Assembly: GCA_036171775.1 (NCBI GenBank)
Contig: JAVHRR010000006.1
Coordinates: forward strand, 1-56,198
DNA from: Minisyncoccota bacterium
GTDB taxonomy: Bacteria; Patescibacteriota; Minisyncoccia; Phycocordibacterales; GWA1-40-21
Direction of reading: 5' to 3'
DNA: 56,198 nucleotides
The position numbers and the translations under genes were made by a program. The notes beneath the pieces were generated by a model, which was given only the letters and a program-made list of their open reading frames with translations, searched no databases and was not told the DNA's origin. Positions within the stretch are counted from its first letter, which is position 1, and each line of letters starts with the position of its first letter. Positions 1 to 56,198 of the stretch are shown one piece after another.

Positions 1-327
1 TACATTTATTTTAACAGCAACCTCGGGATTGATTTTCATTTTCATCGCGTACTGCTCTGCGGGTAAACCAAAAGCATCCCAGCCCATTGGATGAAGAACA
101 TTAAAACCATTCATCTTCTTTAATCTAGAATATATATCTGTTGCAATATAGCCTCGTGGATGCCCGACATGAAGACCTTCACCGGATGGATAAGGAAACA
201 TATCAAGAACATAACATTTTGGTTTGTTGCCAGCCTCTGTGGTTTTGTTGACTTTCTTTTTCTTCCAAATGGCCTGCCACTTTTTCTCAACTTTTAAATG
301 ATTGTATATACACTTTATTGGTTTCAT
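1..327 (-). CDS. leuS: Leucyl-tRNA synthetase, N-terminal 109 codons (gene continues beyond window start)
   Basis: Reverse-strand translation from ATG at 327-325 reads [23 protein letters not shown]...[56 protein letters not shown]. It has the class I HIGH motif (HVGH) and LeuRS-typical blocks, and stays open to position 1. Confidence 0.85.
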
Positions 328-370
328 AGTATTTAAAATAATACAGTAAATATAGATATTATAAAAGTGG

Positions 371-399
371 TTGACATGTATATTTTGTAATGATACCGT
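371..399 (+). promoter_or_regulatory. Candidate sigma70-type promoter (TTGACA-17 nt-TACCGT) for the 437..655 gene
   Basis: Perfect -35 at 371-376 and a weak -10 at 394-399. Confidence 0.3.
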
Positions 400-436
400 A
401 ATTGTAGACGTATAAATTAACTGGAGGATAAAGTTT

Positions 437-655
437 ATGAACACCAAAAAAATACTCGCTCAGCCCGTAAGAGTTCTCGGATTACAGAACGGTACACTGA
501 ACAAACTTACACGCGGCGGAATTTACACTGTCGGAGAACTGCTTCAAAAGACAAAAGAAGAGCTCTTAAAAGTATATTTCTTTAATGAAGCAGACTACAA
601 GGACTGCAAAAAAGCTATGAAAAAGCTAGGTCTGAATCTCGGCCAGAAAGTGTAG
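437..655 (+). CDS. Stand-alone 72-aa protein resembling the RNA polymerase alpha-subunit C-terminal domain (helix-hairpin-helix)
   Basis: GGAGG at 423-427. [36 protein letters not shown]...KKLGLNLG parallels the alpha-CTD pattern L.LSVR..NCLK...I.TIGDL...TE.ELLK..N.G.KSL.EI...L...GL.LG. Confidence 0.6.
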
Positions 656-683
656 AACAAAAAGTTTTCCAGGAGGATTTCAA

Positions 684-839
684 ATGCTAAAATATTTTTT
701 GATAGTATCATTTCTTCTAATATTCATGGTTTGGCCTGGATATAAGAAGTACAAAAATGGTGAGGGTTACTTTGATATGATGGAGAGCCTTTCTTTTGTA
801 ATATTATTAATCATAGCCTGCATTATTGAGTACACTTAA
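684..839 (+). CDS. Small predicted membrane protein (51 aa), below the ORF-track cutoff
   Basis: AGGAGG at 671-676 sits 7 nt before the ATG. Product is MLKYFLIVSFLLIFMVWPGYKKYKNGEGYFDMMESLSFVILLIIACIIEYT, with two hydrophobic helices. Confidence 0.4.
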   Translation: MLKYFLIVSFLLIFMVWPGYKKYKNGEGYFDMMESLSFVILLIIACIIEYT

Positions 840-860
840 GAATACAAGGAGAAATAATAC

Positions 861-1064
861 ATGAACGGAGAAAAATGGTTTTTGGAATTTGACCGCGATG
901 AACGTACAAAACCCAAAGAAACTATAAGGATCGAGCTGAGGGCGATAGAAGTAAAATTGGCTACTTTTGAGGCTCTGGGTGAATGGAACAACATAAAACA
1001 CCAAAACTTTAAACCCACGGAAGTTTCCAATCCCAAGCTGATACTCTCGATAGATCTCAAGTAG
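861..1064 (+). CDS. Small hypothetical protein (67 aa), paralog A of the 1181..1393 gene
   Basis: AAGGAG lies upstream. It shares MNGEKWFLEF / MPNGKWFLQY and ..EW...K...FKP.E...P..I.S with the next gene, and a terminator follows. Confidence 0.6.
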   Translation: MNGEKWFLEFDRDERTKPKETIRIELRAIEVKLATFEALGEWNNIKHQNFKPTEVSNPKLILSIDLK

Positions 1065-1081
1065 ACACGAGAGACAAATAG

Positions 1082-1112
1082 AACCGCCGGCGAGTATACG
1101 CCGGCGGTTTTA
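1082..1112 (+). terminator. Intrinsic terminator
   Basis: AACCGCCGGCG-AGTATA-CGCCGGCGGTT followed by TTT. The core CGCCGGCGAGTATACGCCGGCGGTTTT is identical to 1411-1437. Confidence 0.8.
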
Positions 1113-1180
1113 ATATGGTTGATTAATCATTAAAAATTTGCTTAACTTAAAATAGAAAGTTTAGAATGGAGGCAAATTTT

Positions 1181-1393
1181 ATGCCTAATGGAAAATGGTT
1201 TTTACAATATGAAATGACGATGGGAGTTCTTGAACACGACAAGACGGTGAAAGTAAAACTTCCTGCTACAAATGAAAAAACAGCAATGGTTGCTGCAAAA
1301 GAAGAATGGGAAAAAGCGAAAACAAACAATGGCTTTAAACCACATGAACTGAAGGACCCCAGGGTCATTCAATCCTTCTATATGGAAGAATGA
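1181..1393 (+). CDS. Small hypothetical protein (70 aa from the second ATG), paralog B
   Basis: The ORF track starts at 1166, but GGAGG at 1168-1172 overlaps that ATG and is well spaced for the ATG at 1181. It is a paralog of 861..1064. Confidence 0.6.
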   Translation: MPNGKWFLQYEMTMGVLEHDKTVKVKLPATNEKTAMVAAKEEWEKAKTNNGFKPHELKDPRVIQSFYMEE

Positions 1394-1408
1394 TTCTTCA
1401 AAAATTGA

Positions 1409-1439
1409 ATCGCCGGCGAGTATACGCCGGCGGTTTTTT
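1409..1439. terminator. Intrinsic terminator, likely bidirectional (also downstream of convergent rmuC)
   Basis: Same GC-rich hairpin as 1082-1112, followed by TTTTTT. The rmuC stop is at 1481. Confidence 0.8.
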
Positions 1440-1480
1440 ATTGTTATTTTCCTTATACTTATACTAATCCCTTATACTCT

Positions 1481-2536
1481 TTACTCATCCTCTCTTTCGG
1501 GTTTCGCGACTTCCAATAATTCTATGTCGGACTCAACACCAGTAATTCTCACAACGTCTTTATCTATCTTTTTAAATTCTTTACTTGAAGCATTAAAATG
1601 ATTCACTGTCGTAGCTAGAGCATTTCCAAGTTTTTGTTGATATTCTTCAAATGACTTAAAGTGTTTTTGTAATCCTTCTACGTTCTTAATCACCCCCTTA
1701 ACCGATTCTTCAATTTGCATTGCTTTCAAACCTTGCAGTACTGTTTGTAAATATGCCAAGAACGAAGTCGGCGAAACAATAATTACTTTATATTTATTTG
1801 CTGCACGTTGAATAAGATTATCAGTCTCTTCCGTTATTGCACCTATTTTGTTTACTAGTAAATCATAATAAATGGCTTCGTGTGGAATAAACATAAAAGC
1901 AAAATCCATTGTCCCCTCTTTTGGACGAATATATTTTGATGTTTCTTGAATTCTTAGTTTCAAATCGTTTACAAACGCTTTTTCCAGCTTCTCTTTTTCT
2001 TGTGGATTTTGTTCAACGCTTAGTTTGTTGTAGTTTTCTAAAGAAAACTTGGAATCTACCGGGATAATCTTGTCTTTAACAAATACCGCAGCATCTACAA
2101 TCTCGCCGTTAGAAAAAGCATATTGCATTTTGTATTGAGTCGGTGCCAAAACATTTTGCAGCAATGTTTCGAGATAATATTCACCGAGAATTCCACGATG
2201 TTTGGGATTTTTCAAAATATCTTGAAGTGATTGAAGTTGATCGGCAAAAGAAACAACTTGTCTGTTTGTTTCGTCTAGTTTTGTAAGTCCTTGAGTAACA
2301 TCCTTGATGAGCTTCGCAGATTCAGTAAATTGATTTCTCACTGATTCATTCATGTGTTTAGTGCTCTCACTTATCTTACTATCAACAGTTCTGTTTAGCT
2401 CATTAATCTGTTCAAGAATAAGTTTAAGACCTATATCGTCTGTTTTTACTTCAGTATTGTTATTCTTTAGAAATAGAAAAACGATTAATCCTACGATTAT
2501 AATGAACAAGAGAATAATGATGGTTGTTGAAGACAT
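1481..2536 (-). CDS. rmuC: DNA recombination protein RmuC
   Basis: 351 aa with an N-terminal TM helix, a long coiled coil, and a C-terminal block FAFMFIPHEAIYYDLL...VIIVSPTSFLAYLQTV typical of the RmuC family. Confidence 0.85.
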   Translation of the reverse strand: MSSTTIIILLFIIIVGLIVFLFLKNNNTEVKTDDIGLKLILEQINELNRTVDSKISESTKHMNESVRNQFTESAKLIKDVTQGLTKLDETNRQVVSFADQLQSLQDILKNPKHRGILGEYYLETLLQNVLAPTQYKMQYAFSNGEIVDAAVFVKDKIIPVDSKFSLENYNKLSVEQNPQEKEKLEKAFVNDLKLRIQETSKYIRPKEGTMDFAFMFIPHEAIYYDLLVNKIGAITEETDNLIQRAANKYKVIIVSPTSFLAYLQTVLQGLKAMQIEESVKGVIKNVEGLQKHFKSFEEYQQKLGNALATTVNHFNASSKEFKKIDKDVVRITGVESDIELLEVAKPEREDE

Positions 2537-2746
2537 AATTATAAATTTAAAGTTAAAAATGAAAAAAGTAAAGATAAAATTGTAAATTAAAAATGTTCAA
2601 AAAAACTGTATAAATTAGTAAATTTTGAATTTTTAACTATATTTTTACATTTTGCACTTTAATTTTTACTTTTATATTATACCAAAAGCCATCTAAATAT
2701 GATAATATCTAGAAGTTAGATTTATCATTAATTAAACATTCAAAAC

Positions 2747-3199
2747 ATGTCATTACACAAACAAATAAAAGACGGGATAAAGGAATCGATGATAAAAAAG
2801 GATACACTTCGTCTCACTGTACTTAGAAATATACTTTCTACTTTTAATAATGAAATGATCGCCAAGAAAATGACCGTTCTAGAACTTTCAGATGAAGATG
2901 CAACTACAATAATTAGAAGATTGATAAAACAAAGAAAAGATTCTATAGACCAATTTACTAAGGGTAATCGTATGGACTTGGTACAAACAGAAGAAGCTGA
3001 GATGAAATTGCTGGAGTCTTTATTACCCCAACTTATGAGTAGAGATGAGATTGAGAAAATTGTAAAAGCAAAAGTTGATGCTGCAGGCACAATAGACAAA
3101 ACAAAACTTGGTCAATTTATGGGAGGAATAATGAAAGAACTTAAAGGAAAGGCAGACGGAATGCTAGTAAAAGAAGTATTGGAAGGATTAGTAAAATAA
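2747..3199 (+). CDS. yqeY: GatB/YqeY domain protein
   Basis: 150 aa. IKDGIKESMIKKDTLRLTVLRNILS and KLGQFMGGIMKELKGKADGMLVKEVL match the YqeY pattern. Confidence 0.85.
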   Translation: MSLHKQIKDGIKESMIKKDTLRLTVLRNILSTFNNEMIAKKMTVLELSDEDATTIIRRLIKQRKDSIDQFTKGNRMDLVQTEEAEMKLLESLLPQLMSRDEIEKIVKAKVDAAGTIDKTKLGQFMGGIMKELKGKADGMLVKEVLEGLVK

Positions 3200-3220
3200 C
3201 CTTATAAATAGATAATACGA

Positions 3221-3258
3221 AACAGCGCTTGATTTGCTTACAAATCAAGCGCTGTTTT
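3221..3258 (+). terminator. Intrinsic terminator
   Basis: 16-bp stem AACAGCGCTTGATTTG / CAAATCAAGCGCTGTT with loop CTTA and a T-run. Confidence 0.8.
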
Positions 3259-3260
3259 AG

Positions 3261-3290
3261 TTGACATAGTATACATAATAATGTTAATAT
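3261..3290 (+). promoter_or_regulatory. Candidate sigma70 promoter TTGACA-18 nt-TAATAT
   Basis: Consensus -35 at 3261-3266 and -10 at 3285-3290, about 35 nt before GAGGAGG and the ATG at 3327. Confidence 0.45.
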
Positions 3291-3326
3291 ATAACGAGGA
3301 GTACAATATAGTTTGAGGAGGCCTAA

Positions 3327-3593
3327 ATGGCTAATGAATTCGTTTTCACGACAGAGGACATTGAGAAGGCGCGCGGTTTTATAAAAGAGCATGGTTACCG
3401 TGGTCTCGCCTTCCACAAAGCAGACGAGTACTTTAAAAATAAGTACGGTGATAAATACACCAACGGCTCAATCGCCTCTTGCTTCGGAAAAGTGGGGGCC
3501 GAGAAAAAAGCCAGGAAGAAAAAGATTTTTCCGGGCTGGAAGTTTTCAAAAGAGCAGGTTGATGAGAGCAACGCACGTCAGTTCAGGGATTAA
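3327..3593 (+). CDS. Small hypothetical protein (88 aa)
   Basis: GAGGAGG RBS, its own promoter and terminator, and GC visibly higher than neighbours. No family recognised. Confidence 0.6.
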   Translation: MANEFVFTTEDIEKARGFIKEHGYRGLAFHKADEYFKNKYGDKYTNGSIASCFGKVGAEKKARKKKIFPGWKFSKEQVDESNARQFRD

Positions 3594-3603
3594 TACACCC
3601 TGG

Positions 3604-3631
3604 AAAAGAGCCCGACAACGGGCTCTTTTTT
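3604..3631 (+). terminator. Intrinsic terminator
   Basis: AAAAGAGCCCG-ACAA-CGGGCTCTTTT followed by T-run. Confidence 0.8.
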
Positions 3632-3637
3632 CTTTGC

Positions 3638-3666
3638 TAGACATCCTGTATATAATAACGTATAGT
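3638..3666 (+). promoter_or_regulatory. Candidate promoter TAGACA-17 nt-TATAGT
   Basis: Near-consensus hexamers upstream of the 3704 micro-ORF. A TATAAT at 3651-3656 is an alternative. Confidence 0.3.
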
Positions 3667-3703
3667 ATAGCTGTACGAACTTCAGGCAGTAAGGAGCAAT
3701 AAT

Positions 3704-3865
3704 ATGCCGCAAGACAATCAGCAAAAGCCGGTGAAAAAGACGATGGCAAGTGTGCTGGCCGCGCACTTTAAGCAGAGAGCGAGCAAGAATTCGAGACTGT
3801 TCGCGCCTTCGGGTCAGTCGAAAAAAAAGAGCCGCAAGGCAAAGGAGTTACCACCCGACTGGTGA
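3704..3865 (+). CDS. Small basic protein (53 aa), below the ORF-track cutoff
   Basis: AAGGAG at 3691-3696. Product is MPQDNQQKPVKKTMASVLAAHFKQRASKNSRLFAPSGQSKKKSRKAKELPPDW, and a terminator follows. Confidence 0.45.
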   Translation: MPQDNQQKPVKKTMASVLAAHFKQRASKNSRLFAPSGQSKKKSRKAKELPPDW

Positions 3866-3881
3866 AAATACCAGCGGGCTC

Positions 3882-3917
3882 AAAAAGAGGGTTGTCTAAC
3901 AAGGCTCCCTCTTTTTT
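3882..3917 (+). terminator. Intrinsic terminator
   Basis: AAAAAGAGGG ... CCCTCTTTTT with a 15-nt loop and a T-run. Confidence 0.6.
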
Positions 3918-3975
3918 ATTTGTTCAAAACAACAAAAACTGTTATATTGGTTTTTGTTCGTTAGTGTTTGGCTAA

Positions 3976-4031
3976 ATCAATTTGTCTTAAAACAAATTGA
4001 TCGCCCGAACAAATTTTATTAAAAATTTGTT
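3976..4031. repeat. Two adjacent hairpins built from four ACAAATT/AATTTGT units
   Basis: ATCAATTTGT-CTTAAA-ACAAATTGAT (3976-4001) and AACAAATTT-TATTAA-AAATTTGTT (4008-4031), directly upstream of the tRNA-like segment. Confidence 0.5.
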
Positions 4032-4035
4032 TTAG

Positions 4036-4310
4036 GGCCTTATCGTCTGATGTGAGATTGGGTTGGGACCCAATCGCAAGATCGGAGTGCGTCGGCACGA
4101 GATGGGGTCGCAAACAAAATCACCAGATTTTGATTTGTGACTAGGACACGGCCTTCGAAAGGTTGAAAAGCGAATACATGGAGCTTTTCAAAGACGGAGC
4201 ACGGCGGTGCGAGTCGGGGTCGAGAGATTTTTCAGCAGAAAAATACTCGTGACGAAGCGGGTTGGGACACCTGTAAGGAAGGAAATTCGGGGTTCGAGTT
4301 TGGTTTGAAA
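4036..4310 (+). pseudogene. GC-rich, hairpin-rich segment containing scrambled and interrupted tRNA-Glu-like pieces (pseudo-tRNA or unknown structured RNA)
   Basis: 4036-4048 is identical to tRNA positions 4321-4333, 4142-4156 to 4340-4354, and 4287-4297 to 4367-4377. A CCTGTAAGG piece (4270-4278) resembles CCCGTAAGG (4381-4389) but lies before the T-arm piece. There is no ORF. Confidence 0.4.
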
Positions 4311-4320
4311 ATTTAATATT

Positions 4321-4395
4321 GGCCTTATCGTCTAACGGTTAGGACACGGCCTTCTCAAGGCTGGAATCGGGGTTCGATTCCCCGTAAGGTCACCA
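4321..4395 (+). tRNA. tRNA-Glu (anticodon CUC), CCA encoded
   Basis: Manual cloverleaf: acceptor GGCCTTA/TAAGGTC, D arm GTCT/GGAC, anticodon arm CGGCC-TTCTCAA-GGCTG, T arm CGGGG-TTCGATT-CCCCG, discriminator A plus CCA. Confidence 0.9.
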
Positions 4396-4521
4396 TCAAG
4401 AGCTAGCACGAATACGTTATGTAATTAGAGCGCCCGAGAATAGTAATATTCTCGATTACATCGCATTCACCAGCTGGCACCAGAATTACCCAAATTTGTT
4501 TAATCTTGTATAATACCTAAT

Positions 4522-4890
4522 ATGAAAAAAGAAATGTTTTTAAAAATTGGTAAATATGGTAGACCAGTATTTTGGTCTTATCTTATGGTCATTTCTTCTT
4601 ATTTTATTATTATTTTTACTAAAAGAAATATTTTTGATGGATTGTTTGAATTAAAATACATATTTGTTGACATCTTAACTTATACCTTATTATTAATGGT
4701 TTTTATTTTTTCATTTTATAATGTCACTCACCCTTACATAAACAAAGATAGTAATGATGAAAATGATTCACATTGGGCGACAGGTTTGTGTATTCTGATG
4801 CCAATTATAATAATAGAATTATTACTTATACGTTTTTTTAATTTTGATTTAATTGGATATATTTTTAAACTACTAAATCATTACAATTAG
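4522..4890 (+). CDS. Hypothetical membrane protein (122 aa)
   Basis: Several hydrophobic helices. TATAAT at 4509-4514 ends 7 nt before the ATG (leaderless-type). No family recognised. Confidence 0.55.
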   Translation: MKKEMFLKIGKYGRPVFWSYLMVISSYFIIIFTKRNIFDGLFELKYIFVDILTYTLLLMVFIFSFYNVTHPYINKDSNDENDSHWATGLCILMPIIIIELLLIRFFNFDLIGYIFKLLNHYN

Positions 4891-4996
4891 ATAATACAAA
4901 TAAGATATTCAAACTCGCTCAATACTTAGGTTAAATTATATTACTATTTTGTATAATTAGGTTACATTCAGAAGCTATCACTAGACGGTATTAGTT

Positions 4997-7426
4997 TTAA
5001 TAAATATAACTGATTTTTTGTGCTTCATGCCACATTACTTTTACTCCATATGGTTCTAATTTTTCTTGCAGAAGTTTGATATTATCTTCAATAAGCTTTG
5101 TTTTTTTATCATCATAGGATGAAAATAGAAGGATATTTGGTCTAATTTGTTTTGCAAGCTTGAAAGCTTCTTCAAAGTGTTTTGCCTTAAATAAGGATGA
5201 GCTTTGTTTAACCTCACCCATTATAAATTGTCCATCTTGTATACATACAATATCTAGATCCCCTAGATGTTTGTAGTCTTTTTTCTGTTTTTTAAATAAA
5301 TCAAGACTTGGACTATATATAAATGAGGAATGCGCATCATCTTGTAATTCCCCAAGCGTAAGAAGAACTGGAACTAATCCATGCTGTCTGACTCCACTCT
5401 CAACTAAATTATTTAACCTATATAACCAAGATGGATCTGGATTTAAATCAAAAATATTTCCACAACCCTTACATTCAATTTTTTGTTTAATCTCATCAAC
5501 GTGCAACCAGTTTGAATATCCACACGAAGTACAATGAGGCTTCAACCCCATTAGTAAAACTTTGCTATCAACTAAATCCTTAATTTCTCTATAAACATCT
5601 TCTTTAAATTGAAGTTTGCTCTTTGAATCTATTACTTCACTTTTACCTTGAGCTTTTAGAAATTCTTGTACTAATTTTATTTTTTCTCTCAAAAAGAAAA
5701 TTAAATCAGCCTCTCGACCTGATTTACCATATTCTTTTGAAGTAAGTAAAATATACTCAGCTAACCATTTGAATTCCTCTTCTCTCTCAATTTGATCTTT
5801 AGGTATTGTTCTTAAATAATTTTTTAATTTACCAAATATTACAGCCTTTTTCTTATTATCAGAAGCCGGCGTACTTAAAGAAAGAATTTCAAACATCTTT
5901 CTCCAATAAGGTTCTCTGAATTGATGATAAGCTTGTCCCAATCCACCAAATAGTCCAATAAGACCCTGCAAATAACGTCCTTTATCTGATCTTTGAGTGG
6001 TAAAATATATTTTTTGGTTAATAACCGTTTGTCTAGGATCTCCTGTAAATGAGGGGTTATTGTGACCAAAAATTAAAGATGAAATAATATTTTTATCCTT
6101 TGGTATTTTAAAATCTAATTTTAATTCATCCGTTTTAAAAAAAGATTTTGCTCCCATAACGACACTAGGAACACCATTCCTTAATATTCTAGCTATGCTC
6201 TGTGGGAAAAATAATCGAGTTAGGCGATTACGATTAGGAAGCCTCCACCAATGACGTATATTTGTATTTTGATATCTCTCTGGATGATATTGTATATATA
6301 CATCCAACATCCAATTCCCTGGATTAACACCGTCTGGAAAAATTGGTTCATCGATAACAATAGTTCCTTCATTACCATATGCTTGATATAGAGTCATACC
6401 ATCTTTTAAACTAAAATAATCTTTATTTTGACCATAGTTTGGAAACAGTTCTTTCGGTGGTAAAATAACTACATTTTTGCCACACCACGATCTCTCACCG
6501 AGTATACCTGCAATCTTTTTCAATCTATCTTCCTTAATAGAAAAACTAATAAATTGAAGCATCTGGTTATTGTTGTTGCCAGTTCGAGAAGCTTTTTGTT
6601 GAAAAAATTGCTGTAATCCATTTCTTAATTTATCATTTTCTGCAACCTCGGTTGATAACCAAAAATGACAAATATCCCTACGCATCCATTGGGGAATCAT
6701 TAGAATCCTATTCCAATAATGTAATAGATCGTAAGGTGAATCACCAACTATTACTGTAAAATATTCACTTTCATGATTATAGGATATATCTCTTATTTCA
6801 TTTGGAACTGTAGATAATTGTATTGGAAATACATAATTTTTATGTATATCTCCTAACTCAAGCAAGGTAGTATTTACACTCTCGTCTGTGTTTAAAGTAT
6901 AAACATTTTTATTTTGAATCTTTTTTCCCATTTGATCAAGAAAATAATCTTCATATGTACCAAAATTAAAATGTATAAACTCTTTCAATGTAGAAGATGT
7001 TAAGTCCTTAATATTAAATAATACAAAAGGTCTTTTTTCATTAAAGTAAGTGGAGGACTTATTAATCAACTCTTCTGTAGGATGATTAATTGTTGGAAGT
7101 TGATTATGAAAACTTATCCCTGTTTGGAGATTATTGATTTCTACAATATATGGAGAAAGTCTATTCTCTATTTTTTCAATAAAACTTTTAGATGGAGTAA
7201 ACAAGAAAATAACAGAATCAGGGTCAAAATCTTTTATAAAATTCCACGATTCTTTTGATAAATCATCGTTATTTGAAAAAACGATTGGATTAAATCTACC
7301 ACCATAATGCTTAGTGTTGATATCAAAGAGGTTCTTAAATAAATCTTTGGTAAAATCCTTAGGTTTAACTATAAAAACTGTTTTTATCAGGCGCTTATTA
7401 AAATATATTGGGTATGGTGATTCCAT
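4997..7426 (-). CDS. Large uncharacterised protein (809 aa) with C-terminal Zn-ribbon and PD-(D/E)xK-like nuclease signature
   Basis: It has CTSCGYSNW...ECKGCGN (CxxC-x17-CxxC), then GDLDIVCIQDGQFIMGEVKQSSS (D-x12-E-x-K). No P-loop, helicase or MTase motif was seen in the N-terminal ~620 aa. Confidence 0.8.
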   Translation of the reverse strand: MESPYPIYFNKRLIKTVFIVKPKDFTKDLFKNLFDINTKHYGGRFNPIVFSNNDDLSKESWNFIKDFDPDSVIFLFTPSKSFIEKIENRLSPYIVEINNLQTGISFHNQLPTINHPTEELINKSSTYFNEKRPFVLFNIKDLTSSTLKEFIHFNFGTYEDYFLDQMGKKIQNKNVYTLNTDESVNTTLLELGDIHKNYVFPIQLSTVPNEIRDISYNHESEYFTVIVGDSPYDLLHYWNRILMIPQWMRRDICHFWLSTEVAENDKLRNGLQQFFQQKASRTGNNNNQMLQFISFSIKEDRLKKIAGILGERSWCGKNVVILPPKELFPNYGQNKDYFSLKDGMTLYQAYGNEGTIVIDEPIFPDGVNPGNWMLDVYIQYHPERYQNTNIRHWWRLPNRNRLTRLFFPQSIARILRNGVPSVVMGAKSFFKTDELKLDFKIPKDKNIISSLIFGHNNPSFTGDPRQTVINQKIYFTTQRSDKGRYLQGLIGLFGGLGQAYHQFREPYWRKMFEILSLSTPASDNKKKAVIFGKLKNYLRTIPKDQIEREEEFKWLAEYILLTSKEYGKSGREADLIFFLREKIKLVQEFLKAQGKSEVIDSKSKLQFKEDVYREIKDLVDSKVLLMGLKPHCTSCGYSNWLHVDEIKQKIECKGCGNIFDLNPDPSWLYRLNNLVESGVRQHGLVPVLLTLGELQDDAHSSFIYSPSLDLFKKQKKDYKHLGDLDIVCIQDGQFIMGEVKQSSSLFKAKHFEEAFKLAKQIRPNILLFSSYDDKKTKLIEDNIKLLQEKLEPYGVKVMWHEAQKISYIY

Positions 7427-7527
7427 CAGTCAATTATAATCTTTTTAAGCTTTTTTGCATTATTTATCTTCTTCTAGAACTGATAGTGAATTACAAACAT
7501 TTTTAAACATGCTATGATTTAAAAACA

Positions 7528-8691
7528 ATGACTAAAGCAGAAATAATAGAGGTTCTTGCCAAACTTGGATACAAAACAATACAACATAAAAAATTTGGTG
7601 ATTTAATTGAAATGGACGCTGAGGATGCTTTTGTTTTTTCTTCAATTATTGGATCGTCATACTTAATCTATCCGTATGGTATTACCATGAAAGGAAGATA
7701 TGAGGTCTTTATTCATCGTGCACTTTTTTCGGATGGCTATTATATATATTCCCCAGGGTTATTCGGAAGAAATATAGAAGGAAAATTAATAGAGGAAAAT
7801 TCTGCCGATATGTTGCTTAAAAAATATCCTGCTGTTTTTAAAAATAAAAAATATATTTATATTGAGGATATTAAGACGAAAAAACTTAGCAATGTAGAAA
7901 ATAATATTTTTAATTTAATTAAAAGCGAAAAAGAAGATCCAAGTAATTATTTAGTTTATAAAAATTTTGAATCTGGCGCTTCAGCAGAATCTCTTTTTGA
8001 GTATTTGGCTAGTATGGAATTTATAAAAAGTGGCTATATTACTGAAAACCAAGTTCCCTGGTTTCAACAGAATTTAAAACATAATGGTAAAACCTTACAA
8101 GGAGGCATACCAGACTTTTCAGCATTTCACTGCAGGGTCTCATCGTATTTAAAATCTTTAGGAATCATTACTGAAAATAGAGGCGTATCCATTACTTTGC
8201 TTCCTGTAATTAAAAACTTTAGAGTAATTAAGAATGATGATTCAATAAAGACAAAGACACAATATGAATTAATTATTGGAGAAGTAAAATCATCTAAATC
8301 AAGTCTTGCTGCTGCAACAGTTCAAATTAAGAAATATGGAGAAGTACAGTTAGCCAATAAATTATTCACAATAATTCCAAACGTAGCTGATAATCAAATT
8401 GATTTTGTGGGTGAAATGTTTGTTGAAAACAATACTTTTAAAGTTAAAGGGTCAAATGTGGATATTACAATTGATAAAGATCGACAATCTCATGATGACG
8501 AATGGATAAGTAATTATATAAAAATTCTTTTATTGGGTAATTTGCCTTTTAAGAAAATAGTCGACTTTATTGAAATATACAGAAAAAATACAAATCAAAC
8601 TTTGTTAGAAAATTATGAGGCTGTACATTTATTGGATGCAGTTATAATGACGCAAGATAAATATTTTTTTGAGTATTTTATAAAAAATTAA
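7528..8691 (+). CDS. Hypothetical protein (387 aa), candidate PD-(D/E)xK restriction endonuclease subunit
   Basis: ESLFEYL..., GGIPDFSAF and ELIIGEVKSSKSSL. The GEVK-x-S-x-SL block resembles IMGEVKQSSSL in the 809-aa protein. Extended -10 TGCTATGAT at 7510-7518. Confidence 0.7.
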   Translation: MTKAEIIEVLAKLGYKTIQHKKFGDLIEMDAEDAFVFSSIIGSSYLIYPYGITMKGRYEVFIHRALFSDGYYIYSPGLFGRNIEGKLIEENSADMLLKKYPAVFKNKKYIYIEDIKTKKLSNVENNIFNLIKSEKEDPSNYLVYKNFESGASAESLFEYLASMEFIKSGYITENQVPWFQQNLKHNGKTLQGGIPDFSAFHCRVSSYLKSLGIITENRGVSITLLPVIKNFRVIKNDDSIKTKTQYELIIGEVKSSKSSLAAATVQIKKYGEVQLANKLFTIIPNVADNQIDFVGEMFVENNTFKVKGSNVDITIDKDRQSHDDEWISNYIKILLLGNLPFKKIVDFIEIYRKNTNQTLLENYEAVHLLDAVIMTQDKYFFEYFIKN

Positions 8692-8695
8692 ATTT

Positions 8696-9769
8696 ATGGC
8701 ATACACTAGCGATCTTAGAGTAAAAAATATTTTGAAGGAAGTTGACATAGAAGTCAGAAAGATTTTAGCTGAAAAAGAAATAACTGATAGGCTTAATTTA
8801 AGAATATATGATGAATCTGACGAAGATGCATTGTCATGGAATAATGGGGGTTTGGCATTTTCTGATCCAAAAACTGGACGAGATCTTGGCGCAAACGATG
8901 GAGCATGGTCTATTGATAATTCATATCCATTAATAGTGGTAGAAGGAACATTTGGTACTGAAAGAGGTCAGTTTGGAGATGGACAACTAAATCGTATAAG
9001 CCATTCCCTCGGTGTAGCATTAAACGGTTATGTTGGTGTTACTCTGGTTCCTTATAAAGGACAGTCTTTTGTTAAAAAAGGTAGTAGAAAAGATATAATT
9101 AATAAAAAAATCAATTACTCAAACGGTTTGTTGCATAAAGGAATGGCCACACTTGCTCTAAGTTTCTCAAAAAACAATACTGGAAAATTTTTAATTGTTG
9201 ATCCATATGAAAAAAACTTACTTAGAGATTTAATAGTTGAGGCAACACTTAAACATTTAGGTAGGAAAAATAACTTTGACTCTATTGTTGATCGAATTAT
9301 AAAAAATATGACAGATTATCTTGGTAAATCTGTTTATGGCGCCAGGAGTAAACAAACAATCAAAACTATATACGATGAGTCAGGAAAAACTATTCCTGGA
9401 AAAGCTAGATTTTATACACAAAATATTGCAGCCCTAACCACTTCAACAAAAAGAGATGCACACGGTTTGTTAGGAAAGAATTTGATTGAACTATACTCAA
9501 CAAAAGAAAATTTATATTCGATTTTTATACGTCTTACAAAGGACGATATAGAGCTTTTGAGAAATAGAAGATCGAAGGAATTTTCATTTATTCTTAATAA
9601 TCCGAAGATAAAAGTTAAGTGTATTGACGATTTGATATTTACTGATTTAAAGGTTTTTAAAGACGTTATGGCCTTTAAGGATAAAAATTTACATCAAGAA
9701 AGTGAGAAAGCTTTAATTGGTGAAATACAAAATGGTTTTAATGCCGGGACAATAAGAATTCGATTATAA
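8696..9769 (+). CDS. Hypothetical protein (357 aa), possible second nuclease or specificity subunit of the R-M-like cassette
   Basis: Starts 4 nt after the previous stop and converges on the MTase genes with a 6-nt overlap. PLIVVEGTFGTERGQ is the only acidic-core candidate. No family recognised. Confidence 0.65.
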   Translation: MAYTSDLRVKNILKEVDIEVRKILAEKEITDRLNLRIYDESDEDALSWNNGGLAFSDPKTGRDLGANDGAWSIDNSYPLIVVEGTFGTERGQFGDGQLNRISHSLGVALNGYVGVTLVPYKGQSFVKKGSRKDIINKKINYSNGLLHKGMATLALSFSKNNTGKFLIVDPYEKNLLRDLIVEATLKHLGRKNNFDSIVDRIIKNMTDYLGKSVYGARSKQTIKTIYDESGKTIPGKARFYTQNIAALTTSTKRDAHGLLGKNLIELYSTKENLYSIFIRLTKDDIELLRNRRSKEFSFILNNPKIKVKCIDDLIFTDLKVFKDVMAFKDKNLHQESEKALIGEIQNGFNAGTIRIRL

Positions 9770-11329
9770 AATAAAAGGTTTAATTTTATATTCAAATAAA
9801 AATCTATTCATAAGATAATCAAAAATATCTGAATTATTTTTATACCCAGCCTTTTTTGCTTCTTCAGTAATTTGTTTTGTGATTTCTTGAGTTAGGTCAG
9901 ACAAAGTAATGTTTTTCTTGGTTTTATTTTTTCTAAAATTAAAAACGAGAAAACATTGTGAATTTTTATTTGTTGCATGCTGACTTGATGTTTTTGAATT
10001 AGAAATTAGCCTAATTGGTAAATTTGAAATAATTGGATCAAATTTTGAACTTAAAATTGCTTGCTGCAAATATTCCCAATGTTCTAAATTTGGATGATGA
10101 AAAACTAGGGTTAATACGGATCCCTCTTTTAATATCCTGTGCGCTTCGTCAAGAAATTTTCTAAATTTATGAGCATAATTTTTTATATCTTTACCTTGAT
10201 GTTTACTCACAATCATTTCATTCTCAAAATTAGTTTTTGATCCTAGCCAAGACTCATAAACTATATTTAATTCTGCATAATTAAGAATGTCTGAATATGG
10301 TGGATCAGTATAAATATAATCAATTGAATTACTTTCAATATTAGGTAAGTTGTCTGCACTACCTTTAATGAAGTTTGTTACATAAGGATAATCATTTTTA
10401 AATATTTCTGAATTACCTTTAAGAATTATATTGAATTTATTTTCGAAATTCGAACTTACATTTGTGTCCTTTATTAGTGGTGGTATATAAAATGTTCCCA
10501 TTTTAATAGAAGTGTTTTCATAATCTCTATATCTACTCATTAATGATGAATTAAATAATATTGAGGTAAATATAAAGGTAAATAATTGTTTAGTTTCCTT
10601 ATTTTTAATTTTATTTATTTCTTCAAAAATTATTGATAAAGCCGTTAGATTTCTATTGGAATAAAGTTGATAAACTTTTTTCACTCCCTTTTTATAATTT
10701 CTTTTTGGTTCTTGACCAAAAAAATCATCTTTTGGATAGAAGTGCTTCTTATAATCTTCTGTCTTCCATTTTTTTATATCCTTTTTACTTGGTAATTTAA
10801 ATTGTTTATTTTTGGCACATGAACATTCATAACAAATTTTTAACAGTCTGAATTCCTTAAAAAAATTATCTTTTTTAAATTTAGTCCCAGCTTTATTTTT
10901 TAATAATATTTCCCCCCTGTTTTCTTCATATAGCCCATCCTTACTCTGCCAAACTTCTCCGACAATAGAAAATCTAATTAACGCCTTATTACCACAGTGC
11001 TCGCATTCGGTAGTGTAATAATCATCTATTTTTTTTAAAATTCTGTTTTTTTCTTCAATGTAGTTCGATAGTTTTTTCTCAACGTGGTAATTTTGACAAT
11101 ATCCCTTTGAAATATGAACTGATACTGTGCTCAGATCATTTAATATTACTTTTCTACTTCTTAATATTGCGGCTACACCAGTCATGCCGGTACCACAGAA
11201 AGGATCCAAAATTACATCGCCGGCTTTAGTATTTTTTTCAATTAAAAACATAATCGGATCTATTGGTTGTTTAGTCCAATATGAGTGCATATTAAATATT
11301 GTTCCAGATTTTTTATATTTAAAGTCCAT
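9764..11329 (-). CDS. DNA methyltransferase (N6-adenine or N4-cytosine class, DPPY type)
   Basis: 521 aa. AdoMet motif I VILDPFCGTGMTGVAA is near the N-terminus, and catalytic motif IV is IDYIYTDPPYSD. A Cys-rich insert (CEHCGN...CYECSC) lies between them. Confidence 0.85.
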   Translation of the reverse strand: MDFKYKKSGTIFNMHSYWTKQPIDPIMFLIEKNTKAGDVILDPFCGTGMTGVAAILRSRKVILNDLSTVSVHISKGYCQNYHVEKKLSNYIEEKNRILKKIDDYYTTECEHCGNKALIRFSIVGEVWQSKDGLYEENRGEILLKNKAGTKFKKDNFFKEFRLLKICYECSCAKNKQFKLPSKKDIKKWKTEDYKKHFYPKDDFFGQEPKRNYKKGVKKVYQLYSNRNLTALSIIFEEINKIKNKETKQLFTFIFTSILFNSSLMSRYRDYENTSIKMGTFYIPPLIKDTNVSSNFENKFNIILKGNSEIFKNDYPYVTNFIKGSADNLPNIESNSIDYIYTDPPYSDILNYAELNIVYESWLGSKTNFENEMIVSKHQGKDIKNYAHKFRKFLDEAHRILKEGSVLTLVFHHPNLEHWEYLQQAILSSKFDPIISNLPIRLISNSKTSSQHATNKNSQCFLVFNFRKNKTKKNITLSDLTQEITKQITEEAKKAGYKNNSDIFDYLMNRFLFEYKIKPFIL

Positions 11330-12438
11330 TATTTTTTCGTCATAATCATTATTCGATCGTGCTTTTGCTCTTTGCTTCTTTTCTGTACAGATTTATTCAT
11401 TGGTATGGCATCTTCTATAATTGCATGACAAACAAACCCATTGTTTTCAAGTATAGACTTAAGAGTATTTGCAGTATTTATAACTTTTTTTCCTTTAAAG
11501 CAATCCCCGACAATAAAAACACAATATCCTCCTACCTTTAAAACTCTTTGCATTTCTTTTATACATAAAGTCATTTCATCAAGATAAGAATCAAATTGTT
11601 GAATCAACTTTTTTCTTAATTTTCCGTTTTCTTCAGGATCATAATGTCCAAGAATAGCCAAACGAAGTCTATGAGAACCAACATAATCCAACGTATCATA
11701 ATAAGGAGGGCTGGTAATTATATGATCAACGGAGTTATCTTTAATTGGTAATTTTCTTGCATCATCAAAATAAACTTCCATTTTACCTGTTGTTGTAAAA
11801 CCATCCTTGTATGTTCTTTTGACTTTTTCAATCAATCTCGGAATAGCTTCTCTGTATTCTCCCTTATCATCTTTTCTTGGTTTATATGGTAACGTCCAAG
11901 CACATGGTTTAGATAAATGTCCTGGTCGATGTCCCTGACTAATGCCAGTTAGGCATCCCAACAAAAAATATTGTTTGTCTTTTTTAAGTTTTTTTATTAA
12001 AAATAATATTTCTTTCAGAGTTTCGTGATTATAATATTCTTTCACCCAATCTGGAATTTCTGATATCGATATTTTTTTAGTGTTTATTTTTATCTTATTT
12101 AAATATTTTATAAGATCATCTTTTGTGTGATTATTAAAACTTTTCGCTAAGGCAATTTGATATGCATATGGATTAAGATCAACTGCAATTGAATTCCTAT
12201 TCATTAACATAGCTTCTGTTGTAATAGTCCCTATACCACAAAAAGGATCCAGAACGATATCTCCTTTAGAACTAACATATTCAATTAAAAAATGTGCAAA
12301 AGATGGTTTAATTCTTCCCACATAAGGTGAGATTCTATGTAACCAATTACCCCAACTTTGAATGGAATATGGTGGAAATGTCCATTCCTTTTTCGATATT
12401 TCAGCAACAACTTTTTTCACAGATTTATTCTTTAACAT
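11329..12438 (-). CDS. DNA methyltransferase (SPPY type, most likely N4-cytosine)
   Basis: 369 aa. Motif I is VLDPFCGIGTITTEA and motif IV is HIITSPPYYDTLDY. Its stop overlaps the start of the next MTase (TAATG), implying translational coupling. Confidence 0.85.
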   Translation of the reverse strand: MLKNKSVKKVVAEISKKEWTFPPYSIQSWGNWLHRISPYVGRIKPSFAHFLIEYVSSKGDIVLDPFCGIGTITTEAMLMNRNSIAVDLNPYAYQIALAKSFNNHTKDDLIKYLNKIKINTKKISISEIPDWVKEYYNHETLKEILFLIKKLKKDKQYFLLGCLTGISQGHRPGHLSKPCAWTLPYKPRKDDKGEYREAIPRLIEKVKRTYKDGFTTTGKMEVYFDDARKLPIKDNSVDHIITSPPYYDTLDYVGSHRLRLAILGHYDPEENGKLRKKLIQQFDSYLDEMTLCIKEMQRVLKVGGYCVFIVGDCFKGKKVINTANTLKSILENNGFVCHAIIEDAIPMNKSVQKRSKEQKHDRIMIMTKK

Positions 12439-12485
12439 GTTTTGATTATATCAAATATTTGAATCGGGGCAAGCCTAGTTAGATA

Positions 12486-13814
12486 CTATAATACATTTTT
12501 TAATATAACCTTCTGATTTTTAATATAAATAGTATTTGTTAGACATCTAAGAAACTCCCTCTTTTCCTCTAATGATCCTTCTTGAAGAATAAACTTTGCA
12601 TAGTTTCTAATATCTATATCTTTTACTATTATTGGTGTTTTGCTTCCCAATAACATTTGTTCAAACTTTTTAAATCTTTTTACCTCATTTGTAATTTTTT
12701 CTTTCATAGGCACGGTTTGTATTTCTAGATCGTCAATTAAATCTTGAAGTTGTTTTATGAGATCATCCTCATTAATAAATCCGCAAGGACATTTTGAATC
12801 TCTTATCCTTGTACATTTATAATAAACGTAACGATGGGTATTACCGTTCTTTTGAACTTTAAACTTTTCATCAGCTGTAATACCAGATCCACATAACCCA
12901 CAGGTCATTATCTTGGTAAATGCAAATTCCTTTTGTTGTGATCTGGGCTGTAATGTTTGATTCGTAATTTGAATTTGTACTTGATCGAAAAGTTCTTTGG
13001 TAATAATCGGTTCATGAGATCCTTGATACCAATGTCCTGAATCTTTCGGATACTCAAATTTTCCATAATAGAAAGTATTTTCTAGAAGCTTATATATATT
13101 ACCCAAACTCAAATGCATATTAGTTTCAGTTTTGAAATTAATATCGTCTTTGAGCCAATGATAGACTTTTCTTCCACTCCAATGGTCATTACCAATCTTT
13201 TCAAATATTTGTTTGATAACAGGCGCTCTATCTGGATCATGAATACTTTGACATTTTCTGTCTGTTCTTTTTTCTTTAAAATATCCTGTGGGAGGTCTGC
13301 ATGGCCATAACCCCATCTCAACTCTAGCTTTCAATCCACGTTTTACATTTATGCTTTTGTTGTCATTCTCCAATTTAGCTTGTGAACAAAGAATCATAAG
13401 TAAAAACTTTTCATTAGGAGAATTAGAAAAAGTTTGTCCATATGTTTGAATATGAATTAATTTTTTCTGATCCATAAAATCAACGAGTGATCCCAAATCT
13501 CCAGCATTTCTGCTTAACCTATCTGGTGCCCAAGTGAGAATTCCGTTATATGTTCCATTGCGTATATCTTCAAGCAATTCCTTGAATATCGGTCTTTGTC
13601 CCGAATCTTTAGCTGAATGGGATTCACGCTTGATTGCCACCACATTGAGCTTTAAATGCTCTGCTATAGTGGTCATTTCCTTAACTTGAGAATCTATCGA
13701 AAGTACCTGTTTTTCTTCCTGTTCGGTCGATTTACGAGCATATAAACAATATTTGATCCTAGTTTCGGATATCACTATTGGACTGTATATTTTACCTACA
13801 ATATTCGTTTCCAT
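12486..13814 (-). CDS. Large serine recombinase (phage-integrase type)
   Basis: 442 aa. It has an N-terminal resolvase catalytic domain (YARKSTEQEEKQVLSIDSQ), a recombinase domain, a Zn-ribbon CGLCGS...YYKCTR and a C-terminal coiled coil. Confidence 0.9.
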   Translation of the reverse strand: METNIVGKIYSPIVISETRIKYCLYARKSTEQEEKQVLSIDSQVKEMTTIAEHLKLNVVAIKRESHSAKDSGQRPIFKELLEDIRNGTYNGILTWAPDRLSRNAGDLGSLVDFMDQKKLIHIQTYGQTFSNSPNEKFLLMILCSQAKLENDNKSINVKRGLKARVEMGLWPCRPPTGYFKEKRTDRKCQSIHDPDRAPVIKQIFEKIGNDHWSGRKVYHWLKDDINFKTETNMHLSLGNIYKLLENTFYYGKFEYPKDSGHWYQGSHEPIITKELFDQVQIQITNQTLQPRSQQKEFAFTKIMTCGLCGSGITADEKFKVQKNGNTHRYVYYKCTRIRDSKCPCGFINEDDLIKQLQDLIDDLEIQTVPMKEKITNEVKRFKKFEQMLLGSKTPIIVKDIDIRNYAKFILQEGSLEEKREFLRCLTNTIYIKNQKVILKNVL

Positions 13815-14162
13815 GTATCAATTAATGACAGAGAAAGTGTCTTCTGCTAAGTCTTAATCGTTGGTAATACGTTGGCAACTTTGCTTAGCAGAACTACTTA
13901 AGTACGTTATAATTTATAGACTAATAATTGAAAAAAGGTTATTATGTTCAAGACAACTGAATAAGAAAGTAATCTAAACTAGTAAGTAATTACTGGCATG
14001 ATGAAAAGAAAGTCCTGGAAAGACATAAAAAACCCATCATATGGGGTTGTCTTTCCAGGCTATATCGGGAAACCGGTATAAATGACTTCGGTCGTTAACC
14101 ATGTGGTGGGCTTTTTGTTTACCCACCATAGGCTTTTATTAAAACAAGATATAAAAATTATT

Positions 14163-14816
14163 ATGAATAATGAAAATCAATCTGTTGAAGTTAAGACTAA
14201 AAATATAACTTTTGGTTTGGTTATCGCTTGGATATTGGGTGTTGTATTTACAATTGCAGGTTTAACCAGTTTGTTTACAAATGTAGTATCAGGAATTTTA
14301 TTTTTAGTTATGGCTTTCATAACTCTCCCTGTTACAGATGACATTATTAAAAATAAATTAAAGATCTCTCTTTCAAAAGGATTAAAAATATTTTTAGTAA
14401 TAGTTTTGTTGGCAGTAGCCGGTAGCCTTTCTTCAAAAAGTAATCCTACACAAACATCTTCTTCAACAAATAATAATGTTCCTGTAGTAAACGTTCCAAA
14501 AACTCCAGAATTAACAGTTACTGCAATAAAATTAAGTGAAGATTATAAAGCCAATGAAGTTTCAGCTGACGCAAAATATAAAGGTAAATTTATTGAAGTT
14601 TCTGGAGTTATAGACAACATTGCAAAAGACATCATGGATACTCCATATGTAACTCTAAAAACTGATACATATTCAATCGTTGGTGTTCAATGTATGTTTG
14701 AAAAAGAATCAGAACCACAATTAGCCACTCTTTCAAAAGGTAAAAGCATAACTCTTCAAGGAGAGGTTTCTGGAAAGATGATGAACGTTATCATTAGAGG
14801 ATGTATCATAAAATAA
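14163..14816 (+). CDS. Membrane protein with C-terminal OB-fold (tRNA_anti-like) domain
   Basis: The ORF track starts at 14082. The ATG at 14163 (MNNENQ) precedes two TM helices. C-terminus ELTVTAIKLSEDYKANEVSADAKYKGKFIEVSGVI...VQCMF...LSKGKSITLQGEVSG fits the tRNA_anti-like OB pattern. Confidence 0.65.
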   Translation: MNNENQSVEVKTKNITFGLVIAWILGVVFTIAGLTSLFTNVVSGILFLVMAFITLPVTDDIIKNKLKISLSKGLKIFLVIVLLAVAGSLSSKSNPTQTSSSTNNNVPVVNVPKTPELTVTAIKLSEDYKANEVSADAKYKGKFIEVSGVIDNIAKDIMDTPYVTLKTDTYSIVGVQCMFEKESEPQLATLSKGKSITLQGEVSGKMMNVIIRGCIIK

Positions 14817-14831
14817 CAACTTCTGATCTAT

Positions 14832-16361
14832 TTAGTTAACGTCAACATAATCAGGGTAATATATTGTATCTCCACCTAACCAAAACATTATAATCGTTGG
14901 TTCATTGGAGTGTTTATCAAGGGTCGAGTTAATCAATAGAGAAAAAGCGTCTGCAAGATCATCGTGTTTCTCGACACCGAATCCAACAAGCTGTCTGATT
15001 AATTCTTCGCAACCTTGTCTTGGGAATTTTATTATTCCTGATTTTATTACAGTAGAGGTGAGAGCCAATCTTGTCCTCTTATCTCCTTTGGGTTTTACTG
15101 CTTCTGCTTCGACACCGTGCATTTCAAGCATTTGAGGTAATGCTTCTTGATAAGCGACACTCTCGACAAAAAATTTATCTCTGTGATTTGGCATTTGTGT
15201 TTCTTTGAAATTTTTCATCAAATCAACCTGTGCAGGAAAATTTAATTTTTTCGCAATTGGATTCGGTAATATATATATTTTTAATTTTTCACTCCTTGAA
15301 TATATATGAGCAGAAACTACAGCTGTAAAATCAGCGGAATCTTTTTCTGATATAGCAAGATCAACTCCAGCGTATGTACCTCGATATCCCATATGTTCTA
15401 CTCCCGGTAATTCATCATAATATTGTATCCATTCTGGATAAATGACCTGATCATCACTTGGAATAATGCGAAGTAAATATTCTCTTTGCCATGCTATCTC
15501 ACTTCCAACTTTTTTCTTTTCTATTTCAATATCTTCAGGTGTCGGATATTTACCTGGCCATAAACAAACATCATTTTCATTCTTAAGTGGAAATTCCAAG
15601 AAAGTTCCTTCTGTTTTTTCAGTCTTAATATCTTCTTTTATTCTCATTAACAGTGAATCTTCATGAAGTAAGTTTCCAATTACAATTACGCGAGTACTCT
15701 TGTCACCACATGGGATAACTTCGCTTTTAAACCAGTTATATGTTTTGTTACGACCTTCTCTTGTTTTTGTTGAACTAATATCTTCAACGTCGTCGCAAAT
15801 TATTAGATCGGGTCTATATGCACCATGGCGAAGTCCACGAATAGACTGCTCAGCTGAAGCAACAGTGATACGGGCATTAAAACTTTTAAATACAATTGAT
15901 CCAGAACCCCATTCATCATTATTTTCTTCTTCGTATGGCCACAGATCGTCTTTAAGCATCTGATTATTTTCTAATTCACGTCTCATATTCATCATGTGTT
16001 GCTTTGCCTGTGCTTTTGTTTGCGTAAGAATAAGTACGAATTTCTTTTGTGGTTTTCCAAGAATTGACCAGATCGGAAAAGAAGTCGTAACGATCGTGGA
16101 TTTACCAGATCCACGAAATGCTACAACGCAAAAATGTTTTAACGATTCGTTTTCGGTTAAAGAAATAATTTGTCTTTGAAAATCAGCCGTTGCATATTTC
16201 ACATAATGTGCAAAATAAAAATGAAAGAAGAACCAGTGACTTTCTTTTGTTATGGCCGCTCTAATTTTTCTGTCCGCAATCATCTTTTCTACGAGATCTT
16301 GCGGAATGACATTGTAATTTTCCATATATTTATTTGTTATCGCTCTCAACGGAAATGACAT
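14832..16361 (-). CDS. Phage terminase large subunit
   Basis: 509 aa with Walker A AFRGSGKST, Walker B LIICDDVED and a C-terminal RNase H-like nuclease block HDDLADAFSLL. Confidence 0.85.
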   Translation of the reverse strand: MSFPLRAITNKYMENYNVIPQDLVEKMIADRKIRAAITKESHWFFFHFYFAHYVKYATADFQRQIISLTENESLKHFCVVAFRGSGKSTIVTTSFPIWSILGKPQKKFVLILTQTKAQAKQHMMNMRRELENNQMLKDDLWPYEEENNDEWGSGSIVFKSFNARITVASAEQSIRGLRHGAYRPDLIICDDVEDISSTKTREGRNKTYNWFKSEVIPCGDKSTRVIVIGNLLHEDSLLMRIKEDIKTEKTEGTFLEFPLKNENDVCLWPGKYPTPEDIEIEKKKVGSEIAWQREYLLRIIPSDDQVIYPEWIQYYDELPGVEHMGYRGTYAGVDLAISEKDSADFTAVVSAHIYSRSEKLKIYILPNPIAKKLNFPAQVDLMKNFKETQMPNHRDKFFVESVAYQEALPQMLEMHGVEAEAVKPKGDKRTRLALTSTVIKSGIIKFPRQGCEELIRQLVGFGVEKHDDLADAFSLLINSTLDKHSNEPTIIMFWLGGDTIYYPDYVDVN

Positions 16362-16728
16362 GAGAAGCCAGCTTCAAAGCTTCTCTAACAGTAGCTTCTT
16401 GCTCCGGAGTCAATTCATCGTTGTGTTTTATTTTAGTAGTAATTTCGACCTTATCTCTAAACTTTGGATTTCTATGTCTTAGCCAGAAAGCAAGAGCAGG
16501 CCAGCTTTTTTCTTTGATCATATTGAGAAGTTGTCCCTCACTTATATCATTAATAAAAGCTTCACCCTCTGCCATTGCCAAATCCATATCTTCTAAAAAC
16601 TTCTCATCTTGATTTCTCCATCTATAAACTGAATTTCTTGATACTCCAATTTTTTCGCAAGCAATTTGAACTATTGGAACCTTTTTCAAACTTTCCAGAA
16701 ATTTATCTTTAACTCTATTTTTCTTCAT
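16330..16728 (-). CDS. HTH protein, candidate terminase small subunit
   Basis: 132 aa with an N-terminal HTH (IACEKIGVSRNSVYRWRN). It overlaps the terminase large-subunit start by 32 nt. Confidence 0.5.
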   Translation of the reverse strand: MKKNRVKDKFLESLKKVPIVQIACEKIGVSRNSVYRWRNQDEKFLEDMDLAMAEGEAFINDISEGQLLNMIKEKSWPALAFWLRHRNPKFRDKVEITTKIKHNDELTPEQEATVREALKLASHVISVESDNK

Positions 16729-18019
16729 ATATGTTTTTGATTAGTTTTGCTTTTTTGCCCGACACCTTTTCATAATGATTTATTATGAGCTGACAAAAAA
16801 CGGGTTCAAGTTCACAAACGTAAGCAACTCTTTTTAATTGTTCGCATGCCACCAAAATACTTCCTGAACCTGCTGTTAGATCAAGTACTACATCTCCAAC
16901 CCTTGTACATCTCTTAAGGGCTTTGTAGTGCAATAGAGGGCTCTTTTCGGTCGGATGTGAGTATTGATTACTAGGTAATCTCTTTACCAACATAAGATTT
17001 GAGTTATCACTAATCTCTTGGTGCAAATCGTTACCATTTGTCATATCTTTGTTTTGAATTTCATTCAGATCATTAAATCTCTTACATAAGTATGGTGATC
17101 CTACTGTTCCATATACGGCAAATTCAGTCGCTTTATTGAAAGCTACTGTTGGTGTCGGTGATGAATTGTTTTTTATCCAGACCAGTAATCTTTTTGAATC
17201 TATACCTAATTCTTGATATAAAGTTTGAAGCAGCCACACGTATCTTTCGTCGCACCAGAATATAACATGGGCATCTTTTTTGGTTACAGATAAAGCATTT
17301 TCCAAAAGAGTTCTGACAAAAGTTTTATAATCTTCATTAGTTTTATTGTCATTAGTAGTTCCACCATAGTGTTTCTTGTTTCCAACGCCCTTATTATATG
17401 AGAGGCCTATATTAAATGGGATATCATCGTCAACAAAGTCCGCCCTCACACCATTCATTAGCTCATTCACTATTTCTTTATTAAGAGATGAACCACAAAT
17501 AAGTCTGTGTTTACCCAGTTCAAAAAGATCTCCTTTTTTTATTTTAATTTTACTTCTTTTTATTTTCTTAAGTTCCTCTTCATCACTCCATTCGCTATTT
17601 GTTTCTTTTGGTTTTTCATCAAATATGTGGCTCAAATCTAAATCATCAAATCCAGCAAGTTTAAGATCGTCGAGATCAAAGTCTGTAGAAAGCATTGACC
17701 AATCCCAAGATCCTCCTGATCTATTTGAAGTTAAAAGATAATCTTTAAACTCTGCTTTTGTGAGTTGCCTAGACGGAACTCTAACTTCTATTTTTTCTTC
17801 ACCTCGACCGAGCAATATCAAAGCTTGAATCCTCTGATGACCCGCAACGATAACCCCATCCTTATTGATTGCAGGTAGTTCAGCTACATTGAACTTACTT
17901 AAACTTCTCTTGAGACCCTCCATTTGCTCTTCGCTAATAACACGGGGATTTTTTGCATAAGGTAGTAAATCCTTAACCTTTCTTAATTCTGTACACCAAA
18001 CTATTTTATTATTTTTCAT
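16715..18019 (-). CDS. ParB-like nuclease domain fused to a DNA methyltransferase (phage type)
   Basis: 434 aa. ParB-N block is AELPAINKDGVIVAGHQRIQA and the linker is DLFELGKHRLICGSS. It has a degenerate motif IV (DDDIPFNIG) and motif I (VVLDLTAGSGSILVACEQL), in beta-class order. Confidence 0.8.
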   Translation of the reverse strand: MKNNKIVWCTELRKVKDLLPYAKNPRVISEEQMEGLKRSLSKFNVAELPAINKDGVIVAGHQRIQALILLGRGEEKIEVRVPSRQLTKAEFKDYLLTSNRSGGSWDWSMLSTDFDLDDLKLAGFDDLDLSHIFDEKPKETNSEWSDEEELKKIKRSKIKIKKGDLFELGKHRLICGSSLNKEIVNELMNGVRADFVDDDIPFNIGLSYNKGVGNKKHYGGTTNDNKTNEDYKTFVRTLLENALSVTKKDAHVIFWCDERYVWLLQTLYQELGIDSKRLLVWIKNNSSPTPTVAFNKATEFAVYGTVGSPYLCKRFNDLNEIQNKDMTNGNDLHQEISDNSNLMLVKRLPSNQYSHPTEKSPLLHYKALKRCTRVGDVVLDLTAGSGSILVACEQLKRVAYVCELEPVFCQLIINHYEKVSGKKAKLIKNIYEEK

Positions 18020-18105
18020 ATAAATAAAATTAACGCACCTAATAATGCGTTAATAATATAGAAAGTCAGTTATCCACTGATGACAGTAAGCTACGTAAAT
18101 TATTG

Positions 18106-18921
18106 TCACTCAATATTACCTATATATTTCTTCGTTCTTTTCCTAATTTGTCGAGTATTGTTCTTAATTTTTCGTTCTTTAACAATGTCTAAATTATCTA
18201 TAAGGGATTTATTTTTGATAGTTTCAGTTTTTTCAAAATCACTTAATTCGGGTTTTTGTTTATCAAGTTCTAAAAGCTCAATACCAAATTCAAAGTTTTT
18301 CTTTTTCCTTGATTGTGGAGTGCGTCCACCTGGTATCTTTAATTTCAGTTCTTTTAATTTTTTAGTAAATTTCTTGTTATCAAAATCTTTTGTGGTGGTA
18401 TCTGGAAAAATGTTATCAATAATTAGCTCATAAAATTGATACATCTCATTCCATTTTAAAGTTGGTTCTGGTAATGGTTTACTAGGGAAAGTGACTCTGG
18501 GATTCTCAAAAAGTAAGCACTCTTCGATATAATCTCGCCAATATATAGGCATACCAGAATTAAGTGTTATTTGATCAATATCATATGAAAATTTAAAATT
18601 TGGATTAGCAAAATTTACTCCTTGTGCATACCACTTAAAATCAAACTCTGTTATTTTTCTATCAAAATATTCCTGTCTTTTGTTTTTAATTTTTTGTTGA
18701 TGTTCTTTGTATTTTTCACTTTTATTATAAGCATTAATTTGTTTTACATGTTCCTTATCCCATTCATAGTAATCAGCAGAATTTTTGAATCCAAGTTGAG
18801 GAATACCCCAAGCGATCCTAAATTTCAAACATCCTTTTGATTTTTGGAATTTTGTACGAAAGCTAAAAGCTACCTGATAGTCAGTTGAGTGTATTTTTTT
18901 TTCAAAATCGTTTAGATCCAT
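18106..18921 (-). CDS. Hypothetical protein (271 aa), basic C-terminus
   Basis: Long ORF in the minus-strand gene string. No family recognised. Confidence 0.6.
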   Translation of the reverse strand: MDLNDFEKKIHSTDYQVAFSFRTKFQKSKGCLKFRIAWGIPQLGFKNSADYYEWDKEHVKQINAYNKSEKYKEHQQKIKNKRQEYFDRKITEFDFKWYAQGVNFANPNFKFSYDIDQITLNSGMPIYWRDYIEECLLFENPRVTFPSKPLPEPTLKWNEMYQFYELIIDNIFPDTTTKDFDNKKFTKKLKELKLKIPGGRTPQSRKKKNFEFGIELLELDKQKPELSDFEKTETIKNKSLIDNLDIVKERKIKNNTRQIRKRTKKYIGNIE

Positions 18922-18981
18922 TTCTTTATTTGTTTTATCTATTATATGTATACTTAATAGTAATTTAAATCATCTATCAAA

Positions 18982-20232
18982 TCAATTTTTTCTTTTTTCA
19001 GATTGTCTTTCTTTGTAATTTTTCTTTCTTAAACTTAGATGATATTGGTGAAATTCATCATCATCCTTCTCATTATCCATCTGTGTAAATTGAAAGGAAC
19101 GCCCTCGTCTATATGGACCGCACATTTCCGCAAATTCGGCTTTAAACCACTCAAGCGTTAGATATTCACTGCCAGTGTTAGTTTCTATATTATATTCAGG
19201 ATCATCGGGTGTTCTTCCGTATTCATCCATAGCACCAGGACCTCCTGGCCCACCACCCCATATTATTTCTCCACCTGGATGAATGGGCCTTGGATCTGGC
19301 ATAAGTAAATACCCATTTCCAAAAGAGTTCCATTTCAAATCAGGTATCTTCTTTTCTGGATATAACCACTCTTCCTTAGCCGCAGCAATATATTTATAGG
19401 CTCTTTTTTTAATTATATAATTAATTTCACACACTTCTTGTTCTGTAAGATGTCTTTCAATTTGAGTATCAGTGATCTTATTAATCGTTGAATGAAAATA
19501 ATTTGGATTGGGACGAAGTTTTCTTTCTGATTGGTATGGATTTCTTACCCACGAAAGGTTTGTTAATATAAGAATCTTATTCAACGAAAGAGGAAATATG
19601 GTTTGAGTTGCTTGGAGCAAAACATCTGGATCACTAGAGCCACAACATAAATCAGATCCTGGTGGACATTTTCTATTATATACAGTCACAGGATGATCCG
19701 AAATAATAAATTTTGTATTTGAATTATAAGCATCAGCAATTTGCCAAACGCACTCAGCCCAAGTTGCGCCATAGATACCCTGTAATTCAATCATTTTGTT
19801 TAGAATAATATTTTTATTATTTGATCTAACTTTATTACCCAAAAAATTAAGACCTTTGGGGGTTCGAAGCTTTTGTGTACTTAAATATAGTATTATCTCA
19901 ATAAAATAATTTTTCCAATCTTCTGGAGGATATTTAAAATTTTCAAAATACTCTACCGCTCCTCTCCCTTTAATATCAATTTTTCCAAAAAAAGATCGTT
20001 CTATCTCAATAGACGTTATCGTTTTAAAATTTCTAGTATATAAATCCCTTTCACAAAAACTCGCTTTTGTACCTTGAATTCTTAAATCCTTATCGGTATG
20101 TTTAATCCCATTCGAATCAGTAAAACTACAAGGATTTAAATCTAAATAGCAGAGTTTATTCTCGTCATTTAATAAAAATTTCTTTTGATACCACTGTGGC
20201 ACATAGTGATTATTTCTGTAATCATTTGGCAT
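18982..20232 (-). CDS. DUF4238 domain protein
   Basis: 416 aa. The N-terminal NNHYVPQWYQKKFL matches the DUF4238 hallmark HYVPQFYL. Confidence 0.7.
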   Translation of the reverse strand: MPNDYRNNHYVPQWYQKKFLLNDENKLCYLDLNPCSFTDSNGIKHTDKDLRIQGTKASFCERDLYTRNFKTITSIEIERSFFGKIDIKGRGAVEYFENFKYPPEDWKNYFIEIILYLSTQKLRTPKGLNFLGNKVRSNNKNIILNKMIELQGIYGATWAECVWQIADAYNSNTKFIISDHPVTVYNRKCPPGSDLCCGSSDPDVLLQATQTIFPLSLNKILILTNLSWVRNPYQSERKLRPNPNYFHSTINKITDTQIERHLTEQEVCEINYIIKKRAYKYIAAAKEEWLYPEKKIPDLKWNSFGNGYLLMPDPRPIHPGGEIIWGGGPGGPGAMDEYGRTPDDPEYNIETNTGSEYLTLEWFKAEFAEMCGPYRRGRSFQFTQMDNEKDDDEFHQYHLSLRKKNYKERQSEKRKN

Positions 20233-20240
20233 TGTCTAGT

Positions 20241-20921
20241 TTAAATAAAAATAGAAATTATTATTAATAAAATACCAATCAAAAAGAAAATGCCTAGTAT
20301 GTGTGGCGTCCAATCTTTTCCTTTAATAAGTAGTGGACTTTTGGTAGTTAGTTTTGCTTCTTCTGTCTTTTTTGTTTCAAATAGTTTGTTCTTCTCAATT
20401 AGATATTGATCAAACGTTCCTTCTTTGAAATATTTTATAAGTAGATTATTTGCCTCACTTAAAAGTTCATTATTAAAATTTATTTGTCGAAATATTTGAT
20501 TATTTTCCTTTGTGTATATATAAAATATAAACAAAATAGAACCAACAACATTAAGCCCTAGAAAGACTAACCCCGTATATACAAACCCACTACTTTTAAA
20601 AATTGTTTGATTTGTAGAAGACAAAACTGACAATGCAACACCCATAATAGTTAGCGAAAATCCCGTGATGGTTATAAGAATTGTTCTAAAGGAGAATATA
20701 TTTTCATTTAAAACCAACCTCTTTTGTTCGGTGTTATTTTGTATAGATTCTCTAAGATTTTTTTCTTCCAATAAAAATTTAGGAGTTCCTCTGGTCAAAT
20801 CAAAAATAAACTTGGGAATCATTGGTTTGATACTTGCCAATATTGTCTTATCTATACCCATTTCCTTTAGTCCAAGAAATGAAAAAATGTCTTCTTTTTC
20901 CTTTTTATCCTTATTTACCAT
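20241..20921 (-). CDS. Hypothetical membrane protein (226 aa, about 4 TM helices)
   Basis: Ends 9 nt upstream of the DUF4238 gene and is first in the minus-strand string. No family recognised. Confidence 0.6.
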   Translation of the reverse strand: MVNKDKKEKEDIFSFLGLKEMGIDKTILASIKPMIPKFIFDLTRGTPKFLLEEKNLRESIQNNTEQKRLVLNENIFSFRTILITITGFSLTIMGVALSVLSSTNQTIFKSSGFVYTGLVFLGLNVVGSILFIFYIYTKENNQIFRQINFNNELLSEANNLLIKYFKEGTFDQYLIEKNKLFETKKTEEAKLTTKSPLLIKGKDWTPHILGIFFLIGILLIIISIFI

Positions 20922-21112
20922 ATTCGGAATACTAGCATAAAAACCCTTAATTTACATAGAAAAGTTACACTATACTGTAACCTTTTACCTATACTCCAGG
21001 TCACATTTGTAACTTTTTAATATAGGCACGAGAAGGCTCATTGTGATATAGTAAAAAGCGTTAATAAAGCTTTATGGGGTAATGAATAAATCATCTCTAT
21101 CTCGAGAAGGCT

Positions 21113-21157
21113 CACATTTCAAAAATCAGCACTTTAGGTGCTGATTTTTGAAATGTG
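21113..21157. repeat. Perfect 20-bp-stem hairpin
   Basis: CACATTTCAAAAATCAGCAC-TTTAG-GTGCTGATTTTTGAAATGTG. It is one of at least five consecutive hairpins in 21113-21280. Confidence 0.8.
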
Positions 21158-21266
21158 ACCTTAAGAAAGTGCTGGGAGCACTTTCGTCGGGGAATCGAAG
21201 CCCCATTGTGTATATTTTATGAGTGTATCGAAATAAAATATCCAATGGGGGTACTGACCATGTAAT

Positions 21267-21287
21267 GGTCGAATTTCCCCGTAATCA
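21267..21287 (+). repeat. Degenerate direct copy of the tRNA-Glu 3' end (att-like island border)
   Basis: GGTCGAATTTCCCCGTAATCA versus tRNA GGTTCGATTCCCCGTAAGGTCA. They share TTCCCCGTAA and flanking matches. Confidence 0.5.
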
Positions 21288-21464
21288 TTTAGTAACTTGT
21301 GACACTTCCAAAATAGCTATCATTTTGTATAAACAAAAGTACCCGCGACGGTAGTCGAGAAGTCCCGTAAGACTGAGGTATGATTTTTCAGTAGCTTTTC
21401 CTAAATAGATACGATAATGTATAAACATAATTGTACTCATGTTCCCAGTAGACCCCTAAACAAC

Positions 21465-21493
21465 TTGACAACCCATCTATTCTATACTACAAT
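21465..21493 (+). promoter_or_regulatory. Candidate sigma70 promoter TTGACA-17 nt-TACAAT
   Basis: Consensus -35 at 21465-21470 and -10 at 21488-21493, 30 nt before the ATG at 21524. Confidence 0.5.
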
Positions 21494-21523
21494 GTAGAAG
21501 CATTTCAAATTTTAGGAGGTATC

Positions 21524-21658
21524 ATGAATCAAATAATAACCGGTTTCCTGTACATGGTCGCTGGCGTCGCTGTAGGCTTAGTTATCATCGCGGCGCACCA
21601 GCTGATTTCTTATGTTCTCAACTATAAGAAAAAGAAGGTGGTAGAGGTTGAGTATTAG
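21524..21658 (+). CDS. Small membrane protein (44 aa), below the ORF-track cutoff
   Basis: AGGAGG at 21514-21519. Product is MNQIITGFLYMVAGVAVGLVIIAAHQLISYVLNYKKKKVVEVEY. It has its own promoter and terminator. Confidence 0.5.
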   Translation: MNQIITGFLYMVAGVAVGLVIIAAHQLISYVLNYKKKKVVEVEY

Positions 21659-21678
21659 GAAGTTATAAATTTGAAAGC

Positions 21679-21708
21679 AAAAGCCGGGGGTAATCCCCCG
21701 GCTTTTTT
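21679..21708. terminator. Bidirectional intrinsic terminator
   Basis: AAAAGCCGGGGG-TAAT-CCCCCGGCTTTT, flanked by A- and T-runs between convergent genes. Confidence 0.85.
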
Positions 21709-21715
21709 ATTGTGT

Positions 21716-22081
21716 TTACACAGCTACACCAATTTTCTGTTTATTTAATATTTCAATAATTTGTTCTGCTGCTTCAATATATAAGACATCGCTTTTCCCT
21801 TTTAGTTCAATGTATTTACTTTCTTCATTTTCTTTCTGTGCTTCTGTTGCTTGTTTTTTAAATTCATATCCCTTCATTATTTTTGAGCGAATTTCTGAAT
21901 TGTTTTCGTCATCAATAATTTTGGCAATCGCTTTGGCTGTTGGAATGTATTTTTCCATGGGCGCTACCTTACCGTGTTCGAAGCCAATTTTCTGAAACAA
22001 TAAAATCTGAAAGTCATTTCTTTCAGCATTTGGTATTTTACCCTTAATTACATTTTCCGTTGTTTCGTTTTCTATATTCAT
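21716..22081 (-). CDS. Hypothetical protein (121 aa)
   Basis: ORF downstream of murF. No family recognised. Confidence 0.55.
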   Translation of the reverse strand: MNIENETTENVIKGKIPNAERNDFQILLFQKIGFEHGKVAPMEKYIPTAKAIAKIIDDENNSEIRSKIMKGYEFKKQATEAQKENEESKYIELKGKSDVLYIEAAEQIIEILNKQKIGVAV

Positions 22082-22123
22082 ATATATGAATATTACAATA
22101 AATACAATTATTCAACAATCCTC

Positions 22124-23422
22124 CTATTTGATCAGCCACTCCTCTTCCTGCCTGACGAGCAAATCTTTAGCTTTCTCTGGCTCTAACATTATCTCTTCTA
22201 CCGTGCGTTCCATTCTTATCGCCTGTGAACCTTTTATCAAAATAATATCGCTTTCTTTTATAATGTCTTGTAAAAACTTTCCTGCTTCTACTGAACCTTC
22301 ACACTGAAAAATATTTTTTTCGCTCATAAGGGTATCGAGGGCTCCCTCAGCTGTTTTTCTAGACCTTATACCAACTGTAATCAAAATATCACAAACCTCG
22401 GCGGCAATTTTCCCAGCCTTATAATGTTCGTCGACAGAATGTTTTCCGAGCTCCATCATGTCGCCTATCACTGCAATTTTTCTACCTTTGTTTTTATTTT
22501 CTATGTGTTTTAGTGAATACAATGCAGAAGTTAATGCTGTCGGTGAGGAATTGTAAGTGTCATCTATTATTGTGGTTTTCTTTATACCATTTATTATTCT
22601 CATTCTTCCTCTGGACACTTCAAGATTGAGTAGAGCTTGACCAGCTTTTACTATATTTATTTTTTGTGTAAGTCCGACAGCAATTGCGGCTAAAGGAGAA
22701 TATATACTTTTAGCCCCGAGCGAGCCTTTTATCACAATTGGCACAATATTATCACCATTTTCAACTTTAAATGTTATACCTTCAATTTGTCCGTCCTCTC
22801 TGTAATAGTTTTTTGCTTCAGTGGCAATAAGATCTGCTTGCTTATCTGTACCATAAATAACAGAAACATTTTTAGATGCCTCTTTTATCTTTAATGAGTC
22901 TTCATCGTCTCCATTCACAACAAGAATACCGTCGTGCTTCAAAGCGTCAACTAAATATTTTTTTTCTTTTATTAGCTCATCTCTATTTTTAAAAAACTCA
23001 ACATGGGCAGGTACTTTTGCAAAAGAAGTAAGCACAACTATATTTGGCTTCAACCATTTTGAAATTTCTTTTATATCTCCCGGTCTACTTGCGCCAACTT
23101 CAAGTATTAACCATTGCGGATAATCATTTTTAAAAAAAATTAGATCTAAACCTTTAATAATGTTGCTCATCCATATAAGAGGATTCCACCAAGCATTTTG
23201 ACATCCTAAAATAGTAAGTGGTATGCCAATATCACTATTAAAGCTTTTTTCACTTTTTCTAACATAATAAGTACTAGACATGACAGCAAATATCGCGTCT
23301 TTCGTTGAGGTCTTACCTACGCTGCCCGTAACCGCAATTATTTGCGGTTTAAATTTTCGAATAACCAAAGCTGCTTCAAGTTTTAATATCGTTGATATTA
23401 TTTTTCTACAGATTGATTTCAT
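22124..23422 (-). CDS. murF: UDP-N-acetylmuramoyl-tripeptide--D-alanyl-D-alanine ligase
   Basis: 432 aa. It has the Mur ligase P-loop AVTGSVGKTSTKDAI and IDDTYNSSPTA, and sits in the dcw block after ftsI. Confidence 0.8.
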   Translation of the reverse strand: MKSICRKIISTILKLEAALVIRKFKPQIIAVTGSVGKTSTKDAIFAVMSSTYYVRKSEKSFNSDIGIPLTILGCQNAWWNPLIWMSNIIKGLDLIFFKNDYPQWLILEVGASRPGDIKEISKWLKPNIVVLTSFAKVPAHVEFFKNRDELIKEKKYLVDALKHDGILVVNGDDEDSLKIKEASKNVSVIYGTDKQADLIATEAKNYYREDGQIEGITFKVENGDNIVPIVIKGSLGAKSIYSPLAAIAVGLTQKINIVKAGQALLNLEVSRGRMRIINGIKKTTIIDDTYNSSPTALTSALYSLKHIENKNKGRKIAVIGDMMELGKHSVDEHYKAGKIAAEVCDILITVGIRSRKTAEGALDTLMSEKNIFQCEGSVEAGKFLQDIIKESDIILIKGSQAIRMERTVEEIMLEPEKAKDLLVRQEEEWLIK

Positions 23423-23427
23423 ATAAG

Positions 23428-23552
23428 ATACGAAAATTATGCGAATATTACGAATGGCTGCGAATAAAACTGACTATGACTCTTTATATATTTTAACATA
23501 TTTGTTTGAATTATTCGTAAACATTCGTATTATTCGTACGATATTCGTATAT
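23428..23552. repeat. Inverted arrays of the heptamer ATTCGTA (4 + 4 copies, about 10-bp phasing) in the ftsI-murF spacer
   Basis: TACGAAA/GCGAATA/TACGAAT/GCGAATA start at 23429, 23441, 23449 and 23460. ATTCGTA starts at 23513, 23523, 23532 and 23543. The 40-nt arms are about 31/40 complementary. Confidence 0.8.
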
Positions 23553-23555
23553 CGT

Positions 23556-25298
23556 TTATCTGTCCGGGGGTATTTGATAATAGTTTATCAAGAAATTCAC
23601 AATATTAAAAAATGGGTTTGTTAATGTTTGTGATGCATAATTAATATTTTTGGGTTCAACTGTATATAAAAATATTAAGAATTTTGGATTATATGCTGGG
23701 AAATAGCCGAAAAATGAGTGCAACCACTTATCAGGATAATATCCACCTCCGTCTTTAGCTGGTCTCGCGATTTGAGCAGTTCCTGTTTTTGCAGCTATAC
23801 TATAATTTTTCATTTTCATTGTTCCATACGAAAGTGCCTCATCAACAACTCTTACAAGCATGCGGGAAATTTCTTCTGATGTTTCCTTTTTTATAACCTG
23901 ATCAGCCTCATCTACATACGAAATGTTTTTAGATAGTCCCACTTTATAATCAATTCTTTTAACAACATGGGGTATTATTAACTTTCCACCATTTGCCAAA
24001 GTAGATAGCGCTCGTACAGTAATAATCGGAGTCATTGATATACCTTGTCCGTACGATGCTGTAGCGTACTCAATTTTTTTACTGTTATTTAAATTGTTTA
24101 ACAGGTTACCAATATTTCCTCCTGCTTCAGCAGGCAGATCAATACCAGTTTCTGAACCGATACCATATCTTTGCATGTATTCTAAAAACTTTTCTTTGCC
24201 CAAACTATTCATGACGAATGTTGCTCCTGTATTAAGAGAATTATTTAAGACACCTTGCATATCAATAATTCCTCTGCCTTTTTTATCAAAATTGTAAATT
24301 GTATGTCCGTCCATTTCTAAAAAACCCTTATCATCATAGGTTGTCTTTGCTGTAACATCTCCATCATCTAAACCAGCTGCCATGGTAAGTGTTTTAATAA
24401 TAGAGCCCATTTCATATGCATCTGAAACTAGAGGGTTCGAAAATACACTTACGTTTCCTTCTTTTTTAAAATCATTCAAATTGAATGTCGGAGATACTGC
24501 CATAGAATATATTTCACCTGTTTTAGGATCGATCACTATAGCTCCTGATATTTTAGAACTCCATTTATTTTGAGTATCACTTACTGTTTTTTCAACAAAG
24601 CCTTGAACTTCAGGATCAATGGAAGTGACAATGTTTCCTTCTCTTCCTTTGTCTTGAATGAAATTTTTATTGATGTTCGAAAATATTTCAGCAAACGCAT
24701 TTACATAAAGACCGTTGTCATCTCTTTTTAAATTATCATTATAATATTTTTCTAATCCATATCTACCCTCCAGATTTGTACCAGTATCATCAAATCCTAC
24801 AAAACCCACTACATTTGAGGCAAGACTATCTCCAGGATAATATCTCCAGTTTTGTTTTTCAACTATAAGTCCCGGAAGCTTCAGCTCATTAATTTTCTTA
24901 ATTTTTTCTTCTGGAACCTGTCTTGCTATTTCCTCATAGGGGTCGTTTACTTTTGATGCTTTTGAATAAAATGTACCAGCGTCCATAGGAAGTATTGCTG
25001 ATATTTTCTTGTAATACATTTCTGTATTTGTTGCCATCAATTTCGTATTCAGCGCCAAAATATATCCAGTTTCTAGACTAGCGGCCGAGATTAGACCTCC
25101 GTTTTTATCTTGAAAGAAAATACTTCCTCGGTCGTAAGTGTCTACAGAAATACTTGTGTATTGTCTATCAGCCTTTTCATTATAATTTTGTCCATAGACG
25201 ATTTGTAGAAAATACAGTCTTGTAACCATTATTAATCCAAAGATAACAACCAAACAAAATATAAACCTAACTTTATTTGGAAAATTATTAGTTTTCAT
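23556..25298 (-). CDS. ftsI: Penicillin-binding protein, division transpeptidase (FtsI/PBP3-like)
   Basis: 580 aa with an N-terminal TM helix, SxxK (GSIIKTLT) and KTGTAQ. It lies between the ftsL-like gene and murF. Confidence 0.85.
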   Translation of the reverse strand: MKTNNFPNKVRFIFCLVVIFGLIMVTRLYFLQIVYGQNYNEKADRQYTSISVDTYDRGSIFFQDKNGGLISAASLETGYILALNTKLMATNTEMYYKKISAILPMDAGTFYSKASKVNDPYEEIARQVPEEKIKKINELKLPGLIVEKQNWRYYPGDSLASNVVGFVGFDDTGTNLEGRYGLEKYYNDNLKRDDNGLYVNAFAEIFSNINKNFIQDKGREGNIVTSIDPEVQGFVEKTVSDTQNKWSSKISGAIVIDPKTGEIYSMAVSPTFNLNDFKKEGNVSVFSNPLVSDAYEMGSIIKTLTMAAGLDDGDVTAKTTYDDKGFLEMDGHTIYNFDKKGRGIIDMQGVLNNSLNTGATFVMNSLGKEKFLEYMQRYGIGSETGIDLPAEAGGNIGNLLNNLNNSKKIEYATASYGQGISMTPIITVRALSTLANGGKLIIPHVVKRIDYKVGLSKNISYVDEADQVIKKETSEEISRMLVRVVDEALSYGTMKMKNYSIAAKTGTAQIARPAKDGGGYYPDKWLHSFFGYFPAYNPKFLIFLYTVEPKNINYASQTLTNPFFNIVNFLINYYQIPPDR

Positions 25299-25626
25299 TT
25301 ATAGACAATGATATATTTTTTTTATTTGAATCTATTGTGGCAAATTTGTCTGCAGATACAGGAACAAATCCTCTTAATTGAGCGAAACTTAAAGTAATAT
25401 TATTTTTTGTATTTAAATATTTAAATTCAAGGGCATTTACCTCTGAACCTAGGGAAACAATCTCCTTTTCCATTTTTTGTTTTAGCACGGTGTTCCTCAT
25501 AGTATTATTTAGTAAAAATCCATAAGATATTATAAAAAATACAAATACTGCAAAAAGTGTCCAGAAAACCTTTTTTTCTCTGTCTTCAATATTTGCTATT
25601 TGTTTTTGTAATATTTGTGCCACCAT
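25288..25626 (-). CDS. ftsL: Cell division protein FtsL-like (single-pass membrane protein)
   Basis: 112 aa with one TM helix (VFWTLFAVFVFFIISYGFLL). Assigned from its position between rsmH and ftsI. Confidence 0.55.
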   Translation of the reverse strand: MVAQILQKQIANIEDREKKVFWTLFAVFVFFIISYGFLLNNTMRNTVLKQKMEKEIVSLGSEVNALEFKYLNTKNNITLSFAQLRGFVPVSADKFATIDSNKKNISLSINEN

Positions 25627-25637
25627 ATTGTTTTATC

Positions 25638-26525
25638 CTATATTTTCTCTATCACTCTAAGTTTTGCACTTCTAGAACGCGGATTTTCATATATTTCATT
25701 ATCACTTGGAATCAAAGGCTTTTTTGTTATAAATATTGCTTCTCCACTCTTTACCTTTTCTTTAAAAAAATTCTTAACCTCTCTGTCTTCTACGCTATGA
25801 AATGAAATTATTGCGATACGTCCTCCATTATTTAAAAATCCCCATCCTTTTTGCATTCCTTCTTTCAGCGCTGTGATCTCATCATTTACTGCAATCCTTA
25901 ATGCCTGAAAAGTTTTTGTTGCAAAATGTGTCTTGCCTCTTCGATATCCTGCTGGTACTGAATTTCTAATAATTTCTACTAACTGAAATGTTGTATTTAT
26001 CGGTTGAATCTTTCTACTTGAAACTATTGCCCTCGCTATCCTTCTAGAATATCTTTCGTCTGAATATCCGAATAAAATATCTGAAATTGTTTCTTCACTC
26101 CAATTATTCAAAATTACTTTGGCGTCTACTTTTTGTTCATCTTCAGAAAAAGTCATAAGTAGTGGTTCATCATTTTTGAAAGTGAAACCTCTTCCTGAAG
26201 CGTCCAGCTGATCTGAAGAAAGTCCTAGATCCAAAAGTATTCCATCGACTTTTTGCACACTTAGGTTTGTTAATACTGTATCTAAGTGTCTATAATCTGA
26301 AAGAACAATATCTGCCTTACAACCAAGTCTTGAAAACTTCTCTTCTGCATTTTTGATCGCTATCATGTCTTTGTCGGTTGCGATTATTCTTACAGAGCCA
26401 CCAAAATCAGAACAAACTTTTGAGCTATGCCCTGCTCCACCTAAAGTGCCATCAAAGTAAATAGCTCCGGGTTTTAGGTTTAATTTCTCTATGCATTCAT
26501 TTAAAAGAACTGTCTTGTGTATCAT
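25638..26525 (-). CDS. rsmH: 16S rRNA (cytosine1402-N4)-methyltransferase
   Basis: 295 aa. HKTVLLNECIEKL...YFDGTLGGAGHS and LDLGLSSDQLD are typical of RsmH/MraW. Confidence 0.9.
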   Translation of the reverse strand: MIHKTVLLNECIEKLNLKPGAIYFDGTLGGAGHSSKVCSDFGGSVRIIATDKDMIAIKNAEEKFSRLGCKADIVLSDYRHLDTVLTNLSVQKVDGILLDLGLSSDQLDASGRGFTFKNDEPLLMTFSEDEQKVDAKVILNNWSEETISDILFGYSDERYSRRIARAIVSSRKIQPINTTFQLVEIIRNSVPAGYRRGKTHFATKTFQALRIAVNDEITALKEGMQKGWGFLNNGGRIAIISFHSVEDREVKNFFKEKVKSGEAIFITKKPLIPSDNEIYENPRSRSAKLRVIEKI

Positions 26526-26529
26526 TTGA

Positions 26530-26964
26530 TTACAAGGCTCCTGCTTGTCCGAGTTTTTCTGCTAGTTGGTCGGCCTTCTTTTCCACTACATCTTTATATT
26601 CCTTCCAGGAAACTTCATTCCAGATTTCGATTCTATCTTGAACACCTACTACTGCAATTTTATTTTTCAATGATGCTCTCGTCACTAAAAATTCTGGTAA
26701 AAGGATTCTTCCAATTGTGTCTACTTCAACTTCTGTTGCAGATCCAAACATATATCGATTGAAACTTCTATTGTCAGCTTGCAACATTGAAAAGTTAGAT
26801 AGCTTCTCAGATATTTTCTTCCATTGTGCGATGGTAAAAATCCACAAACAATTATCAAGTCCCGCAGTAACAATTATTTTCTTACCAACTTCCTTACGAA
26901 ATTTAATAGGGAGAGATACTCTCTTTTTTTCATCTAATGTATGAATGTATTCTCCAATAAGCAT
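26530..26964 (-). CDS. mraZ: Transcriptional regulator MraZ
   Basis: 144 aa with two SpoVT/AbrB-like repeats (DEKKRVSLPIKFRKE and DTIGRILLPEFL). First gene of the dcw block. Confidence 0.9.
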   Translation of the reverse strand: MLIGEYIHTLDEKKRVSLPIKFRKEVGKKIIVTAGLDNCLWIFTIAQWKKISEKLSNFSMLQADNRSFNRYMFGSATEVEVDTIGRILLPEFLVTRASLKNKIAVVGVQDRIEIWNEVSWKEYKDVVEKKADQLAEKLGQAGAL

Positions 26965-27092
26965 AGTATTTAAAATTAAAAATTAAAGTGAAAAAAGTAA
27001 AATTGAAATGAAAAATTTAAAGATAAATATACAAAACCTTGTTGCTGAATTTATTTTTACTCTTTACTCTTTTATCTTTAATTTTTCTTTCT

Positions 27093-27138
27093 CCCACTTC
27101 ATCCCACATACTGTATATTTTATAACACTTTATCCCAC
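27093..27138 (-). promoter_or_regulatory. Candidate MraZ operator: four GTG(G/T)(G/T) boxes in two 10-bp-phased pairs
   Basis: The coding strand reads GTGGGataaaGTGTT...(22 nt)...GTGGGatgaaGTGGG. Plus-strand boxes are at 27093-97, 27103-07, 27124-28 and 27134-38, 130-175 nt upstream of mraZ. Confidence 0.45.
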
Positions 27139-27268
27139 AATACAACAAAAATACTCACAATAAACACACGTCGTGTAGTGCTAATTTGTGGCTAAAAATA
27201 TGACACTTTACAGTTTCTAAATAAGTTATCAACTTTTTCGAAAATATTTATGATTATTTAGCAAAAAC

Positions 27269-27301
27269 AAAAAAGAATTTCGCTTTGCGAAATTCTTTTT
27301 T
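27269..27301. terminator. Bidirectional intrinsic terminator
   Basis: AAAAAAGAATTTCGC-TTT-GCGAAATTCTTTTTT. Confidence 0.8.
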
Positions 27302-27345
27302 GTTTTAATAACAAATTTTATGTCTATTGTTTTGACGTTTCTATT

Positions 27346-28020
27346 TTATAAAGACAATTTTTTTTCAGACAAAAAATCTTTAATAGTTTTATCATTTTTA
27401 TCATTCATCCTTAATTCGTCGTTCATCCTTAACGATAACTCATTAAGCATTGTTTCAACATCATTCTCATTTTCACAAAGACTGTACCATTTTTCTAATG
27501 CTGCTGCCGTATATCCCAACCTCACATCTTTACTATAATCAATAAAATCTTCCTTTGTTGAACAAAGATCAAGCTCTTTTTCATATATTAAATCCAATGT
27601 TTCATAACGAATTTTTTCATACTCGTTTGTTTGGCCCATTTTTTTAGGATTATTATAAAACTTATCATCAATGTCCCAAAGTTTATTTTCAATCAACTTA
27701 ATTTTTGGATAAAAATCACATAATTTGATTTCAACTTTTAAATCATTTAATTTCTTTATATTTTCAAAAATAAAATCTTCTTTTTCGGCTAATTGACGTA
27801 AACGATTTTCTTGATTCACAGCATCTTTCATCAGAGCTTCTTTCATACTCGCGGTTTCTGACTCATATTTTCCATTCGCTAAACTCTCTGAGATGGTTAC
27901 AGCTGATTTTCTAACAAATCCACCTTCTGGAACATTCACAAAATCACCTTGATGTTCTTTAGGCAAATCCTCAACTTTTTTATATTCTGGACTGGCTGGA
28001 TTAAATTCTTTTTCGCTCAT
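27346..28020 (-). CDS. Hypothetical protein (224 aa from ATG at 28020)
   Basis: The ORF track extends to 28122, but that extension runs through the lysS terminator palindrome. MSEKEFNPASPEYKK is the more plausible start. Confidence 0.6.
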   Translation of the reverse strand: MSEKEFNPASPEYKKVEDLPKEHQGDFVNVPEGGFVRKSAVTISESLANGKYESETASMKEALMKDAVNQENRLRQLAEKEDFIFENIKKLNDLKVEIKLCDFYPKIKLIENKLWDIDDKFYNNPKKMGQTNEYEKIRYETLDLIYEKELDLCSTKEDFIDYSKDVRLGYTAAALEKWYSLCENENDVETMLNELSLRMNDELRMNDKNDKTIKDFLSEKKLSL

Positions 28021-28101
28021 ATTTTTTGGTAAAATAATTAATATATTGGATGTTTTCCAATATGCCCATTGTACTCTCTCTCTCTCGTGCAAGCAAGCTT
28101 G

Positions 28102-28141
28102 CAAAAACACGAAGTTCGCCATGGCGAACTTCGTGTTTTTG
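28102..28141. terminator. Hairpin terminator downstream of lysS containing the 20-nt palindrome AAGTTCGCCATGGCGAACTT
   Basis: CAAAAACACGAAGTTCGC-CATG-GCGAACTTCGTGTTTTTG. The palindrome core is at 28112-28131. Confidence 0.75.
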
Positions 28142-28157
28142 TATGTATTATTGTGTT

Positions 28158-28184
28158 CCTAAAAAGCTAAGAAGCTACAAGCTA
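28158..28184. repeat. AGCTTNTT-octamer repeat element (reverse orientation), copy a
   Basis: CCTAAAAAGCTAAGAAGCTACAAGCTA, which is the reverse complement of T-AGCTTGT-AGCTTCTT-AGCTTTTT-AGG. Confidence 0.7.
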
Positions 28185-28194
28185 TTTCCTGCCC

Positions 28195-29652
28195 CTAACC
28201 CTTTGGTCGCATGAAAGGGAAAATCTGACACTCTCTGACTGGTTTGTCTACCAAAAAGCTAAACAATCTTTCTGAAAGACCGAAGCCACAAGTTGGCGGC
28301 ATACCGTACTCAAGAGCTTCAACAAACTCTCCGTCCATCATCTGTGCTTCTTCATCTCCTCCCTCTCTAAGTTTTGCTTGGTCAGTAAACCTGCCTAGCT
28401 GATCTATCGGATCGTTAAGCTCACTAAAACCTTTACCCATTTCTGATCCTGCAAGAATAACTTGAAATCTTTCTACTAGATTTTTATTTTTACTCATTCT
28501 TTTTGCAAGTGGTTCCATCATAACTGGTACATTGATCAAAAATCCAGGACCACTTATTTGTTTCCTGCAAAACTTCCACAATGAATCTATAGCCCTATTT
28601 AAATTGAAACCTTTTTTGTCATACTCAATTTTTAAACTTTGAAGTTTCTTTTCTATTTCTTTTACATCGGCAGTGACAATATCAATGCCTGTTTTTTCTT
28701 TTATCAATCCAACATAGTCATATTTTTCCCATTTACCCCCAAGATCTACGTCGAAACCTTTTATTTTAAATTTAAGTGTTCCAAAAGTTTGCTCGGCAAT
28801 ATATTTATACATTTCTTCAACGAGTTTCATTCCATCGTTGTAGTCAGCGTAAGCCCAATAAAATTCCATTTGACTGTAATCCTGTAAATGTTCTGAATCG
28901 GCGCCTTCATTTCTGAAAATTCTGCCTATTTCATAAACCTTAGGAAAACCAGCAACCATAAGGCGTTTTAGCCAAAGCTCAGGAGAAATTCTCAAATAAA
29001 CATCTATATCATAAGCATTATAATGCGTAATAAATGGTCGTGCTTCTGCACCGCCGGCGGTGTTTTCTAAAACAGGTGTATCAACTTCCATAAAGTTTCT
29101 ATCAGAAAGAAATTGCCTCATAGAACTAAAAAACTTGGCTCTTTTTTGTATTATGTCTTTGACTTCTGGATTGAAAATGATATCTAGATATCTTTTTCTA
29201 AGTCTGCCCTCTTCGTCTTGAATACCGTGCCACTTTTCTGGCATTGGTCTTAAGCTTTTTGTTAAAATTTTCCAATCTACGATTTGTAAGGTTTTCTCAC
29301 CTCTTTTTGTAATAAAAAGTTTGCCGTTGATCTCAATAAAATCACCGATATCAATAGTATTTTGAAAAAGCTCAAAAACTTTTTCATCCATTTCATCTTT
29401 TTTTAATAAACCTTGAAAAGTGCCTGTACCGTCATTTATGTTTAAGAAAATAAGACCACCTTGTCCTCGAATGGCCATTATCCTGCCAACAAGATAGATA
29501 GATTGTTTTTTTTCTATTTCATCAAAATTACTAATTATTTCTGATATAAAATAATCTTTTTTTGATACGGCTGGATAAGGATCCATACCCGCTTTCTCAA
29601 GCAGTTTAAGTTTTTCTATTCTAATATTTCTTAATTCTTCAAAAGACGACAT
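28195..29652 (-). CDS. lysS: Lysyl-tRNA synthetase (class II)
   Basis: 485 aa with an OB anticodon-binding N-domain and class II motifs (FRNEG, GGDEEA...EYGMPPTCGFGLSERL). Confidence 0.95.
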   Translation of the reverse strand: MSSFEELRNIRIEKLKLLEKAGMDPYPAVSKKDYFISEIISNFDEIEKKQSIYLVGRIMAIRGQGGLIFLNINDGTGTFQGLLKKDEMDEKVFELFQNTIDIGDFIEINGKLFITKRGEKTLQIVDWKILTKSLRPMPEKWHGIQDEEGRLRKRYLDIIFNPEVKDIIQKRAKFFSSMRQFLSDRNFMEVDTPVLENTAGGAEARPFITHYNAYDIDVYLRISPELWLKRLMVAGFPKVYEIGRIFRNEGADSEHLQDYSQMEFYWAYADYNDGMKLVEEMYKYIAEQTFGTLKFKIKGFDVDLGGKWEKYDYVGLIKEKTGIDIVTADVKEIEKKLQSLKIEYDKKGFNLNRAIDSLWKFCRKQISGPGFLINVPVMMEPLAKRMSKNKNLVERFQVILAGSEMGKGFSELNDPIDQLGRFTDQAKLREGGDEEAQMMDGEFVEALEYGMPPTCGFGLSERLFSFLVDKPVRECQIFPFMRPKG

Positions 29653-29670
29653 TTTTTAGAGGTGTAGGTT

Positions 29671-29691
29671 ATAGCTTTTTAGCTTATTAGG
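29671..29691. repeat. AGCTTNTT-octamer repeat element (forward), copy b
   Basis: AT-AGCTTTTT-AGCTTATT-AGG. Confidence 0.6.
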
Positions 29692-29736
29692 AAATACATT
29701 AATTATTTTCCAGAAAAGCCAGCTTCTATTACTGTT

Positions 29737-30204
29737 TTATTTAACTTCGACAACTTTATATTCCATCTTGCCACTTGGAGAGTTGAAAGAAAATGTTTCT
29801 CCTTTCTTTTTACCCAAAACAGCAGCTCCAATAGGAGATCTGTTTGATATCTTTCCACTAGCCAAATCGGATTCTGCTGAACCCACAATCATAAGAGTCA
29901 TTTTCTTGGTGCCGTTTATTTTTTCAACCACTACAGTACTACCTATGACGGCATGATCTCCGTGTTTTTCTTCTACTACTATTGCGTTTTTTAATATTTC
30001 TTCTAGCTTTGAAATTCTTTCTTCGATGTCTGCCTGTTGCGCTCTTGCTTCATGGTATTCAGCATTTTCTGACAAATCACCTAAATCTCTGGCATAATCC
30101 AAAGCTTCTGCCACTTGTTTTCTTTTGACATTTTTTAGTTCTTTTAGTTCAGCAACTAACTCATCATATTTTTTCTTTGTGAGATATTCTCTTCTTTCTT
30201 CCAT
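29737..30204 (-). CDS. greA: Transcription elongation factor GreA
   Basis: 155 aa. DLSENAEYHEARAQQ lies in the coiled-coil tip, followed by the C-terminal FKBP-like domain. Confidence 0.9.
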   Translation of the reverse strand: MEERREYLTKKKYDELVAELKELKNVKRKQVAEALDYARDLGDLSENAEYHEARAQQADIEERISKLEEILKNAIVVEEKHGDHAVIGSTVVVEKINGTKKMTLMIVGSAESDLASGKISNRSPIGAAVLGKKKGETFSFNSPSGKMEYKVVEVK

Positions 30205-30328
30205 ATTGATTTTTGGAAATCACGTAACGCAATTTTATTTTGGGCGCAACGAGACTCAAGATTTAATTAATAAACTGAAGGTATTTTAGCAATAAAATGA
30301 CTGAAAGTCAAAAGACGAATTTTATATT

Positions 30329-32032
30329 TTATTTTAAATATTCAGGTGTATTTATATACATCCAATCAAAAACTTGTCTCATTACATATACACCTCCAAG
30401 CGTGTTGGCGACTGGACCCTTTTCCATTACCACAGCAAATGCATACTTTGGATTGTTGTATGGAAAAAAACCTGTAACCCAAGAATTTACAAATTGTTTT
30501 TTAGCACCAAGCTGAGCCGTTCCGGTCTTTGCTCCCAACGTAAAATATCCTGTATTTAAACCGGAAACCGAACCCTCCTGAACACCAAGCTTCATTCCTT
30601 CCCTCACAATCTTAAAATAATCTGGATTCAAATCCAATTGAATAAATTTTTCTGGATTTCCTCCAAACAACATTGAAGGTTCTAATAATTTGCCATTATT
30701 AGCTATAGAAGCTACGGCTCTTACTGCCTGAATAGGCGTAACCTGAAAACCATACTGTCCTATAGAAGTGTGATAGGTGTTACCAATATTCCATTTTTCT
30801 CCATTAAAATTTTCCTTCTTCCATTCAGGGTCAGGAATGACTCCAGCATTTCCCGCAAAAAAGCCATCAGGTAAATCTTGACCGAAACCAAACATACTCA
30901 TATATTTACCTATTAAAGATATTCCCAAACCTTTTTGATCTTCAAACCCTCCACCAATTTCATAAAAATATACGTCAGATGAAACAGCTAATGCGTGCCT
31001 CATGTCTACCCATCCATGTGCTTTCCAATCTTTAAACACAGACGGATGTAGCGGATCATAAACATTCGGTATTGAAATAGATCCAGTACTTAATATTTTT
31101 TTATTAGGATCTATTATGTTTTCAGACAAGGCCGCAACAGACATGAAGGGTTTGACGATAGAACCCGGTGCATATAAACCATTTATTACTCTATCGAGAA
31201 ATGGATTGTTTTTATTTAATAAAAATTGATTAATAGCTTTCTTGTTGTCACCATTAGTTAAAATCTGCGAATCATATTCTGGATAACTGGTCAAAGCTAT
31301 GATTTCACCGGTGTTTATATCCATGATCACACCTGCGCCTCCTGTAAAGCCAGACTGAAGTGATAAATCTTTAATGGTACGAAATATACGACTTTGCAAT
31401 TCTGAATCAATTGATAACTTCAGGTCAGTGCCTCCCTCTGCAGGTCTTATCACACTTTCTGACTGTACAGCACCCTTGGCGTCTACTTCGACAATTCTCA
31501 AACCGTTTTTTCCAGACAAGGTGCTATCATAGTATTTTTCTATTCCATCTTTTCCAATAAAATTTTCACTGTAATAAAAACCGGAATTATCTTTAGATGG
31601 ATATTTAATATATCCTAAAACATGAGACAGACCTGAAAGACCTGAATATTTTCTTAAAGCGAAATCTTTATTGTTATCACTATCGACGTTCCATGCCAAT
31701 TTATCAGCATTTCTATCATAAATAACTCCTCTATTTGAAAAAACTAAAGTATTCTTTAGTCTATTGTTTTCACTTTTTTGCAAATACGATTCTCCATTTG
31801 CAACCTGCAAATCATATGATCTTGCAAAAAAAATTATAAATATAATAAAACATCCTGCACCAAACAAAATAAAAGTGTTTACAGATATAGGTTTTTCTAT
31901 TCTTCCTTCAAATTGATTGACATTAAATTGGGGTAAATTTTCTGAATCCAAAAATATTTCATCCGGGTCGATGTCTTTAACTCTATTTTGATAAGAATTA
32001 TTTTTAAATTTTTTTTTAATTTTATTAAACAT
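30329..32032 (-). CDS. mrdA: Penicillin-binding protein 2 (elongation transpeptidase)
   Basis: 567 aa with a TM helix, SxxK (GSIVKPF) and KTGTAQ. It is directly downstream of mreBCD. Confidence 0.85.
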   Translation of the reverse strand: MFNKIKKKFKNNSYQNRVKDIDPDEIFLDSENLPQFNVNQFEGRIEKPISVNTFILFGAGCFIIFIIFFARSYDLQVANGESYLQKSENNRLKNTLVFSNRGVIYDRNADKLAWNVDSDNNKDFALRKYSGLSGLSHVLGYIKYPSKDNSGFYYSENFIGKDGIEKYYDSTLSGKNGLRIVEVDAKGAVQSESVIRPAEGGTDLKLSIDSELQSRIFRTIKDLSLQSGFTGGAGVIMDINTGEIIALTSYPEYDSQILTNGDNKKAINQFLLNKNNPFLDRVINGLYAPGSIVKPFMSVAALSENIIDPNKKILSTGSISIPNVYDPLHPSVFKDWKAHGWVDMRHALAVSSDVYFYEIGGGFEDQKGLGISLIGKYMSMFGFGQDLPDGFFAGNAGVIPDPEWKKENFNGEKWNIGNTYHTSIGQYGFQVTPIQAVRAVASIANNGKLLEPSMLFGGNPEKFIQLDLNPDYFKIVREGMKLGVQEGSVSGLNTGYFTLGAKTGTAQLGAKKQFVNSWVTGFFPYNNPKYAFAVVMEKGPVANTLGGVYVMRQVFDWMYINTPEYLK

Positions 32033-32044
32033 GAAAATTATTGT

Positions 32045-32305
32045 TTAAAAAGATACCCTCAACATAGTTTTCATTCTGAAAGAGCAAAGATAAAAAATTA
32101 ATGTTGTTAATGTAAAAAAATATGCAAAATGAATACTAAAAATATTGCCGCTACCATATAATATGTCTAGAAGAAAGCCCCAAAGGATAGATTCGTAGAA
32201 ATTATTAATATAGAAAATTGAAACAAGTATAATGCATGCTGTTATATATGTTGGCAAAACAAAAACTGATAAAATTATTATTAAATTTAATATGATTCTA
32301 ATCAT
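32045..32305 (-). CDS. mreD: Rod shape-determining protein MreD-like (short, 86 aa)
   Basis: Polytopic membrane ORF between mreC and pbp2, with a GFLLDIL motif. It is shorter than a typical MreD. Confidence 0.5.
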   Translation of the reverse strand: MIRIILNLIIILSVFVLPTYITACIILVSIFYINNFYESILWGFLLDILYGSGNIFSIHFAYFFTLTTLIFYLCSFRMKTMLRVSF

Positions 32306-33115
32306 TTATTTCTTATTAGATAAAAGCACTTCTACCCATTTAAGCTCTGCAATATTTATTGGGTTTTTAAATAAAATTGTTTGAAATGAATCTGATTCTT
32401 TAAACTCAATTTTCTCAATAACACCAAAAATGTTGGCTGAAATCGATGGCATTGTTATAGAATCTCCCTCTTTAACATCAATTTCTCTTGGCGTTTCAAC
32501 CTTGAAATTGCCACTTCCCAAACCTGTCGCTTCTTTTTCAATATTGTTATTTCCAATCAATATCTTCACTTTTTCACCTGGTGATGAATATAAAATAATT
32601 TTAGAACTTCCACTGTAAACTTCAGATACATACCCTATAAAAGTATTTCCGTCAGCTAGCACTTTGTCTCCAATCGTTACACCGTTTGATGCACCGACAT
32701 CTATTATGAGGGTGTCATAGGCTGACAAAAACGGCTTAACAAGCACGACACTAAGTAAAAATTTCTGATCAGAATTTTTTCTGTTTAAAACATTCTTAAG
32801 ATCTTCATTTTCTTTTTTTAGTAGACTAAACAATGCATATTCTTTCTCTTGTAATTTAATCTTGTCCTTAAGTAAACTATTCTCTTTCAATAAACCGATT
32901 TTTGAGTTGAAAATACCAAAATTATTAGAAAAAAAGTAATTTATATTATTTCGAACGGTCCACAGTGGTGAGCCTGTCATAAATAATATATTTCTTGTCC
33001 ATGACATAGAAAAAATTACTATAATAAAAAAAATCCCAAAAACTGGTAATAAAGAGTTTCTGTTTGGTCCTTTTCCTAAATAAGAATTATTTCTTGGGTG
33101 GAAGCTCATCTTCAT
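32306..33115 (-). CDS. mreC: Rod shape-determining protein MreC
   Basis: 269 aa with a TM helix, a coiled coil (LKKENEDLKNVL) and a beta-rich C-terminal domain. It follows mreB. Confidence 0.8.
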   Translation of the reverse strand: MKMSFHPRNNSYLGKGPNRNSLLPVFGIFFIIVIFSMSWTRNILFMTGSPLWTVRNNINYFFSNNFGIFNSKIGLLKENSLLKDKIKLQEKEYALFSLLKKENEDLKNVLNRKNSDQKFLLSVVLVKPFLSAYDTLIIDVGASNGVTIGDKVLADGNTFIGYVSEVYSGSSKIILYSSPGEKVKILIGNNNIEKEATGLGSGNFKVETPREIDVKEGDSITMPSISANIFGVIEKIEFKESDSFQTILFKNPINIAELKWVEVLLSNKK

Positions 33116-34148
33116 TTTGAATTAATGATTCCATATAAAGTTCCATATTTTCTAAAATAATACCGGTACCTCTTGCAACAGCCGTAAGTGGATCGTCTAC
33201 AAACTGTACAGGAATTTTTAAATACTCGCTAAGCAAAGTGTCCAAACCTTTTATAAGAGCTCCCCCTCCAAATAGAAATATTCCCTTTTGCATTATGTCT
33301 GTAAGGATTTCTGGTGGTGTTGTCTCTAGAACCTCTTTTGCTGCATCCACCAAACTTTCTATTGAAGCTGACATGGCTTCTCTTACATCTGAGTCTGTCA
33401 AAATAACCTCTCTTGGTAAACCAGTGATCAAATCTCTGCCTTTTATTGGGGCTTCCAAATGTTCTCCTGCTATAACTGCACCTATAGAAATTTTAATACT
33501 TTCTGCTGTTTTTTCACCAATCAAAATTTTAAATTCAGCTCTTACATAGCTTATGATGTCATTGTTTAATTTATCTCCTGCAATTCTCAAATTTTTTGAT
33601 CTAACAATACCACCCAAAGATATAACAGCTATGTCTGTAGTACCTCCTCCAATATCGATGACCATACTTCCAATGGGTTCGTTGGTAGGTAGACGAATAC
33701 CAATAGCTCCAGCCATAGGTTCTTCTACTATATGCACTTCTCTTGCGCCCGCATTTCTTGTGGCGTCTCTGACTGCACGGATCTCAACGTTTGTTACACC
33801 GGAAGGCACTCCAACTACAACGCGTGGTCCAAGCATCTTTGGAGAAAATTCCTCCGCTTTTCTAACTAGGTATGCAATCATTTCTTCTGTAACTTCAAAG
33901 TCTGAAATAACTCCGTCAACTAAAGGTCGTACTGCGACAATGTGCGGTGGTGTTCTTCCAAGCATTTCTCTTGCTTGTGTACCAACAGCAACAACTCTTC
34001 CTGTTTTTTGATTTAAAGCAACAACAGAAGGTTCGTTTATAACGATTCCTTTACCAGAAACATACACCAGGGTATTTGCAGTACCTAGATCTATTCCTAT
34101 ATCGTTAGATAAGTATTTATTCAGTTTTTTCTTAAATCTTTTAATCAT
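33087..34148 (-). CDS. mreB: Rod shape-determining protein MreB
   Basis: 353 aa with actin-fold motifs IGIDLGTANTLVY, DIGGGTTDIAV and LFGGGALIKGL. Confidence 0.95.
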   Translation of the reverse strand: MIKRFKKKLNKYLSNDIGIDLGTANTLVYVSGKGIVINEPSVVALNQKTGRVVAVGTQAREMLGRTPPHIVAVRPLVDGVISDFEVTEEMIAYLVRKAEEFSPKMLGPRVVVGVPSGVTNVEIRAVRDATRNAGAREVHIVEEPMAGAIGIRLPTNEPIGSMVIDIGGGTTDIAVISLGGIVRSKNLRIAGDKLNNDIISYVRAEFKILIGEKTAESIKISIGAVIAGEHLEAPIKGRDLITGLPREVILTDSDVREAMSASIESLVDAAKEVLETTPPEILTDIMQKGIFLFGGGALIKGLDTLLSEYLKIPVQFVDDPLTAVARGTGIILENMELYMESLIQNEDELPPKK

Positions 34149-34155
34149 TTTAAAA

Positions 34156-35445
34156 CTATTTATATTGGTTCACAAAATCCAAGATATCATTTTCTTTGAG
34201 ACTTAGTACTTTACCATCTTTTCTTAATTTAATTTCAAATTCTCCTTTCTCTATGCCTTTTTCACTAACGACAACTCTTACAGGTATTCCAATAAGATCA
34301 GAGTCGTTAAATTTCTCACCAGCACGTGAATCTCTGTCATCATATAACACCTCAACGCCCTCTTTGACAAGCGTCTCAAACAATTTCTCCGCAGTTTCTT
34401 TAACTTTTGTATTATTAGAAAGTAATTCAACAATGTGAACTTTGTATGGGGCTATTGATACTGGCCAAACAAGCCCTTTTTCATCTGAAAGAATTTCCAC
34501 GATTGTTCCCATCAATCTTCCGAGTCCGATGCCATAGCTTCCCATTATTACTAATTTTTGCTCTCCTTTTTCATTTTTGTACTTTAAATCAAAAGGTTCA
34601 GAGAATCTTGTTCCGAGTGAAAATATATTTCCTACCTCAATTGCCTTTTTCTCAACGAGTTTATCTTTTTTAAGATTTAGACTTTCCAAAATTTCATCGG
34701 TATATACTTCTTTGTTTACCGCAATTCCACTTTTTTCATCAAGATAAATCGTGTCTTCTCCAGCATTAGTTATGGCTTGAAATTCATGTGAAAATTTTGA
34801 GAATGATCCACCTGAAGCAAAAGTTAAATATGTCAAATCACCAATACCTGCTCTACTGAAGATATTTTTGTAAGCTATTTTTGTTTTTTCGTAAAACTCT
34901 TCATGTTCTTTTTCATCTTTTGAAAATGAATATAACGCCTTCCAATAAAATTCTCTTCCTCTTAATATTCCAGATTTGCTTCTTGCCTCATTTCTAAAAA
35001 TACTCTTGAAATCGTAAGGATAAAGTGGCAAATCGTTGTAAGAACTTACGTACTGTTTTAAAATATTTGAATACGCCTCTTCATTTGTAAAAGATAGTCC
35101 TACTTCTCCACCGTTTTTCAATTTGGTTTTAAACCAATTGTCTACAACAGCATCATCCCATCTGTTGGATTTCTCCCAAACTTCTTTGTTTTGCATGATA
35201 GATGTTTTCATTTCAATTCCGCCTATCATATTCATCTCATCACGAATTATATCTTCAATCTTTTTCATTACTCTCAAACCTAAAGGTAGGTACGAATATA
35301 CCCCAGCCATTTCTTTATTGATGAAGCCAGCACGAATAAGCAAATTGGCATTTTTTGAAACTTCATCCTTTGGTCCTTCTTTTCTGGTCTTGCTAAATAG
35401 CTTTGATTGTTTCATTCCATCTAAAAAATATTTGTTGTTTGACAT
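34156..35445 (-). CDS. proS: Prolyl-tRNA synthetase, short form lacking the INS editing insert
   Basis: 429 aa. SKNANLLIRAGFINKEMAGVYSYLPLGLRV matches the bacterial ProRS N-terminus. Class II core and anticodon domain are present; the length excludes the editing insertion. Confidence 0.85.
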   Translation of the reverse strand: MSNNKYFLDGMKQSKLFSKTRKEGPKDEVSKNANLLIRAGFINKEMAGVYSYLPLGLRVMKKIEDIIRDEMNMIGGIEMKTSIMQNKEVWEKSNRWDDAVVDNWFKTKLKNGGEVGLSFTNEEAYSNILKQYVSSYNDLPLYPYDFKSIFRNEARSKSGILRGREFYWKALYSFSKDEKEHEEFYEKTKIAYKNIFSRAGIGDLTYLTFASGGSFSKFSHEFQAITNAGEDTIYLDEKSGIAVNKEVYTDEILESLNLKKDKLVEKKAIEVGNIFSLGTRFSEPFDLKYKNEKGEQKLVIMGSYGIGLGRLMGTIVEILSDEKGLVWPVSIAPYKVHIVELLSNNTKVKETAEKLFETLVKEGVEVLYDDRDSRAGEKFNDSDLIGIPVRVVVSEKGIEKGEFEIKLRKDGKVLSLKENDILDFVNQYK

Positions 35446-35615
35446 ATATAAAAAAATAATTAATTTTAATTATTGCAACTTATCAATCCGAAACATCCTA
35501 TCCATTTATGGACTGTTTCAAACTGAATCATATGGCTTAAATATTACATTATTTTTGAATAGAACGAAACCTTGACCAACATTCAGTTTGTGTTCTTATT
35601 CTAATGTAAATACAA

Positions 35616-36710
35616 CTATTTAAACAACCTTAGAATATCTTTGTAGGTAATAAACAACATTAAAATAATAAGAAGTCCAAAGCCGATTAAGTTTAACCAA
35701 TTTGATATTGCTGGTTTTATCCTTCTTCTTATTATGACTTCGATGGCCACGAACAAGACTCTGCCACCATCAAGAGCGGGAAAAGGAACTAAGTTAAGCA
35801 TCGCTAAGTTTATAGAAATCATTGCAATAAAACCTAAAAGATACGACATACCCATACTACTTGCTTGTCCCACCATACCAGCAATGCCTATTGGACCTGT
35901 CACTTGAGAAAGTCCGCCACCTTGTCCACTGAAGGCTTTGCCAATAAAACCATAGATTCCCTTTGTTGTACTAACTGTTGCTATTGCTGTTAGCTTTGCT
36001 CCTTCATAAAATGATTGGAAAAAACCAAATTTAACTGTGCCAACCAAACTCATAGAAATACCAATAGCTTTTCTACCATCTACCACGCCGTCAGTTGCGA
36101 TTACGTTTATTGTACCTGTGGCACTCCCTCTGCCATATTCTATATTTATATTATTTTTACTCTCTGCAATAAGCGTCTGAATTTCAGTTGGTGTTGGTAA
36201 AACAATTCTTTGGCCATCAGCTTCTATTCCTAAAATATTATCTCCTTCTTTAATACCAGCTTTTTCACTTGGGGAATCTTTCATCACAGCCGTAACCATC
36301 ACTGAAATATTTTGTGCTTTATCTTTAAACTCTTCTTCTATGGATGTGACCAAACCCAAATTAAATGAAAGAGAGACAAGAATCCAAGCAAAAACCAAAT
36401 TCATAAAAATACCAGACAAAAGTACAACGGCCTGTTTCCATTTTGATGCGTTTACAAAACTTCGTGAGCTATCTGGACCATTCATGGATTCGTCATCGGG
36501 ATCTTCTCCAAATATTTTTACATATCCGCCGAGAGGAACGAGATTTAAACTATACTGTGTCTCACCTTTTTTCCATCCAAAAACTTTCGGCGGAAAGCCT
36601 ATAGCGAATTCGTCTACTCGTATACCAAAAAATTTAGCTGAAAGAAAATGCCCCAGCTCATGTACAAATATAAGAGTTGCGAGAATTAATAGAAAAAGGA
36701 CTGTTGTCAT
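35616..36710 (-). CDS. rseP: Site-2 (M50) intramembrane zinc metalloprotease RseP
   Basis: 364 aa with HELGHF, a PDZ domain and LDGG in a C-terminal TM segment. Confidence 0.9.
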   Translation of the reverse strand: MTTVLFLLILATLIFVHELGHFLSAKFFGIRVDEFAIGFPPKVFGWKKGETQYSLNLVPLGGYVKIFGEDPDDESMNGPDSSRSFVNASKWKQAVVLLSGIFMNLVFAWILVSLSFNLGLVTSIEEEFKDKAQNISVMVTAVMKDSPSEKAGIKEGDNILGIEADGQRIVLPTPTEIQTLIAESKNNINIEYGRGSATGTINVIATDGVVDGRKAIGISMSLVGTVKFGFFQSFYEGAKLTAIATVSTTKGIYGFIGKAFSGQGGGLSQVTGPIGIAGMVGQASSMGMSYLLGFIAMISINLAMLNLVPFPALDGGRVLFVAIEVIIRRRIKPAISNWLNLIGFGLLIILMLFITYKDILRLFK

Positions 36711-36715
36711 AATTA

Positions 36716-37360
36716 TTATTTCATTAGTAAATTATTAAAGTTATTATAATCTAAATCAAATGCGTATATCTCTTTAAATAATTTGTCAAAATCTTCCTTA
36801 CTGCGGATTTCTTTAGATTGTGCAATTAAATTCAACAACTTATCTTTTCCGTAATTTTCTACAAGCAATTTTACAGCTTCGCCAGCTTCTTTATAAACCC
36901 CACCTCCCCCACAAGCATAAAATTCAATAAAATCAGAAAACTTTTTAACTGGTTTATTTTCAGCTAGTTGTCCCGATAAATATATTGAAACGCCTTCAGT
37001 TAACCAAACTGGTCTGAAATTACTTTTTGAAATACTCATATAGAACAAGTGACAAATTTCATGTTTAACTAATCTAGAATATTCTTCATCCGAATATTTT
37101 TTATGAGAGCTCTCTTGCTCGATTTTTTCATTATCAAGTAAATATATATTTCTTAAATTTCCAGGTTTTCCAAAAGCAACCACAAAACTTTCTGTTTTAC
37201 AACCATAGAAAGCATCAATTTCTTTTCTATTACTCAAAACAACAACATTTGGGGTATCGTCTACCCAATTGATACCAAAAAAATCGTTAAAATCTAACAT
37301 TGCTTCTTTGTAGGCTTTTTCAACTAATTCATTTTTAACTTCGTTGATTTTGTAAATCAT
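36716..37360 (-). CDS. Hypothetical protein with HExxH metallopeptidase-like motif
   Basis: 214 aa. VKHEICHLF is the only motif recognised. Confidence 0.55.
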   Translation of the reverse strand: MIYKINEVKNELVEKAYKEAMLDFNDFFGINWVDDTPNVVVLSNRKEIDAFYGCKTESFVVAFGKPGNLRNIYLLDNEKIEQESSHKKYSDEEYSRLVKHEICHLFYMSISKSNFRPVWLTEGVSIYLSGQLAENKPVKKFSDFIEFYACGGGGVYKEAGEAVKLLVENYGKDKLLNLIAQSKEIRSKEDFDKLFKEIYAFDLDYNNFNNLLMK

Positions 37361-37401
37361 TGTTACTGTAGTTTAAGGTTTAATATGCTTAAAGTCAAAA
37401 C

Positions 37402-37436
37402 AAAAAGTGAGGCGACTTTCGGTCGCCTCACTTTTT
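37402..37436 (-). terminator. Intrinsic terminator after frr
   Basis: AAAAAGTGAGGCGAC-TTTCG-GTCGCCTCACTTTTT. Confidence 0.85.
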
Positions 37437-37439
37437 AGT

Positions 37440-37991
37440 TTATGAATTTACTTCTTTTTCTTTCTTAGCAAACAAAGTTTCTAGACCAATATTGGCATCG
37501 TCGATAATTTTTTGCATTTCTTTTTTGTATCTAAATTTATCGTCTTCACCCATTCCACCAGCCTTTTCTGCTTCTTCTATTTCTCCCCAAGTGTCATCTC
37601 TAAAACTTCTTACATTCACTTTTGCATCTTCAAGTTTGGCCTTTGCTGTTTTAACAAGGAGTGTTCTTCTGTCTGTAGTAAGTTCTGGAAAAAATATTCT
37701 GACTCCTTTGTCGTCTATCCCAACAGATACACCAAGATTAGCCACCGTAATAGCTTTCTCAATGGCTTTTGATTGTGTTTTATCCCATGGAGTTATTCTT
37801 ACAACTCTTGCATCTTCAATACCAATATTTGCCATTTGGTTGATTGGTAATCTTGAACCGTATACCTCAACATGAACGCTATCCAAAATAGTGGGGCTTG
37901 CTATACCGGTTCTCAACCCTGTGTATTCTTTCTTTAACCATTCTTCTACACCTTTTAGGTTTTCGTTCAATTTTTTAAAATCGTATGCCAT
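37440..37991 (-). CDS. frr: Ribosome recycling factor
   Basis: 183 aa with an RRF pattern (RTGIASPTILDSVHVEVYG..., LTTDRR). Confidence 0.95.
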   Translation of the reverse strand: MAYDFKKLNENLKGVEEWLKKEYTGLRTGIASPTILDSVHVEVYGSRLPINQMANIGIEDARVVRITPWDKTQSKAIEKAITVANLGVSVGIDDKGVRIFFPELTTDRRTLLVKTAKAKLEDAKVNVRSFRDDTWGEIEEAEKAGGMGEDDKFRYKKEMQKIIDDANIGLETLFAKKEKEVNS

Positions 37992-37997
37992 ATAATT

Positions 37998-38031
37998 AGT
38001 TTTAAAGTTAAAAGTAGAAAGTTATAAAGTG
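37998..38031 (-). promoter_or_regulatory. Conserved SD-less leader box (plus strand AGTTTTAAAGTTAAAAGTAGAAAGTTATAAAGTG) upstream of frr
   Basis: Starts 6 nt upstream of the start codon. Near-identical boxes precede mreB2 (40884-40918) and parB (55945-55981). Confidence 0.6.
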
Positions 38032-38280
38032 ATTTAATACCTCATAATATTATTAATATCATTCTTTCTGCTTACGTAGATTATAACTCAAAAATAAACA
38101 AAATAAAAGTCGAGGTTTAAGAACTAAAATTAGGCCTTTACATGTTAATTCTGCAAAAGTGGGAATTTATAAATTTCAGAGATGGGACTTCCTCATGCAT
38201 TTGAAGTCGTTCCTCAGAAATTTATTTAATTAATCTGGATTCGTCTGGCCGGGCACCTCACCTGCGCGAGAATGACGCAA

Positions 38281-38976
38281 TCAAAATACAGGTAGCGATA
38301 ATGAAATGTGTTCTAGAAGCATTTTTAAAGATGGCGACTGTTCTCCCGCATATTGCCTTATTTTTTCAACCTCTTCAAACATTTTTAATTCATCTTTGTT
38401 TGTTTTTAGAAAATTTACTTTCTTTTTAAGTTCGGTTTCTAAGGAATTGATAAATTTTATAATTTCAATTTTACTTTCTTCCTCATCTGAAATACTCGTA
38501 CAAATTTTTTTGACAATATTCATTCTCTTTCCTATTGGTGTTTGTAAAAATTCTTTTGAGTCAATAATGGAGACATCGCTTTTGCTCGTATCAATAATAA
38601 AAAGTCTTGATCTAAAAGTTGGAATAATGTTATTTAGTGATGGTAACACTAGAAAAAAGTGAGTGTCCCCTCTTGGCTCTTCAAATAATTTCAACATCGC
38701 ATTCTGTGCCTTTTCAGTTATAAAGTTGGCACTTACTACAAAAACTTTTTTGTCTCCTGCGGTTGGTTTGTTTTGATGCGAACTTTTAACAGCTCTGCTG
38801 TCGTATATATCCATAACATCAAATTCCCCATACCAAAAATCCGGATTGTTTATAATCGAAAATTTTAATTCTTTTAATAAGAATTTTTCAATATCATTCA
38901 CAACATCTAACGTGTTGCCCAAAATACAATATGCGTGATGAAGGTTATTATTTTTTATAGTTAAATTTAGTGACAT
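38281..38976 (-). CDS. holB: DNA polymerase III delta-prime subunit-like
   Basis: 231 aa. LHHAYCILGN has no P-loop, and AQNAMLKLFEEPRGDTHFFLV...IPTFRSRL matches the clamp-loader sensor region. Confidence 0.75.
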   Translation of the reverse strand: MSLNLTIKNNNLHHAYCILGNTLDVVNDIEKFLLKELKFSIINNPDFWYGEFDVMDIYDSRAVKSSHQNKPTAGDKKVFVVSANFITEKAQNAMLKLFEEPRGDTHFFLVLPSLNNIIPTFRSRLFIIDTSKSDVSIIDSKEFLQTPIGKRMNIVKKICTSISDEEESKIEIIKFINSLETELKKKVNFLKTNKDELKMFEEVEKIRQYAGEQSPSLKMLLEHISLSLPVF

Positions 38977-39009
38977 CAGTAATCATGATAACTGAAAATT
39001 GATAAATTA

Positions 39010-39040
39010 AAAAGCCCGGTGGTTACTACCGCCGGGCTCT
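39010..39040 (-). terminator. Intrinsic terminator
   Basis: AGCCCGGTGG-TTACTA-CCGCCGGGCT with a T-run on the minus strand. Confidence 0.7.
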
Positions 39041-39054
39041 AAAACATCGCATGT

Positions 39055-39267
39055 TTATTTATTATCAGTTGGATTTCTGAGCTTTGCTTCAATATACAGA
39101 ACCAAAAATATTGAGAAAGCAATTATTGGTAATGTGAAATACTGCAATGTTGGTGCGTCATGAACATCAAGTATAAAAACAAAACTAGCCAAAGCAATGC
39201 ACGCTATAAGAACAATGATGGCTGTTCTTATTAAAGCACATTTAAATGTCGAAAGAACTTTATTCAT
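39055..39267 (-). CDS. Small membrane protein (70 aa, 2 TM helices)
   Basis: ORF with two hydrophobic helices, followed by a terminator. Confidence 0.55.
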   Translation of the reverse strand: MNKVLSTFKCALIRTAIIVLIACIALASFVFILDVHDAPTLQYFTLPIIAFSIFLVLYIEAKLRNPTDNK

Positions 39268-39282
39268 GGATTCTCCTGCAGA

Positions 39283-39522
39283 TCAATATTTTTTAGATTT
39301 TCCAAGTGTGCCTCTGATTTCTATTTCGCTGTGTCTTCCAATTTTGCATACAAATCTCAAAAGTTCAAAACAAGAATCTCTATATGAAGGAAACTGGCGT
39401 TCCTTCTTAATAAGTTTTTTTGCTTCTATTTCAGCTTCTTTTTTGTTCGAAGCCTCAATCTCTTTGTTTACATTTACAATTCCACCAATTCTAAGCACTT
39501 TTCCTATTAAATGAAATTTCAT
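39283..39522 (-). CDS. Small hypothetical protein (79 aa)
   Basis: ORF 15 nt upstream of the 70-aa gene. No family recognised. Confidence 0.5.
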   Translation of the reverse strand: MKFHLIGKVLRIGGIVNVNKEIEASNKKEAEIEAKKLIKKERQFPSYRDSCFELLRFVCKIGRHSEIEIRGTLGKSKKY

Positions 39523-39592
39523 GTTTTACCTCCACAGAATATTTTCTGCGCTAACTATATGTTATTTTCATAATTTTAACAATAGGCAAATT

Positions 39593-39632
39593 AAAAGGGT
39601 TTTGGTCGGCACGTGCCCACCAAAACCCTTTT
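39593..39632 (-). terminator. Strong hairpin (14-bp stem plus palindromic GGCACGTGCC loop)
   Basis: AAAAGGGTTTTGGT-CGGCACGTGCCC-ACCAAAACCCTTTT. Confidence 0.6.
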
Positions 39633-39644
39633 CCGCACCCTTTC

Positions 39645-39731
39645 TTAAAAGAAGGGGTTTATACCGTGTAAAAAATGGTTTGTTGCTGTTCTCAGTTTCT
39701 TTATCATGATTATCCAACCCATTACGCTCAT
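39645..39731 (-). CDS. Candidate micro-ORF (28 aa)
   Basis: AGGAGG lies 8 nt upstream of the ATG. Product is MSVMGWIIMIKKLRTATNHFLHGINPFF, and the hairpin at 39593-39632 follows. Confidence 0.3.
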   Translation of the reverse strand: MSVMGWIIMIKKLRTATNHFLHGINPFF

Positions 39732-39834
39732 ACGATGTTCCTCCTAACAAGTGGTCTGCTTTGAATGCAGACTTACTACCCAACTTAAATATACATTAAA
39801 CTTGCCGATGTGTCTAGGTAATTACAATTCTATT

Positions 39835-39860
39835 AAAAAACCGCCTCTTTAGACGGTTTT
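39835..39860 (-). terminator. Intrinsic terminator after the second mreB
   Basis: The minus strand reads AAAACCGTCT-AAAG-AGGCGGTTTTTT immediately after the stop. Confidence 0.7.
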
Positions 39861-39862
39861 CT

Positions 39863-40876
39863 TTATCTCTTAGTTATAATTGACTTCTTATAGGTATCCA
39901 AATGTTCTAGTGCTGTTCCCGTTCCTTTCGCAACACAATAAAGCGGGTCTTTTGCGACAGCAGCCTTTACGCCGATTCTTCTAAATACAAGCTCTGCAAG
40001 ATTTCTTAGCTGTGAAGATCCACCGGTCATAATAATACCTGTATCAATAATATCCGCAGCAAGCTCTGGTGGAATATCCTGCAAAACATCTTTTATGGCT
40101 TTCACCATGTCTTTAAGTTCTTTCGATATCGCTTTGACTATTTCGTTTGTTTTTATTTCGGTTGAACGTGGAAGTCCTGTTAAAAAGTCTCTTCCTTTTA
40201 TAATAACAACAAGCTCTTCTTCAATTGGAACAGCGCTTCCTATCGTTATTTTTATTTGTTCAGCTGTTTTATCTCCAATGGCCAAGTTAAATGTTTTTTT
40301 AATATAATCTGCTATAGCCGCATCGATTTTGTTTCCTGCACATTTTACAGAAGTCGAAGCTACAATTCCTCCCAATGAAATAACGGCAACGTCTGTGGTT
40401 CCACCACCAATATCCACGATCATGTGACCGATTGGCTCATAAATAGGAATACCTGCGCCGATAGCTGCAAGAATAGGTTCCTTAACGACATAGGCGTTTT
40501 TTGCACCTGCACGAATAGCGGCTTCAACAACAGCTCTTCTTTCTGTGGAGGTAATACCGGCAGGAACAGATACCATTACTTCAGGTTTAAAAATATTCCA
40601 TTTGCCTAAAGCTTTGTCGATAAAATATCTAAGCATCGCCTCAGTAACACGGTAGTCTGCAATAACTCCATCTTTCATGGGTCTGTAAGCAATAATGCTG
40701 TCTGGAGTCTTTCCAATCATGTTTTTAGCCTCGAGTCCTACAGCAAGAATTTTATTATCTTGTTCTGAAATAGCAACAACTGATGGTTCAAAAAGAACAA
40801 CTCCCTTACCAGGAACAAATACCAATGTGTTTGCTGTTCCTAAATCTATTCCAAGTTTTCTAACGAAAAATGACAT
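39863..40876 (-). CDS. mreB: MreB-family actin homologue, second paralog
   Basis: 337 aa with LGIDLGTANTLVFV, DIGGGTTDVAV and MTGGSSQLRNL. Confidence 0.9.
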   Translation of the reverse strand: MSFFVRKLGIDLGTANTLVFVPGKGVVLFEPSVVAISEQDNKILAVGLEAKNMIGKTPDSIIAYRPMKDGVIADYRVTEAMLRYFIDKALGKWNIFKPEVMVSVPAGITSTERRAVVEAAIRAGAKNAYVVKEPILAAIGAGIPIYEPIGHMIVDIGGGTTDVAVISLGGIVASTSVKCAGNKIDAAIADYIKKTFNLAIGDKTAEQIKITIGSAVPIEEELVVIIKGRDFLTGLPRSTEIKTNEIVKAISKELKDMVKAIKDVLQDIPPELAADIIDTGIIMTGGSSQLRNLAELVFRRIGVKAAVAKDPLYCVAKGTGTALEHLDTYKKSIITKR

Positions 40877-40883
40877 ATGATTA

Positions 40884-40918
40884 AGTTTTAAAGTTGAAAG
40901 TTAAAAGTCTAAAGTAAA
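40884..40918 (-). promoter_or_regulatory. Conserved SD-less leader box upstream of the mreB paralog
   Basis: AGTTTTAAAGTTGAAAGTTAAAAGTCTAAAGTAAAT, starting 7 nt from the start codon. Confidence 0.6.
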
Positions 40919-41072
40919 TACAAAATTTAATAAAACACTTATTGTCATATACTAGCTTTTTTATAGTTAATTGCAAACGAACATACTTTTTCTAATTGGT
41001 TGCAAGTTTATTTGTTTTCTTTTGACTTTATGGGCTTTATAAACTTTTGACTATTATTTTTTATCGCTCATA

Positions 41073-41106
41073 TGCTATAATTAACCCGTTAAAGTTTTTG
41101 TTGACG
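41073..41106 (+). promoter_or_regulatory. Extended -10 promoter TGCTATAAT plus conserved box CCGTTAAAGTTTTT..TGACG
   Basis: TGnTATAAT is at 41073-41081. The 14-mer at 41086-41099 is identical to 43499-43512, upstream of priA. Confidence 0.55.
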
Positions 41107-41222
41107 TTATTGAAGATGCTTTTTTTCACAACCATATTCGTTTATTATAATTATGTCTAAATTTTGGTGATATAAGCTTATAAAACAATAACATCTTCAT
41201 CAACAAAAATTTTCTCGGGTAA

Positions 41223-42728
41223 ATGACAACTAAATTATCACAAATTGGAAATTTAATAACAGAATTAAGAATTAGAAAGGGCTTAACACAGACAACTTTT
41301 GCAGAGAGGCTTGGCACTACTCAAAGCGTAATAGCTCGTATAGAATCTGGTGAACAAAATCTTACTACTGAAATGATTTCAAAAATAAGCGAAACCTTAG
41401 GTACCGAGCTAGTGAGTGTTTCAAGAGGAATTATAAATTTTGAAATAGAGGGCGGACACAAACTTTCAGGAAATGTGATTACACAAACATCAAAAAATGG
41501 AGCGATGGGAATTATTCCTGCGTGTTTGATGAATAAAGAAAAAACTATTTTAAAAAACGTTCCCAAAATTGAAGAAGTTTATAGAATGATTGAAGTAATA
41601 GATAGTATAGGTGTATCAACAAAATGGGTTGGAAATGATTTAGAAATCGATGTGAAGAAAATTAATTTAAAAAATATAAACAAAAAATCCGCTGAAAAAA
41701 CAAGAAGTATAATAATGTTTATAGGGCCACTAATTCATTTGTTTAAAAAGTTTTCTCTTCCCCACTCTGGAGGCTGTAAACTTGGAAAAAGGACTGTAAC
41801 GCCTCATTTTTATGCACTTGAGAACTTTGGAATTGATATTATAACGAAAGATTCTAGTTACGAAATTTCAAGTAATAAATTAAAACCTTCAGAGTTTGCG
41901 CTTTACGAATCTGGAGATACTGTCACAGAAAATGCCATTATGGCCGCAGCTCTAATTCCTGGAGTTACAGTTATCAAATTTGCCTCCGCAAACTATCAAG
42001 TACAAGATCTTTGTTTTTTCTTACAAGAACTTGGTGTAAATATAGACGGTGTTGGTACTACTACTCTTACGATACATGGAGTAAAAGAGATAAACAAAAA
42101 TGTTACATATTATTTGGCTGAAGATCCAATTGATTCTATGTTTTTTGTTTCTGTTGCGGCAATCACCAAATCTAGTATCACTATTGAAAGATGCCCGATT
42201 GATTTTCTTGAAATAGAATTATTAAAACTTAAAAAAATGGGTTTCAAATATAGAATTTTGAAAAAATACAAAGCATTGAACAAAATGACTAACCTTATAG
42301 ACATCAAAACTTTTCCTTCTAAACTCATCGCTTTGCATGACAAAATAGAGTCACGACCATACCCAGGACTAAACATAGACAATCTTCCTTACTTCGCAAT
42401 AATAGCCACACAGGCAGAGGGTCAAACTTTAATTCATGATTGGGTGTATGAAAATCGTGCAATACATTATAAAGAATTGGATAAACTTGGAAGCGATACC
42501 ATCCTTGCAGATCCACACAGATTTTACGTGAATGGTATTACAAAACTTAAACCAGCCGAAATGATATGCCCTCCTGCGTTGAGGCCAGCTGCAATTATTC
42601 TGATAGGAATGCTAGGTGCTGAGGGTAAATCAGTTTTAAGAAATGTATATAATATTAGCAGGGGTTATGAAAACTTAGTAAAAAGACTTAGTTTGTTGGG
42701 AGCAAAAATAAAGATATTAAGAGATTAA
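41223..42728 (+). CDS. murA: XRE-type HTH domain fused to UDP-N-acetylglucosamine 1-carboxyvinyltransferase (MurA)
   Basis: 501 aa. Residues 1-65 are an XRE HTH (LRIRKGLTQTTFAERLGTTQSVIARIESGEQN). The rest aligns with MurA (SKNGAMGIIPACL, PHSGGCKLGKR with the catalytic Cys, ISRGYENLVKRLSLLGAKI). Confidence 0.85.
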   Translation: MTTKLSQIGNLITELRIRKGLTQTTFAERLGTTQSVIARIESGEQNLTTEMISKISETLGTELVSVSRGIINFEIEGGHKLSGNVITQTSKNGAMGIIPACLMNKEKTILKNVPKIEEVYRMIEVIDSIGVSTKWVGNDLEIDVKKINLKNINKKSAEKTRSIIMFIGPLIHLFKKFSLPHSGGCKLGKRTVTPHFYALENFGIDIITKDSSYEISSNKLKPSEFALYESGDTVTENAIMAAALIPGVTVIKFASANYQVQDLCFFLQELGVNIDGVGTTTLTIHGVKEINKNVTYYLAEDPIDSMFFVSVAAITKSSITIERCPIDFLEIELLKLKKMGFKYRILKKYKALNKMTNLIDIKTFPSKLIALHDKIESRPYPGLNIDNLPYFAIIATQAEGQTLIHDWVYENRAIHYKELDKLGSDTILADPHRFYVNGITKLKPAEMICPPALRPAAIILIGMLGAEGKSVLRNVYNISRGYENLVKRLSLLGAKIKILRD

Positions 42729-42753
42729 AACTTTGTTTCAATCTATTTAAAAT

Positions 42754-42796
42754 ACAAAAAACCACTTGGAAGCTTTGCTTCCAAGTGGTTTTTTGT
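42754..42796. terminator. Bidirectional intrinsic terminator
   Basis: ACAAAAAACCACTTGGAAGC-TTT-GCTTCCAAGTGGTTTTTTGT. Confidence 0.85.
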
Positions 42797-42804
42797 ATTA
42801 ATAA

Positions 42805-43329
42805 TTATACTTCTACTGTACTTTTATCTTTTCTTTCGATTCCAATCTCCTCCTCATAATCAAGCATCGCGTGTATTGCTTCGTCAGCTTTGCTTCTGAC
42901 TTCTTCGTACTTTTCGGTAAGTTCCTCAGCTTTTTCTGGGTTAGAAATTTCTAATTCATTTAGAAATTTCTCAACTCTCTCGTCCATTTTATCTAGATCT
43001 ACTGTTTCTTTAGAATCGATACCGAATTCTCTTTTTTCAAAATCAACAACTTCTCCTGTCGCTTTGTTTGCTTCATCCATTAATTCATTGTATTTGTGTG
43101 CTTCATCTCTGCCCTGATTGTATAATTCTGCTAGCTTGTCATTTGCTGCTTGTAATTTTTCCCAACGATTCAAAAGTGGTCCGTGACCATGAACCCTCTT
43201 GTATTCTTCTACAACCGGCTCATCTGGTGCCATGGCCTTTTTGAGTTCTTTAAGTGCATCCAAATTTGCCTCATCGAATTTTTCCTTTGTGTATTGTTTT
43301 TTCTCTTCACCGAAACCAAAAAATTTCAT
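42805..43329 (-). CDS. Hypothetical acidic coiled-coil protein (174 aa)
   Basis: ORF rich in E, K and D. No family recognised. Confidence 0.55.
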   Translation of the reverse strand: MKFFGFGEEKKQYTKEKFDEANLDALKELKKAMAPDEPVVEEYKRVHGHGPLLNRWEKLQAANDKLAELYNQGRDEAHKYNELMDEANKATGEVVDFEKREFGIDSKETVDLDKMDERVEKFLNELEISNPEKAEELTEKYEEVRSKADEAIHAMLDYEEEIGIERKDKSTVEV

Positions 43330-43712
43330 ATATTTATTAATTTATTTTGTTAAATACGACTTAAATTTCATGTTCAATTTTACGCTGGTGTGCGCATTTG
43401 TCAATCAACAAACAAACACGTGTTTAAACTATTTTTATAAAAATAATCAGCTGATCGAAGCGTAATTGAAAAACACGATAAATTCTGTCATGATTCATCC
43501 GTTAAAGTTTTTACTGACGCATTACGAAATATCTTATAGTGAAAGAGTGAATCTTTAAAAATAATGTTGATACCTTAATAAATGTAGGCGAAACAAATAA
43601 CAATATTTCGTAATGCAAAAAAGTTATTTTTAAGGTAGATTATCAGTAGTAACATCCTAGTTATTAAACAGGTCGCTAATAACTTTTTATCAGTAAAAAT
43701 TTTTTCGGATAA

Positions 43713-45623
43713 ATGAAAATTCTAGAGGTAATACCAATAGCAAGAGGCATCAACAAAGACACCCTTTCATATTTTTCTGGAAGTGATATTCCTATTGGTT
43801 CTATTATTAAAGTACCCTTACGAAAAAGGGTTGTTCCAGCACTTGTAATCAACTCTAAAGATGTTGAGGACTCAAAAGCTGAAATTAAAAACTCTTCTTT
43901 TCCTTTAAAGAAAATCGAGAAGGTCAAATTTGTGAGTTTGCTAAATAAGAATTTTGTAGACACTGCAGAAATAATTGCCAACTATTATGTTGGTTCGACT
44001 GGTTCAGTTCTAAATTCTATTATTCCCAAAGCTTTATTGGAAAATATCGACAAGATTAAAATTCATGAAAATAATATAGAAGGTCCCAAAAAAATAACAC
44101 GTGAAGAGAAATTTGTAATACAATCAAACGATGAGGACAGATATGCTCAATACAAAAGTATTATAAGAGAGGAATTTGCAAAAGGATCTTCTGTTTTTTT
44201 CTGTTTACCTACGATACAAGACATCAAAAAAGCTAAAGAATCTCTACAAAAAGGCATAGAACCTTATACTTTTATTTTACATAGTTCGATAAATAAAAAA
44301 GAACTAGTACAAACAATAAACAATATTTTGGAAGAAAAACACCCAATACTTATCATAAGCACGGGCGGATTTTTATCTATTCCTAAAAATAATATCGGGA
44401 CTATTATACTAGACAAAGAAAATTCTAGATCTTACAAAATGCAAACAAGACCTTATATAGACATAAGAAAATTTGCTGAAGTATTTTCTTCTAAAATTAA
44501 TTCCAAAATAATTTTTGGTGACTTATTGTTGCGTACTGACACAATATGGAAACAAAAAAATGGTGAGTTTGTGGAGCTGTCTTCACTAAAGTTTCGTTCA
44601 CTTACTACTTCTACCCAGGAAATAATAGATATGCGCGCTGTGCAAAAAGATGCTGATTGTAATGAAGGCAAAAAAACCTTCAGAATACTTAGTGAAAGTT
44701 TAGAAAATAAAATAAAAGAAAATATTACAAACAATGAACATATGTTCATTTTTACTGGTAGAAGAGGGCTTTCCCCTTCCACTATATGCGCGGATTGTGG
44801 AAATATAGTGAAATGCAATTCTTGCGGGGCACACACAGTGCTTCACAAATCAAGTATGGAAAATTTCTTTCTTTGTCATAAATGTGGTGAAAGAAGAAGC
44901 GCATTAGAAAAATGTTCTCATTGTAGTGGATGGAGACTTTCAACGCTTGGTATTGGTTCAGAACTTGTGGAGGAAAAAATTAGAGAACAATATCCAAGTG
45001 TTAACATTTACAGAATTGATGCAGACAATACTCCGTCTCACAAAAAAGCACAGGATGTTGCAAATAAGTTCTACAATTCACCACAAGGAATTTTAATAGG
45101 TACGGAAATGGCTCTTTTGTATCTTACAAATAAGATTCAAAATACTGCTGTCGTGTCTATCGATTCATTCTTTTCTATTCCAGATTTTAGAATTAATGAA
45201 AGAATATTAAACATACTTTTAAAAATAAGATCTGTTACTGACAAAAACTTTATTATTCAAACTAGAGATATGAAACAAAAGGTTTTTGATTATGCAATAA
45301 AAGGAAACTTGGTAGATTTTTATAAAGACGAAATAAATGATAGAGAAAAACTAAATTTTCCGCCTTTTACAACATTAATAAAAATTTCCATTTCTGGATC
45401 CAAAAATGAAGTTTTAGAATTTGTAGAAAACATCCAAAAAATGATTGAGCCTTACGAAATAGACATATTTCCAGCCTTTATACCGCAAGCAAAAGGAAAA
45501 TATGGAGTAAATGGCATAATTAAAATACCCGGTGGAAAATGGCCAGACAAAGATTTATACAACAAATTAAAAGCCCTTCCTATTGAGGTTTTAGTAAATG
45601 TAGATCCAGATTCGCTTATCTAA
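43713..45623 (+). CDS. priA: Primosomal protein N' (PriA) homologue with degenerate ATPase motifs
   Basis: 636 aa with the PriA N-terminal 3'-DNA-binding pattern (IKVPLRKRVVPALVI) and Cys-rich region CADCGN..CNSCG...CHKCG...CSHCSG. Walker A, DEEH and the Arg-finger positions read QSNDEDRY, DKEN and KIRSVTDK. Confidence 0.8.
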   Translation: MKILEVIPIARGINKDTLSYFSGSDIPIGSIIKVPLRKRVVPALVINSKDVEDSKAEIKNSSFPLKKIEKVKFVSLLNKNFVDTAEIIANYYVGSTGSVLNSIIPKALLENIDKIKIHENNIEGPKKITREEKFVIQSNDEDRYAQYKSIIREEFAKGSSVFFCLPTIQDIKKAKESLQKGIEPYTFILHSSINKKELVQTINNILEEKHPILIISTGGFLSIPKNNIGTIILDKENSRSYKMQTRPYIDIRKFAEVFSSKINSKIIFGDLLLRTDTIWKQKNGEFVELSSLKFRSLTTSTQEIIDMRAVQKDADCNEGKKTFRILSESLENKIKENITNNEHMFIFTGRRGLSPSTICADCGNIVKCNSCGAHTVLHKSSMENFFLCHKCGERRSALEKCSHCSGWRLSTLGIGSELVEEKIREQYPSVNIYRIDADNTPSHKKAQDVANKFYNSPQGILIGTEMALLYLTNKIQNTAVVSIDSFFSIPDFRINERILNILLKIRSVTDKNFIIQTRDMKQKVFDYAIKGNLVDFYKDEINDREKLNFPPFTTLIKISISGSKNEVLEFVENIQKMIEPYEIDIFPAFIPQAKGKYGVNGIIKIPGGKWPDKDLYNKLKALPIEVLVNVDPDSLI

Positions 45624-45630
45624 CAGAAGG

Positions 45631-45656
45631 TAGCTTGTAGCTTTTTAGCTTATTAG
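45631..45656. repeat. AGCTTNTT-octamer repeat element (forward), copy c
   Basis: T-AGCTTGT-AGCTTTTT-AGCTTATT-AG. Confidence 0.7.
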
Positions 45657-45689
45657 ACCATTCAAAAAAACTAAAATAAACTTTTTATT

Positions 45690-45723
45690 CCTAAAAAGCT
45701 AAGAAGCTAATTCCTACAAGCTA
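45690..45723. repeat. AGCTTNTT-octamer repeat element (reverse), copy d; overlaps the ftsQ stop
   Basis: CCTAAAAAGCTAAGAAGCTAATTCCTACAAGCTA. Its reverse complement is nearly identical to copy e. Confidence 0.7.
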
Positions 45724-46544
45724 GTTTTTAGTTCAAAATTAACTTTATTTCCAAATCTTAAGTCAATATATTTGATTTTCTTTAGAGATTCTATATCATT
45801 TTTTATATATCCGTTATCAACTAGAGCCTGAAGGTTGACTAGTGATGACACGAAGCTTCTTTTGTCATTTAGAATTATTTTTCCTCCACCAACAAGATAA
45901 ACTTCGTATTCATGTTCATCTACAGCATTAAAATATTTTGGCGAAAAAGACATTTTCTTAAATGTGATATACAAACTAGAAATATTCTTAAAATTGTCTT
46001 TTAAATACAACTGACCAACTGGATTTTGATCCTTAATCAAACCAAAGTACTCTGGAAAAGCACTCTCTGAAAAATTTGGCGCTTCTTCAAAAATAAAACC
46101 ATTTGAATCCATATAGTAGCAGACCTTTATGTCTGCGGTCGCGCCCTTACACCATAAGTTTTTAGACTCCCTTTCTGTAACCGCTATCTCGATTTTATCA
46201 ATTCCGTGAACATAAACATTCACCGTGCCGATTTTCTTAAAAGTATTTAATATTTCATTTTCGATTTCAGCTTCACGGAGCAAAATTATATTATCTGTCG
46301 GAATTATCCATAAATAAACTTTACTTATTTCAACCTCAACTAATTTTAAAATATTTTCCGTAGAAACAGATGAATTGCCTGTAACTACAATATTTTTTAT
46401 ACGAACTTGATCTTTAGTGAGTCCCAAAACTGCCAGTGAAATAAAAAATAATATAAAAATAAAGTAAGCCCCTATCTTTTTCACAAGACCGACTTTTCTT
46501 TTTTTATTTAGAGACGCACCTATGTTTGATCTTTGATATGCCAT
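45714..46544 (-). CDS. ftsQ: Cell division protein FtsQ/DivIB-like (POTRA)
   Basis: 276 aa with a TM helix, then a POTRA-like VRIKNIVVTGNSSVSTENILKLVE. Confidence 0.7.
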   Translation of the reverse strand: MAYQRSNIGASLNKKRKVGLVKKIGAYFIFILFFISLAVLGLTKDQVRIKNIVVTGNSSVSTENILKLVEVEISKVYLWIIPTDNIILLREAEIENEILNTFKKIGTVNVYVHGIDKIEIAVTERESKNLWCKGATADIKVCYYMDSNGFIFEEAPNFSESAFPEYFGLIKDQNPVGQLYLKDNFKNISSLYITFKKMSFSPKYFNAVDEHEYEVYLVGGGKIILNDKRSFVSSLVNLQALVDNGYIKNDIESLKKIKYIDLRFGNKVNFELKTSL

Positions 46545-46580
46545 ATAATATTTAATTATATTATACTAGACTTTTTAAAA

Positions 46581-46635
46581 ATTAAACACAAAAAAACTGG
46601 TTCGCGAAGCGAACCCGCTTTTTTGTGTTTAATTT
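46581..46635. terminator. Long hairpin terminator after serS with a GCGAAGC core
   Basis: ATTAAACACAAAAAA...GGTTCGC-GAA-GCGAACC...TTTTTTGTGTTTAAT. Confidence 0.8.
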
Positions 46636-47913
46636 TTACTTTTTTGCTATAAATTCTCTTCCGCCCATATATTTTCTGAGCACTTCTGGTATTTTTATAG
46701 AACCATCTGCCTGCTGACCATTTTCAATTATTTGAATCAAAATTCTTGGTGTGGCTATCGCCGTGTTGTTTAGTGAATGTACAAACTTCAGCTTTCCATC
46801 TGCATCTCTATATTTGATATTAAGTCTTCTTGCTTGAAAATCATGAAAATATGAACATGAATGGGTCTCGCCATATTTATTCTTTGATGGCATCCAGGTT
46901 TCAACATCGTATTTTTTTACCTGCCCTAGTCCCAAGTCACCTCCACAGTTTACAACAACGTGATATGGAAGATTGAGCGCTTGCAATATATCTTCAGCGT
47001 TAAGCAAAAGCTCTTCGTGATATTTTACACTTGTCTCATGACTTGCTTCACAAATAACAACTTGCTCAAATTTCATAAATTCATGAACTCTGTAAAGTCC
47101 TTTCACGTCTTTACTATAACTCCCTGCTTCTCTTCGAAATGCAGGTGAAAAAGCCAAAACTTTTTTAGGTAAATCATTTTTATCAATAACTTTGTCAGCA
47201 AAATAGCTCATGGTTGCAACTTCAGCGGTACCAGCAAGATAATCAGTGTCTTGAGTCTTATACATATCATCCTCACCTTGTGGCAAATATCCTGTACCAA
47301 GTAATGTGTCTCTTTTTACGAGTGAGGGAACAAACATGACTTTATAATCACTCTTTTTTTCTCTAAACAAATCCATTGTAAGTTGCCAAACCGCAAACTC
47401 TAGCTCTGCTCCTTCATTTTTCAAAAAATATCCACGAAAACCAGAAACTCTAGAGCCCGCTTCAAAATCAGCAAGATCAAGCTTTTCCATAAGCTCTACA
47501 TGGTCTTTTGGTATAAAATCAAACTTTGGAATTTCTCCCCAAACTTTTACCTCTTTGTTATCGGCATCTGAGGTACCTTCTGGCACAGAAATATCTGGAA
47601 GGTTTGGAACTTGAAGCATAATCTCTTGCCACTTTATCATGACGGCCTTAAGCTTTTCTTCTTCTTTTTGTAAAGTTTCTTTTAAAACCTTCATCTCGGA
47701 TATAAGTCCTGCTCTTGCAACAGCGTCAGTAATTTGTGGAAGTTTAAAAGATACAGCATTTTGGTCTGCTCTCATTTTTTCTATAGTTGTAAGCAATTCT
47801 TTTCTTTGGTCGTCTAAAGAAATGAGTTCAGTGGGATCAAACTTGAGATTTTTCTTTTTTGCCCCCAGTATGATGAGTTCTTTATTTTCTCTGATGAATT
47901 TGATGTCTAGCAT
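46636..47913 (-). CDS. serS: Seryl-tRNA synthetase
   Basis: 425 aa with an N-terminal coiled-coil arm and class II motifs (FRREAGS, TAIATPRILIQIIEN). Confidence 0.95.
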   Translation of the reverse strand: MLDIKFIRENKELIILGAKKKNLKFDPTELISLDDQRKELLTTIEKMRADQNAVSFKLPQITDAVARAGLISEMKVLKETLQKEEEKLKAVMIKWQEIMLQVPNLPDISVPEGTSDADNKEVKVWGEIPKFDFIPKDHVELMEKLDLADFEAGSRVSGFRGYFLKNEGAELEFAVWQLTMDLFREKKSDYKVMFVPSLVKRDTLLGTGYLPQGEDDMYKTQDTDYLAGTAEVATMSYFADKVIDKNDLPKKVLAFSPAFRREAGSYSKDVKGLYRVHEFMKFEQVVICEASHETSVKYHEELLLNAEDILQALNLPYHVVVNCGGDLGLGQVKKYDVETWMPSKNKYGETHSCSYFHDFQARRLNIKYRDADGKLKFVHSLNNTAIATPRILIQIIENGQQADGSIKIPEVLRKYMGGREFIAKK

Positions 47914-48055
47914 GATTGATTTTTAACGAGCGTAGCGACTATAAAAATCATCACCCCGTCAAATTGGCTTTTTATTTGACTGGGGTAATAAGAATATATC
48001 GCCAAGCTCTTTTATTTTACTAAAACTAATTTTTACTGTGATTTATTCTATCAGA

Positions 48056-48064
48056 TGCTACAAT
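48056..48064 (+). promoter_or_regulatory. Extended -10 element TGCTACAAT ending 7 nt before the dprA ATG (leaderless-type promoter)
   Basis: There is no SD, and the spacing puts the expected start site at or next to the ATG at 48072. Confidence 0.45.
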
Positions 48065-48071
48065 AAACTCA

Positions 48072-48944
48072 ATGTTAAAAGATTTTGAAATAATCGAACT
48101 TGAAAGCGAAGAAATTCCAGAAATGCTTCGTAAAATTGCCGATGCACCGGAAAAAATATATCTGCAAGGTAAACTTCCCTCACCTGATGCAAAAATACTT
48201 TGTGTTGTTGGTTCTCGTAAATACTCTCAATATGGAAAAGATGTCTGCGAAAAGCTTATATCAGGTCTTCGAGGATACAATATATGTATAGTATCTGGTC
48301 TTGCCCTTGGAATAGACGGAATAGCTCATAAAGCGGCCCTAGATGCGGGCTTAATGACGATTGCGGTCCCTGGTTCAGGCCTTCATGAATCGGTCTTATA
48401 TCCAAGCACACACAGACAGCTCGCCGAAAAAATCCTCGAAGCTCGCGGCGGTCTGATTTCAGAATTCGAACCAAAATTTCGCGCTACTCCTTACAGCTTT
48501 CCGCAAAGAAATAGAATAATGGCTGGAATGTCACATGCCGTACTTGTAATAGAAGCAGAAATAAAATCCGGCACACTCATCACTTCCAAATTTGCCACGG
48601 AATACAATCGGGATGTTCTCACAGTCCCCGGTTCAATCTTTTTCAAAAATTCCGAAGGGCCAAATATGCTTATTCGTCTTGGAGCAACACCTGTGCGAAA
48701 CAGTGAAGATATTTTAGAAGCACTTGATTTTAAAATAAATGAAACACCTCAAAATTTAGAACTCAAATATTCTGATTGTTCTCCCGAAGAAATGCTTGTA
48801 GTAAAAATTCTTAATGAACCATTAGAAAAAGATGAATTGATACGACAAATAAAAATGCCTGTGTCGAAAGCGAGCACAGTGATTTCTATAATGGAGATTA
48901 AAGGATTGATTAAGGAGAGTATGGGTGAAATTAGATTGACATAA
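48072..48944 (+). CDS. dprA: DNA processing protein DprA
   Basis: 290 aa with a Rossmann-like core (VVGSRKYSQYGKDVCEKL...IVSGLALGIDGIAHKAAL) and a C-terminal winged-helix tail. Confidence 0.9.
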   Translation: MLKDFEIIELESEEIPEMLRKIADAPEKIYLQGKLPSPDAKILCVVGSRKYSQYGKDVCEKLISGLRGYNICIVSGLALGIDGIAHKAALDAGLMTIAVPGSGLHESVLYPSTHRQLAEKILEARGGLISEFEPKFRATPYSFPQRNRIMAGMSHAVLVIEAEIKSGTLITSKFATEYNRDVLTVPGSIFFKNSEGPNMLIRLGATPVRNSEDILEALDFKINETPQNLELKYSDCSPEEMLVVKILNEPLEKDELIRQIKMPVSKASTVISIMEIKGLIKESMGEIRLT

Positions 48945-48945
48945 C

Positions 48946-48972
48946 CTATAGCAAGGACAGTCCTTGCTATAG
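48946..48972 (+). other. 12-bp-stem hairpin directly after the dprA stop (no clear U-tract)
   Basis: CTATAGCAAGGA-CAG-TCCTTGCTATAG. Confidence 0.6.
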
Positions 48973-49019
48973 ATAACCAATTACACGTTTTTCCTATTGT
49001 AACTTAAGGTATATAATCT

Positions 49020-49042
49020 CAAGTTCGCCATGGCGAACTTGG
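49020..49042. repeat. Palindrome CAAGTTCGCCATGGCGAACTTGG (copy 2 of the 20-nt palindrome), left flank of the Cas2-fold gene
   Basis: The core at 49021-49040 is identical to 28112-28131 and 49481-49500. Confidence 0.85.
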
Positions 49043-49053
49043 TATTTTAACAA

Positions 49054-49455
49054 TTATAAACCTAAAGTGTTTTTATAAACATTCTCCTCTCCTGTGTACG
49101 ACTTCGCTAGTTTGAAAGTCTTTAATTGATTTAAAAGACCAATTGATTTTACATAATCTAGAAAATCCTTTGGTAACGGTGATGGACCGACCCAAACACT
49201 TTTTTGTATCATTATAAAATTGAATTTTTTCAAATGTCTTCTAAACCAATCCCTTTCTTTTTTCTTCTCATGTGGAATGTCATACATAACAATAAGTTTC
49301 TTTGGTGCTGCCTTTTCGAGAGTACAATTAAAATATTGATATTGATGATATTTGTATTCACGTTTGTTTTTGCGTTCTTTATCTTCATTTGCAGTAAATA
49401 TTGGTATACCGAAAGAATTCACCGGAATTCCTTTATATTTACGATATTTTTTCAT
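49054..49455 (-). CDS. Cas2-fold / PaaX-like small protein (133 aa), orphan
   Basis: KKLIVMYDIPHEKKKERDWFRRHLKKFNFIMIQKSVWVGPSP follows the Cas2/PaaX-middle-domain pattern h-h-YDI-x4-(K/R)R-x8-L-x3-GF-x3-Q-x-SVW. No cas genes or array are nearby. Confidence 0.6.
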   Translation of the reverse strand: MKKYRKYKGIPVNSFGIPIFTANEDKERKNKREYKYHQYQYFNCTLEKAAPKKLIVMYDIPHEKKKERDWFRRHLKKFNFIMIQKSVWVGPSPLPKDFLDYVKSIGLLNQLKTFKLAKSYTGEENVYKNTLGL

Positions 49456-49478
49456 ACATTCATTCTATCACCACTTCC

Positions 49479-49503
49479 CCAAGTTCGCCATGGCGAACTT
49501 GGG
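49479..49503. repeat. Palindrome CCAAGTTCGCCATGGCGAACTTGGG (copy 3), right flank of the Cas2-fold gene
   Basis: Core at 49481-49500, 24 nt upstream of the Cas2-fold start codon. Confidence 0.85.
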
Positions 49504-49531
49504 TGCATGTAGGTATAAGTATTGGAGGAAA

Positions 49532-49627
49532 ATGAAAATGCCAGTTTCGAAAGCTTCAACTGTAATTTCTATAATGGAGATTAAAGGGTTAATAAAAGAA
49601 AGTATTGGAGAAATTCGGTTAACTTAA
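49532..49627 (+). pseudogene. Displaced duplicate of the dprA 3' end (31 codons) with its own GGAGG and ATG
   Basis: MKMPVSKASTVISIMEIKGLIKESIGEIRLT versus the DprA tail KMPVSKASTVISIMEIKGLIKESMGEIRLT. By my count, 15 codons differ synonymously and 1 non-synonymously. Confidence 0.7.
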
Positions 49628-49691
49628 CAGTAATATTTTAAAACAAAACCCGCTGCACAATTGCAACGGGTGGCAGATAAATCTGCGCTTT

Positions 49692-50078
49692 TTACGAATG
49701 CCATGGATCCTCCTGCAGCGAATCTATAAATTCCTGCTTACGTTTTTTTACCAGAGCGATCAGTTTTTTGTCGGTAGCGAAGGCTTTCTTTCTTGATGCC
49801 AAATATTTAGTTGCATCATTTTTAGAAAGAAAAACTCCTCTCCAACGGTCAGTAAGGTAGGACACCGAATTCGACTCCACCTTCTTTCCTCTGTGATATG
49901 TAACTAGAACTAAAGGTTCTTCATTACCCCCATCGACTTCAACGGCACCTATTTTATCGACGACACATGGGCCAACAATGGCCAATGGCTTAATATCGTC
50001 AGAAGACATGTACCAAAACGTATCGCCGACAGACAGAACCTTCAAAAACTTCGCTGCATTTAAAATAACGTTTGCCAT
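49692..50078 (-). CDS. Hypothetical protein (128 aa from ATG at 50078)
   Basis: AAGGAAGG RBS is spaced for MANVILN. GC is higher than neighbours. No family recognised. Confidence 0.55.
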   Translation of the reverse strand: MANVILNAAKFLKVLSVGDTFWYMSSDDIKPLAIVGPCVVDKIGAVEVDGGNEEPLVLVTYHRGKKVESNSVSYLTDRWRGVFLSKNDATKYLASRKKAFATDKKLIALVKKRKQEFIDSLQEDPWHS

Positions 50079-50164
50079 TTGTAGCACCTTCCTTTATCGA
50101 GGCTTGACCACCATCTGTCCAAAGTTTATCACACTATTCTCCACTTGTCAATAATAAGTGATAT

Positions 50165-50746
50165 TTACCTTTCTATTACAATATATTCACCGTCCATTAG
50201 TGTTATTGTTTCCAAATTTTCTTTATATAATTTTAGTGTTTCTAGGAATGAATCAATTTTTTCATTTATTTTTTGATTATAATTAGATTTCCAATGAGGA
50301 ATAAATTTTATGGGTAATAGTCCCAATCCTTCCCCCACATCGAGGTTCTTAATAACCCCGTAATATTTAGAAATAGCATCTGCTCCACCAGAACTACCAA
50401 CAATAGTCTTTCCATTCAATTCTTCTCTCCAATCACCAACTGTTTCTAACACTGAGATAAGTAATTCGGGGTCGCCGCCTTGAAAAAATAATACATCAGA
50501 ATTTTTTAATTGATCTATGAAATTTTCAGGCAACGCGAGTTCCAACTTAAAATCCTTAATGAATTTAGAAAAAAAATCGTGATCGTTTTTAAATCTATCT
50601 TTCCAATCATCATTGCTGCGTGCAAATAAGCAATCAAGAATTTTGATAGGTCTATTATTAATTCCTTTTACTAATTCTTCACAAAATGCTTTTCCACCAT
50701 CTTGTGCTTTATATATGTATCCGCCTATTAAAATATATTTGGTCAT
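50165..50746 (-). CDS. Peptidase S51 / class I glutamine amidotransferase-like protein (tentative)
   Basis: 193 aa. LFFQGGDPELL and IVGSSGGADA resemble the S51 GGN...G.SAGA nucleophile elbow. The assignment is weak. Confidence 0.4.
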   Translation of the reverse strand: MTKYILIGGYIYKAQDGGKAFCEELVKGINNRPIKILDCLFARSNDDWKDRFKNDHDFFSKFIKDFKLELALPENFIDQLKNSDVLFFQGGDPELLISVLETVGDWREELNGKTIVGSSGGADAISKYYGVIKNLDVGEGLGLLPIKFIPHWKSNYNQKINEKIDSFLETLKLYKENLETITLMDGEYIVIER

Positions 50747-50948
50747 GATGCTATTTTATTTACGTTAAATTATATCAAAAATTTGCACAAAATAACATTT
50801 GTGTGTAATAATGCACTTCGATGAACCGGATAGTAGAATTTCAAGTCATTGCTTTTTGTTTTTTCTACACGGTCGTTTAACTGTCGATATCATTAGTAAA
50901 ATAACTTTTTGAGGTTTCAGTTTGGGTTTATAGCAATATAAAAACAAC

Positions 50949-53132
50949 TTGAAATTTCACTACCCGGTGAAACTTTTAATTGTTGAGTCTCCGTCAAAAG
51001 CGAAGACGATAGAAAAATATTTGGAAGGTGCATATACAGTCCGAGCAAGCGTCGGGCATATTCGTGATTTACCAAAGTCCAACAAAGACGCTATTGATAT
51101 TCCTGGCGGTTTTATTCCCCATTACGAGATAAGTCCTGGAAAAGAAAAAGTTGTTTCTGAAATAAAAAGCTTAGCAAAAAAAGCTGATGAAGTATTACTC
51201 GCAACCGACCCTGACCGAGAAGGAGAAGCTATTGCATGGCATATTAAAGAAGCTGTTGGTTTGAAAAATCCAAAAAGAATTCGTTTTTATGAAATTACAA
51301 AAGACGCTATTAAAGAAGCGCTTACTCATCCTACTGAAATAGATGACAGCCTTAGAAAAGCTCAGGAAGCTCGAAGAGTTCTTGATAGACTTGTAGGTTA
51401 TGATCTTTCTGGGCTTATCTGGAAAAAAGTTCGTTATGGACTTTCTGCGGGACGCGTTCAATCCCCCGCTCTTCGTATTATTATGGAAAGAGAAAGAGAG
51501 ATACGCGCATTCAAGCCTGAACAGTATTGGACAATCGAAGCTGACACAGAAACAAAAGATAAGACAAAAATTCTTTTAAATTGCGACGAAGAACCTCGTG
51601 ATAAAAAACTTGTAGATAAAATTCTTGAAGTCGGAAACAAAGAAACCTGGACTGTAAAAAGTGTTACTGAAACTGAAGCAAAAAGAAGCGCAAAAGCTCC
51701 ATTTACCACATCCACACTTCAACAAACTGCCAGCACTCGACTTGGATATGCTCCATCTAGAACAATGGGAGTCGCTCAGAAACTATACGAGGCCGGTCTT
51801 ATTACATACATGAGAACAGATAGTACAAACTTGAGCGCTGTTGCACTTGATAACATCGGCATTATGGTCACAAAAAAATACGGAGCAAACTATGCAAAAA
51901 GAACTGTGTACGCTACAAAAAGTAAAAATGCACAGGAAGCTCACGAGGCTATCAGACCAACAGATGCAAATAAAGAAAGTGCTGGTCTAAATGATGAGCA
52001 AATTGAACTTTATGATCTTATCTGGAAAAGAACTGTTTCTTCACAAATGTCAGATGCAAAAATATTGAGAACAAAAATAACTGCTATTGTGGACGCGGGC
52101 GAGATTCCTACATTTTCAATAAACGGTTCAAGAATGCTTTTTGATGGATGGTTAAAAGCTGATCCAGGAGCTCGTGGTGAAGATGTTGAACTTCCAGTTG
52201 TGCAAAAAGGTGATGTTTTGAAATTGATTGAACTAAGAAGTACAGAAAAATTTACTGAACCGCCAGGAAGATATTCTGAAGCTGGACTTATTAAAGAACT
52301 TGAAAAAAGAGGCATCGGAAGACCTTCTACTTTTGCTTCTATTATGAAAACGATTGAGGCTAGAGGTTATGTTGAAAAACAAAACAAAGCTCTTTTCCCT
52401 ACCGACACTGGTGAAGTTGTGAGTGATTTCCTTGAAACAAACTTTCCAAATTACATAAGTGATACTTTTACAGCAGAAATGGAGGACAAGCTAGATGCTA
52501 TCGCAGAAGGAAAAGCTGAATATTTGAAAACCTTGAAAGATTTCTACGGGCCATTCCAAAAAGAAGTCAAAGCTAAAGGTGGAATAGAGAAAGTTACAAA
52601 TCTTGGCGAGGCCGACCCAAGTATGAAATGTCCAAAATGCCAAGGGCCAATGATTATTAAACTTTCAAAGAATGGTAAGTTTTTGAGCTGTAAAAATTAT
52701 CCTGAATGTGTCGGTGCTAGAAAGATTACCGGTGAAGAGCTTGAGGGACCAAAAGAAACTGGTGAAATGTGTCCAGACTGTACAAAAGGTAAACTTGTAG
52801 AAAGAGAAGGTAAATTTGGAAAATTTATTTCATGTGCAAACTATCCAAAATGTAAATACATTAAAAAAGGAGAAGGTGCACCTATAAACTCAACTGGTAT
52901 AAAGTGTCCTATCTGTAAAACAGGTGAAATGGCAGAAAGAAAAGGAAGGTTTGGAATATTTTATAGCTGCTCAAACTATCCAAAATGTAAGTACGCTATC
53001 AAAGCAAAGCCAACGGGCAAACTTTGCCCTACTTGTGGAGCTTTGATGATGCTCGGCACTAAGACCATTCCTGAAAGATGCTCAGACAAACTTTGTCCGA
53101 TGCACAATCCGCACAAAATTGAACAAAAATAA
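50949..53132 (+). CDS. topA: DNA topoisomerase I
   Basis: 727 aa with Toprim (LLIVESPSKAKTIEKYL, DPDREGEAIAWH), the active-site region GLITYMRTDS and four C-terminal CxxC...CxxC ribbons. The ORF-track start is TTG at 50949; GTG at 50967 is also possible. Confidence 0.93.
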   Translation: MKFHYPVKLLIVESPSKAKTIEKYLEGAYTVRASVGHIRDLPKSNKDAIDIPGGFIPHYEISPGKEKVVSEIKSLAKKADEVLLATDPDREGEAIAWHIKEAVGLKNPKRIRFYEITKDAIKEALTHPTEIDDSLRKAQEARRVLDRLVGYDLSGLIWKKVRYGLSAGRVQSPALRIIMEREREIRAFKPEQYWTIEADTETKDKTKILLNCDEEPRDKKLVDKILEVGNKETWTVKSVTETEAKRSAKAPFTTSTLQQTASTRLGYAPSRTMGVAQKLYEAGLITYMRTDSTNLSAVALDNIGIMVTKKYGANYAKRTVYATKSKNAQEAHEAIRPTDANKESAGLNDEQIELYDLIWKRTVSSQMSDAKILRTKITAIVDAGEIPTFSINGSRMLFDGWLKADPGARGEDVELPVVQKGDVLKLIELRSTEKFTEPPGRYSEAGLIKELEKRGIGRPSTFASIMKTIEARGYVEKQNKALFPTDTGEVVSDFLETNFPNYISDTFTAEMEDKLDAIAEGKAEYLKTLKDFYGPFQKEVKAKGGIEKVTNLGEADPSMKCPKCQGPMIIKLSKNGKFLSCKNYPECVGARKITGEELEGPKETGEMCPDCTKGKLVEREGKFGKFISCANYPKCKYIKKGEGAPINSTGIKCPICKTGEMAERKGRFGIFYSCSNYPKCKYAIKAKPTGKLCPTCGALMMLGTKTIPERCSDKLCPMHNPHKIEQK

Positions 53133-53146
53133 GCAAAAATAATCAG

Positions 53147-53173
53147 GATGGGTTTCGCGAAGCGAAACCCATC
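53147..53173 (+). terminator. Intrinsic terminator after topA with a GCGAAGC core
   Basis: GATGGGTTTCGC-GAA-GCGAAACCCATC followed by TTTGT. Confidence 0.75.
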
Positions 53174-53225
53174 TTTGTATCTATTGTTTTGACATTGTAC
53201 CTCTTTGCCTTTAGACTACATACAT

Positions 53226-54764
53226 ATGTCATCAGAAGAACTTATAGCATTGATGGATTCCCCGTCACAGAAAGACAAAGAGTTTATACAAAAAGCTTAT
53301 AATTTTGCGTTGAAAGCTCACGAGGGACAACTTCGAAAATCCGGTGAACCTTACTTTACTCACGTGTATGGTACCGCGCTCATACTCGCAAGTTTAAAAA
53401 AGAGAGCGACTACAATAGTGGCTGGCTTACTTCATGACTCAATTGAAGATGGTGTTGCTACAGAAGAAACAATAAAGAAAGAGTTTGGTGAGGAAGTACT
53501 TTTTTTGGTAAATGGAGTTACAAAACTTGGAAAAGTTAAATACACTGGTGCAGAAAGACACGTTGAAAGTTTAAGAAAATTCCTTGTAGCAGCAGCACAA
53601 GATATTCGTGTACTTGTCATAAAACTTGCCGACAGACTTCACAATATGCGCACACTAAAACATGTTCGTCCTGATAAACAACAAAGAATAGCCTTAGAAA
53701 CTTTGGAGATTTATGCGCCACTAGCAAACAGACTTTCTATTAGAATGCTTTCTCGTGAACTTGAGGATTTGTCTTTGGAATACATTAATCCAGAAGAATT
53801 TAAGAAAACAAAAGAACTTTTGAAAAGCAAGGAGGAAGAATCGATCCTAGAATTAAATAAAGTTATTAAATACGTAAAAAAATCTTTAGCTGAAGAAAAT
53901 ATAACAAATTTTAAAACAGATTATCGACAAAAAGGAATCTACAGCTTACACAAGAAACTCAAGACTCACGACAATGATATAACCAAAATTTTTGATATTC
54001 TTGCTATTCGTATCAACGTGGCAAACATTACAGACTGCTACAAAGTACTGGGTATTATTCATAGTATAACCAGACCGATTCCTGGCAGAATTAAGGACTA
54101 TATTGCGGTCCCTAAACCAAACGGTTATAAAAGCCTGCATACAACTGTGCTAACAAAAGATGGGGTTACAATAGAAATACAGATTCGTACTTTTGAAATG
54201 CACCATGACTCAGAGTACGGTATAACTTCTCACATTTCATATAAAGAAAATGGATCAGTTAAGCAAAAAGAAAATTCAGAATCAAATTGGTTTAAACAAT
54301 TTCTCCCTAAGGTAATTAACTTCCCTGCGCCATCTGAAAAGAATCCAGCTGGGTCTCCAGGATGGATAAATGAATTGGCCGAATCACAAAAACATATTAA
54401 AACGGATGCTGACAAAGAAAACTTTATTGAAGATCTTAGGGTGGACTTTTTCAATGATAGAATATTTGTACTTACACCAAAAGGCGATGTTGTAGATTTG
54501 CCGATAGGATCCTGCGCTTTGGATTTTGCATTTGCGATCCATTCTGATATAGGAATTCATACAAGTGGAGCAAAAATTAATAGAAAAATGGTTTCTTTCG
54601 ATACAAAGCTAAAAAATAACGATATTGTTGAAATAATTATTAAAGAATCAAGCAAACCATCTTCAAAGTGGCTTGAAATGGCCAAAACGAACATGGCAAA
54701 AAGACACATAAGCAATTATTTGGAAAAAAACAAAAGTAAAAATCAAATTCCGAGACAAAAATAA
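53226..54764 (+). CDS. rel: RelA/SpoT homologue ((p)ppGpp synthetase/hydrolase), short form
   Basis: HD domain (HDSIEDG), synthetase (RIKDYIAVPKPNGYKSLHT) and TGS (VLTPKGDVVDLPIGSCALDFAFAIHSDIG). It ends about 60 aa after TGS, so it lacks the ACT/RRM end. First ATG is 53226; the track starts at TTG 53205. Confidence 0.9.
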   Translation: MSSEELIALMDSPSQKDKEFIQKAYNFALKAHEGQLRKSGEPYFTHVYGTALILASLKKRATTIVAGLLHDSIEDGVATEETIKKEFGEEVLFLVNGVTKLGKVKYTGAERHVESLRKFLVAAAQDIRVLVIKLADRLHNMRTLKHVRPDKQQRIALETLEIYAPLANRLSIRMLSRELEDLSLEYINPEEFKKTKELLKSKEEESILELNKVIKYVKKSLAEENITNFKTDYRQKGIYSLHKKLKTHDNDITKIFDILAIRINVANITDCYKVLGIIHSITRPIPGRIKDYIAVPKPNGYKSLHTTVLTKDGVTIEIQIRTFEMHHDSEYGITSHISYKENGSVKQKENSESNWFKQFLPKVINFPAPSEKNPAGSPGWINELAESQKHIKTDADKENFIEDLRVDFFNDRIFVLTPKGDVVDLPIGSCALDFAFAIHSDIGIHTSGAKINRKMVSFDTKLKNNDIVEIIIKESSKPSSKWLEMAKTNMAKRHISNYLEKNKSKNQIPRQK

Positions 54765-54768
54765 CAAA

Positions 54769-54802
54769 TAGCTTGTAGGAAGTAGCTTCTTAGCTTTTTA
54801 GG
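54769..54802. repeat. AGCTTNTT-octamer repeat element (forward), copy e
   Basis: T-AGCTTGT-AGGAAGT-AGCTTCTT-AGCTTTTT-AGG. Confidence 0.7.
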
Positions 54803-54816
54803 AGATACACAAATAC

Positions 54817-54848
54817 AAATGGCAGTTCGCTTCGCGAACTGCCATTTG
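54817..54848. terminator. Bidirectional hairpin terminator between rel and parB
   Basis: CAAATGGCAGTTCGC-TTC-GCGAACTGCCATTTG. Confidence 0.8.
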
Positions 54849-54902
54849 TTGATTTTGCGAAATCACGTCGCGCAACCGTCCTTTAAGCGCGGTGCTAAAG
54901 TT

Positions 54903-54936
54903 CCTAATAAGCTACGTCTCTAAAAAGCTACAAGCT
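54903..54936. repeat. AGCTTNTT-octamer repeat element (reverse), copy f; overlaps the parB stop
   Basis: CCTAATAAGCTACGTCTCTAAAAAGCTACAAGCT. Confidence 0.7.
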
Positions 54937-55938
54937 GAAGTTCTTTACTGAATACAAATCCTCACTCTCCTCTTCTTCCTTCTTCTCGATCGCACTTCTG
55001 TCGTCTATTGCTATGGCTTCTTCTTCAGTAATCTTTGACAATTTTAAAATTTCTTCTGCTGTTTCCACTGAGGCAATATGTTTGTTCAAAAGCTCGTCAA
55101 CTTTTCTCTTATCTTTTGTACTTAACAATTCTAATATTGCACGGACATCATCGTTTGAAAAGAAGTCTATTGTAATTCTTCCTCCCTTTTCACCTTTTTC
55201 AATATGAACTCTTGTTCCTAAAGATTCTGCAAACTTTTCTTCAAGTGCCGTTATTTCAGGATCAAAAACAACTTCCTTCTTTCTGGCTCTTTCAACAGCA
55301 ATCTTTCTTGCTATCATTTCGGCATCACGCACTGTTATCTTCTTATAAATAATTTCCTTAAAAAGAGTTTCTTGTTCTTCTTTTCTGTCTGTAAGCATAA
55401 GAAGGGGTCTTGTGTGTCCTTCTGAAATCTTTCCCTCAGAAACGGCCAATAGCATGTGTTCAGGTAAAGCGAGTATTCTCAAGCTGTTTGATACATACTC
55501 TCTGCTCTTGCCCATTTTTGCAGCGATTTGGGTATGTTTAAAACCAAACTCTGCTACAAGCTGTTGAAAAGCCTTTGCTCTATCAACACAGTTCAAATCT
55601 TCTCTTTGTAGGTTTTCAATAATGGCAAGCTCGAGCTTCATTAGGTTTGACTCGTCGTTTGAGCGAATCACAGCAGGAATTTGTGGAATGCCAGCTATTT
55701 TCGATGCGCGAAGTCTTCTCTCTCCAGAAATCAATTCGTATTCAACAACGATACCGCCATCTTCTTTTTGAACTTCATTTCTTGTAACAACGATGGGCTG
55801 AAGAACTCCGTACTGTCGTATGGATTCTGCTAAATCTTTTAATCTTGCTTCATCAAACTCTTTTCTGGGTTGAAAAGGATTGGGTTGTATTTTTTCTGTC
55901 TCTAACCAAAATATTGAGTCGCTGTAAAATTGTGTCAT
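54928..55938 (-). CDS. parB: Chromosome partitioning protein ParB/Spo0J
   Basis: 336 aa. It has the ParB box IQPNPFQPRKEF...LAESIRQYGVLQPIVV...ELISGERRLRASKIAG and an HTH (HTQIAAKMGKSREYVSNSLR). Confidence 0.9.
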   Translation of the reverse strand: MTQFYSDSIFWLETEKIQPNPFQPRKEFDEARLKDLAESIRQYGVLQPIVVTRNEVQKEDGGIVVEYELISGERRLRASKIAGIPQIPAVIRSNDESNLMKLELAIIENLQREDLNCVDRAKAFQQLVAEFGFKHTQIAAKMGKSREYVSNSLRILALPEHMLLAVSEGKISEGHTRPLLMLTDRKEEQETLFKEIIYKKITVRDAEMIARKIAVERARKKEVVFDPEITALEEKFAESLGTRVHIEKGEKGGRITIDFFSNDDVRAILELLSTKDKRKVDELLNKHIASVETAEEILKLSKITEEEAIAIDDRSAIEKKEEEESEDLYSVKNFSL

Positions 55939-55944
55939 ATAATA

Positions 55945-55981
55945 AGTTTTAAAGTTAAAAGTATAAAGTTATAAAGTTAAT
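55945..55981 (-). promoter_or_regulatory. Conserved SD-less leader box upstream of parB
   Basis: AGTTTTAAAGTTAAAAGTATAAAGTTATAAAGTTAAT, starting 6 nt from the start codon. Confidence 0.6.
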
Positions 55982-56090
55982 TGCAATACGAATTATATCA
56001 TAAATGTCTATTACCAAAAATTGATTTTTGTTCATAAATTGTATATAGTTATTCGCGTTAGTAAGTGTCGATTCATATATTTTTCAAAAT

Positions 56091-56174
56091 GCCGGGATGG
56101 CGGAACTGGTAGACGCAATAGACTCAAAATCTATCGATCGCAAGGTCATGAGGGTTCGAGTCCCTCTTCCGGCA
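56091..56174 (+). tRNA. tRNA-Leu (anticodon CAA), long variable arm, CCA not encoded
   Basis: Manual cloverleaf: acceptor GCCGGGA/TTCCGGC, anticodon arm ATAGA-CTCAAAA-TCTAT, variable arm CGATCGCAAGGTCATG, T arm GAGGG-TTCGAGT-CCCTC. Confidence 0.9.
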
Positions 56175-56198
56175 CAAACAAGAAATTCCCTTCTAGGG

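Follow-up and report, generated by a model that had tools for sequence, protein, structure and literature searches.

Is the 809-residue protein encoded beside a tRNA-Glu gene in a Minisyncoccota bacterium a defence nuclease, or does it serve the mobile element that carries it, or the cell, in some other way? The gene lies in what we call the window, the whole 56,198-nucleotide stretch of DNA that was analysed. A sequence-only reading had described its product as an orphan with a C-terminal zinc ribbon and a PD-(D/E)xK tail, and had proposed a novel nuclease or defence effector. We compared the protein with sequence, profile, and structure libraries and surveyed the neighbourhoods of its homologues. 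The coordinates of the relevant features are collected in Table 1.

Table 1. Features of the 809-residue protein gene and its surroundings, with positions numbered from the first nucleotide of the window.
Feature	Position	Strand	Evidence
tRNA-Glu(CTC)	4321-4395	plus	ARAGORN; conserved landmark beside the 809-aa gene in related elements
809-aa ORF, complete	4997-7426	minus	ATG start; ORF list; full-length homologues
PD-(D/E)xK nuclease domain, Card1/Can2/NERD-like, residues 673-801 (predicted)	5024-5410	minus	Foldseek; profile; weak Pfam matches
Catalytic core D723-L-D725...E738-V-K740 (predicted)	5207-5260	minus	Translation; conservation
Zinc ribbon, CxxC-x16-CxxC (C632, C635, C652, C655)	5411-5557	minus	Translation; conserved W667 and N672 follow
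Helical domain, residues 481-620	5567-5986	minus	Seven helices in model; W508 conserved
Beta-rich domain 3, residues ~340-480	5987-6409	minus	Models; conserved W372, D375, P397, R413
Alpha/beta domain 2, residues ~118-330	6437-7075	minus	Conserved N154-F155-G156, G228(-D-S), W238-N239, S294
Alpha/beta domain 1, residues 1-100	7127-7426	minus	Models; conserved R12, G42-G43(-R44), D68-P69-D70
Divergent intergenic region, 101 bp	7427-7527		Separates the 809-aa gene from the R-M cassette
Four-gene R-M cassette	7528-12438	mixed	Pfam and PADLOC; separates the recombinase from the 809-aa gene
Large serine recombinase	12486-13814	minus	Pfam: Resolvase, Recombinase, and Zn_ribbon_recom

An unannotated family of ~800-residue proteins

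The minus-strand open reading frame for 809 residues is real and starts with ATG at the position first assigned to it, but the label "orphan" proved wrong. The 809-residue protein matched 22 clusters at 90% identity in a word-indexed search, with full-length homologues at 43–74% identity, and an exhaustive profile search found 3,885 clusters at 50% identity, of which 792 scored at E ≤ 1e-30. The full ~800-residue architecture is present in almost all of the best 150 of these 3,885 clusters. Judged by these sequence comparisons, the protein is a member of a large, widespread, unannotated family. Homologues are distributed sparsely and patchily over many phyla and also reside on plasmids of cultured bacteria; those in cultivable bacteria include proteins of Burkholderia glumae (WP_171467081.1), Rhodococcus aetherivorans (WP_263510495.1), and Flavobacterium sp. 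Leaf82. An alignment of close homologues was used to scan metagenome collections, and neither IMG/VR nor the GenBank phage records yielded a homologue in such scans.

The profile search that the sequence-only reading had called for left the whole protein without a confident match to any characterised family: neither single-sequence nor profile searches gave a significant match in Pfam, NCBIfam, PADLOC, PHROGs, or PDB sequences, and divergent family members were likewise without a match when the curated libraries were searched in both ways. None of the PADLOC-DB 2.0 defence-protein HMMs matched the 809-residue protein significantly, Cas4 being the only marginal hit (E 0.036–0.04). No family member carries a functional annotation in the homologue records searched, and no description of the family was found in the literature, in a search that took in the Patescibacteria defence genes LdgA and DdgA.

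Domain architecture

The AF2 model of the 809-residue protein has a pLDDT of 86 and a pTM of 0.82. For the C-terminus, conserved residues, this model, and Foldseek agree with the architecture originally proposed, in which a zinc ribbon precedes a PD-(D/E)xK fold. The paired CxxC motifs of the ribbon are real, but they are separated by 16 residues in the translation rather than the 17 first reported. We measured conservation across 122 diverse homologues with 19–49% identity to the window protein, in all of which C632, C635, C652, and C655 are invariant; the model flanks the zinc-ribbon knuckles with short strands. Weak Pfam matches among 60 members included Zn_ribbon_IS1595 (15/60) and TFIIB-type ribbons (9/60). 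With its two CxxC knuckles, this is a genuine zinc-ribbon domain.

The putative catalytic block DLDIVCIQDGQFIMGEVK spans residues 723–740 of the translation (nucleotides 5207–5260). In the same 122 homologues neither D725 nor E738 ever varies, at least 90% keep K740, and D or E always occupies position 723, so the D...ExK core held up in the conservation check on which the nuclease proposal depended. Because this invariance extends across homologues of only 19–49% identity, the motif is far beyond chance. The catalytic and cysteine residues are also kept in the cultured Flavobacterium, Burkholderia, and Rhodococcus homologues. The residue pattern in the alignment is that of the PD-(D/E)xK superfamily, with a conserved acid where core strand 2 begins and (D/E)xK in core strand 3. 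The model likewise has the alpha-beta-beta-beta-alpha-beta core of the superfamily, in helices at residues 673–697, strands at 702–740, a helix at 748–761, and a strand at 765–770.

Structural searches gave the same assignment. Foldseek aligned the nuclease domain with 1xmx, 9u49, and 7e8r at a probability of 0.99, and the best PDB matches, which ranged overall from 0.89 to 0.99, were VC1899 (0.99), Cdn1 (0.99), EcoT38I (0.96–0.99), and Can2; the C-terminal fold also matched BFVD entries named 'restriction endonuclease'. In a profile alignment, the ELD...IIECK residues of VC1899 fell in register with the family motif. When 60 members were scanned with Pfam, with matches accepted to E ≤ 1, NERD, Card1_endonuc, and PDDEXK_10 matched weakly in several members, and the only recurrent weak matches were to the zinc-ribbon and the NERD/Card1/PDDEXK families. 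We predict metal-dependent nuclease activity for the 809-residue protein.

The N-terminal ~620 residues had been described as free of recognisable motifs. That description stands insofar as no known Pfam or PDB fold was found, but it misses a set of residues that are invariant or nearly so across the family: R12, G42-G43, D68-P69-D70, N154-F155-G156, G228, W238-N239, S294, R413, S480, and G483. Those of domain 1 are kept in three alignments (A2, A5, and A6) and in the homologues from cultured organisms. Domain 2, in which strands and helices alternate in the models, has no Pfam or PDB match. The helical domain opens with a conserved S480-D-K-G-x-Y-L-x-G488 motif and is otherwise the most variable, indel-prone part of the family alignment.

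Although the N-terminal 480 residues are modelled with confidence, neither a Pfam family nor a PDB fold matched them. The best hit in a fold search with the model of this region had a probability of 0.38 and a TM of about 0.2, and no convincing match was found in PDB structures or BFVD. ANL adenylating enzymes and generic alpha/beta proteins, which appeared in this search at probabilities of ≤0.38 and TM of about 0.2, were rejected as homologues. The region is conserved family-wide and is not swapped between members. When the N-terminal ~330 residues were used in a word-indexed profile search for alternative effector fusions, zero matches came back, not even to the protein's own family, so this result carries no weight for or against such fusions. 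That the N-terminal module acts as a sensor is our conjecture; a second enzymatic activity would account just as well for the many polar residues that are invariant in it.

Genomic setting of the gene and its relatives

As recognised at the outset, the 809-residue protein gene lies in a tRNA-linked island together with R-M genes and a recombinase: near it are tRNA-Glu, a large serine recombinase, and two MTases. The island has a low GC content, carries three DNA MTases in all, and, together with its relatives, is a satellite-like TerL/TerS island. The tRNA-Glu is its probable integration site: in locus L001 only about 90 bp separate the homologue from a homologous tRNA-Glu, and in L003 such a tRNA-Glu adjoins the 369-aa/809-aa gene pair. 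No att-type direct repeats or displaced tRNA fragments were found around the island. In L001, L002, and L003, the homologue is abutted by recombinases that are 75–78% identical to that of the window.

Between the recombinase and the 809-residue protein gene, the window carries a cassette with genes for proteins of 387 and 357 residues on the plus strand and for N6/N4 MTases of 521 and 369 residues on the minus strand. The survey of homologous neighbourhoods showed that the 387/357-residue genes and the MTases do not accompany the family; they were beside none of the homologues examined, and in the closest relatives the 809-residue protein gene directly abuts the recombinase, the cassette being missing. 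An equivalent four-gene cassette occurs in two unrelated genomes (loci L017 and L018). Because it recurs as a self-contained unit there and is absent beside every homologue of the 809-residue protein, the cassette is an independent insertion outside the 809-residue protein system. The linkage expected of a type II R-M endonuclease is absent: the family has no conserved cognate MTase, and the MTases of the window belong to this separate cassette.

It had further been suggested that the protein and the divergent 387-residue protein carry related nuclease cores under a shared 101-bp control region. The coordinates of the 101-bp gap are correct, and the string cited as a recurrence of IMGEVKQSSSL, IIGEVKSSKSSL, exists in the 387-residue protein, but it is an isolated match. 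BLASTP aligned the two proteins at 8/16 identities (E 0.14), hhalign gave a probability of 19% over 27 aligned columns, and their homologue sets are separate. Specific kinship was thus rejected, with no homology by either method beyond one ExK strand, and the idea of related cores under common control is unsupported, the cassette being independent. The sigma-70-like matches that a promoter and terminator scan found in the 101 bp are all generic, and shuffled sequence gave more of them; the region marks the junction made by cassette insertion rather than a demonstrable shared regulatory unit.

Carriage on mobile elements is the robust context signal of the family. Some homologues belong to tRNA-integrating serine-recombinase elements that also carry primases; others sit with a tyrosine-recombinase trio on a conjugative plasmid of B. 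glumae or on an IS-rich Rhodococcus plasmid. Their sole recurrent neighbour is a large serine recombinase, found in 12 of the 21 adequately flanked loci; the family lacks an obligatory partner gene, and no MTase recurs widely among the neighbours. The linkage to defence or mobile contexts that had been anticipated thus holds robustly for mobile elements, but extends to defence genes in only a few loci. These comprise a Flavobacterium locus with a Gabija-like OLD+UvrD pair, a STAND NTPase, and Upx, a Pyrinomonadaceae locus with AbiEii and DUF4209, and a Marinifilum locus with PIN. Among 126 pooled neighbours, known defence genes were sporadic (MTases 5, UvrD-like helicases 2), so support from defence islands comes from few loci; PADLOC output for these neighbours was dominated by redundant GajB models matching two UvrD-type helicases. 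Genes for type III CRISPR-Cas/Cas10, CD-NTases, or other cyclases were not found in the window's island and did not recur in the 34 loci.

Candidate functions

From this context, we infer a defence function for the family, and the 809-residue protein is a credible candidate for a new single-gene defence nuclease. That it is a self-contained, mobile-element-borne sensor-plus-nuclease effector acting in defence or inter-element exclusion is a reading that we consider about evenly balanced between right and wrong. The concept has parallels. In Shedu, a C-terminal nuclease of the PD-(D/E)xK type is fused to an N-terminal sensing region that is variable or novel, and the family resembles both Shedu (SduA, DUF4263) and the END nucleases in combining putative N-terminal sensing with such a nuclease in a single gene found in mobile or defence contexts. 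It differs from both in having no DUF4263, EndoIII, or PADLOC SduA signal and in an N-terminal region that is conserved throughout and not swapped.

One alternative is that the protein is an accessory nuclease in the life cycle of the mobile elements, acting in excision, integration directionality, replication, or resolution of serine-recombinase elements and having no immune role. The serine recombinases that lie within 10 kb in those 12 of 21 loci are as little as 22% identical to that of the window, the two genes are adjacent or overlapping in L001 and L003, and the 809-residue protein gene is the only gene besides the recombinase common to otherwise different element types; in L003 the homologue is inverted relative to the recombinase. 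Other homologues, however, are found with tyrosine recombinases, amid IS elements, or without a recombinase in defence-type or chromosomal neighbourhoods, the spacing from the recombinase ranges from overlap to 7 kb and the orientation is variable, and the 5-kb R-M cassette of the window parts the two genes while disrupting neither, which leads us to regard this role as unlikely. A cellular repair or recombination nuclease captured on islands by chance is highly improbable in our estimate. Many PD-(D/E)xK enzymes are repair proteins, and the homologue in L004 sits in an ordinary chromosomal context, beside a 999-residue UvrD/PDDEXK_1 helicase-nuclease and other housekeeping genes, that would also fit a role in repair, but the sparse, patchy distribution is unlike that of a core gene, the well-flanked loci are mostly mobile elements, and the GC content of the island is low.

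The remaining alternatives concern what the N-terminal module might read. A modification-dependent, type IV-like restriction enzyme, in which this module would read modified or non-self DNA and the C-terminus would cut without need of an MTase, would be one particular form of the defence reading. The family shares with NERD and Mrr/type IV-like restriction nucleases such as EcoT38I a solitary PD-(D/E)xK nuclease, often mobile-element-borne, with no obligatory or conserved cognate MTase. The structural matches to EcoT38I and to BFVD restriction endonucleases point the same way, as does the mobile-element location, which is that of many type IV enzymes, and sensor-plus-nuclease modularity is established, for example in END nucleases (10.1101/2025.03.31.646159). 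On the other hand, NERD matches are weak, in only 6 of 60 members, with no family threshold reached; no known modified-base or other DNA-reader domain was detected by Pfam in 60 members or by the N-terminal fold search, although the unassigned module may be a reader of a new kind; and the nuclease would need to tolerate the marks of the island's three DNA MTases. We consider this version unlikely. Still less probable, and very unlikely in our view, is an effector like Can2 or Card1, in which the N-terminal module would bind a nucleotide signal produced elsewhere in the cell and switch the nuclease on. The best structural matches, VC1899, Can2, and Cdn1, are CARF nucleases described as cA4-activated in the accounts cited (PMC7969007; PMC12825302). 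With the Card1/Can2/VC1899 group (Pfam Card1_endonuc, formerly DUF1887), the 809-residue protein shares the PD-(D/E)xK fold and register (ELD...IIECK versus DLD...MGEVK) and the presumed layout of a regulatory N-terminal region preceding a nuclease effector, and its own N-terminal domains are alpha/beta units of Rossmann-like type in which glycine-rich and acidic loops are conserved. It is, however, roughly twice as large, has an N-terminal 480-residue module of unrecognised fold, and interposes a 140-residue helical domain and the zinc ribbon before the nuclease. No CARF or SAVED domain was detected by Pfam (60 members, E ≤ 1) or among the structural matches of the N-terminal model, the best of which, at 0.38, were unrelated adenylating enzymes; the protein shows no linkage to type III CRISPR or cyclases, with cyclase, Cas10, and CD-NTase genes not recurring in the neighbourhoods; and CRISPR-Cas is mostly missing from Patescibacteria (PMC12455944).

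For the self-contained defence or exclusion effector that we favour, a mechanism can be outlined. The N-terminal module of ~480 residues, with two alpha/beta domains and one beta-rich domain, would serve as sensor or regulator, possibly through a conserved polar pocket formed by R12, GG42-43, DPD68-70, NFG154-156, G228, WN238-239, S294, D375, and R413. The helical domain at residues 481–620 would couple this sensor to the C-terminus, where the four-cysteine zinc ribbon may aid nucleic acid binding and the Card1/NERD-type PD-(D/E)xK domain (D725, E738, and K740) would cut DNA in a metal-dependent reaction. In a bolder form of this proposal, which we find possible but with the balance tilted against it, the family would be an unrecognised, widespread single-gene system of immunity or inter-element conflict, in which a ~480-residue sensor of new fold responds to a cue from infection or foreign DNA and licenses the nuclease via the helical coupler, and which is staple cargo of tRNA-integrating serine-recombinase elements in CRISPR-poor Patescibacteria.

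In Patescibacteria (CPR), genomes are tiny, CRISPR-Cas is mostly absent, and very few defence systems have been described (PMC12455944; PMC12366544). Here, a family of ~800-residue proteins with thousands of clusters, missed by every curated domain library, is carried on CPR integrative elements and also in defence islands and on plasmids of cultivable bacteria, and tractable homologues are available in B. glumae, R. aetherivorans, and Flavobacterium sp. Leaf82. If the family is immune in function, the known nuclease-based defences would gain a new sensor fold, and the cargo of CPR mobile elements would become easier to explain; if it serves the elements' own recombination instead, large serine recombinases would have a new accessory factor.

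The 809-residue protein and its family

The zinc-ribbon motif that the sequence-only reading recognised lies at residues 624-672 (nt 5411-5557), LLMGLKPHCTSCGYSNWLHVDEIKQKIECKGCGNIFDLNPDPSWLYRLN, with the cysteine spacing CxxC-x16-CxxC rather than the x17 given there, which is one residue too long. The D...ExK-type block is present as quoted, at residues 723-740 (nt 5207-5260), DLDIVCIQDGQFIMGEVK. A match of the whole protein to a characterised family was sought in curated libraries, and none was significant in Pfam, NCBIfam, PADLOC, PHROGs or PDB sequences. The protein is no orphan, as it had been called. A word-indexed search returned 22 clusters at 90% identity, most of them full length (about 800-815 aa), 43-74% identical and from Patescibacteria/Parcubacteria assemblies, and an exhaustive profile search returned 3,885 clusters at 50% identity with E<=1e-3, 792 of which reach E<=1e-30; almost all of the best 150 of the 3,885 span the whole profile. 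No matched family cluster has a precomputed Pfam domain, and Pfam searches with ten divergent members gave no significant family, one member showing sub-threshold zinc-ribbon matches only. Further relatives come from Bacteroidota (Marinifilum, Flavobacterium sp. Leaf82), Planctomycetota and Acidobacteriota; others were found in metagenomes of soil and freshwater or are encoded by plasmids of Burkholderia glumae, Rhodococcus aetherivorans, Bradyrhizobium and Sphingomonas.

To assess conservation, we aligned 122 sequences with only 19-49% identity to the window protein. D70, C632, C635, C652, C655, D725 and E738 are invariant, K740 is present in at least 90% of sequences, and position 723 holds D or E throughout a C-terminal sub-alignment; homologues from cultured organisms retain the same residues. 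An AlphaFold model computed from the family alignment (pLDDT 86, pTM 0.82) has canonical geometry, with D725 at the head of a strand and E738/K740 in the strand that follows. The top-ranked Foldseek matches in the PDB were VC1899 (1xmx; E 4e-4, probability 0.99), Can2 (8q3y; 0.89), Cdn1 with cA4 (9u49; 0.99) and the restriction enzyme EcoT38I (0.96-0.99). In BFVD, weaker matches went to entries with the name restriction endonuclease. When the last 190 residues were used as a profile, ELDVATVVNNKLHIIECK of VC1899 aligned to the family's elDlvcikdgkliigEvK in exact register, at an E-value of only 0.63. When 60 diverse members were searched singly against Pfam, zinc-ribbon families recurred as weak matches (15, 9, 4 members and so on), as did NERD (6), Card1_endonuc (2) and PDDEXK_10 (2), and nothing else was recurrent. 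The earlier nuclease assignment therefore holds on conserved residues, model and register: the C-terminus can be placed in the PD-(D/E)xK superfamily, where the Card1/Can2/VC1899 and NERD branches come nearest to it.

The first 620 residues, in which no motif had been recognised, indeed match no family, including any recurrent Pfam family among the 60 members, yet alignment and model show them to be conserved and structured rather than featureless. Modelled separately, residues 1-480 gave pLDDT 88.7 and pTM 0.90. Adenylate-forming enzymes and other generic alpha/beta proteins, the best PDB matches to this model, were rejected as homologues (probability <=0.38, TM about 0.2). R12, G42-G43, D68-P69-D70, N154-F155-G156, G228, W238-N239, S294, D375, R413 and S480-x-x-G483 are invariant or nearly so family-wide, and this pattern of polar and glycine residues suggests a ligand-binding or catalytic pocket.

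Coordinates of features in the window, in the 809-residue protein and at homologue loci (L numbers)
Feature	Location	Strand	Remark
809-codon ORF, ATG start	window 4997-7426	minus	ORF list
R-M cassette: 387 + 357 aa (no Pfam family), N6/N4 MTases 521 + 369 aa	window 7528-12438		first pair convergent with MTases
244-aa predicted membrane protein	window 14082-14816	opposite	C-terminal tRNA_anti-like OB domain; between serine recombinase and TerL
TerL	window 14832-16361		
TerS-sized ORF	window 16330-16728		
ParB-type MTase	window 16715-18019		
DUF4238 protein	window 18982-20232		
Alpha/beta domain	residues 1-100		model of 1-480
Second alpha/beta domain	residues about 118-330		model of 1-480
Beta-rich domain	residues about 340-480		model of 1-480
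Seven-helix domain	residues 481-620		full-length model
Serine recombinase	L006 2618-4327		3' end overlaps tRNA-Tyr
Serine recombinase	L009 1091-2716		3' end overlaps tRNA-His
Serine recombinase	L013 4122-5789		3' end overlaps tRNA-Ala
Serine recombinase	L015 6334-8137		3' end overlaps tRNA-Val
Serine recombinase	L016 1245-2836		3' end overlaps tRNA-Ala
Serine recombinase	L024 1050-2789		3' end overlaps tRNA-Leu
SAM methyltransferase	L016 9305-9970		
SAM methyltransferase	L004 13985-14698		
SAM methyltransferase	L024 10274-11047		

The window island and its restriction-modification cassette

Because housekeeping genes lie beyond about 22 kb (Mur ligase, PBPs, three aaRS, two MreB, M50 protease, PriA-like, SerRS, DprA, TopA, RelA/SpoT and ParB), the window is a fragment of a Patescibacteria chromosome. 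The two MreB paralogues lie within 7 kb (33087-34148 and 39863-40876), and a 501-aa protein at 41223-42728 fuses an N-terminal HTH_3 to an EPSP-synthase/MurA-type domain. The tRNA-linked island with R-M genes and a recombinase described earlier is confirmed as a low-GC stretch (0.26-0.31 versus 0.33-0.36) from tRNA-Glu (4321-4395) to about 21.7 kb, carrying the 809-aa gene, the cassette, a large serine recombinase, a membrane protein, TerL, a TerS-sized gene, a ParB-type MTase and a DUF4238 protein. DUF4238 is a reported defence gene; PADLOC gave no match for the DUF4238 protein of the island. Since no capsid, portal or tail genes were detected in it, the island seems to be a degraded or satellite-like element rather than a complete prophage, and 12486-21700 may be a phage satellite-like element or remnant. 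A search for att repeats of the island found none, which is unsurprising because the element's recombinase is a serine recombinase.

The divergent 387-aa ORF starts at 7528, across the 101-bp gap already noted. The related nuclease cores proposed for this pair were not borne out: BLASTP matched 16 residues at the ExK strand, 8 of them identical (E 0.14), and when hhalign compared the family profile with the 387-aa protein the probability was 19% over 27 columns. At most, the two share PD-(D/E)xK superfamily membership and no more. Homologues of the 387-aa protein form a separate set, from Actinomycetota, Roseburia, Sulfurimonas and Flavobacteriaceae. On two unrelated contigs, one plasmid-like (Sulfurimonas L017, with Rep3, ArdA and RnlAB) and one with an adjacent tyrosine integrase (L018), a 387-like gene is followed by a 357-like gene and two convergent N6/N4 MTases (about 527 and 377 aa), and neither contig has an 809-aa homologue. 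Conversely, co-occurrence with the 387/357-aa genes or the MTases was seen at none of 12 loci with 809-aa homologues. By nucleotide comparison, the window is collinear with the loci of the closest relatives (L001-L003) except for the 5-kb cassette between recombinase and 809-aa gene; in L001 and L002 the homologue follows the recombinase 41 bp on, and in L003 the two overlap tail to tail. Thus, the 387-aa gene is neither a relative nor a partner of the 809-aa gene. The cassette, which unrelated genomes keep as a unit, probably encodes an uncharacterised restriction enzyme of two subunits together with two MTases. The 387-aa protein also shows a weak Cas4-like ExK match.

Neighbourhoods of the homologues

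When 351 neighbour ORFs from 34 homologue loci were clustered, a large serine recombinase was the only widely shared neighbour. By HMM, it lies within 10 kb at 12 of the 21 loci with >=8 kb of flank (about 10/19 after duplicate removal); the linked recombinases range down to 22% identity with that of the window, and the linked set includes a distant family member at 31% identity. In six Patescibacteria loci the recombinase gene overlaps a tRNA gene at its 3' end, suggesting a family of serine integrases that target tRNA genes and whose reading frame extends into the attachment site. These tRNA-integrating elements, roughly 8-11 kb each, carry primase/helicase genes (AAA_25, Toprim_2, Prim-Pol) and small accessory genes (Macro, ASCH, FtsK_gamma, SAM-MTase); the 809-aa homologue comes after the rest of the genes, 4-7 kb away from the recombinase. 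Three loci (window, L001 and L003) have the homologue between recombinase and tRNA-Glu; comparing L003 8775-13749 with window 4321-13814 and L001 8641-12606, the L003 homologue is inverted relative to the recombinase and preceded by an extra 369-aa gene, which may reflect recombinase-mediated inversion or independent capture. L003 also has, between recombinase and TerL, an RVT_1 reverse transcriptase beside a bAvd gene (14512-15933), the signature of a diversity-generating retroelement. On B. glumae plasmid pbghn2 (L042 2291-10368), an 834-aa homologue (WP_171467081.1) directly follows three consecutive tyrosine recombinases, a recombinase-in-trio arrangement, and a 174-aa ORF, with a MazEF pair a few kb downstream; on Rhodococcus pN1 an 832-aa homologue lies amid IS elements with a DUF4209 protein.

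Defence genes are more scattered. A divergent 746-aa homologue in Flavobacterium sp. Leaf82 lies within a defence island (OLD-family ATPase with UvrD helicase, Gabija-like; STAND NTPase; Upx homologue), on a Pyrinomonadaceae contig AbiEii precedes the homologue and a DUF7380/DUF4209 protein lies downstream, and a PIN protein is nearby in Marinifilum. A PADLOC scan of 126 pooled immediate neighbours found known defence proteins only sporadically. Of the defence and mobile context first proposed, the mobile-element linkage is therefore robust (12/21 loci with recombinase), and the defence-island linkage, suggestive but anecdotal, does not extend beyond a few loci.

Other neighbours recur in small sets of loci. 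A 1079-aa STAND/AAA NTPase lies directly upstream of the homologue in L012 (6678-12196), L037 and L039, all of a divergent Flavobacterium-type subfamily (about 23% identity); this may be a two-gene variant, and the three loci are possibly not independent. DUF4209 proteins close to the homologue in two unrelated organisms (L011 4627-6408, the Pyrinomonadaceae MAG; L043 1007-2173, pN1) may reflect coincidence or loose association. A 201-aa protein with no Pfam match, specific to a Yonathbacteria-type subclade, lies 12 bp downstream in L009 (11697-12302), L021, L022 and L023, and a class I SAM methyltransferase (Methyltransf_11/23/25 type) adjoins or lies within 1.6 kb of the homologue at three other loci.

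Candidate functions

The simplest interpretation is an effector made of one polypeptide, in which the conserved N-terminal module would sense or regulate, the helical domain would link it to the C-terminus, and the zinc ribbon with the Card1/NERD-type PD-(D/E)xK domain would bind and cut nucleic acid. From conservation and context, we consider the chances roughly even that this effector acts in defence or inter-element exclusion, a role that fits because the protein has no obligatory partner, invariant catalytic residues and a cargo position in mobile elements. A type IV-like, modification-dependent enzyme would fall under defence as a special case, but the protein shows no recognisable reader domain. 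The recombinase linkage supports an accessory nuclease in the life cycle of serine-recombinase elements; against it stand the homologues that occur beside tyrosine recombinases or IS elements, or where there is no recombinase.

The nuclease fold speaks for a Can2-like, messenger-activated effector, but neither a CARF domain nor a cyclase is present; membership of the whole protein in the Can2/Card1 family, examined by CARF domain and CRISPR linkage, was rejected as both are missing. A cellular repair nuclease is compatible with only one locus, the chromosomal-looking Patescibacteria context of L004, where the homologue adjoins a UvrD/PDDEXK_1 protein, and the family's distribution speaks against it. 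A type II R-M enzyme was rejected, the protein having no cognate MTase. It matched no PADLOC family, and END nucleases differ from it in architecture. We found no paper describing the family; recent work on Patescibacteria defence names LdgA and DdgA, without sequences for comparison. Judged by sequence and model, what appears new is the large conserved N-terminal module, which has no classification, and what appears known is the nuclease effector joined to it. With thousands of members, no annotation, a confident yet unmatched fold and cultivable hosts, the family is worth testing.

Follow-up and report, generated by a model that had tools for sequence, protein, structure and literature searches.

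What left two copies of the same gene end on either side of a small Cas2-fold gene, and does that gene make such duplications? We addressed this question at the dprA locus of a Minisyncoccota bacterium (GCA_036171775.1, contig JAVHRR010000006.1); "the window" is the whole 56,198-nt stretch analysed, coordinates refer to its forward strand, and labels such as L001, L014 and L017 denote loci of relatives or other family copies used for comparison. A preliminary description had proposed a small mobile cassette that targets the dprA 3' end and carries a surrogate gene end. Our preferred reading, to which we assign a probability of about 0.5, is that a palindrome-bracketed module and a dprA-topA recombination islet are superimposed here, with the two gene ends coming from different dprA alleles.

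The duplicated dprA end

The locus comprises the following features, the unstranded ones being given without a strand.

48072-48944, plus strand: dprA, intact, 290 aa, ending in tail copy t1 (Pfam DNA_processg_A 1.3e-67, DprA_WH 1.1e-4; TIGR00732 3.3e-65)
48847-48945, plus strand: tail copy t1, the functional gene end, made of the last 33 dprA codons, the stop and 1 base (direct repeat)
48946-48972: 27-nt perfect hairpin CTATAGCAAGGACAGTCCTTGCTATAG with 13-bp arms, right after the dprA stop; native-looking 3' flank
49019-49042: palindrome on the 3' side of the Cas2-fold gene (CAAGTTCGCCATGGCGAACTTGG at 49020-49042, core AAGTTCGCCATGGCGAACTT at 49021-49040), terminator-like on the plus strand
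49054-49455, minus strand: Cas2-fold (PaaX_M-type) gene, 133 aa (Pfam PaaX_M, PF20803, 5e-14, residues 55-119; CRISPR_Cas2 1.5e-8; TIGR01573 31.1 bits)
49462-49470, minus strand: extended -10 box TGATAGAAT, 6 nt ahead of the ATG, read from the sequence
49478-49503: palindrome on the gene's 5' side, CCCAAGTTCGCCATGGCGAACTTGGG (CAAGTTCGCCATGGCGAACTTGG at 49480-49502), putative operator or binding site
49504-49529: spacer from this palindrome to t2, with GGAGG at 49524-49528, read from the sequence
49530-49628, plus strand: tail copy t2, intact but displaced, repeating the last 33 dprA codons (direct repeat of t1)

The tail copies form a 99-nt repeat of 80% identity at an offset of 683 nt, which confirmed the coordinates and content of the reported duplication and extended it to 33 codons; the hairpin described between them is also present. 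Between 48852-48944 and 49535-49627 we counted 19 nucleotide differences over 16 codons, of which 15 are synonymous (AGC/TCA for Ser and AGA/CGG for Arg among them) and one changes M to I, as originally counted. When 19 substitutions were placed at random, the mean was 12.9 amino acid changes, and none of 100,000 placements gave one or fewer. We accept the claimed protein-level constraint to this extent: t1 and t2 must be derived from sequences that each evolved under it.

L016 and L018, whose dprA gene bodies are the closest, also have the tails nearest to t1 by nucleotide distance, and the hairpin after t1 is in part common to the sequence following the dprA stop in cassette-free L026. Copy t2 looks chimeric in comparisons that span 93 nt and involve small numbers, with its 5' 63 nt closest to the t2 of L017 and its 3' 36 nt closest to the functional tails of L019, L023 and L026. 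The best reading of these affinities is that t1 and t2 would come from different functional dprA alleles.

Tail copies that are 20% divergent, like the alleles of two strains, could also mean that the assembly had joined two strains' dprA ends, and an independent Logan assembly contig (L176, from SRR25490545) begins exactly at the first base of t1. However, that contig is 100% identical to the window from 48852 to 50032 (1181 nt), running through t1, the cassette, t2 and 400 nt beyond, while the same architecture occurs in L017 from a different metagenome and in decayed versions in L014/L096 (GenBank MAG) and L001/L055. A chimera thus has a negligible chance of being the explanation.

A Cas2-fold family bracketed by cognate palindromes

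Profile and structure searches, which the preliminary description had asked for, bore out its claim of a Cas2/PaaX-like fold. Besides the Pfam matches, the protein's 31.1 bits lie above the TIGR01573 cutoff of 24.5 bits, its top Foldseek matches were all Cas2 or VapD, and the Asp that ends beta1 (D59, in YDIP) is invariant across 27 sequences. With 1785 homologues, 340 matches in GTDB species representatives and two or three paralogues in many genomes, the gene is placed by its sequence in a large family of small PaaX_M/Cas2-fold proteins from Patescibacteria. Public databases label this family "CRISPR-associated endonuclease Cas2" or "PaaX regulator". Neither label fits: CRISPR, cas1 and paa genes are all lacking, and so is the full PaaX architecture, TIGR02277 (PaaX) giving 13.8 bits against a cutoff of 264.55, with no Pfam match to the PaaX N-terminal wHTH or to PaaX_C. 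PADLOC returned generic Cas2 matches alone. No Cas1 Pfam match was found among neighbours in 8 distinct family contexts. The reported absence of an integrase, cas1 or CRISPR array nearby was upheld, both within about 4 kb in the window's relatives and among the repeats of the window itself, which has no array-like repeat family. Every locus read has a single ORF between the palindromes, with no VapX-like partner, and the 133-aa protein has neither a Y1_Tnp match nor a His-hydrophobic-His motif among its invariant residues. Literature searches on Cas2-like/PaaX proteins, on Cas2 with Patescibacteria and palindromes, and on orphan Cas2 found no description of the family.

The nearest relatives are "mini-PaaX" forms of about 160 aa, in which PaaX_M is accompanied by weak HTH_45/PadR matches and a winged-helix-like segment. 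The alignment showed that the window subfamily is without the roughly 26-aa helix/wing segment of these relatives, and its members may therefore not be the palindrome binders themselves.

The palindromes said to flank the ORF were confirmed, the chance expectation for copies of CAAGTTCGCCATGGCGAACTTGG being zero, and their union with the gene proved to be family-wide. Taking 180 nt on each side of the gene in 88 family members, we found the centre motif upstream in 71, downstream in 59 and both upstream and downstream in 54, where 0.07 would be expected per search window. Perfect palindromes of at least 18 bp numbered 108 in 1.26 Mb, 86 of them within 150 nt of a family gene; the other 22 are solo, about 8 being of the CCATGG type. 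The general form is A..T...CCATGG...A..T, about 20 bp long, with a conserved CCATGG/CTATAG centre, invariant A at -7 and T at -4, and covarying arms, such that each gene copy has its own cognate version. Arm positions 1-7 are 77-94% complementary, position 5 occurs as four pair types (GC 35, AT 28, TA 28, CG 27), and in the variants TTCGCC, TTCACC and TACACC both arms change together. The palindrome-gene layout is also that of the long forms L179 and L180, and the TGATATAAT arrangement that follows the upstream palindrome recurs in these two as well as in L001, L004, L009, L012 and L014. A solo copy lies elsewhere in the window:

28102-28141: solo palindrome copy (2 mismatches), part of a 40-nt perfect hairpin that separates a class-II aaRS gene from a 224-aa ORF

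Several candidate explanations and features were discarded. Restriction-site avoidance was rejected (9 CCATGG observed, 4.6 expected); GCCATGGC at 43229 matches by chance within coding sequence and has no surrounding palindrome; and extended terminal inverted repeats were not sustained, the 54-nt arms being just 72% complementary and their outer 30 nt no better than AT-rich background. An Rfam scan of 47500-51500 returned a chance miRNA match alone. The window's tRNAs lie far from the cassette site.

We propose that a dimeric Cas2-fold protein would bind its cognate palindromes. The upstream palindrome adjoins the extended -10 box, and the gene is therefore probably autoregulated; the position of this box, 6 nt from the ATG, implies what would be a leaderless or near-leaderless mRNA. 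The downstream palindrome would double as a hairpin or terminator.

We then considered whether the bracketed gene moves. Units of the family lie at dprA-topA, sigma70/UvrD, rpsG-fusA, arylsulfotransferase and topA-greA. The search for other copies, also proposed in advance, showed the unit to be patchy, with a cassette at dprA in 3 of the 33 closest dprA loci. The L017 protein shares more with copies at other sites (85% and 83%) than with that of the window (81%). The sole recent paralogue pair (97% at the amino acid level), a 93%-identical duplicate, shares 444 nt that start about 25 nt before the ATG, between the upstream palindrome and the gene, and end at the downstream palindrome. Comparison of flanks revealed no target-site duplication in 31 strictly defined units (longest common flank word, mean 5.6 nt against 5.5 nt when shuffled; no abutting repeats of 3 nt or more).

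Part of this evidence would suit a cassette that does not move at all, in which a vertically inherited small regulator controls itself, reuses its operator as terminator and has old paralogues for copies. Target-site duplications and a transposase are lacking, the upstream palindrome sits against the -10 box as an operator would, the longer relatives bear a winged-helix-like segment as PaaX-type repressors do, and paralogues within a genome are mostly 56-75% identical. Against this, presence at one site is patchy among close relatives, the nearest homologues sit in different genomic contexts, one copy was inserted between rpsG and fusA, and the recent duplicate ends at the downstream palindrome. 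In L014, L097 and L098, moreover, an in-frame copy of the palindrome lies in the variable linker of the gene itself, and an operator and a terminator need not covary unless both are recognised. We thus consider strict vertical inheritance unlikely. The best explanation is that the palindrome-gene-palindrome unit would behave as a self-contained module, duplicated and relocated without a recombinase of its own, and the age of the paralogues argues for mobility that is slow or largely historical.

A bolder and rather improbable extension is that mini-PaaX proteins and CCATGG-centred palindromes are an unrecognised class of selfish modules in Patescibacteria. The protein would bind, nick or pair the hairpin or palindrome ends of its unit and thereby copy or recombine the unit to new sites, and at dprA the duplicated end would add homology arms to naive alleles. 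If true, REP/RAYT- or IS200/IS605-like logic would be operating on a Cas2 fold, and a Cas2 relative would be tied to palindromic repeats independently of Cas1, which would bear on the origin of the CRISPR Cas2-repeat partnership.

Turnover of the dprA-topA gap

Downstream of t2 the gap to topA holds further features.

49629-50948: rest of the dprA-topA gap, with a 131-aa ORF of unknown family (minus strand), an S51-peptidase-like ORF (minus strand) and a topA promoter segment (Pfam)
49648-49671, minus strand: terminator-like hairpin past t2, serving the 131-aa ORF
49692-50087, minus strand: the 131-aa ORF
50767-50837: conserved topA promoter segment (nucleotide matches)

Positions 49640-50760 had no nucleotide match in any fetched locus, whereas 50767-51000 matched many. 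Among relatives the gap ranges from 154 to 2004 nt and holds diverse cargo, and no recombinase was found in the gaps of 15 relatives or of the window. Relics of the dprA tail also occur at this site beside NYN, DUF3267-like and MarR cargo. Across the relatives and the window, second tail copies at this site start at codon -33 (intact, in the window and L017), -22 (L018 and L030), -17 (L014, L001 and L044) or -13 (L020), and L018 has a third relic of about 9 codons; the L014 relic is supported by tblastn (E = 0.005), and that of L001 was seen by eye, with no tblastn support. The preliminary description had set against itself any relatives showing the arrangement with a decaying tail copy and no palindromes. 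The tail does decay in L014, L001 and L044, but the palindromes are present there.

Comparison of empty and filled dprA loci, also suggested beforehand, yielded one near-identical pair, L016 and L017, whose downstream flanks are unrelated. Over 1724 nt these loci agree at 99.5%; their sequences then diverge by 18% across the final 180 nt of dprA, and past the gene they are unrelated, which marks a recombination breakpoint 60 codons ahead of the dprA stop. The L017 t2 has 9 mismatches in 91 positions, evenly spread, against cassette-free L016, with no flank match. We found no relative in which a native dprA tail is directly followed by the post-t2 sequence of the window, L017, L020, L030 or L044. 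Arrival of t2 together with downstream cargo was dropped as an explanation, since the window and L017 share the cassette-spacer-t2 junction and not the downstream flank. The gap is a hypervariable recombination hotspot, best read as holding the palindrome-bracketed module as one of its contents.

These data bear on the strict form of the earlier model, in which a site-specific element inserts at dprA codon -33, brings t1 as a surrogate end and displaces the native end as t2. The precedent is e14 and phage 21 in Escherichia coli icd, where an intact 3' end stands beside a displaced copy (the icdC pseudogene) and recombination restores one chimeric gene (PMC13626634, which cites Hill et al. 1989 for e14/icd). 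In keeping with such an element, the window and L017 have an identical t2 boundary at -33, next to the cassette and to spacers that are loosely alike, and the -17 relics lie beside the same palindrome type, a 48-nt deletion being enough to derive them from the -33 form. The imported-end claim also holds for L017, whose t1 is the most atypical tail (at least 17 differences from every other) and is foreign to a gene body 99.5% identical to that of L016. It finds no support in the window, where t1 is congruent with the body and keeps its native-like hairpin, and t2 is the copy that looks foreign. Further evidence against site-specific insertion is that no integrase or other recombinase lies in or near any copy, other cargo types fill the same slot between t1 and t2, the L016/L017 divergence begins 27 codons upstream of the duplicated segment, and t1 and t2 share at most 11 identical consecutive nucleotides in L017 (23 in the window). 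In addition, none of 84 units at non-dprA sites duplicates the end of a neighbouring gene; tail copies, intact or of 17 codons, are limited to three dprA-adjacent units, and no dprA tail remnant was found near cassettes at other sites. The claim that the cassette targets the dprA 3' end and carries a surrogate end is not supported, and we judge the strict model to be an unlikely account. Other left or right flank matches exist, the strongest in L129, L141 and L149, and none is a duplicated neighbour-gene end.

The preliminary description had also credited t2 with its own GGAGG and ATG. Both are present, the GGAGG lying 3 nt from the ATG at 49532-49534 and 9 nt from the next ATG (49538), but the first ATG is inherited dprA codon -32, a Met in relatives' DprA, and the GGAGG is not kept in L017. 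It is doubtful that t2 is a functional small gene, a 31-32-aa DprA winged-helix fragment under purifying selection in some lineages, despite the GGAGG ahead of the second ATG and the survival of an intact t2 in two lineages whose cassettes share just 81% identity. The t2 copies of the window and L017 differ at 14 nucleotides with 3 amino acid changes, and their shared 5' 63 nt have 5 synonymous differences and 1 non-synonymous difference, a pattern that would fit such selection. On the other side, t2 is decayed, truncated or absent in L014, L001, L044, L037 and L177, which have the same cassette at the same site; a lone 31-aa winged-helix piece would be unlikely to fold; and the 3' part of each t2 is nearer to other genomes' functional tails than to the other t2, which fits recombinational replacement and not a separately selected lineage. 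Copy t2 is best read as a recombination relic, and would not be a product of the Cas2-fold gene.

Under our preferred reading of a module superimposed on an islet, relatives would exchange islet content through recombination that breaks within the 3' end of dprA. In an old event the cassette would have come to lie between t1, as a complete dprA end, and t2, as the displaced last 33 codons. Since any naive dprA allele is homologous both to t1 with the gene body and to t2, ordinary homologous recombination following DNA uptake could then carry the whole structure into further alleles. At each transfer part of t2 would be exchanged for the recipient's functional tail, and t2 would therefore still be intact and differ from t1 almost only synonymously; where transfer stops, t2 would decay. 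This route predicts that the t2 and downstream flank of L017 match L016. They do not, and therefore at least one further event must be assumed. The explanation starts from an existing tail duplication and leaves out the event that first created it.

Relation to known systems and meaning

Like e14/icd, the locus has an intact housekeeping gene end and a second, displaced end across inserted DNA, with mostly conservative differences between the copies. But e14 is a 15-kb prophage that encodes an integrase and uses a fixed att core; here the insert measures about 0.6 kb and has no recombinase, the relics begin at different codons (-33, -22, -17 or -13), the slot also takes unrelated cargo, and the readable recent event (L016/L017) breaks upstream of the duplicated segment.

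Chromosomal islets of gene exchange between core genes, and homology-facilitated illegitimate recombination in transformable bacteria, offer a further likeness. As in islet hotspots, a slot between two core genes holds differing small cargo and breakpoints fall in the flanking core gene; to our knowledge, serial relics of the flanking gene's end have not been described as a hallmark of such hotspots.

The protein resembles PaaX, the GntR-type phenylacetate repressor, in having the PF20803 middle domain as its best Pfam match, a palindrome by the promoter and longer relatives with an N-terminal winged-helix-like segment. Whereas PaaX has about 300 aa, however, it has 133 aa with no N-terminal wHTH, no PaaX_C, no paa genes, and a site on both sides of the gene. 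With Cas2 and VapD it shares the Cas2 fold, the invariant Asp at the end of beta1 and the top Foldseek matches, but no cas1, CRISPR array or VapX-like partner accompanies it in the contexts examined, and its sequence is nearer to PaaX_M than to Cas2. The layout recalls REP/RAYT systems (REPtrons) and IS200/IS605 in that a small gene lies between its own hairpin palindromes with no target-site duplication, occasional solo repeats and repeats inside coding sequence. Unlike REP/RAYT, there is no HUH/Y1 transposase, solo repeats are rare (about 8 per 1.26 Mb, compared with hundreds of REPs per genome), and several diverged gene copies each have their own repeat instead of one gene serving many. 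It also differs from a DDE-type insertion sequence in having no target-site duplication at the terminal repeats (31 units).

What defines the family is that each gene lies between copies of its own covarying palindrome. The family offers a simple, testable protein-DNA pair in organisms that cannot be cultured, and it flags that orphan "Cas2" genes of candidate-phyla-radiation genomes are systematically mis-annotated. In their succession the dprA tail relics record the turnover of a tiny, recombinase-free islet between core genes, and they suggest that a duplicated gene end may serve as built-in homology arms, spreading cargo by ordinary recombination.

A dprA gene end duplicated around a Cas2-fold gene

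The window has a G+C content of 33%, and its closest relatives were Patescibacteria assembled from metagenomes and labelled as Paceibacterota, Nomurabacteria or Taylorbacteria. The preliminary description had reported that the dprA tail recurs beyond two palindromes and a small ORF with almost only synonymous differences, and this observation was confirmed. The features are as follows.

48072-48944, plus strand: dprA
48847-48945 and again 49530-49628: duplicated dprA tail (last 33 codons, stop and one base; t1 in place, t2 displaced), 80% identity
48946-48972: perfect hairpin, 27 nt
49054-49455, minus strand: 133-aa Cas2-fold ORF
49692-50087, minus strand: 131-aa ORF in the variable gap
28102-28141: solo cassette palindrome, lengthened to form a perfect 40-nt hairpin CAAAAACACGAAGTTCGCCATGGCGAACTTCGTGTTTTTG, with a class-II aaRS gene on one side and a 224-aa ORF on the other
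28157-28178, 29664-29690, 45630-45656, 45689-45733 and 54759-54803: second repeat family

From t1 to t2 the order was hairpin, palindrome CAAGTTCGCCATGGCGAACTTGG, 133-aa ORF and second palindrome copy, the gene and its two palindromes forming the cassette, or unit. Over the 31 codons originally compared, 16 differed, 15 synonymously and one from M to I, and the synonymous differences included the multi-step pairs AGC/TCA and AGA/CGG. When the 19 t1/t2 substitutions were placed at random, so few amino-acid changes occurred in 0 of 100,000 trials. Positions 48852-50032 were identical in L176, a contig of an independent assembly (L numbers denote loci or contigs fetched from relatives, in their own coordinates), which ruled out an assembly chimera as the source of the t1-cassette-t2 arrangement.

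Other repeats were also present in the window. The second intergenic family, with core CTAAAAAGCTAAGAAGCTAC / GTAGCTTCTTAGCTTTTTAG, occurred in both orientations at five places and was unrelated to the cassette palindrome, while near-identical GC-rich terminator-like hairpins AACCGCCGGCGAGTATACGCCGGCGGTTTT lay 326 nt apart at 1076-1111 and 1402-1437, with a weaker copy at 21673-21708. The solo palindrome at 28102-28141, just upstream of a promoter-like TTGCAC...TACAAT pair, may act as a terminator or as a second binding site, or may be left over from a cassette.

Mini-PaaX proteins and their palindromes

The Cas2/PaaX-like assignment first made by eye for the 133-aa protein was borne out by Pfam (PaaX_M, the Cas2-like middle domain of PaaX, 5e-14; CRISPR_Cas2, 1.5e-8), by the NCBIfam Cas2 model, above its cutoff, and by Foldseek, whose best matches, at modest E-values starting from 8e-3, were all Cas2 or VapD. 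The YDI motif (Y58, D59, I60) was invariant in the family. In an exhaustive profile search, the nearest relatives outside the window's subfamily were ~160-aa proteins sharing its N-terminal YKG..VN.FG.P motif and Cas2-like domain, with an additional ~26-aa helix/wing segment that gave weak winged-helix matches to HTH_45 and PadR. The family is therefore best termed 'mini-PaaX' proteins, the window's subfamily having lost most of the winged helix. As had been said of cas1 and CRISPR arrays near the cassette, neither was found in any genomic context read, nor was a paa gene or an antitoxin partner. The protein belongs to the Cas2 superfamily by fold and to the PaaX_M family by sequence, but its context and architecture are those of neither CRISPR Cas2 nor the PaaX repressor.

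Of the 88 family units whose flanks were long enough, 71 had a CCATGG or CTATAG centre within 180 nt upstream of the gene, 59 had one within that distance downstream and 54 had one on each side, against a background expectation of 0.07 per window searched. Across 1.26 Mb around family genes, 86 of the 108 perfect palindromes of at least 18 bp were within 150 nt of such a gene. The seven arm positions beside the centre were 77-94% complementary, with GC, AT, TA and CG used about equally at position 5, and A at -7, T at -4 and their mirror positions were invariant. Arm variants differed between paralogues of one genome, and the window's clade carried TTCGCC, TTCACC and TACACC variants, both arms being changed in each. 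An extended -10 box (TGATAGAAT or TGATATAAT) followed the upstream palindrome by 8-12 nt and preceded the start codon by 6-10 nt, implying a leaderless mRNA, and the downstream palindrome lay 3-60 nt past the stop codon. The ~160-aa relatives shared this layout. We infer that the palindrome is recognised by the Cas2-fold protein, whether in duplex or in hairpin form. The conserved -10 box lay at window 49462-49470 and at equivalent positions in L001, L004, L009, L012 and L014, and the family's genes, which lacked a Shine-Dalgarno sequence, appeared to be leaderless.

The unit was located at dprA-topA, beside sigma70/UvrD, at rpsG-fusA and at other sites, with 2 or 3 copies in many ~1 Mb genomes, and the L017 protein was 85% and 83% identical to copies at unrelated sites and 81% to the window's. 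The sole recent paralogue pair (L126 8585-9028 and L146 9979-10422, genome MFWB01; 97% aa and 93% nt over 444 nt) matched from ~25 nt before the ATG, between upstream palindrome and gene, to the downstream palindrome. The palindrome-gene-palindrome unit thus behaves as a module. No target-site duplications and no transposase were found with family units and most paralogues were old, which argues against active transposition.

In the same pair, the upstream palindrome of L146 matched the downstream palindrome of L126 in inverted orientation. Several family members had the palindrome copied in frame (...EVRHGEL...) into the variable linker that joins the N-terminal motif to the Cas2-like domain (L014 3080-3099, L097 5597-5616, with four palindrome copies in total, and L098 7402-7421). 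In the dprA-adjacent cassettes L037 (1100-1650) and L177 (1-350), a third palindrome ~90 nt beyond the upstream one enclosed a short AT-rich segment, and no tail relic was visible at these loci.

The dprA-topA gap as a variable site

The preliminary interpretation of a mobile cassette that targets the dprA 3' end and brings a surrogate gene end was only partly supported. A duplicated neighbour-gene end was found among 87 units only in dprA-adjacent ones (window, L017, L014/L096), and second dprA tails among the 33 closest dprA loci accompanied not only the cassette (L017) but also NYN-domain genes (L018, L030), a DUF3267-like membrane protein (L020/L021) and a MarR-like gene (L044). The tail duplication therefore belongs to the site and not to the cassette. 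The gap ranged from 154 to 2004 nt in relatives, with assorted small genes and no recombinase. After 1724 nt of 99.5% identity, L016 and L017 diverged by 18% in the final 180 nt of dprA, and further downstream they were unrelated; this marks a breakpoint of homologous recombination upstream of the duplicated segment, 60 codons ahead of the dprA stop. The window's 131-aa ORF had no Pfam, NCBIfam or PADLOC match, and none of the fetched relatives matched it at the nucleotide level.

In L018, a third tail relic of ~9 codons (3191-3260) lay past the second relic and a hairpin, suggesting serial events at one gene end. The L044 MarR-like gene had a ~29-nt inverted repeat (cattctcaaattcctaagaatttgagaatg) on both sides (740-780, 1100-1140), and a solo cassette-type palindrome stood beside the L044 relic, which had lost its stop codon.

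Origin and persistence of the two tails

The proposed direction, a foreign t1 with the native tail displaced, held in L017, where t1 was the outlier, but was unsupported in the window, where the tails nearest to t1 were those of L016 and L018, also the nearest gene bodies, and the hairpin after t1 resembled sequence past the dprA stop in cassette-free L026. The window's t2 was nearest to the L026 tail.

A t2 boundary beside the cassette 33 codons before the dprA stop was common to the window and L017, relics starting at codon -17 in L014, L001 and L044 adjoined the same palindrome type, and the L044 junction ATGAA|ATGGAG looked like the -33 form minus 48 nt. A single, old origin of the cassette-t2 junction is thus probable, although two lineages keep an intact t2. 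In its 5' 63 nt, the window and L017 copies of t2 differed at 6 positions, compared with 7-10 at best from any functional tail; in the 3' 36 nt, each copy differed at 2-4 positions from functional tails of other genomes, compared with 8 between the two copies. Although the numbers are small, this chimeric t2 is the pattern that homologous recombination of the entire t1-cassette-t2 structure into naive dprA alleles would be expected to leave, with a left crossover in the dprA body and a right crossover inside t2, so that every transfer would refresh a stretch of t2 with sequence from a functional gene. Alternatively, t2 may be a selected small ORF.

In how its gene end is duplicated, this locus resembles e14 and phage 21 at icd, but it lacks an integrase such as theirs. 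As for a fixed crossover core, the window and L017 have the -33 boundary in common, and other relics start at codons -22, -17 and -13. The cassette layout is like that of a REP/RAYT unit or IS200/IS605, but differs in protein type and in the abundance of solo repeats. What is new here is a gene with its own cognate palindrome as a family-wide architecture, together with a series of dprA tail relics at the edge of a recombinase-free islet.
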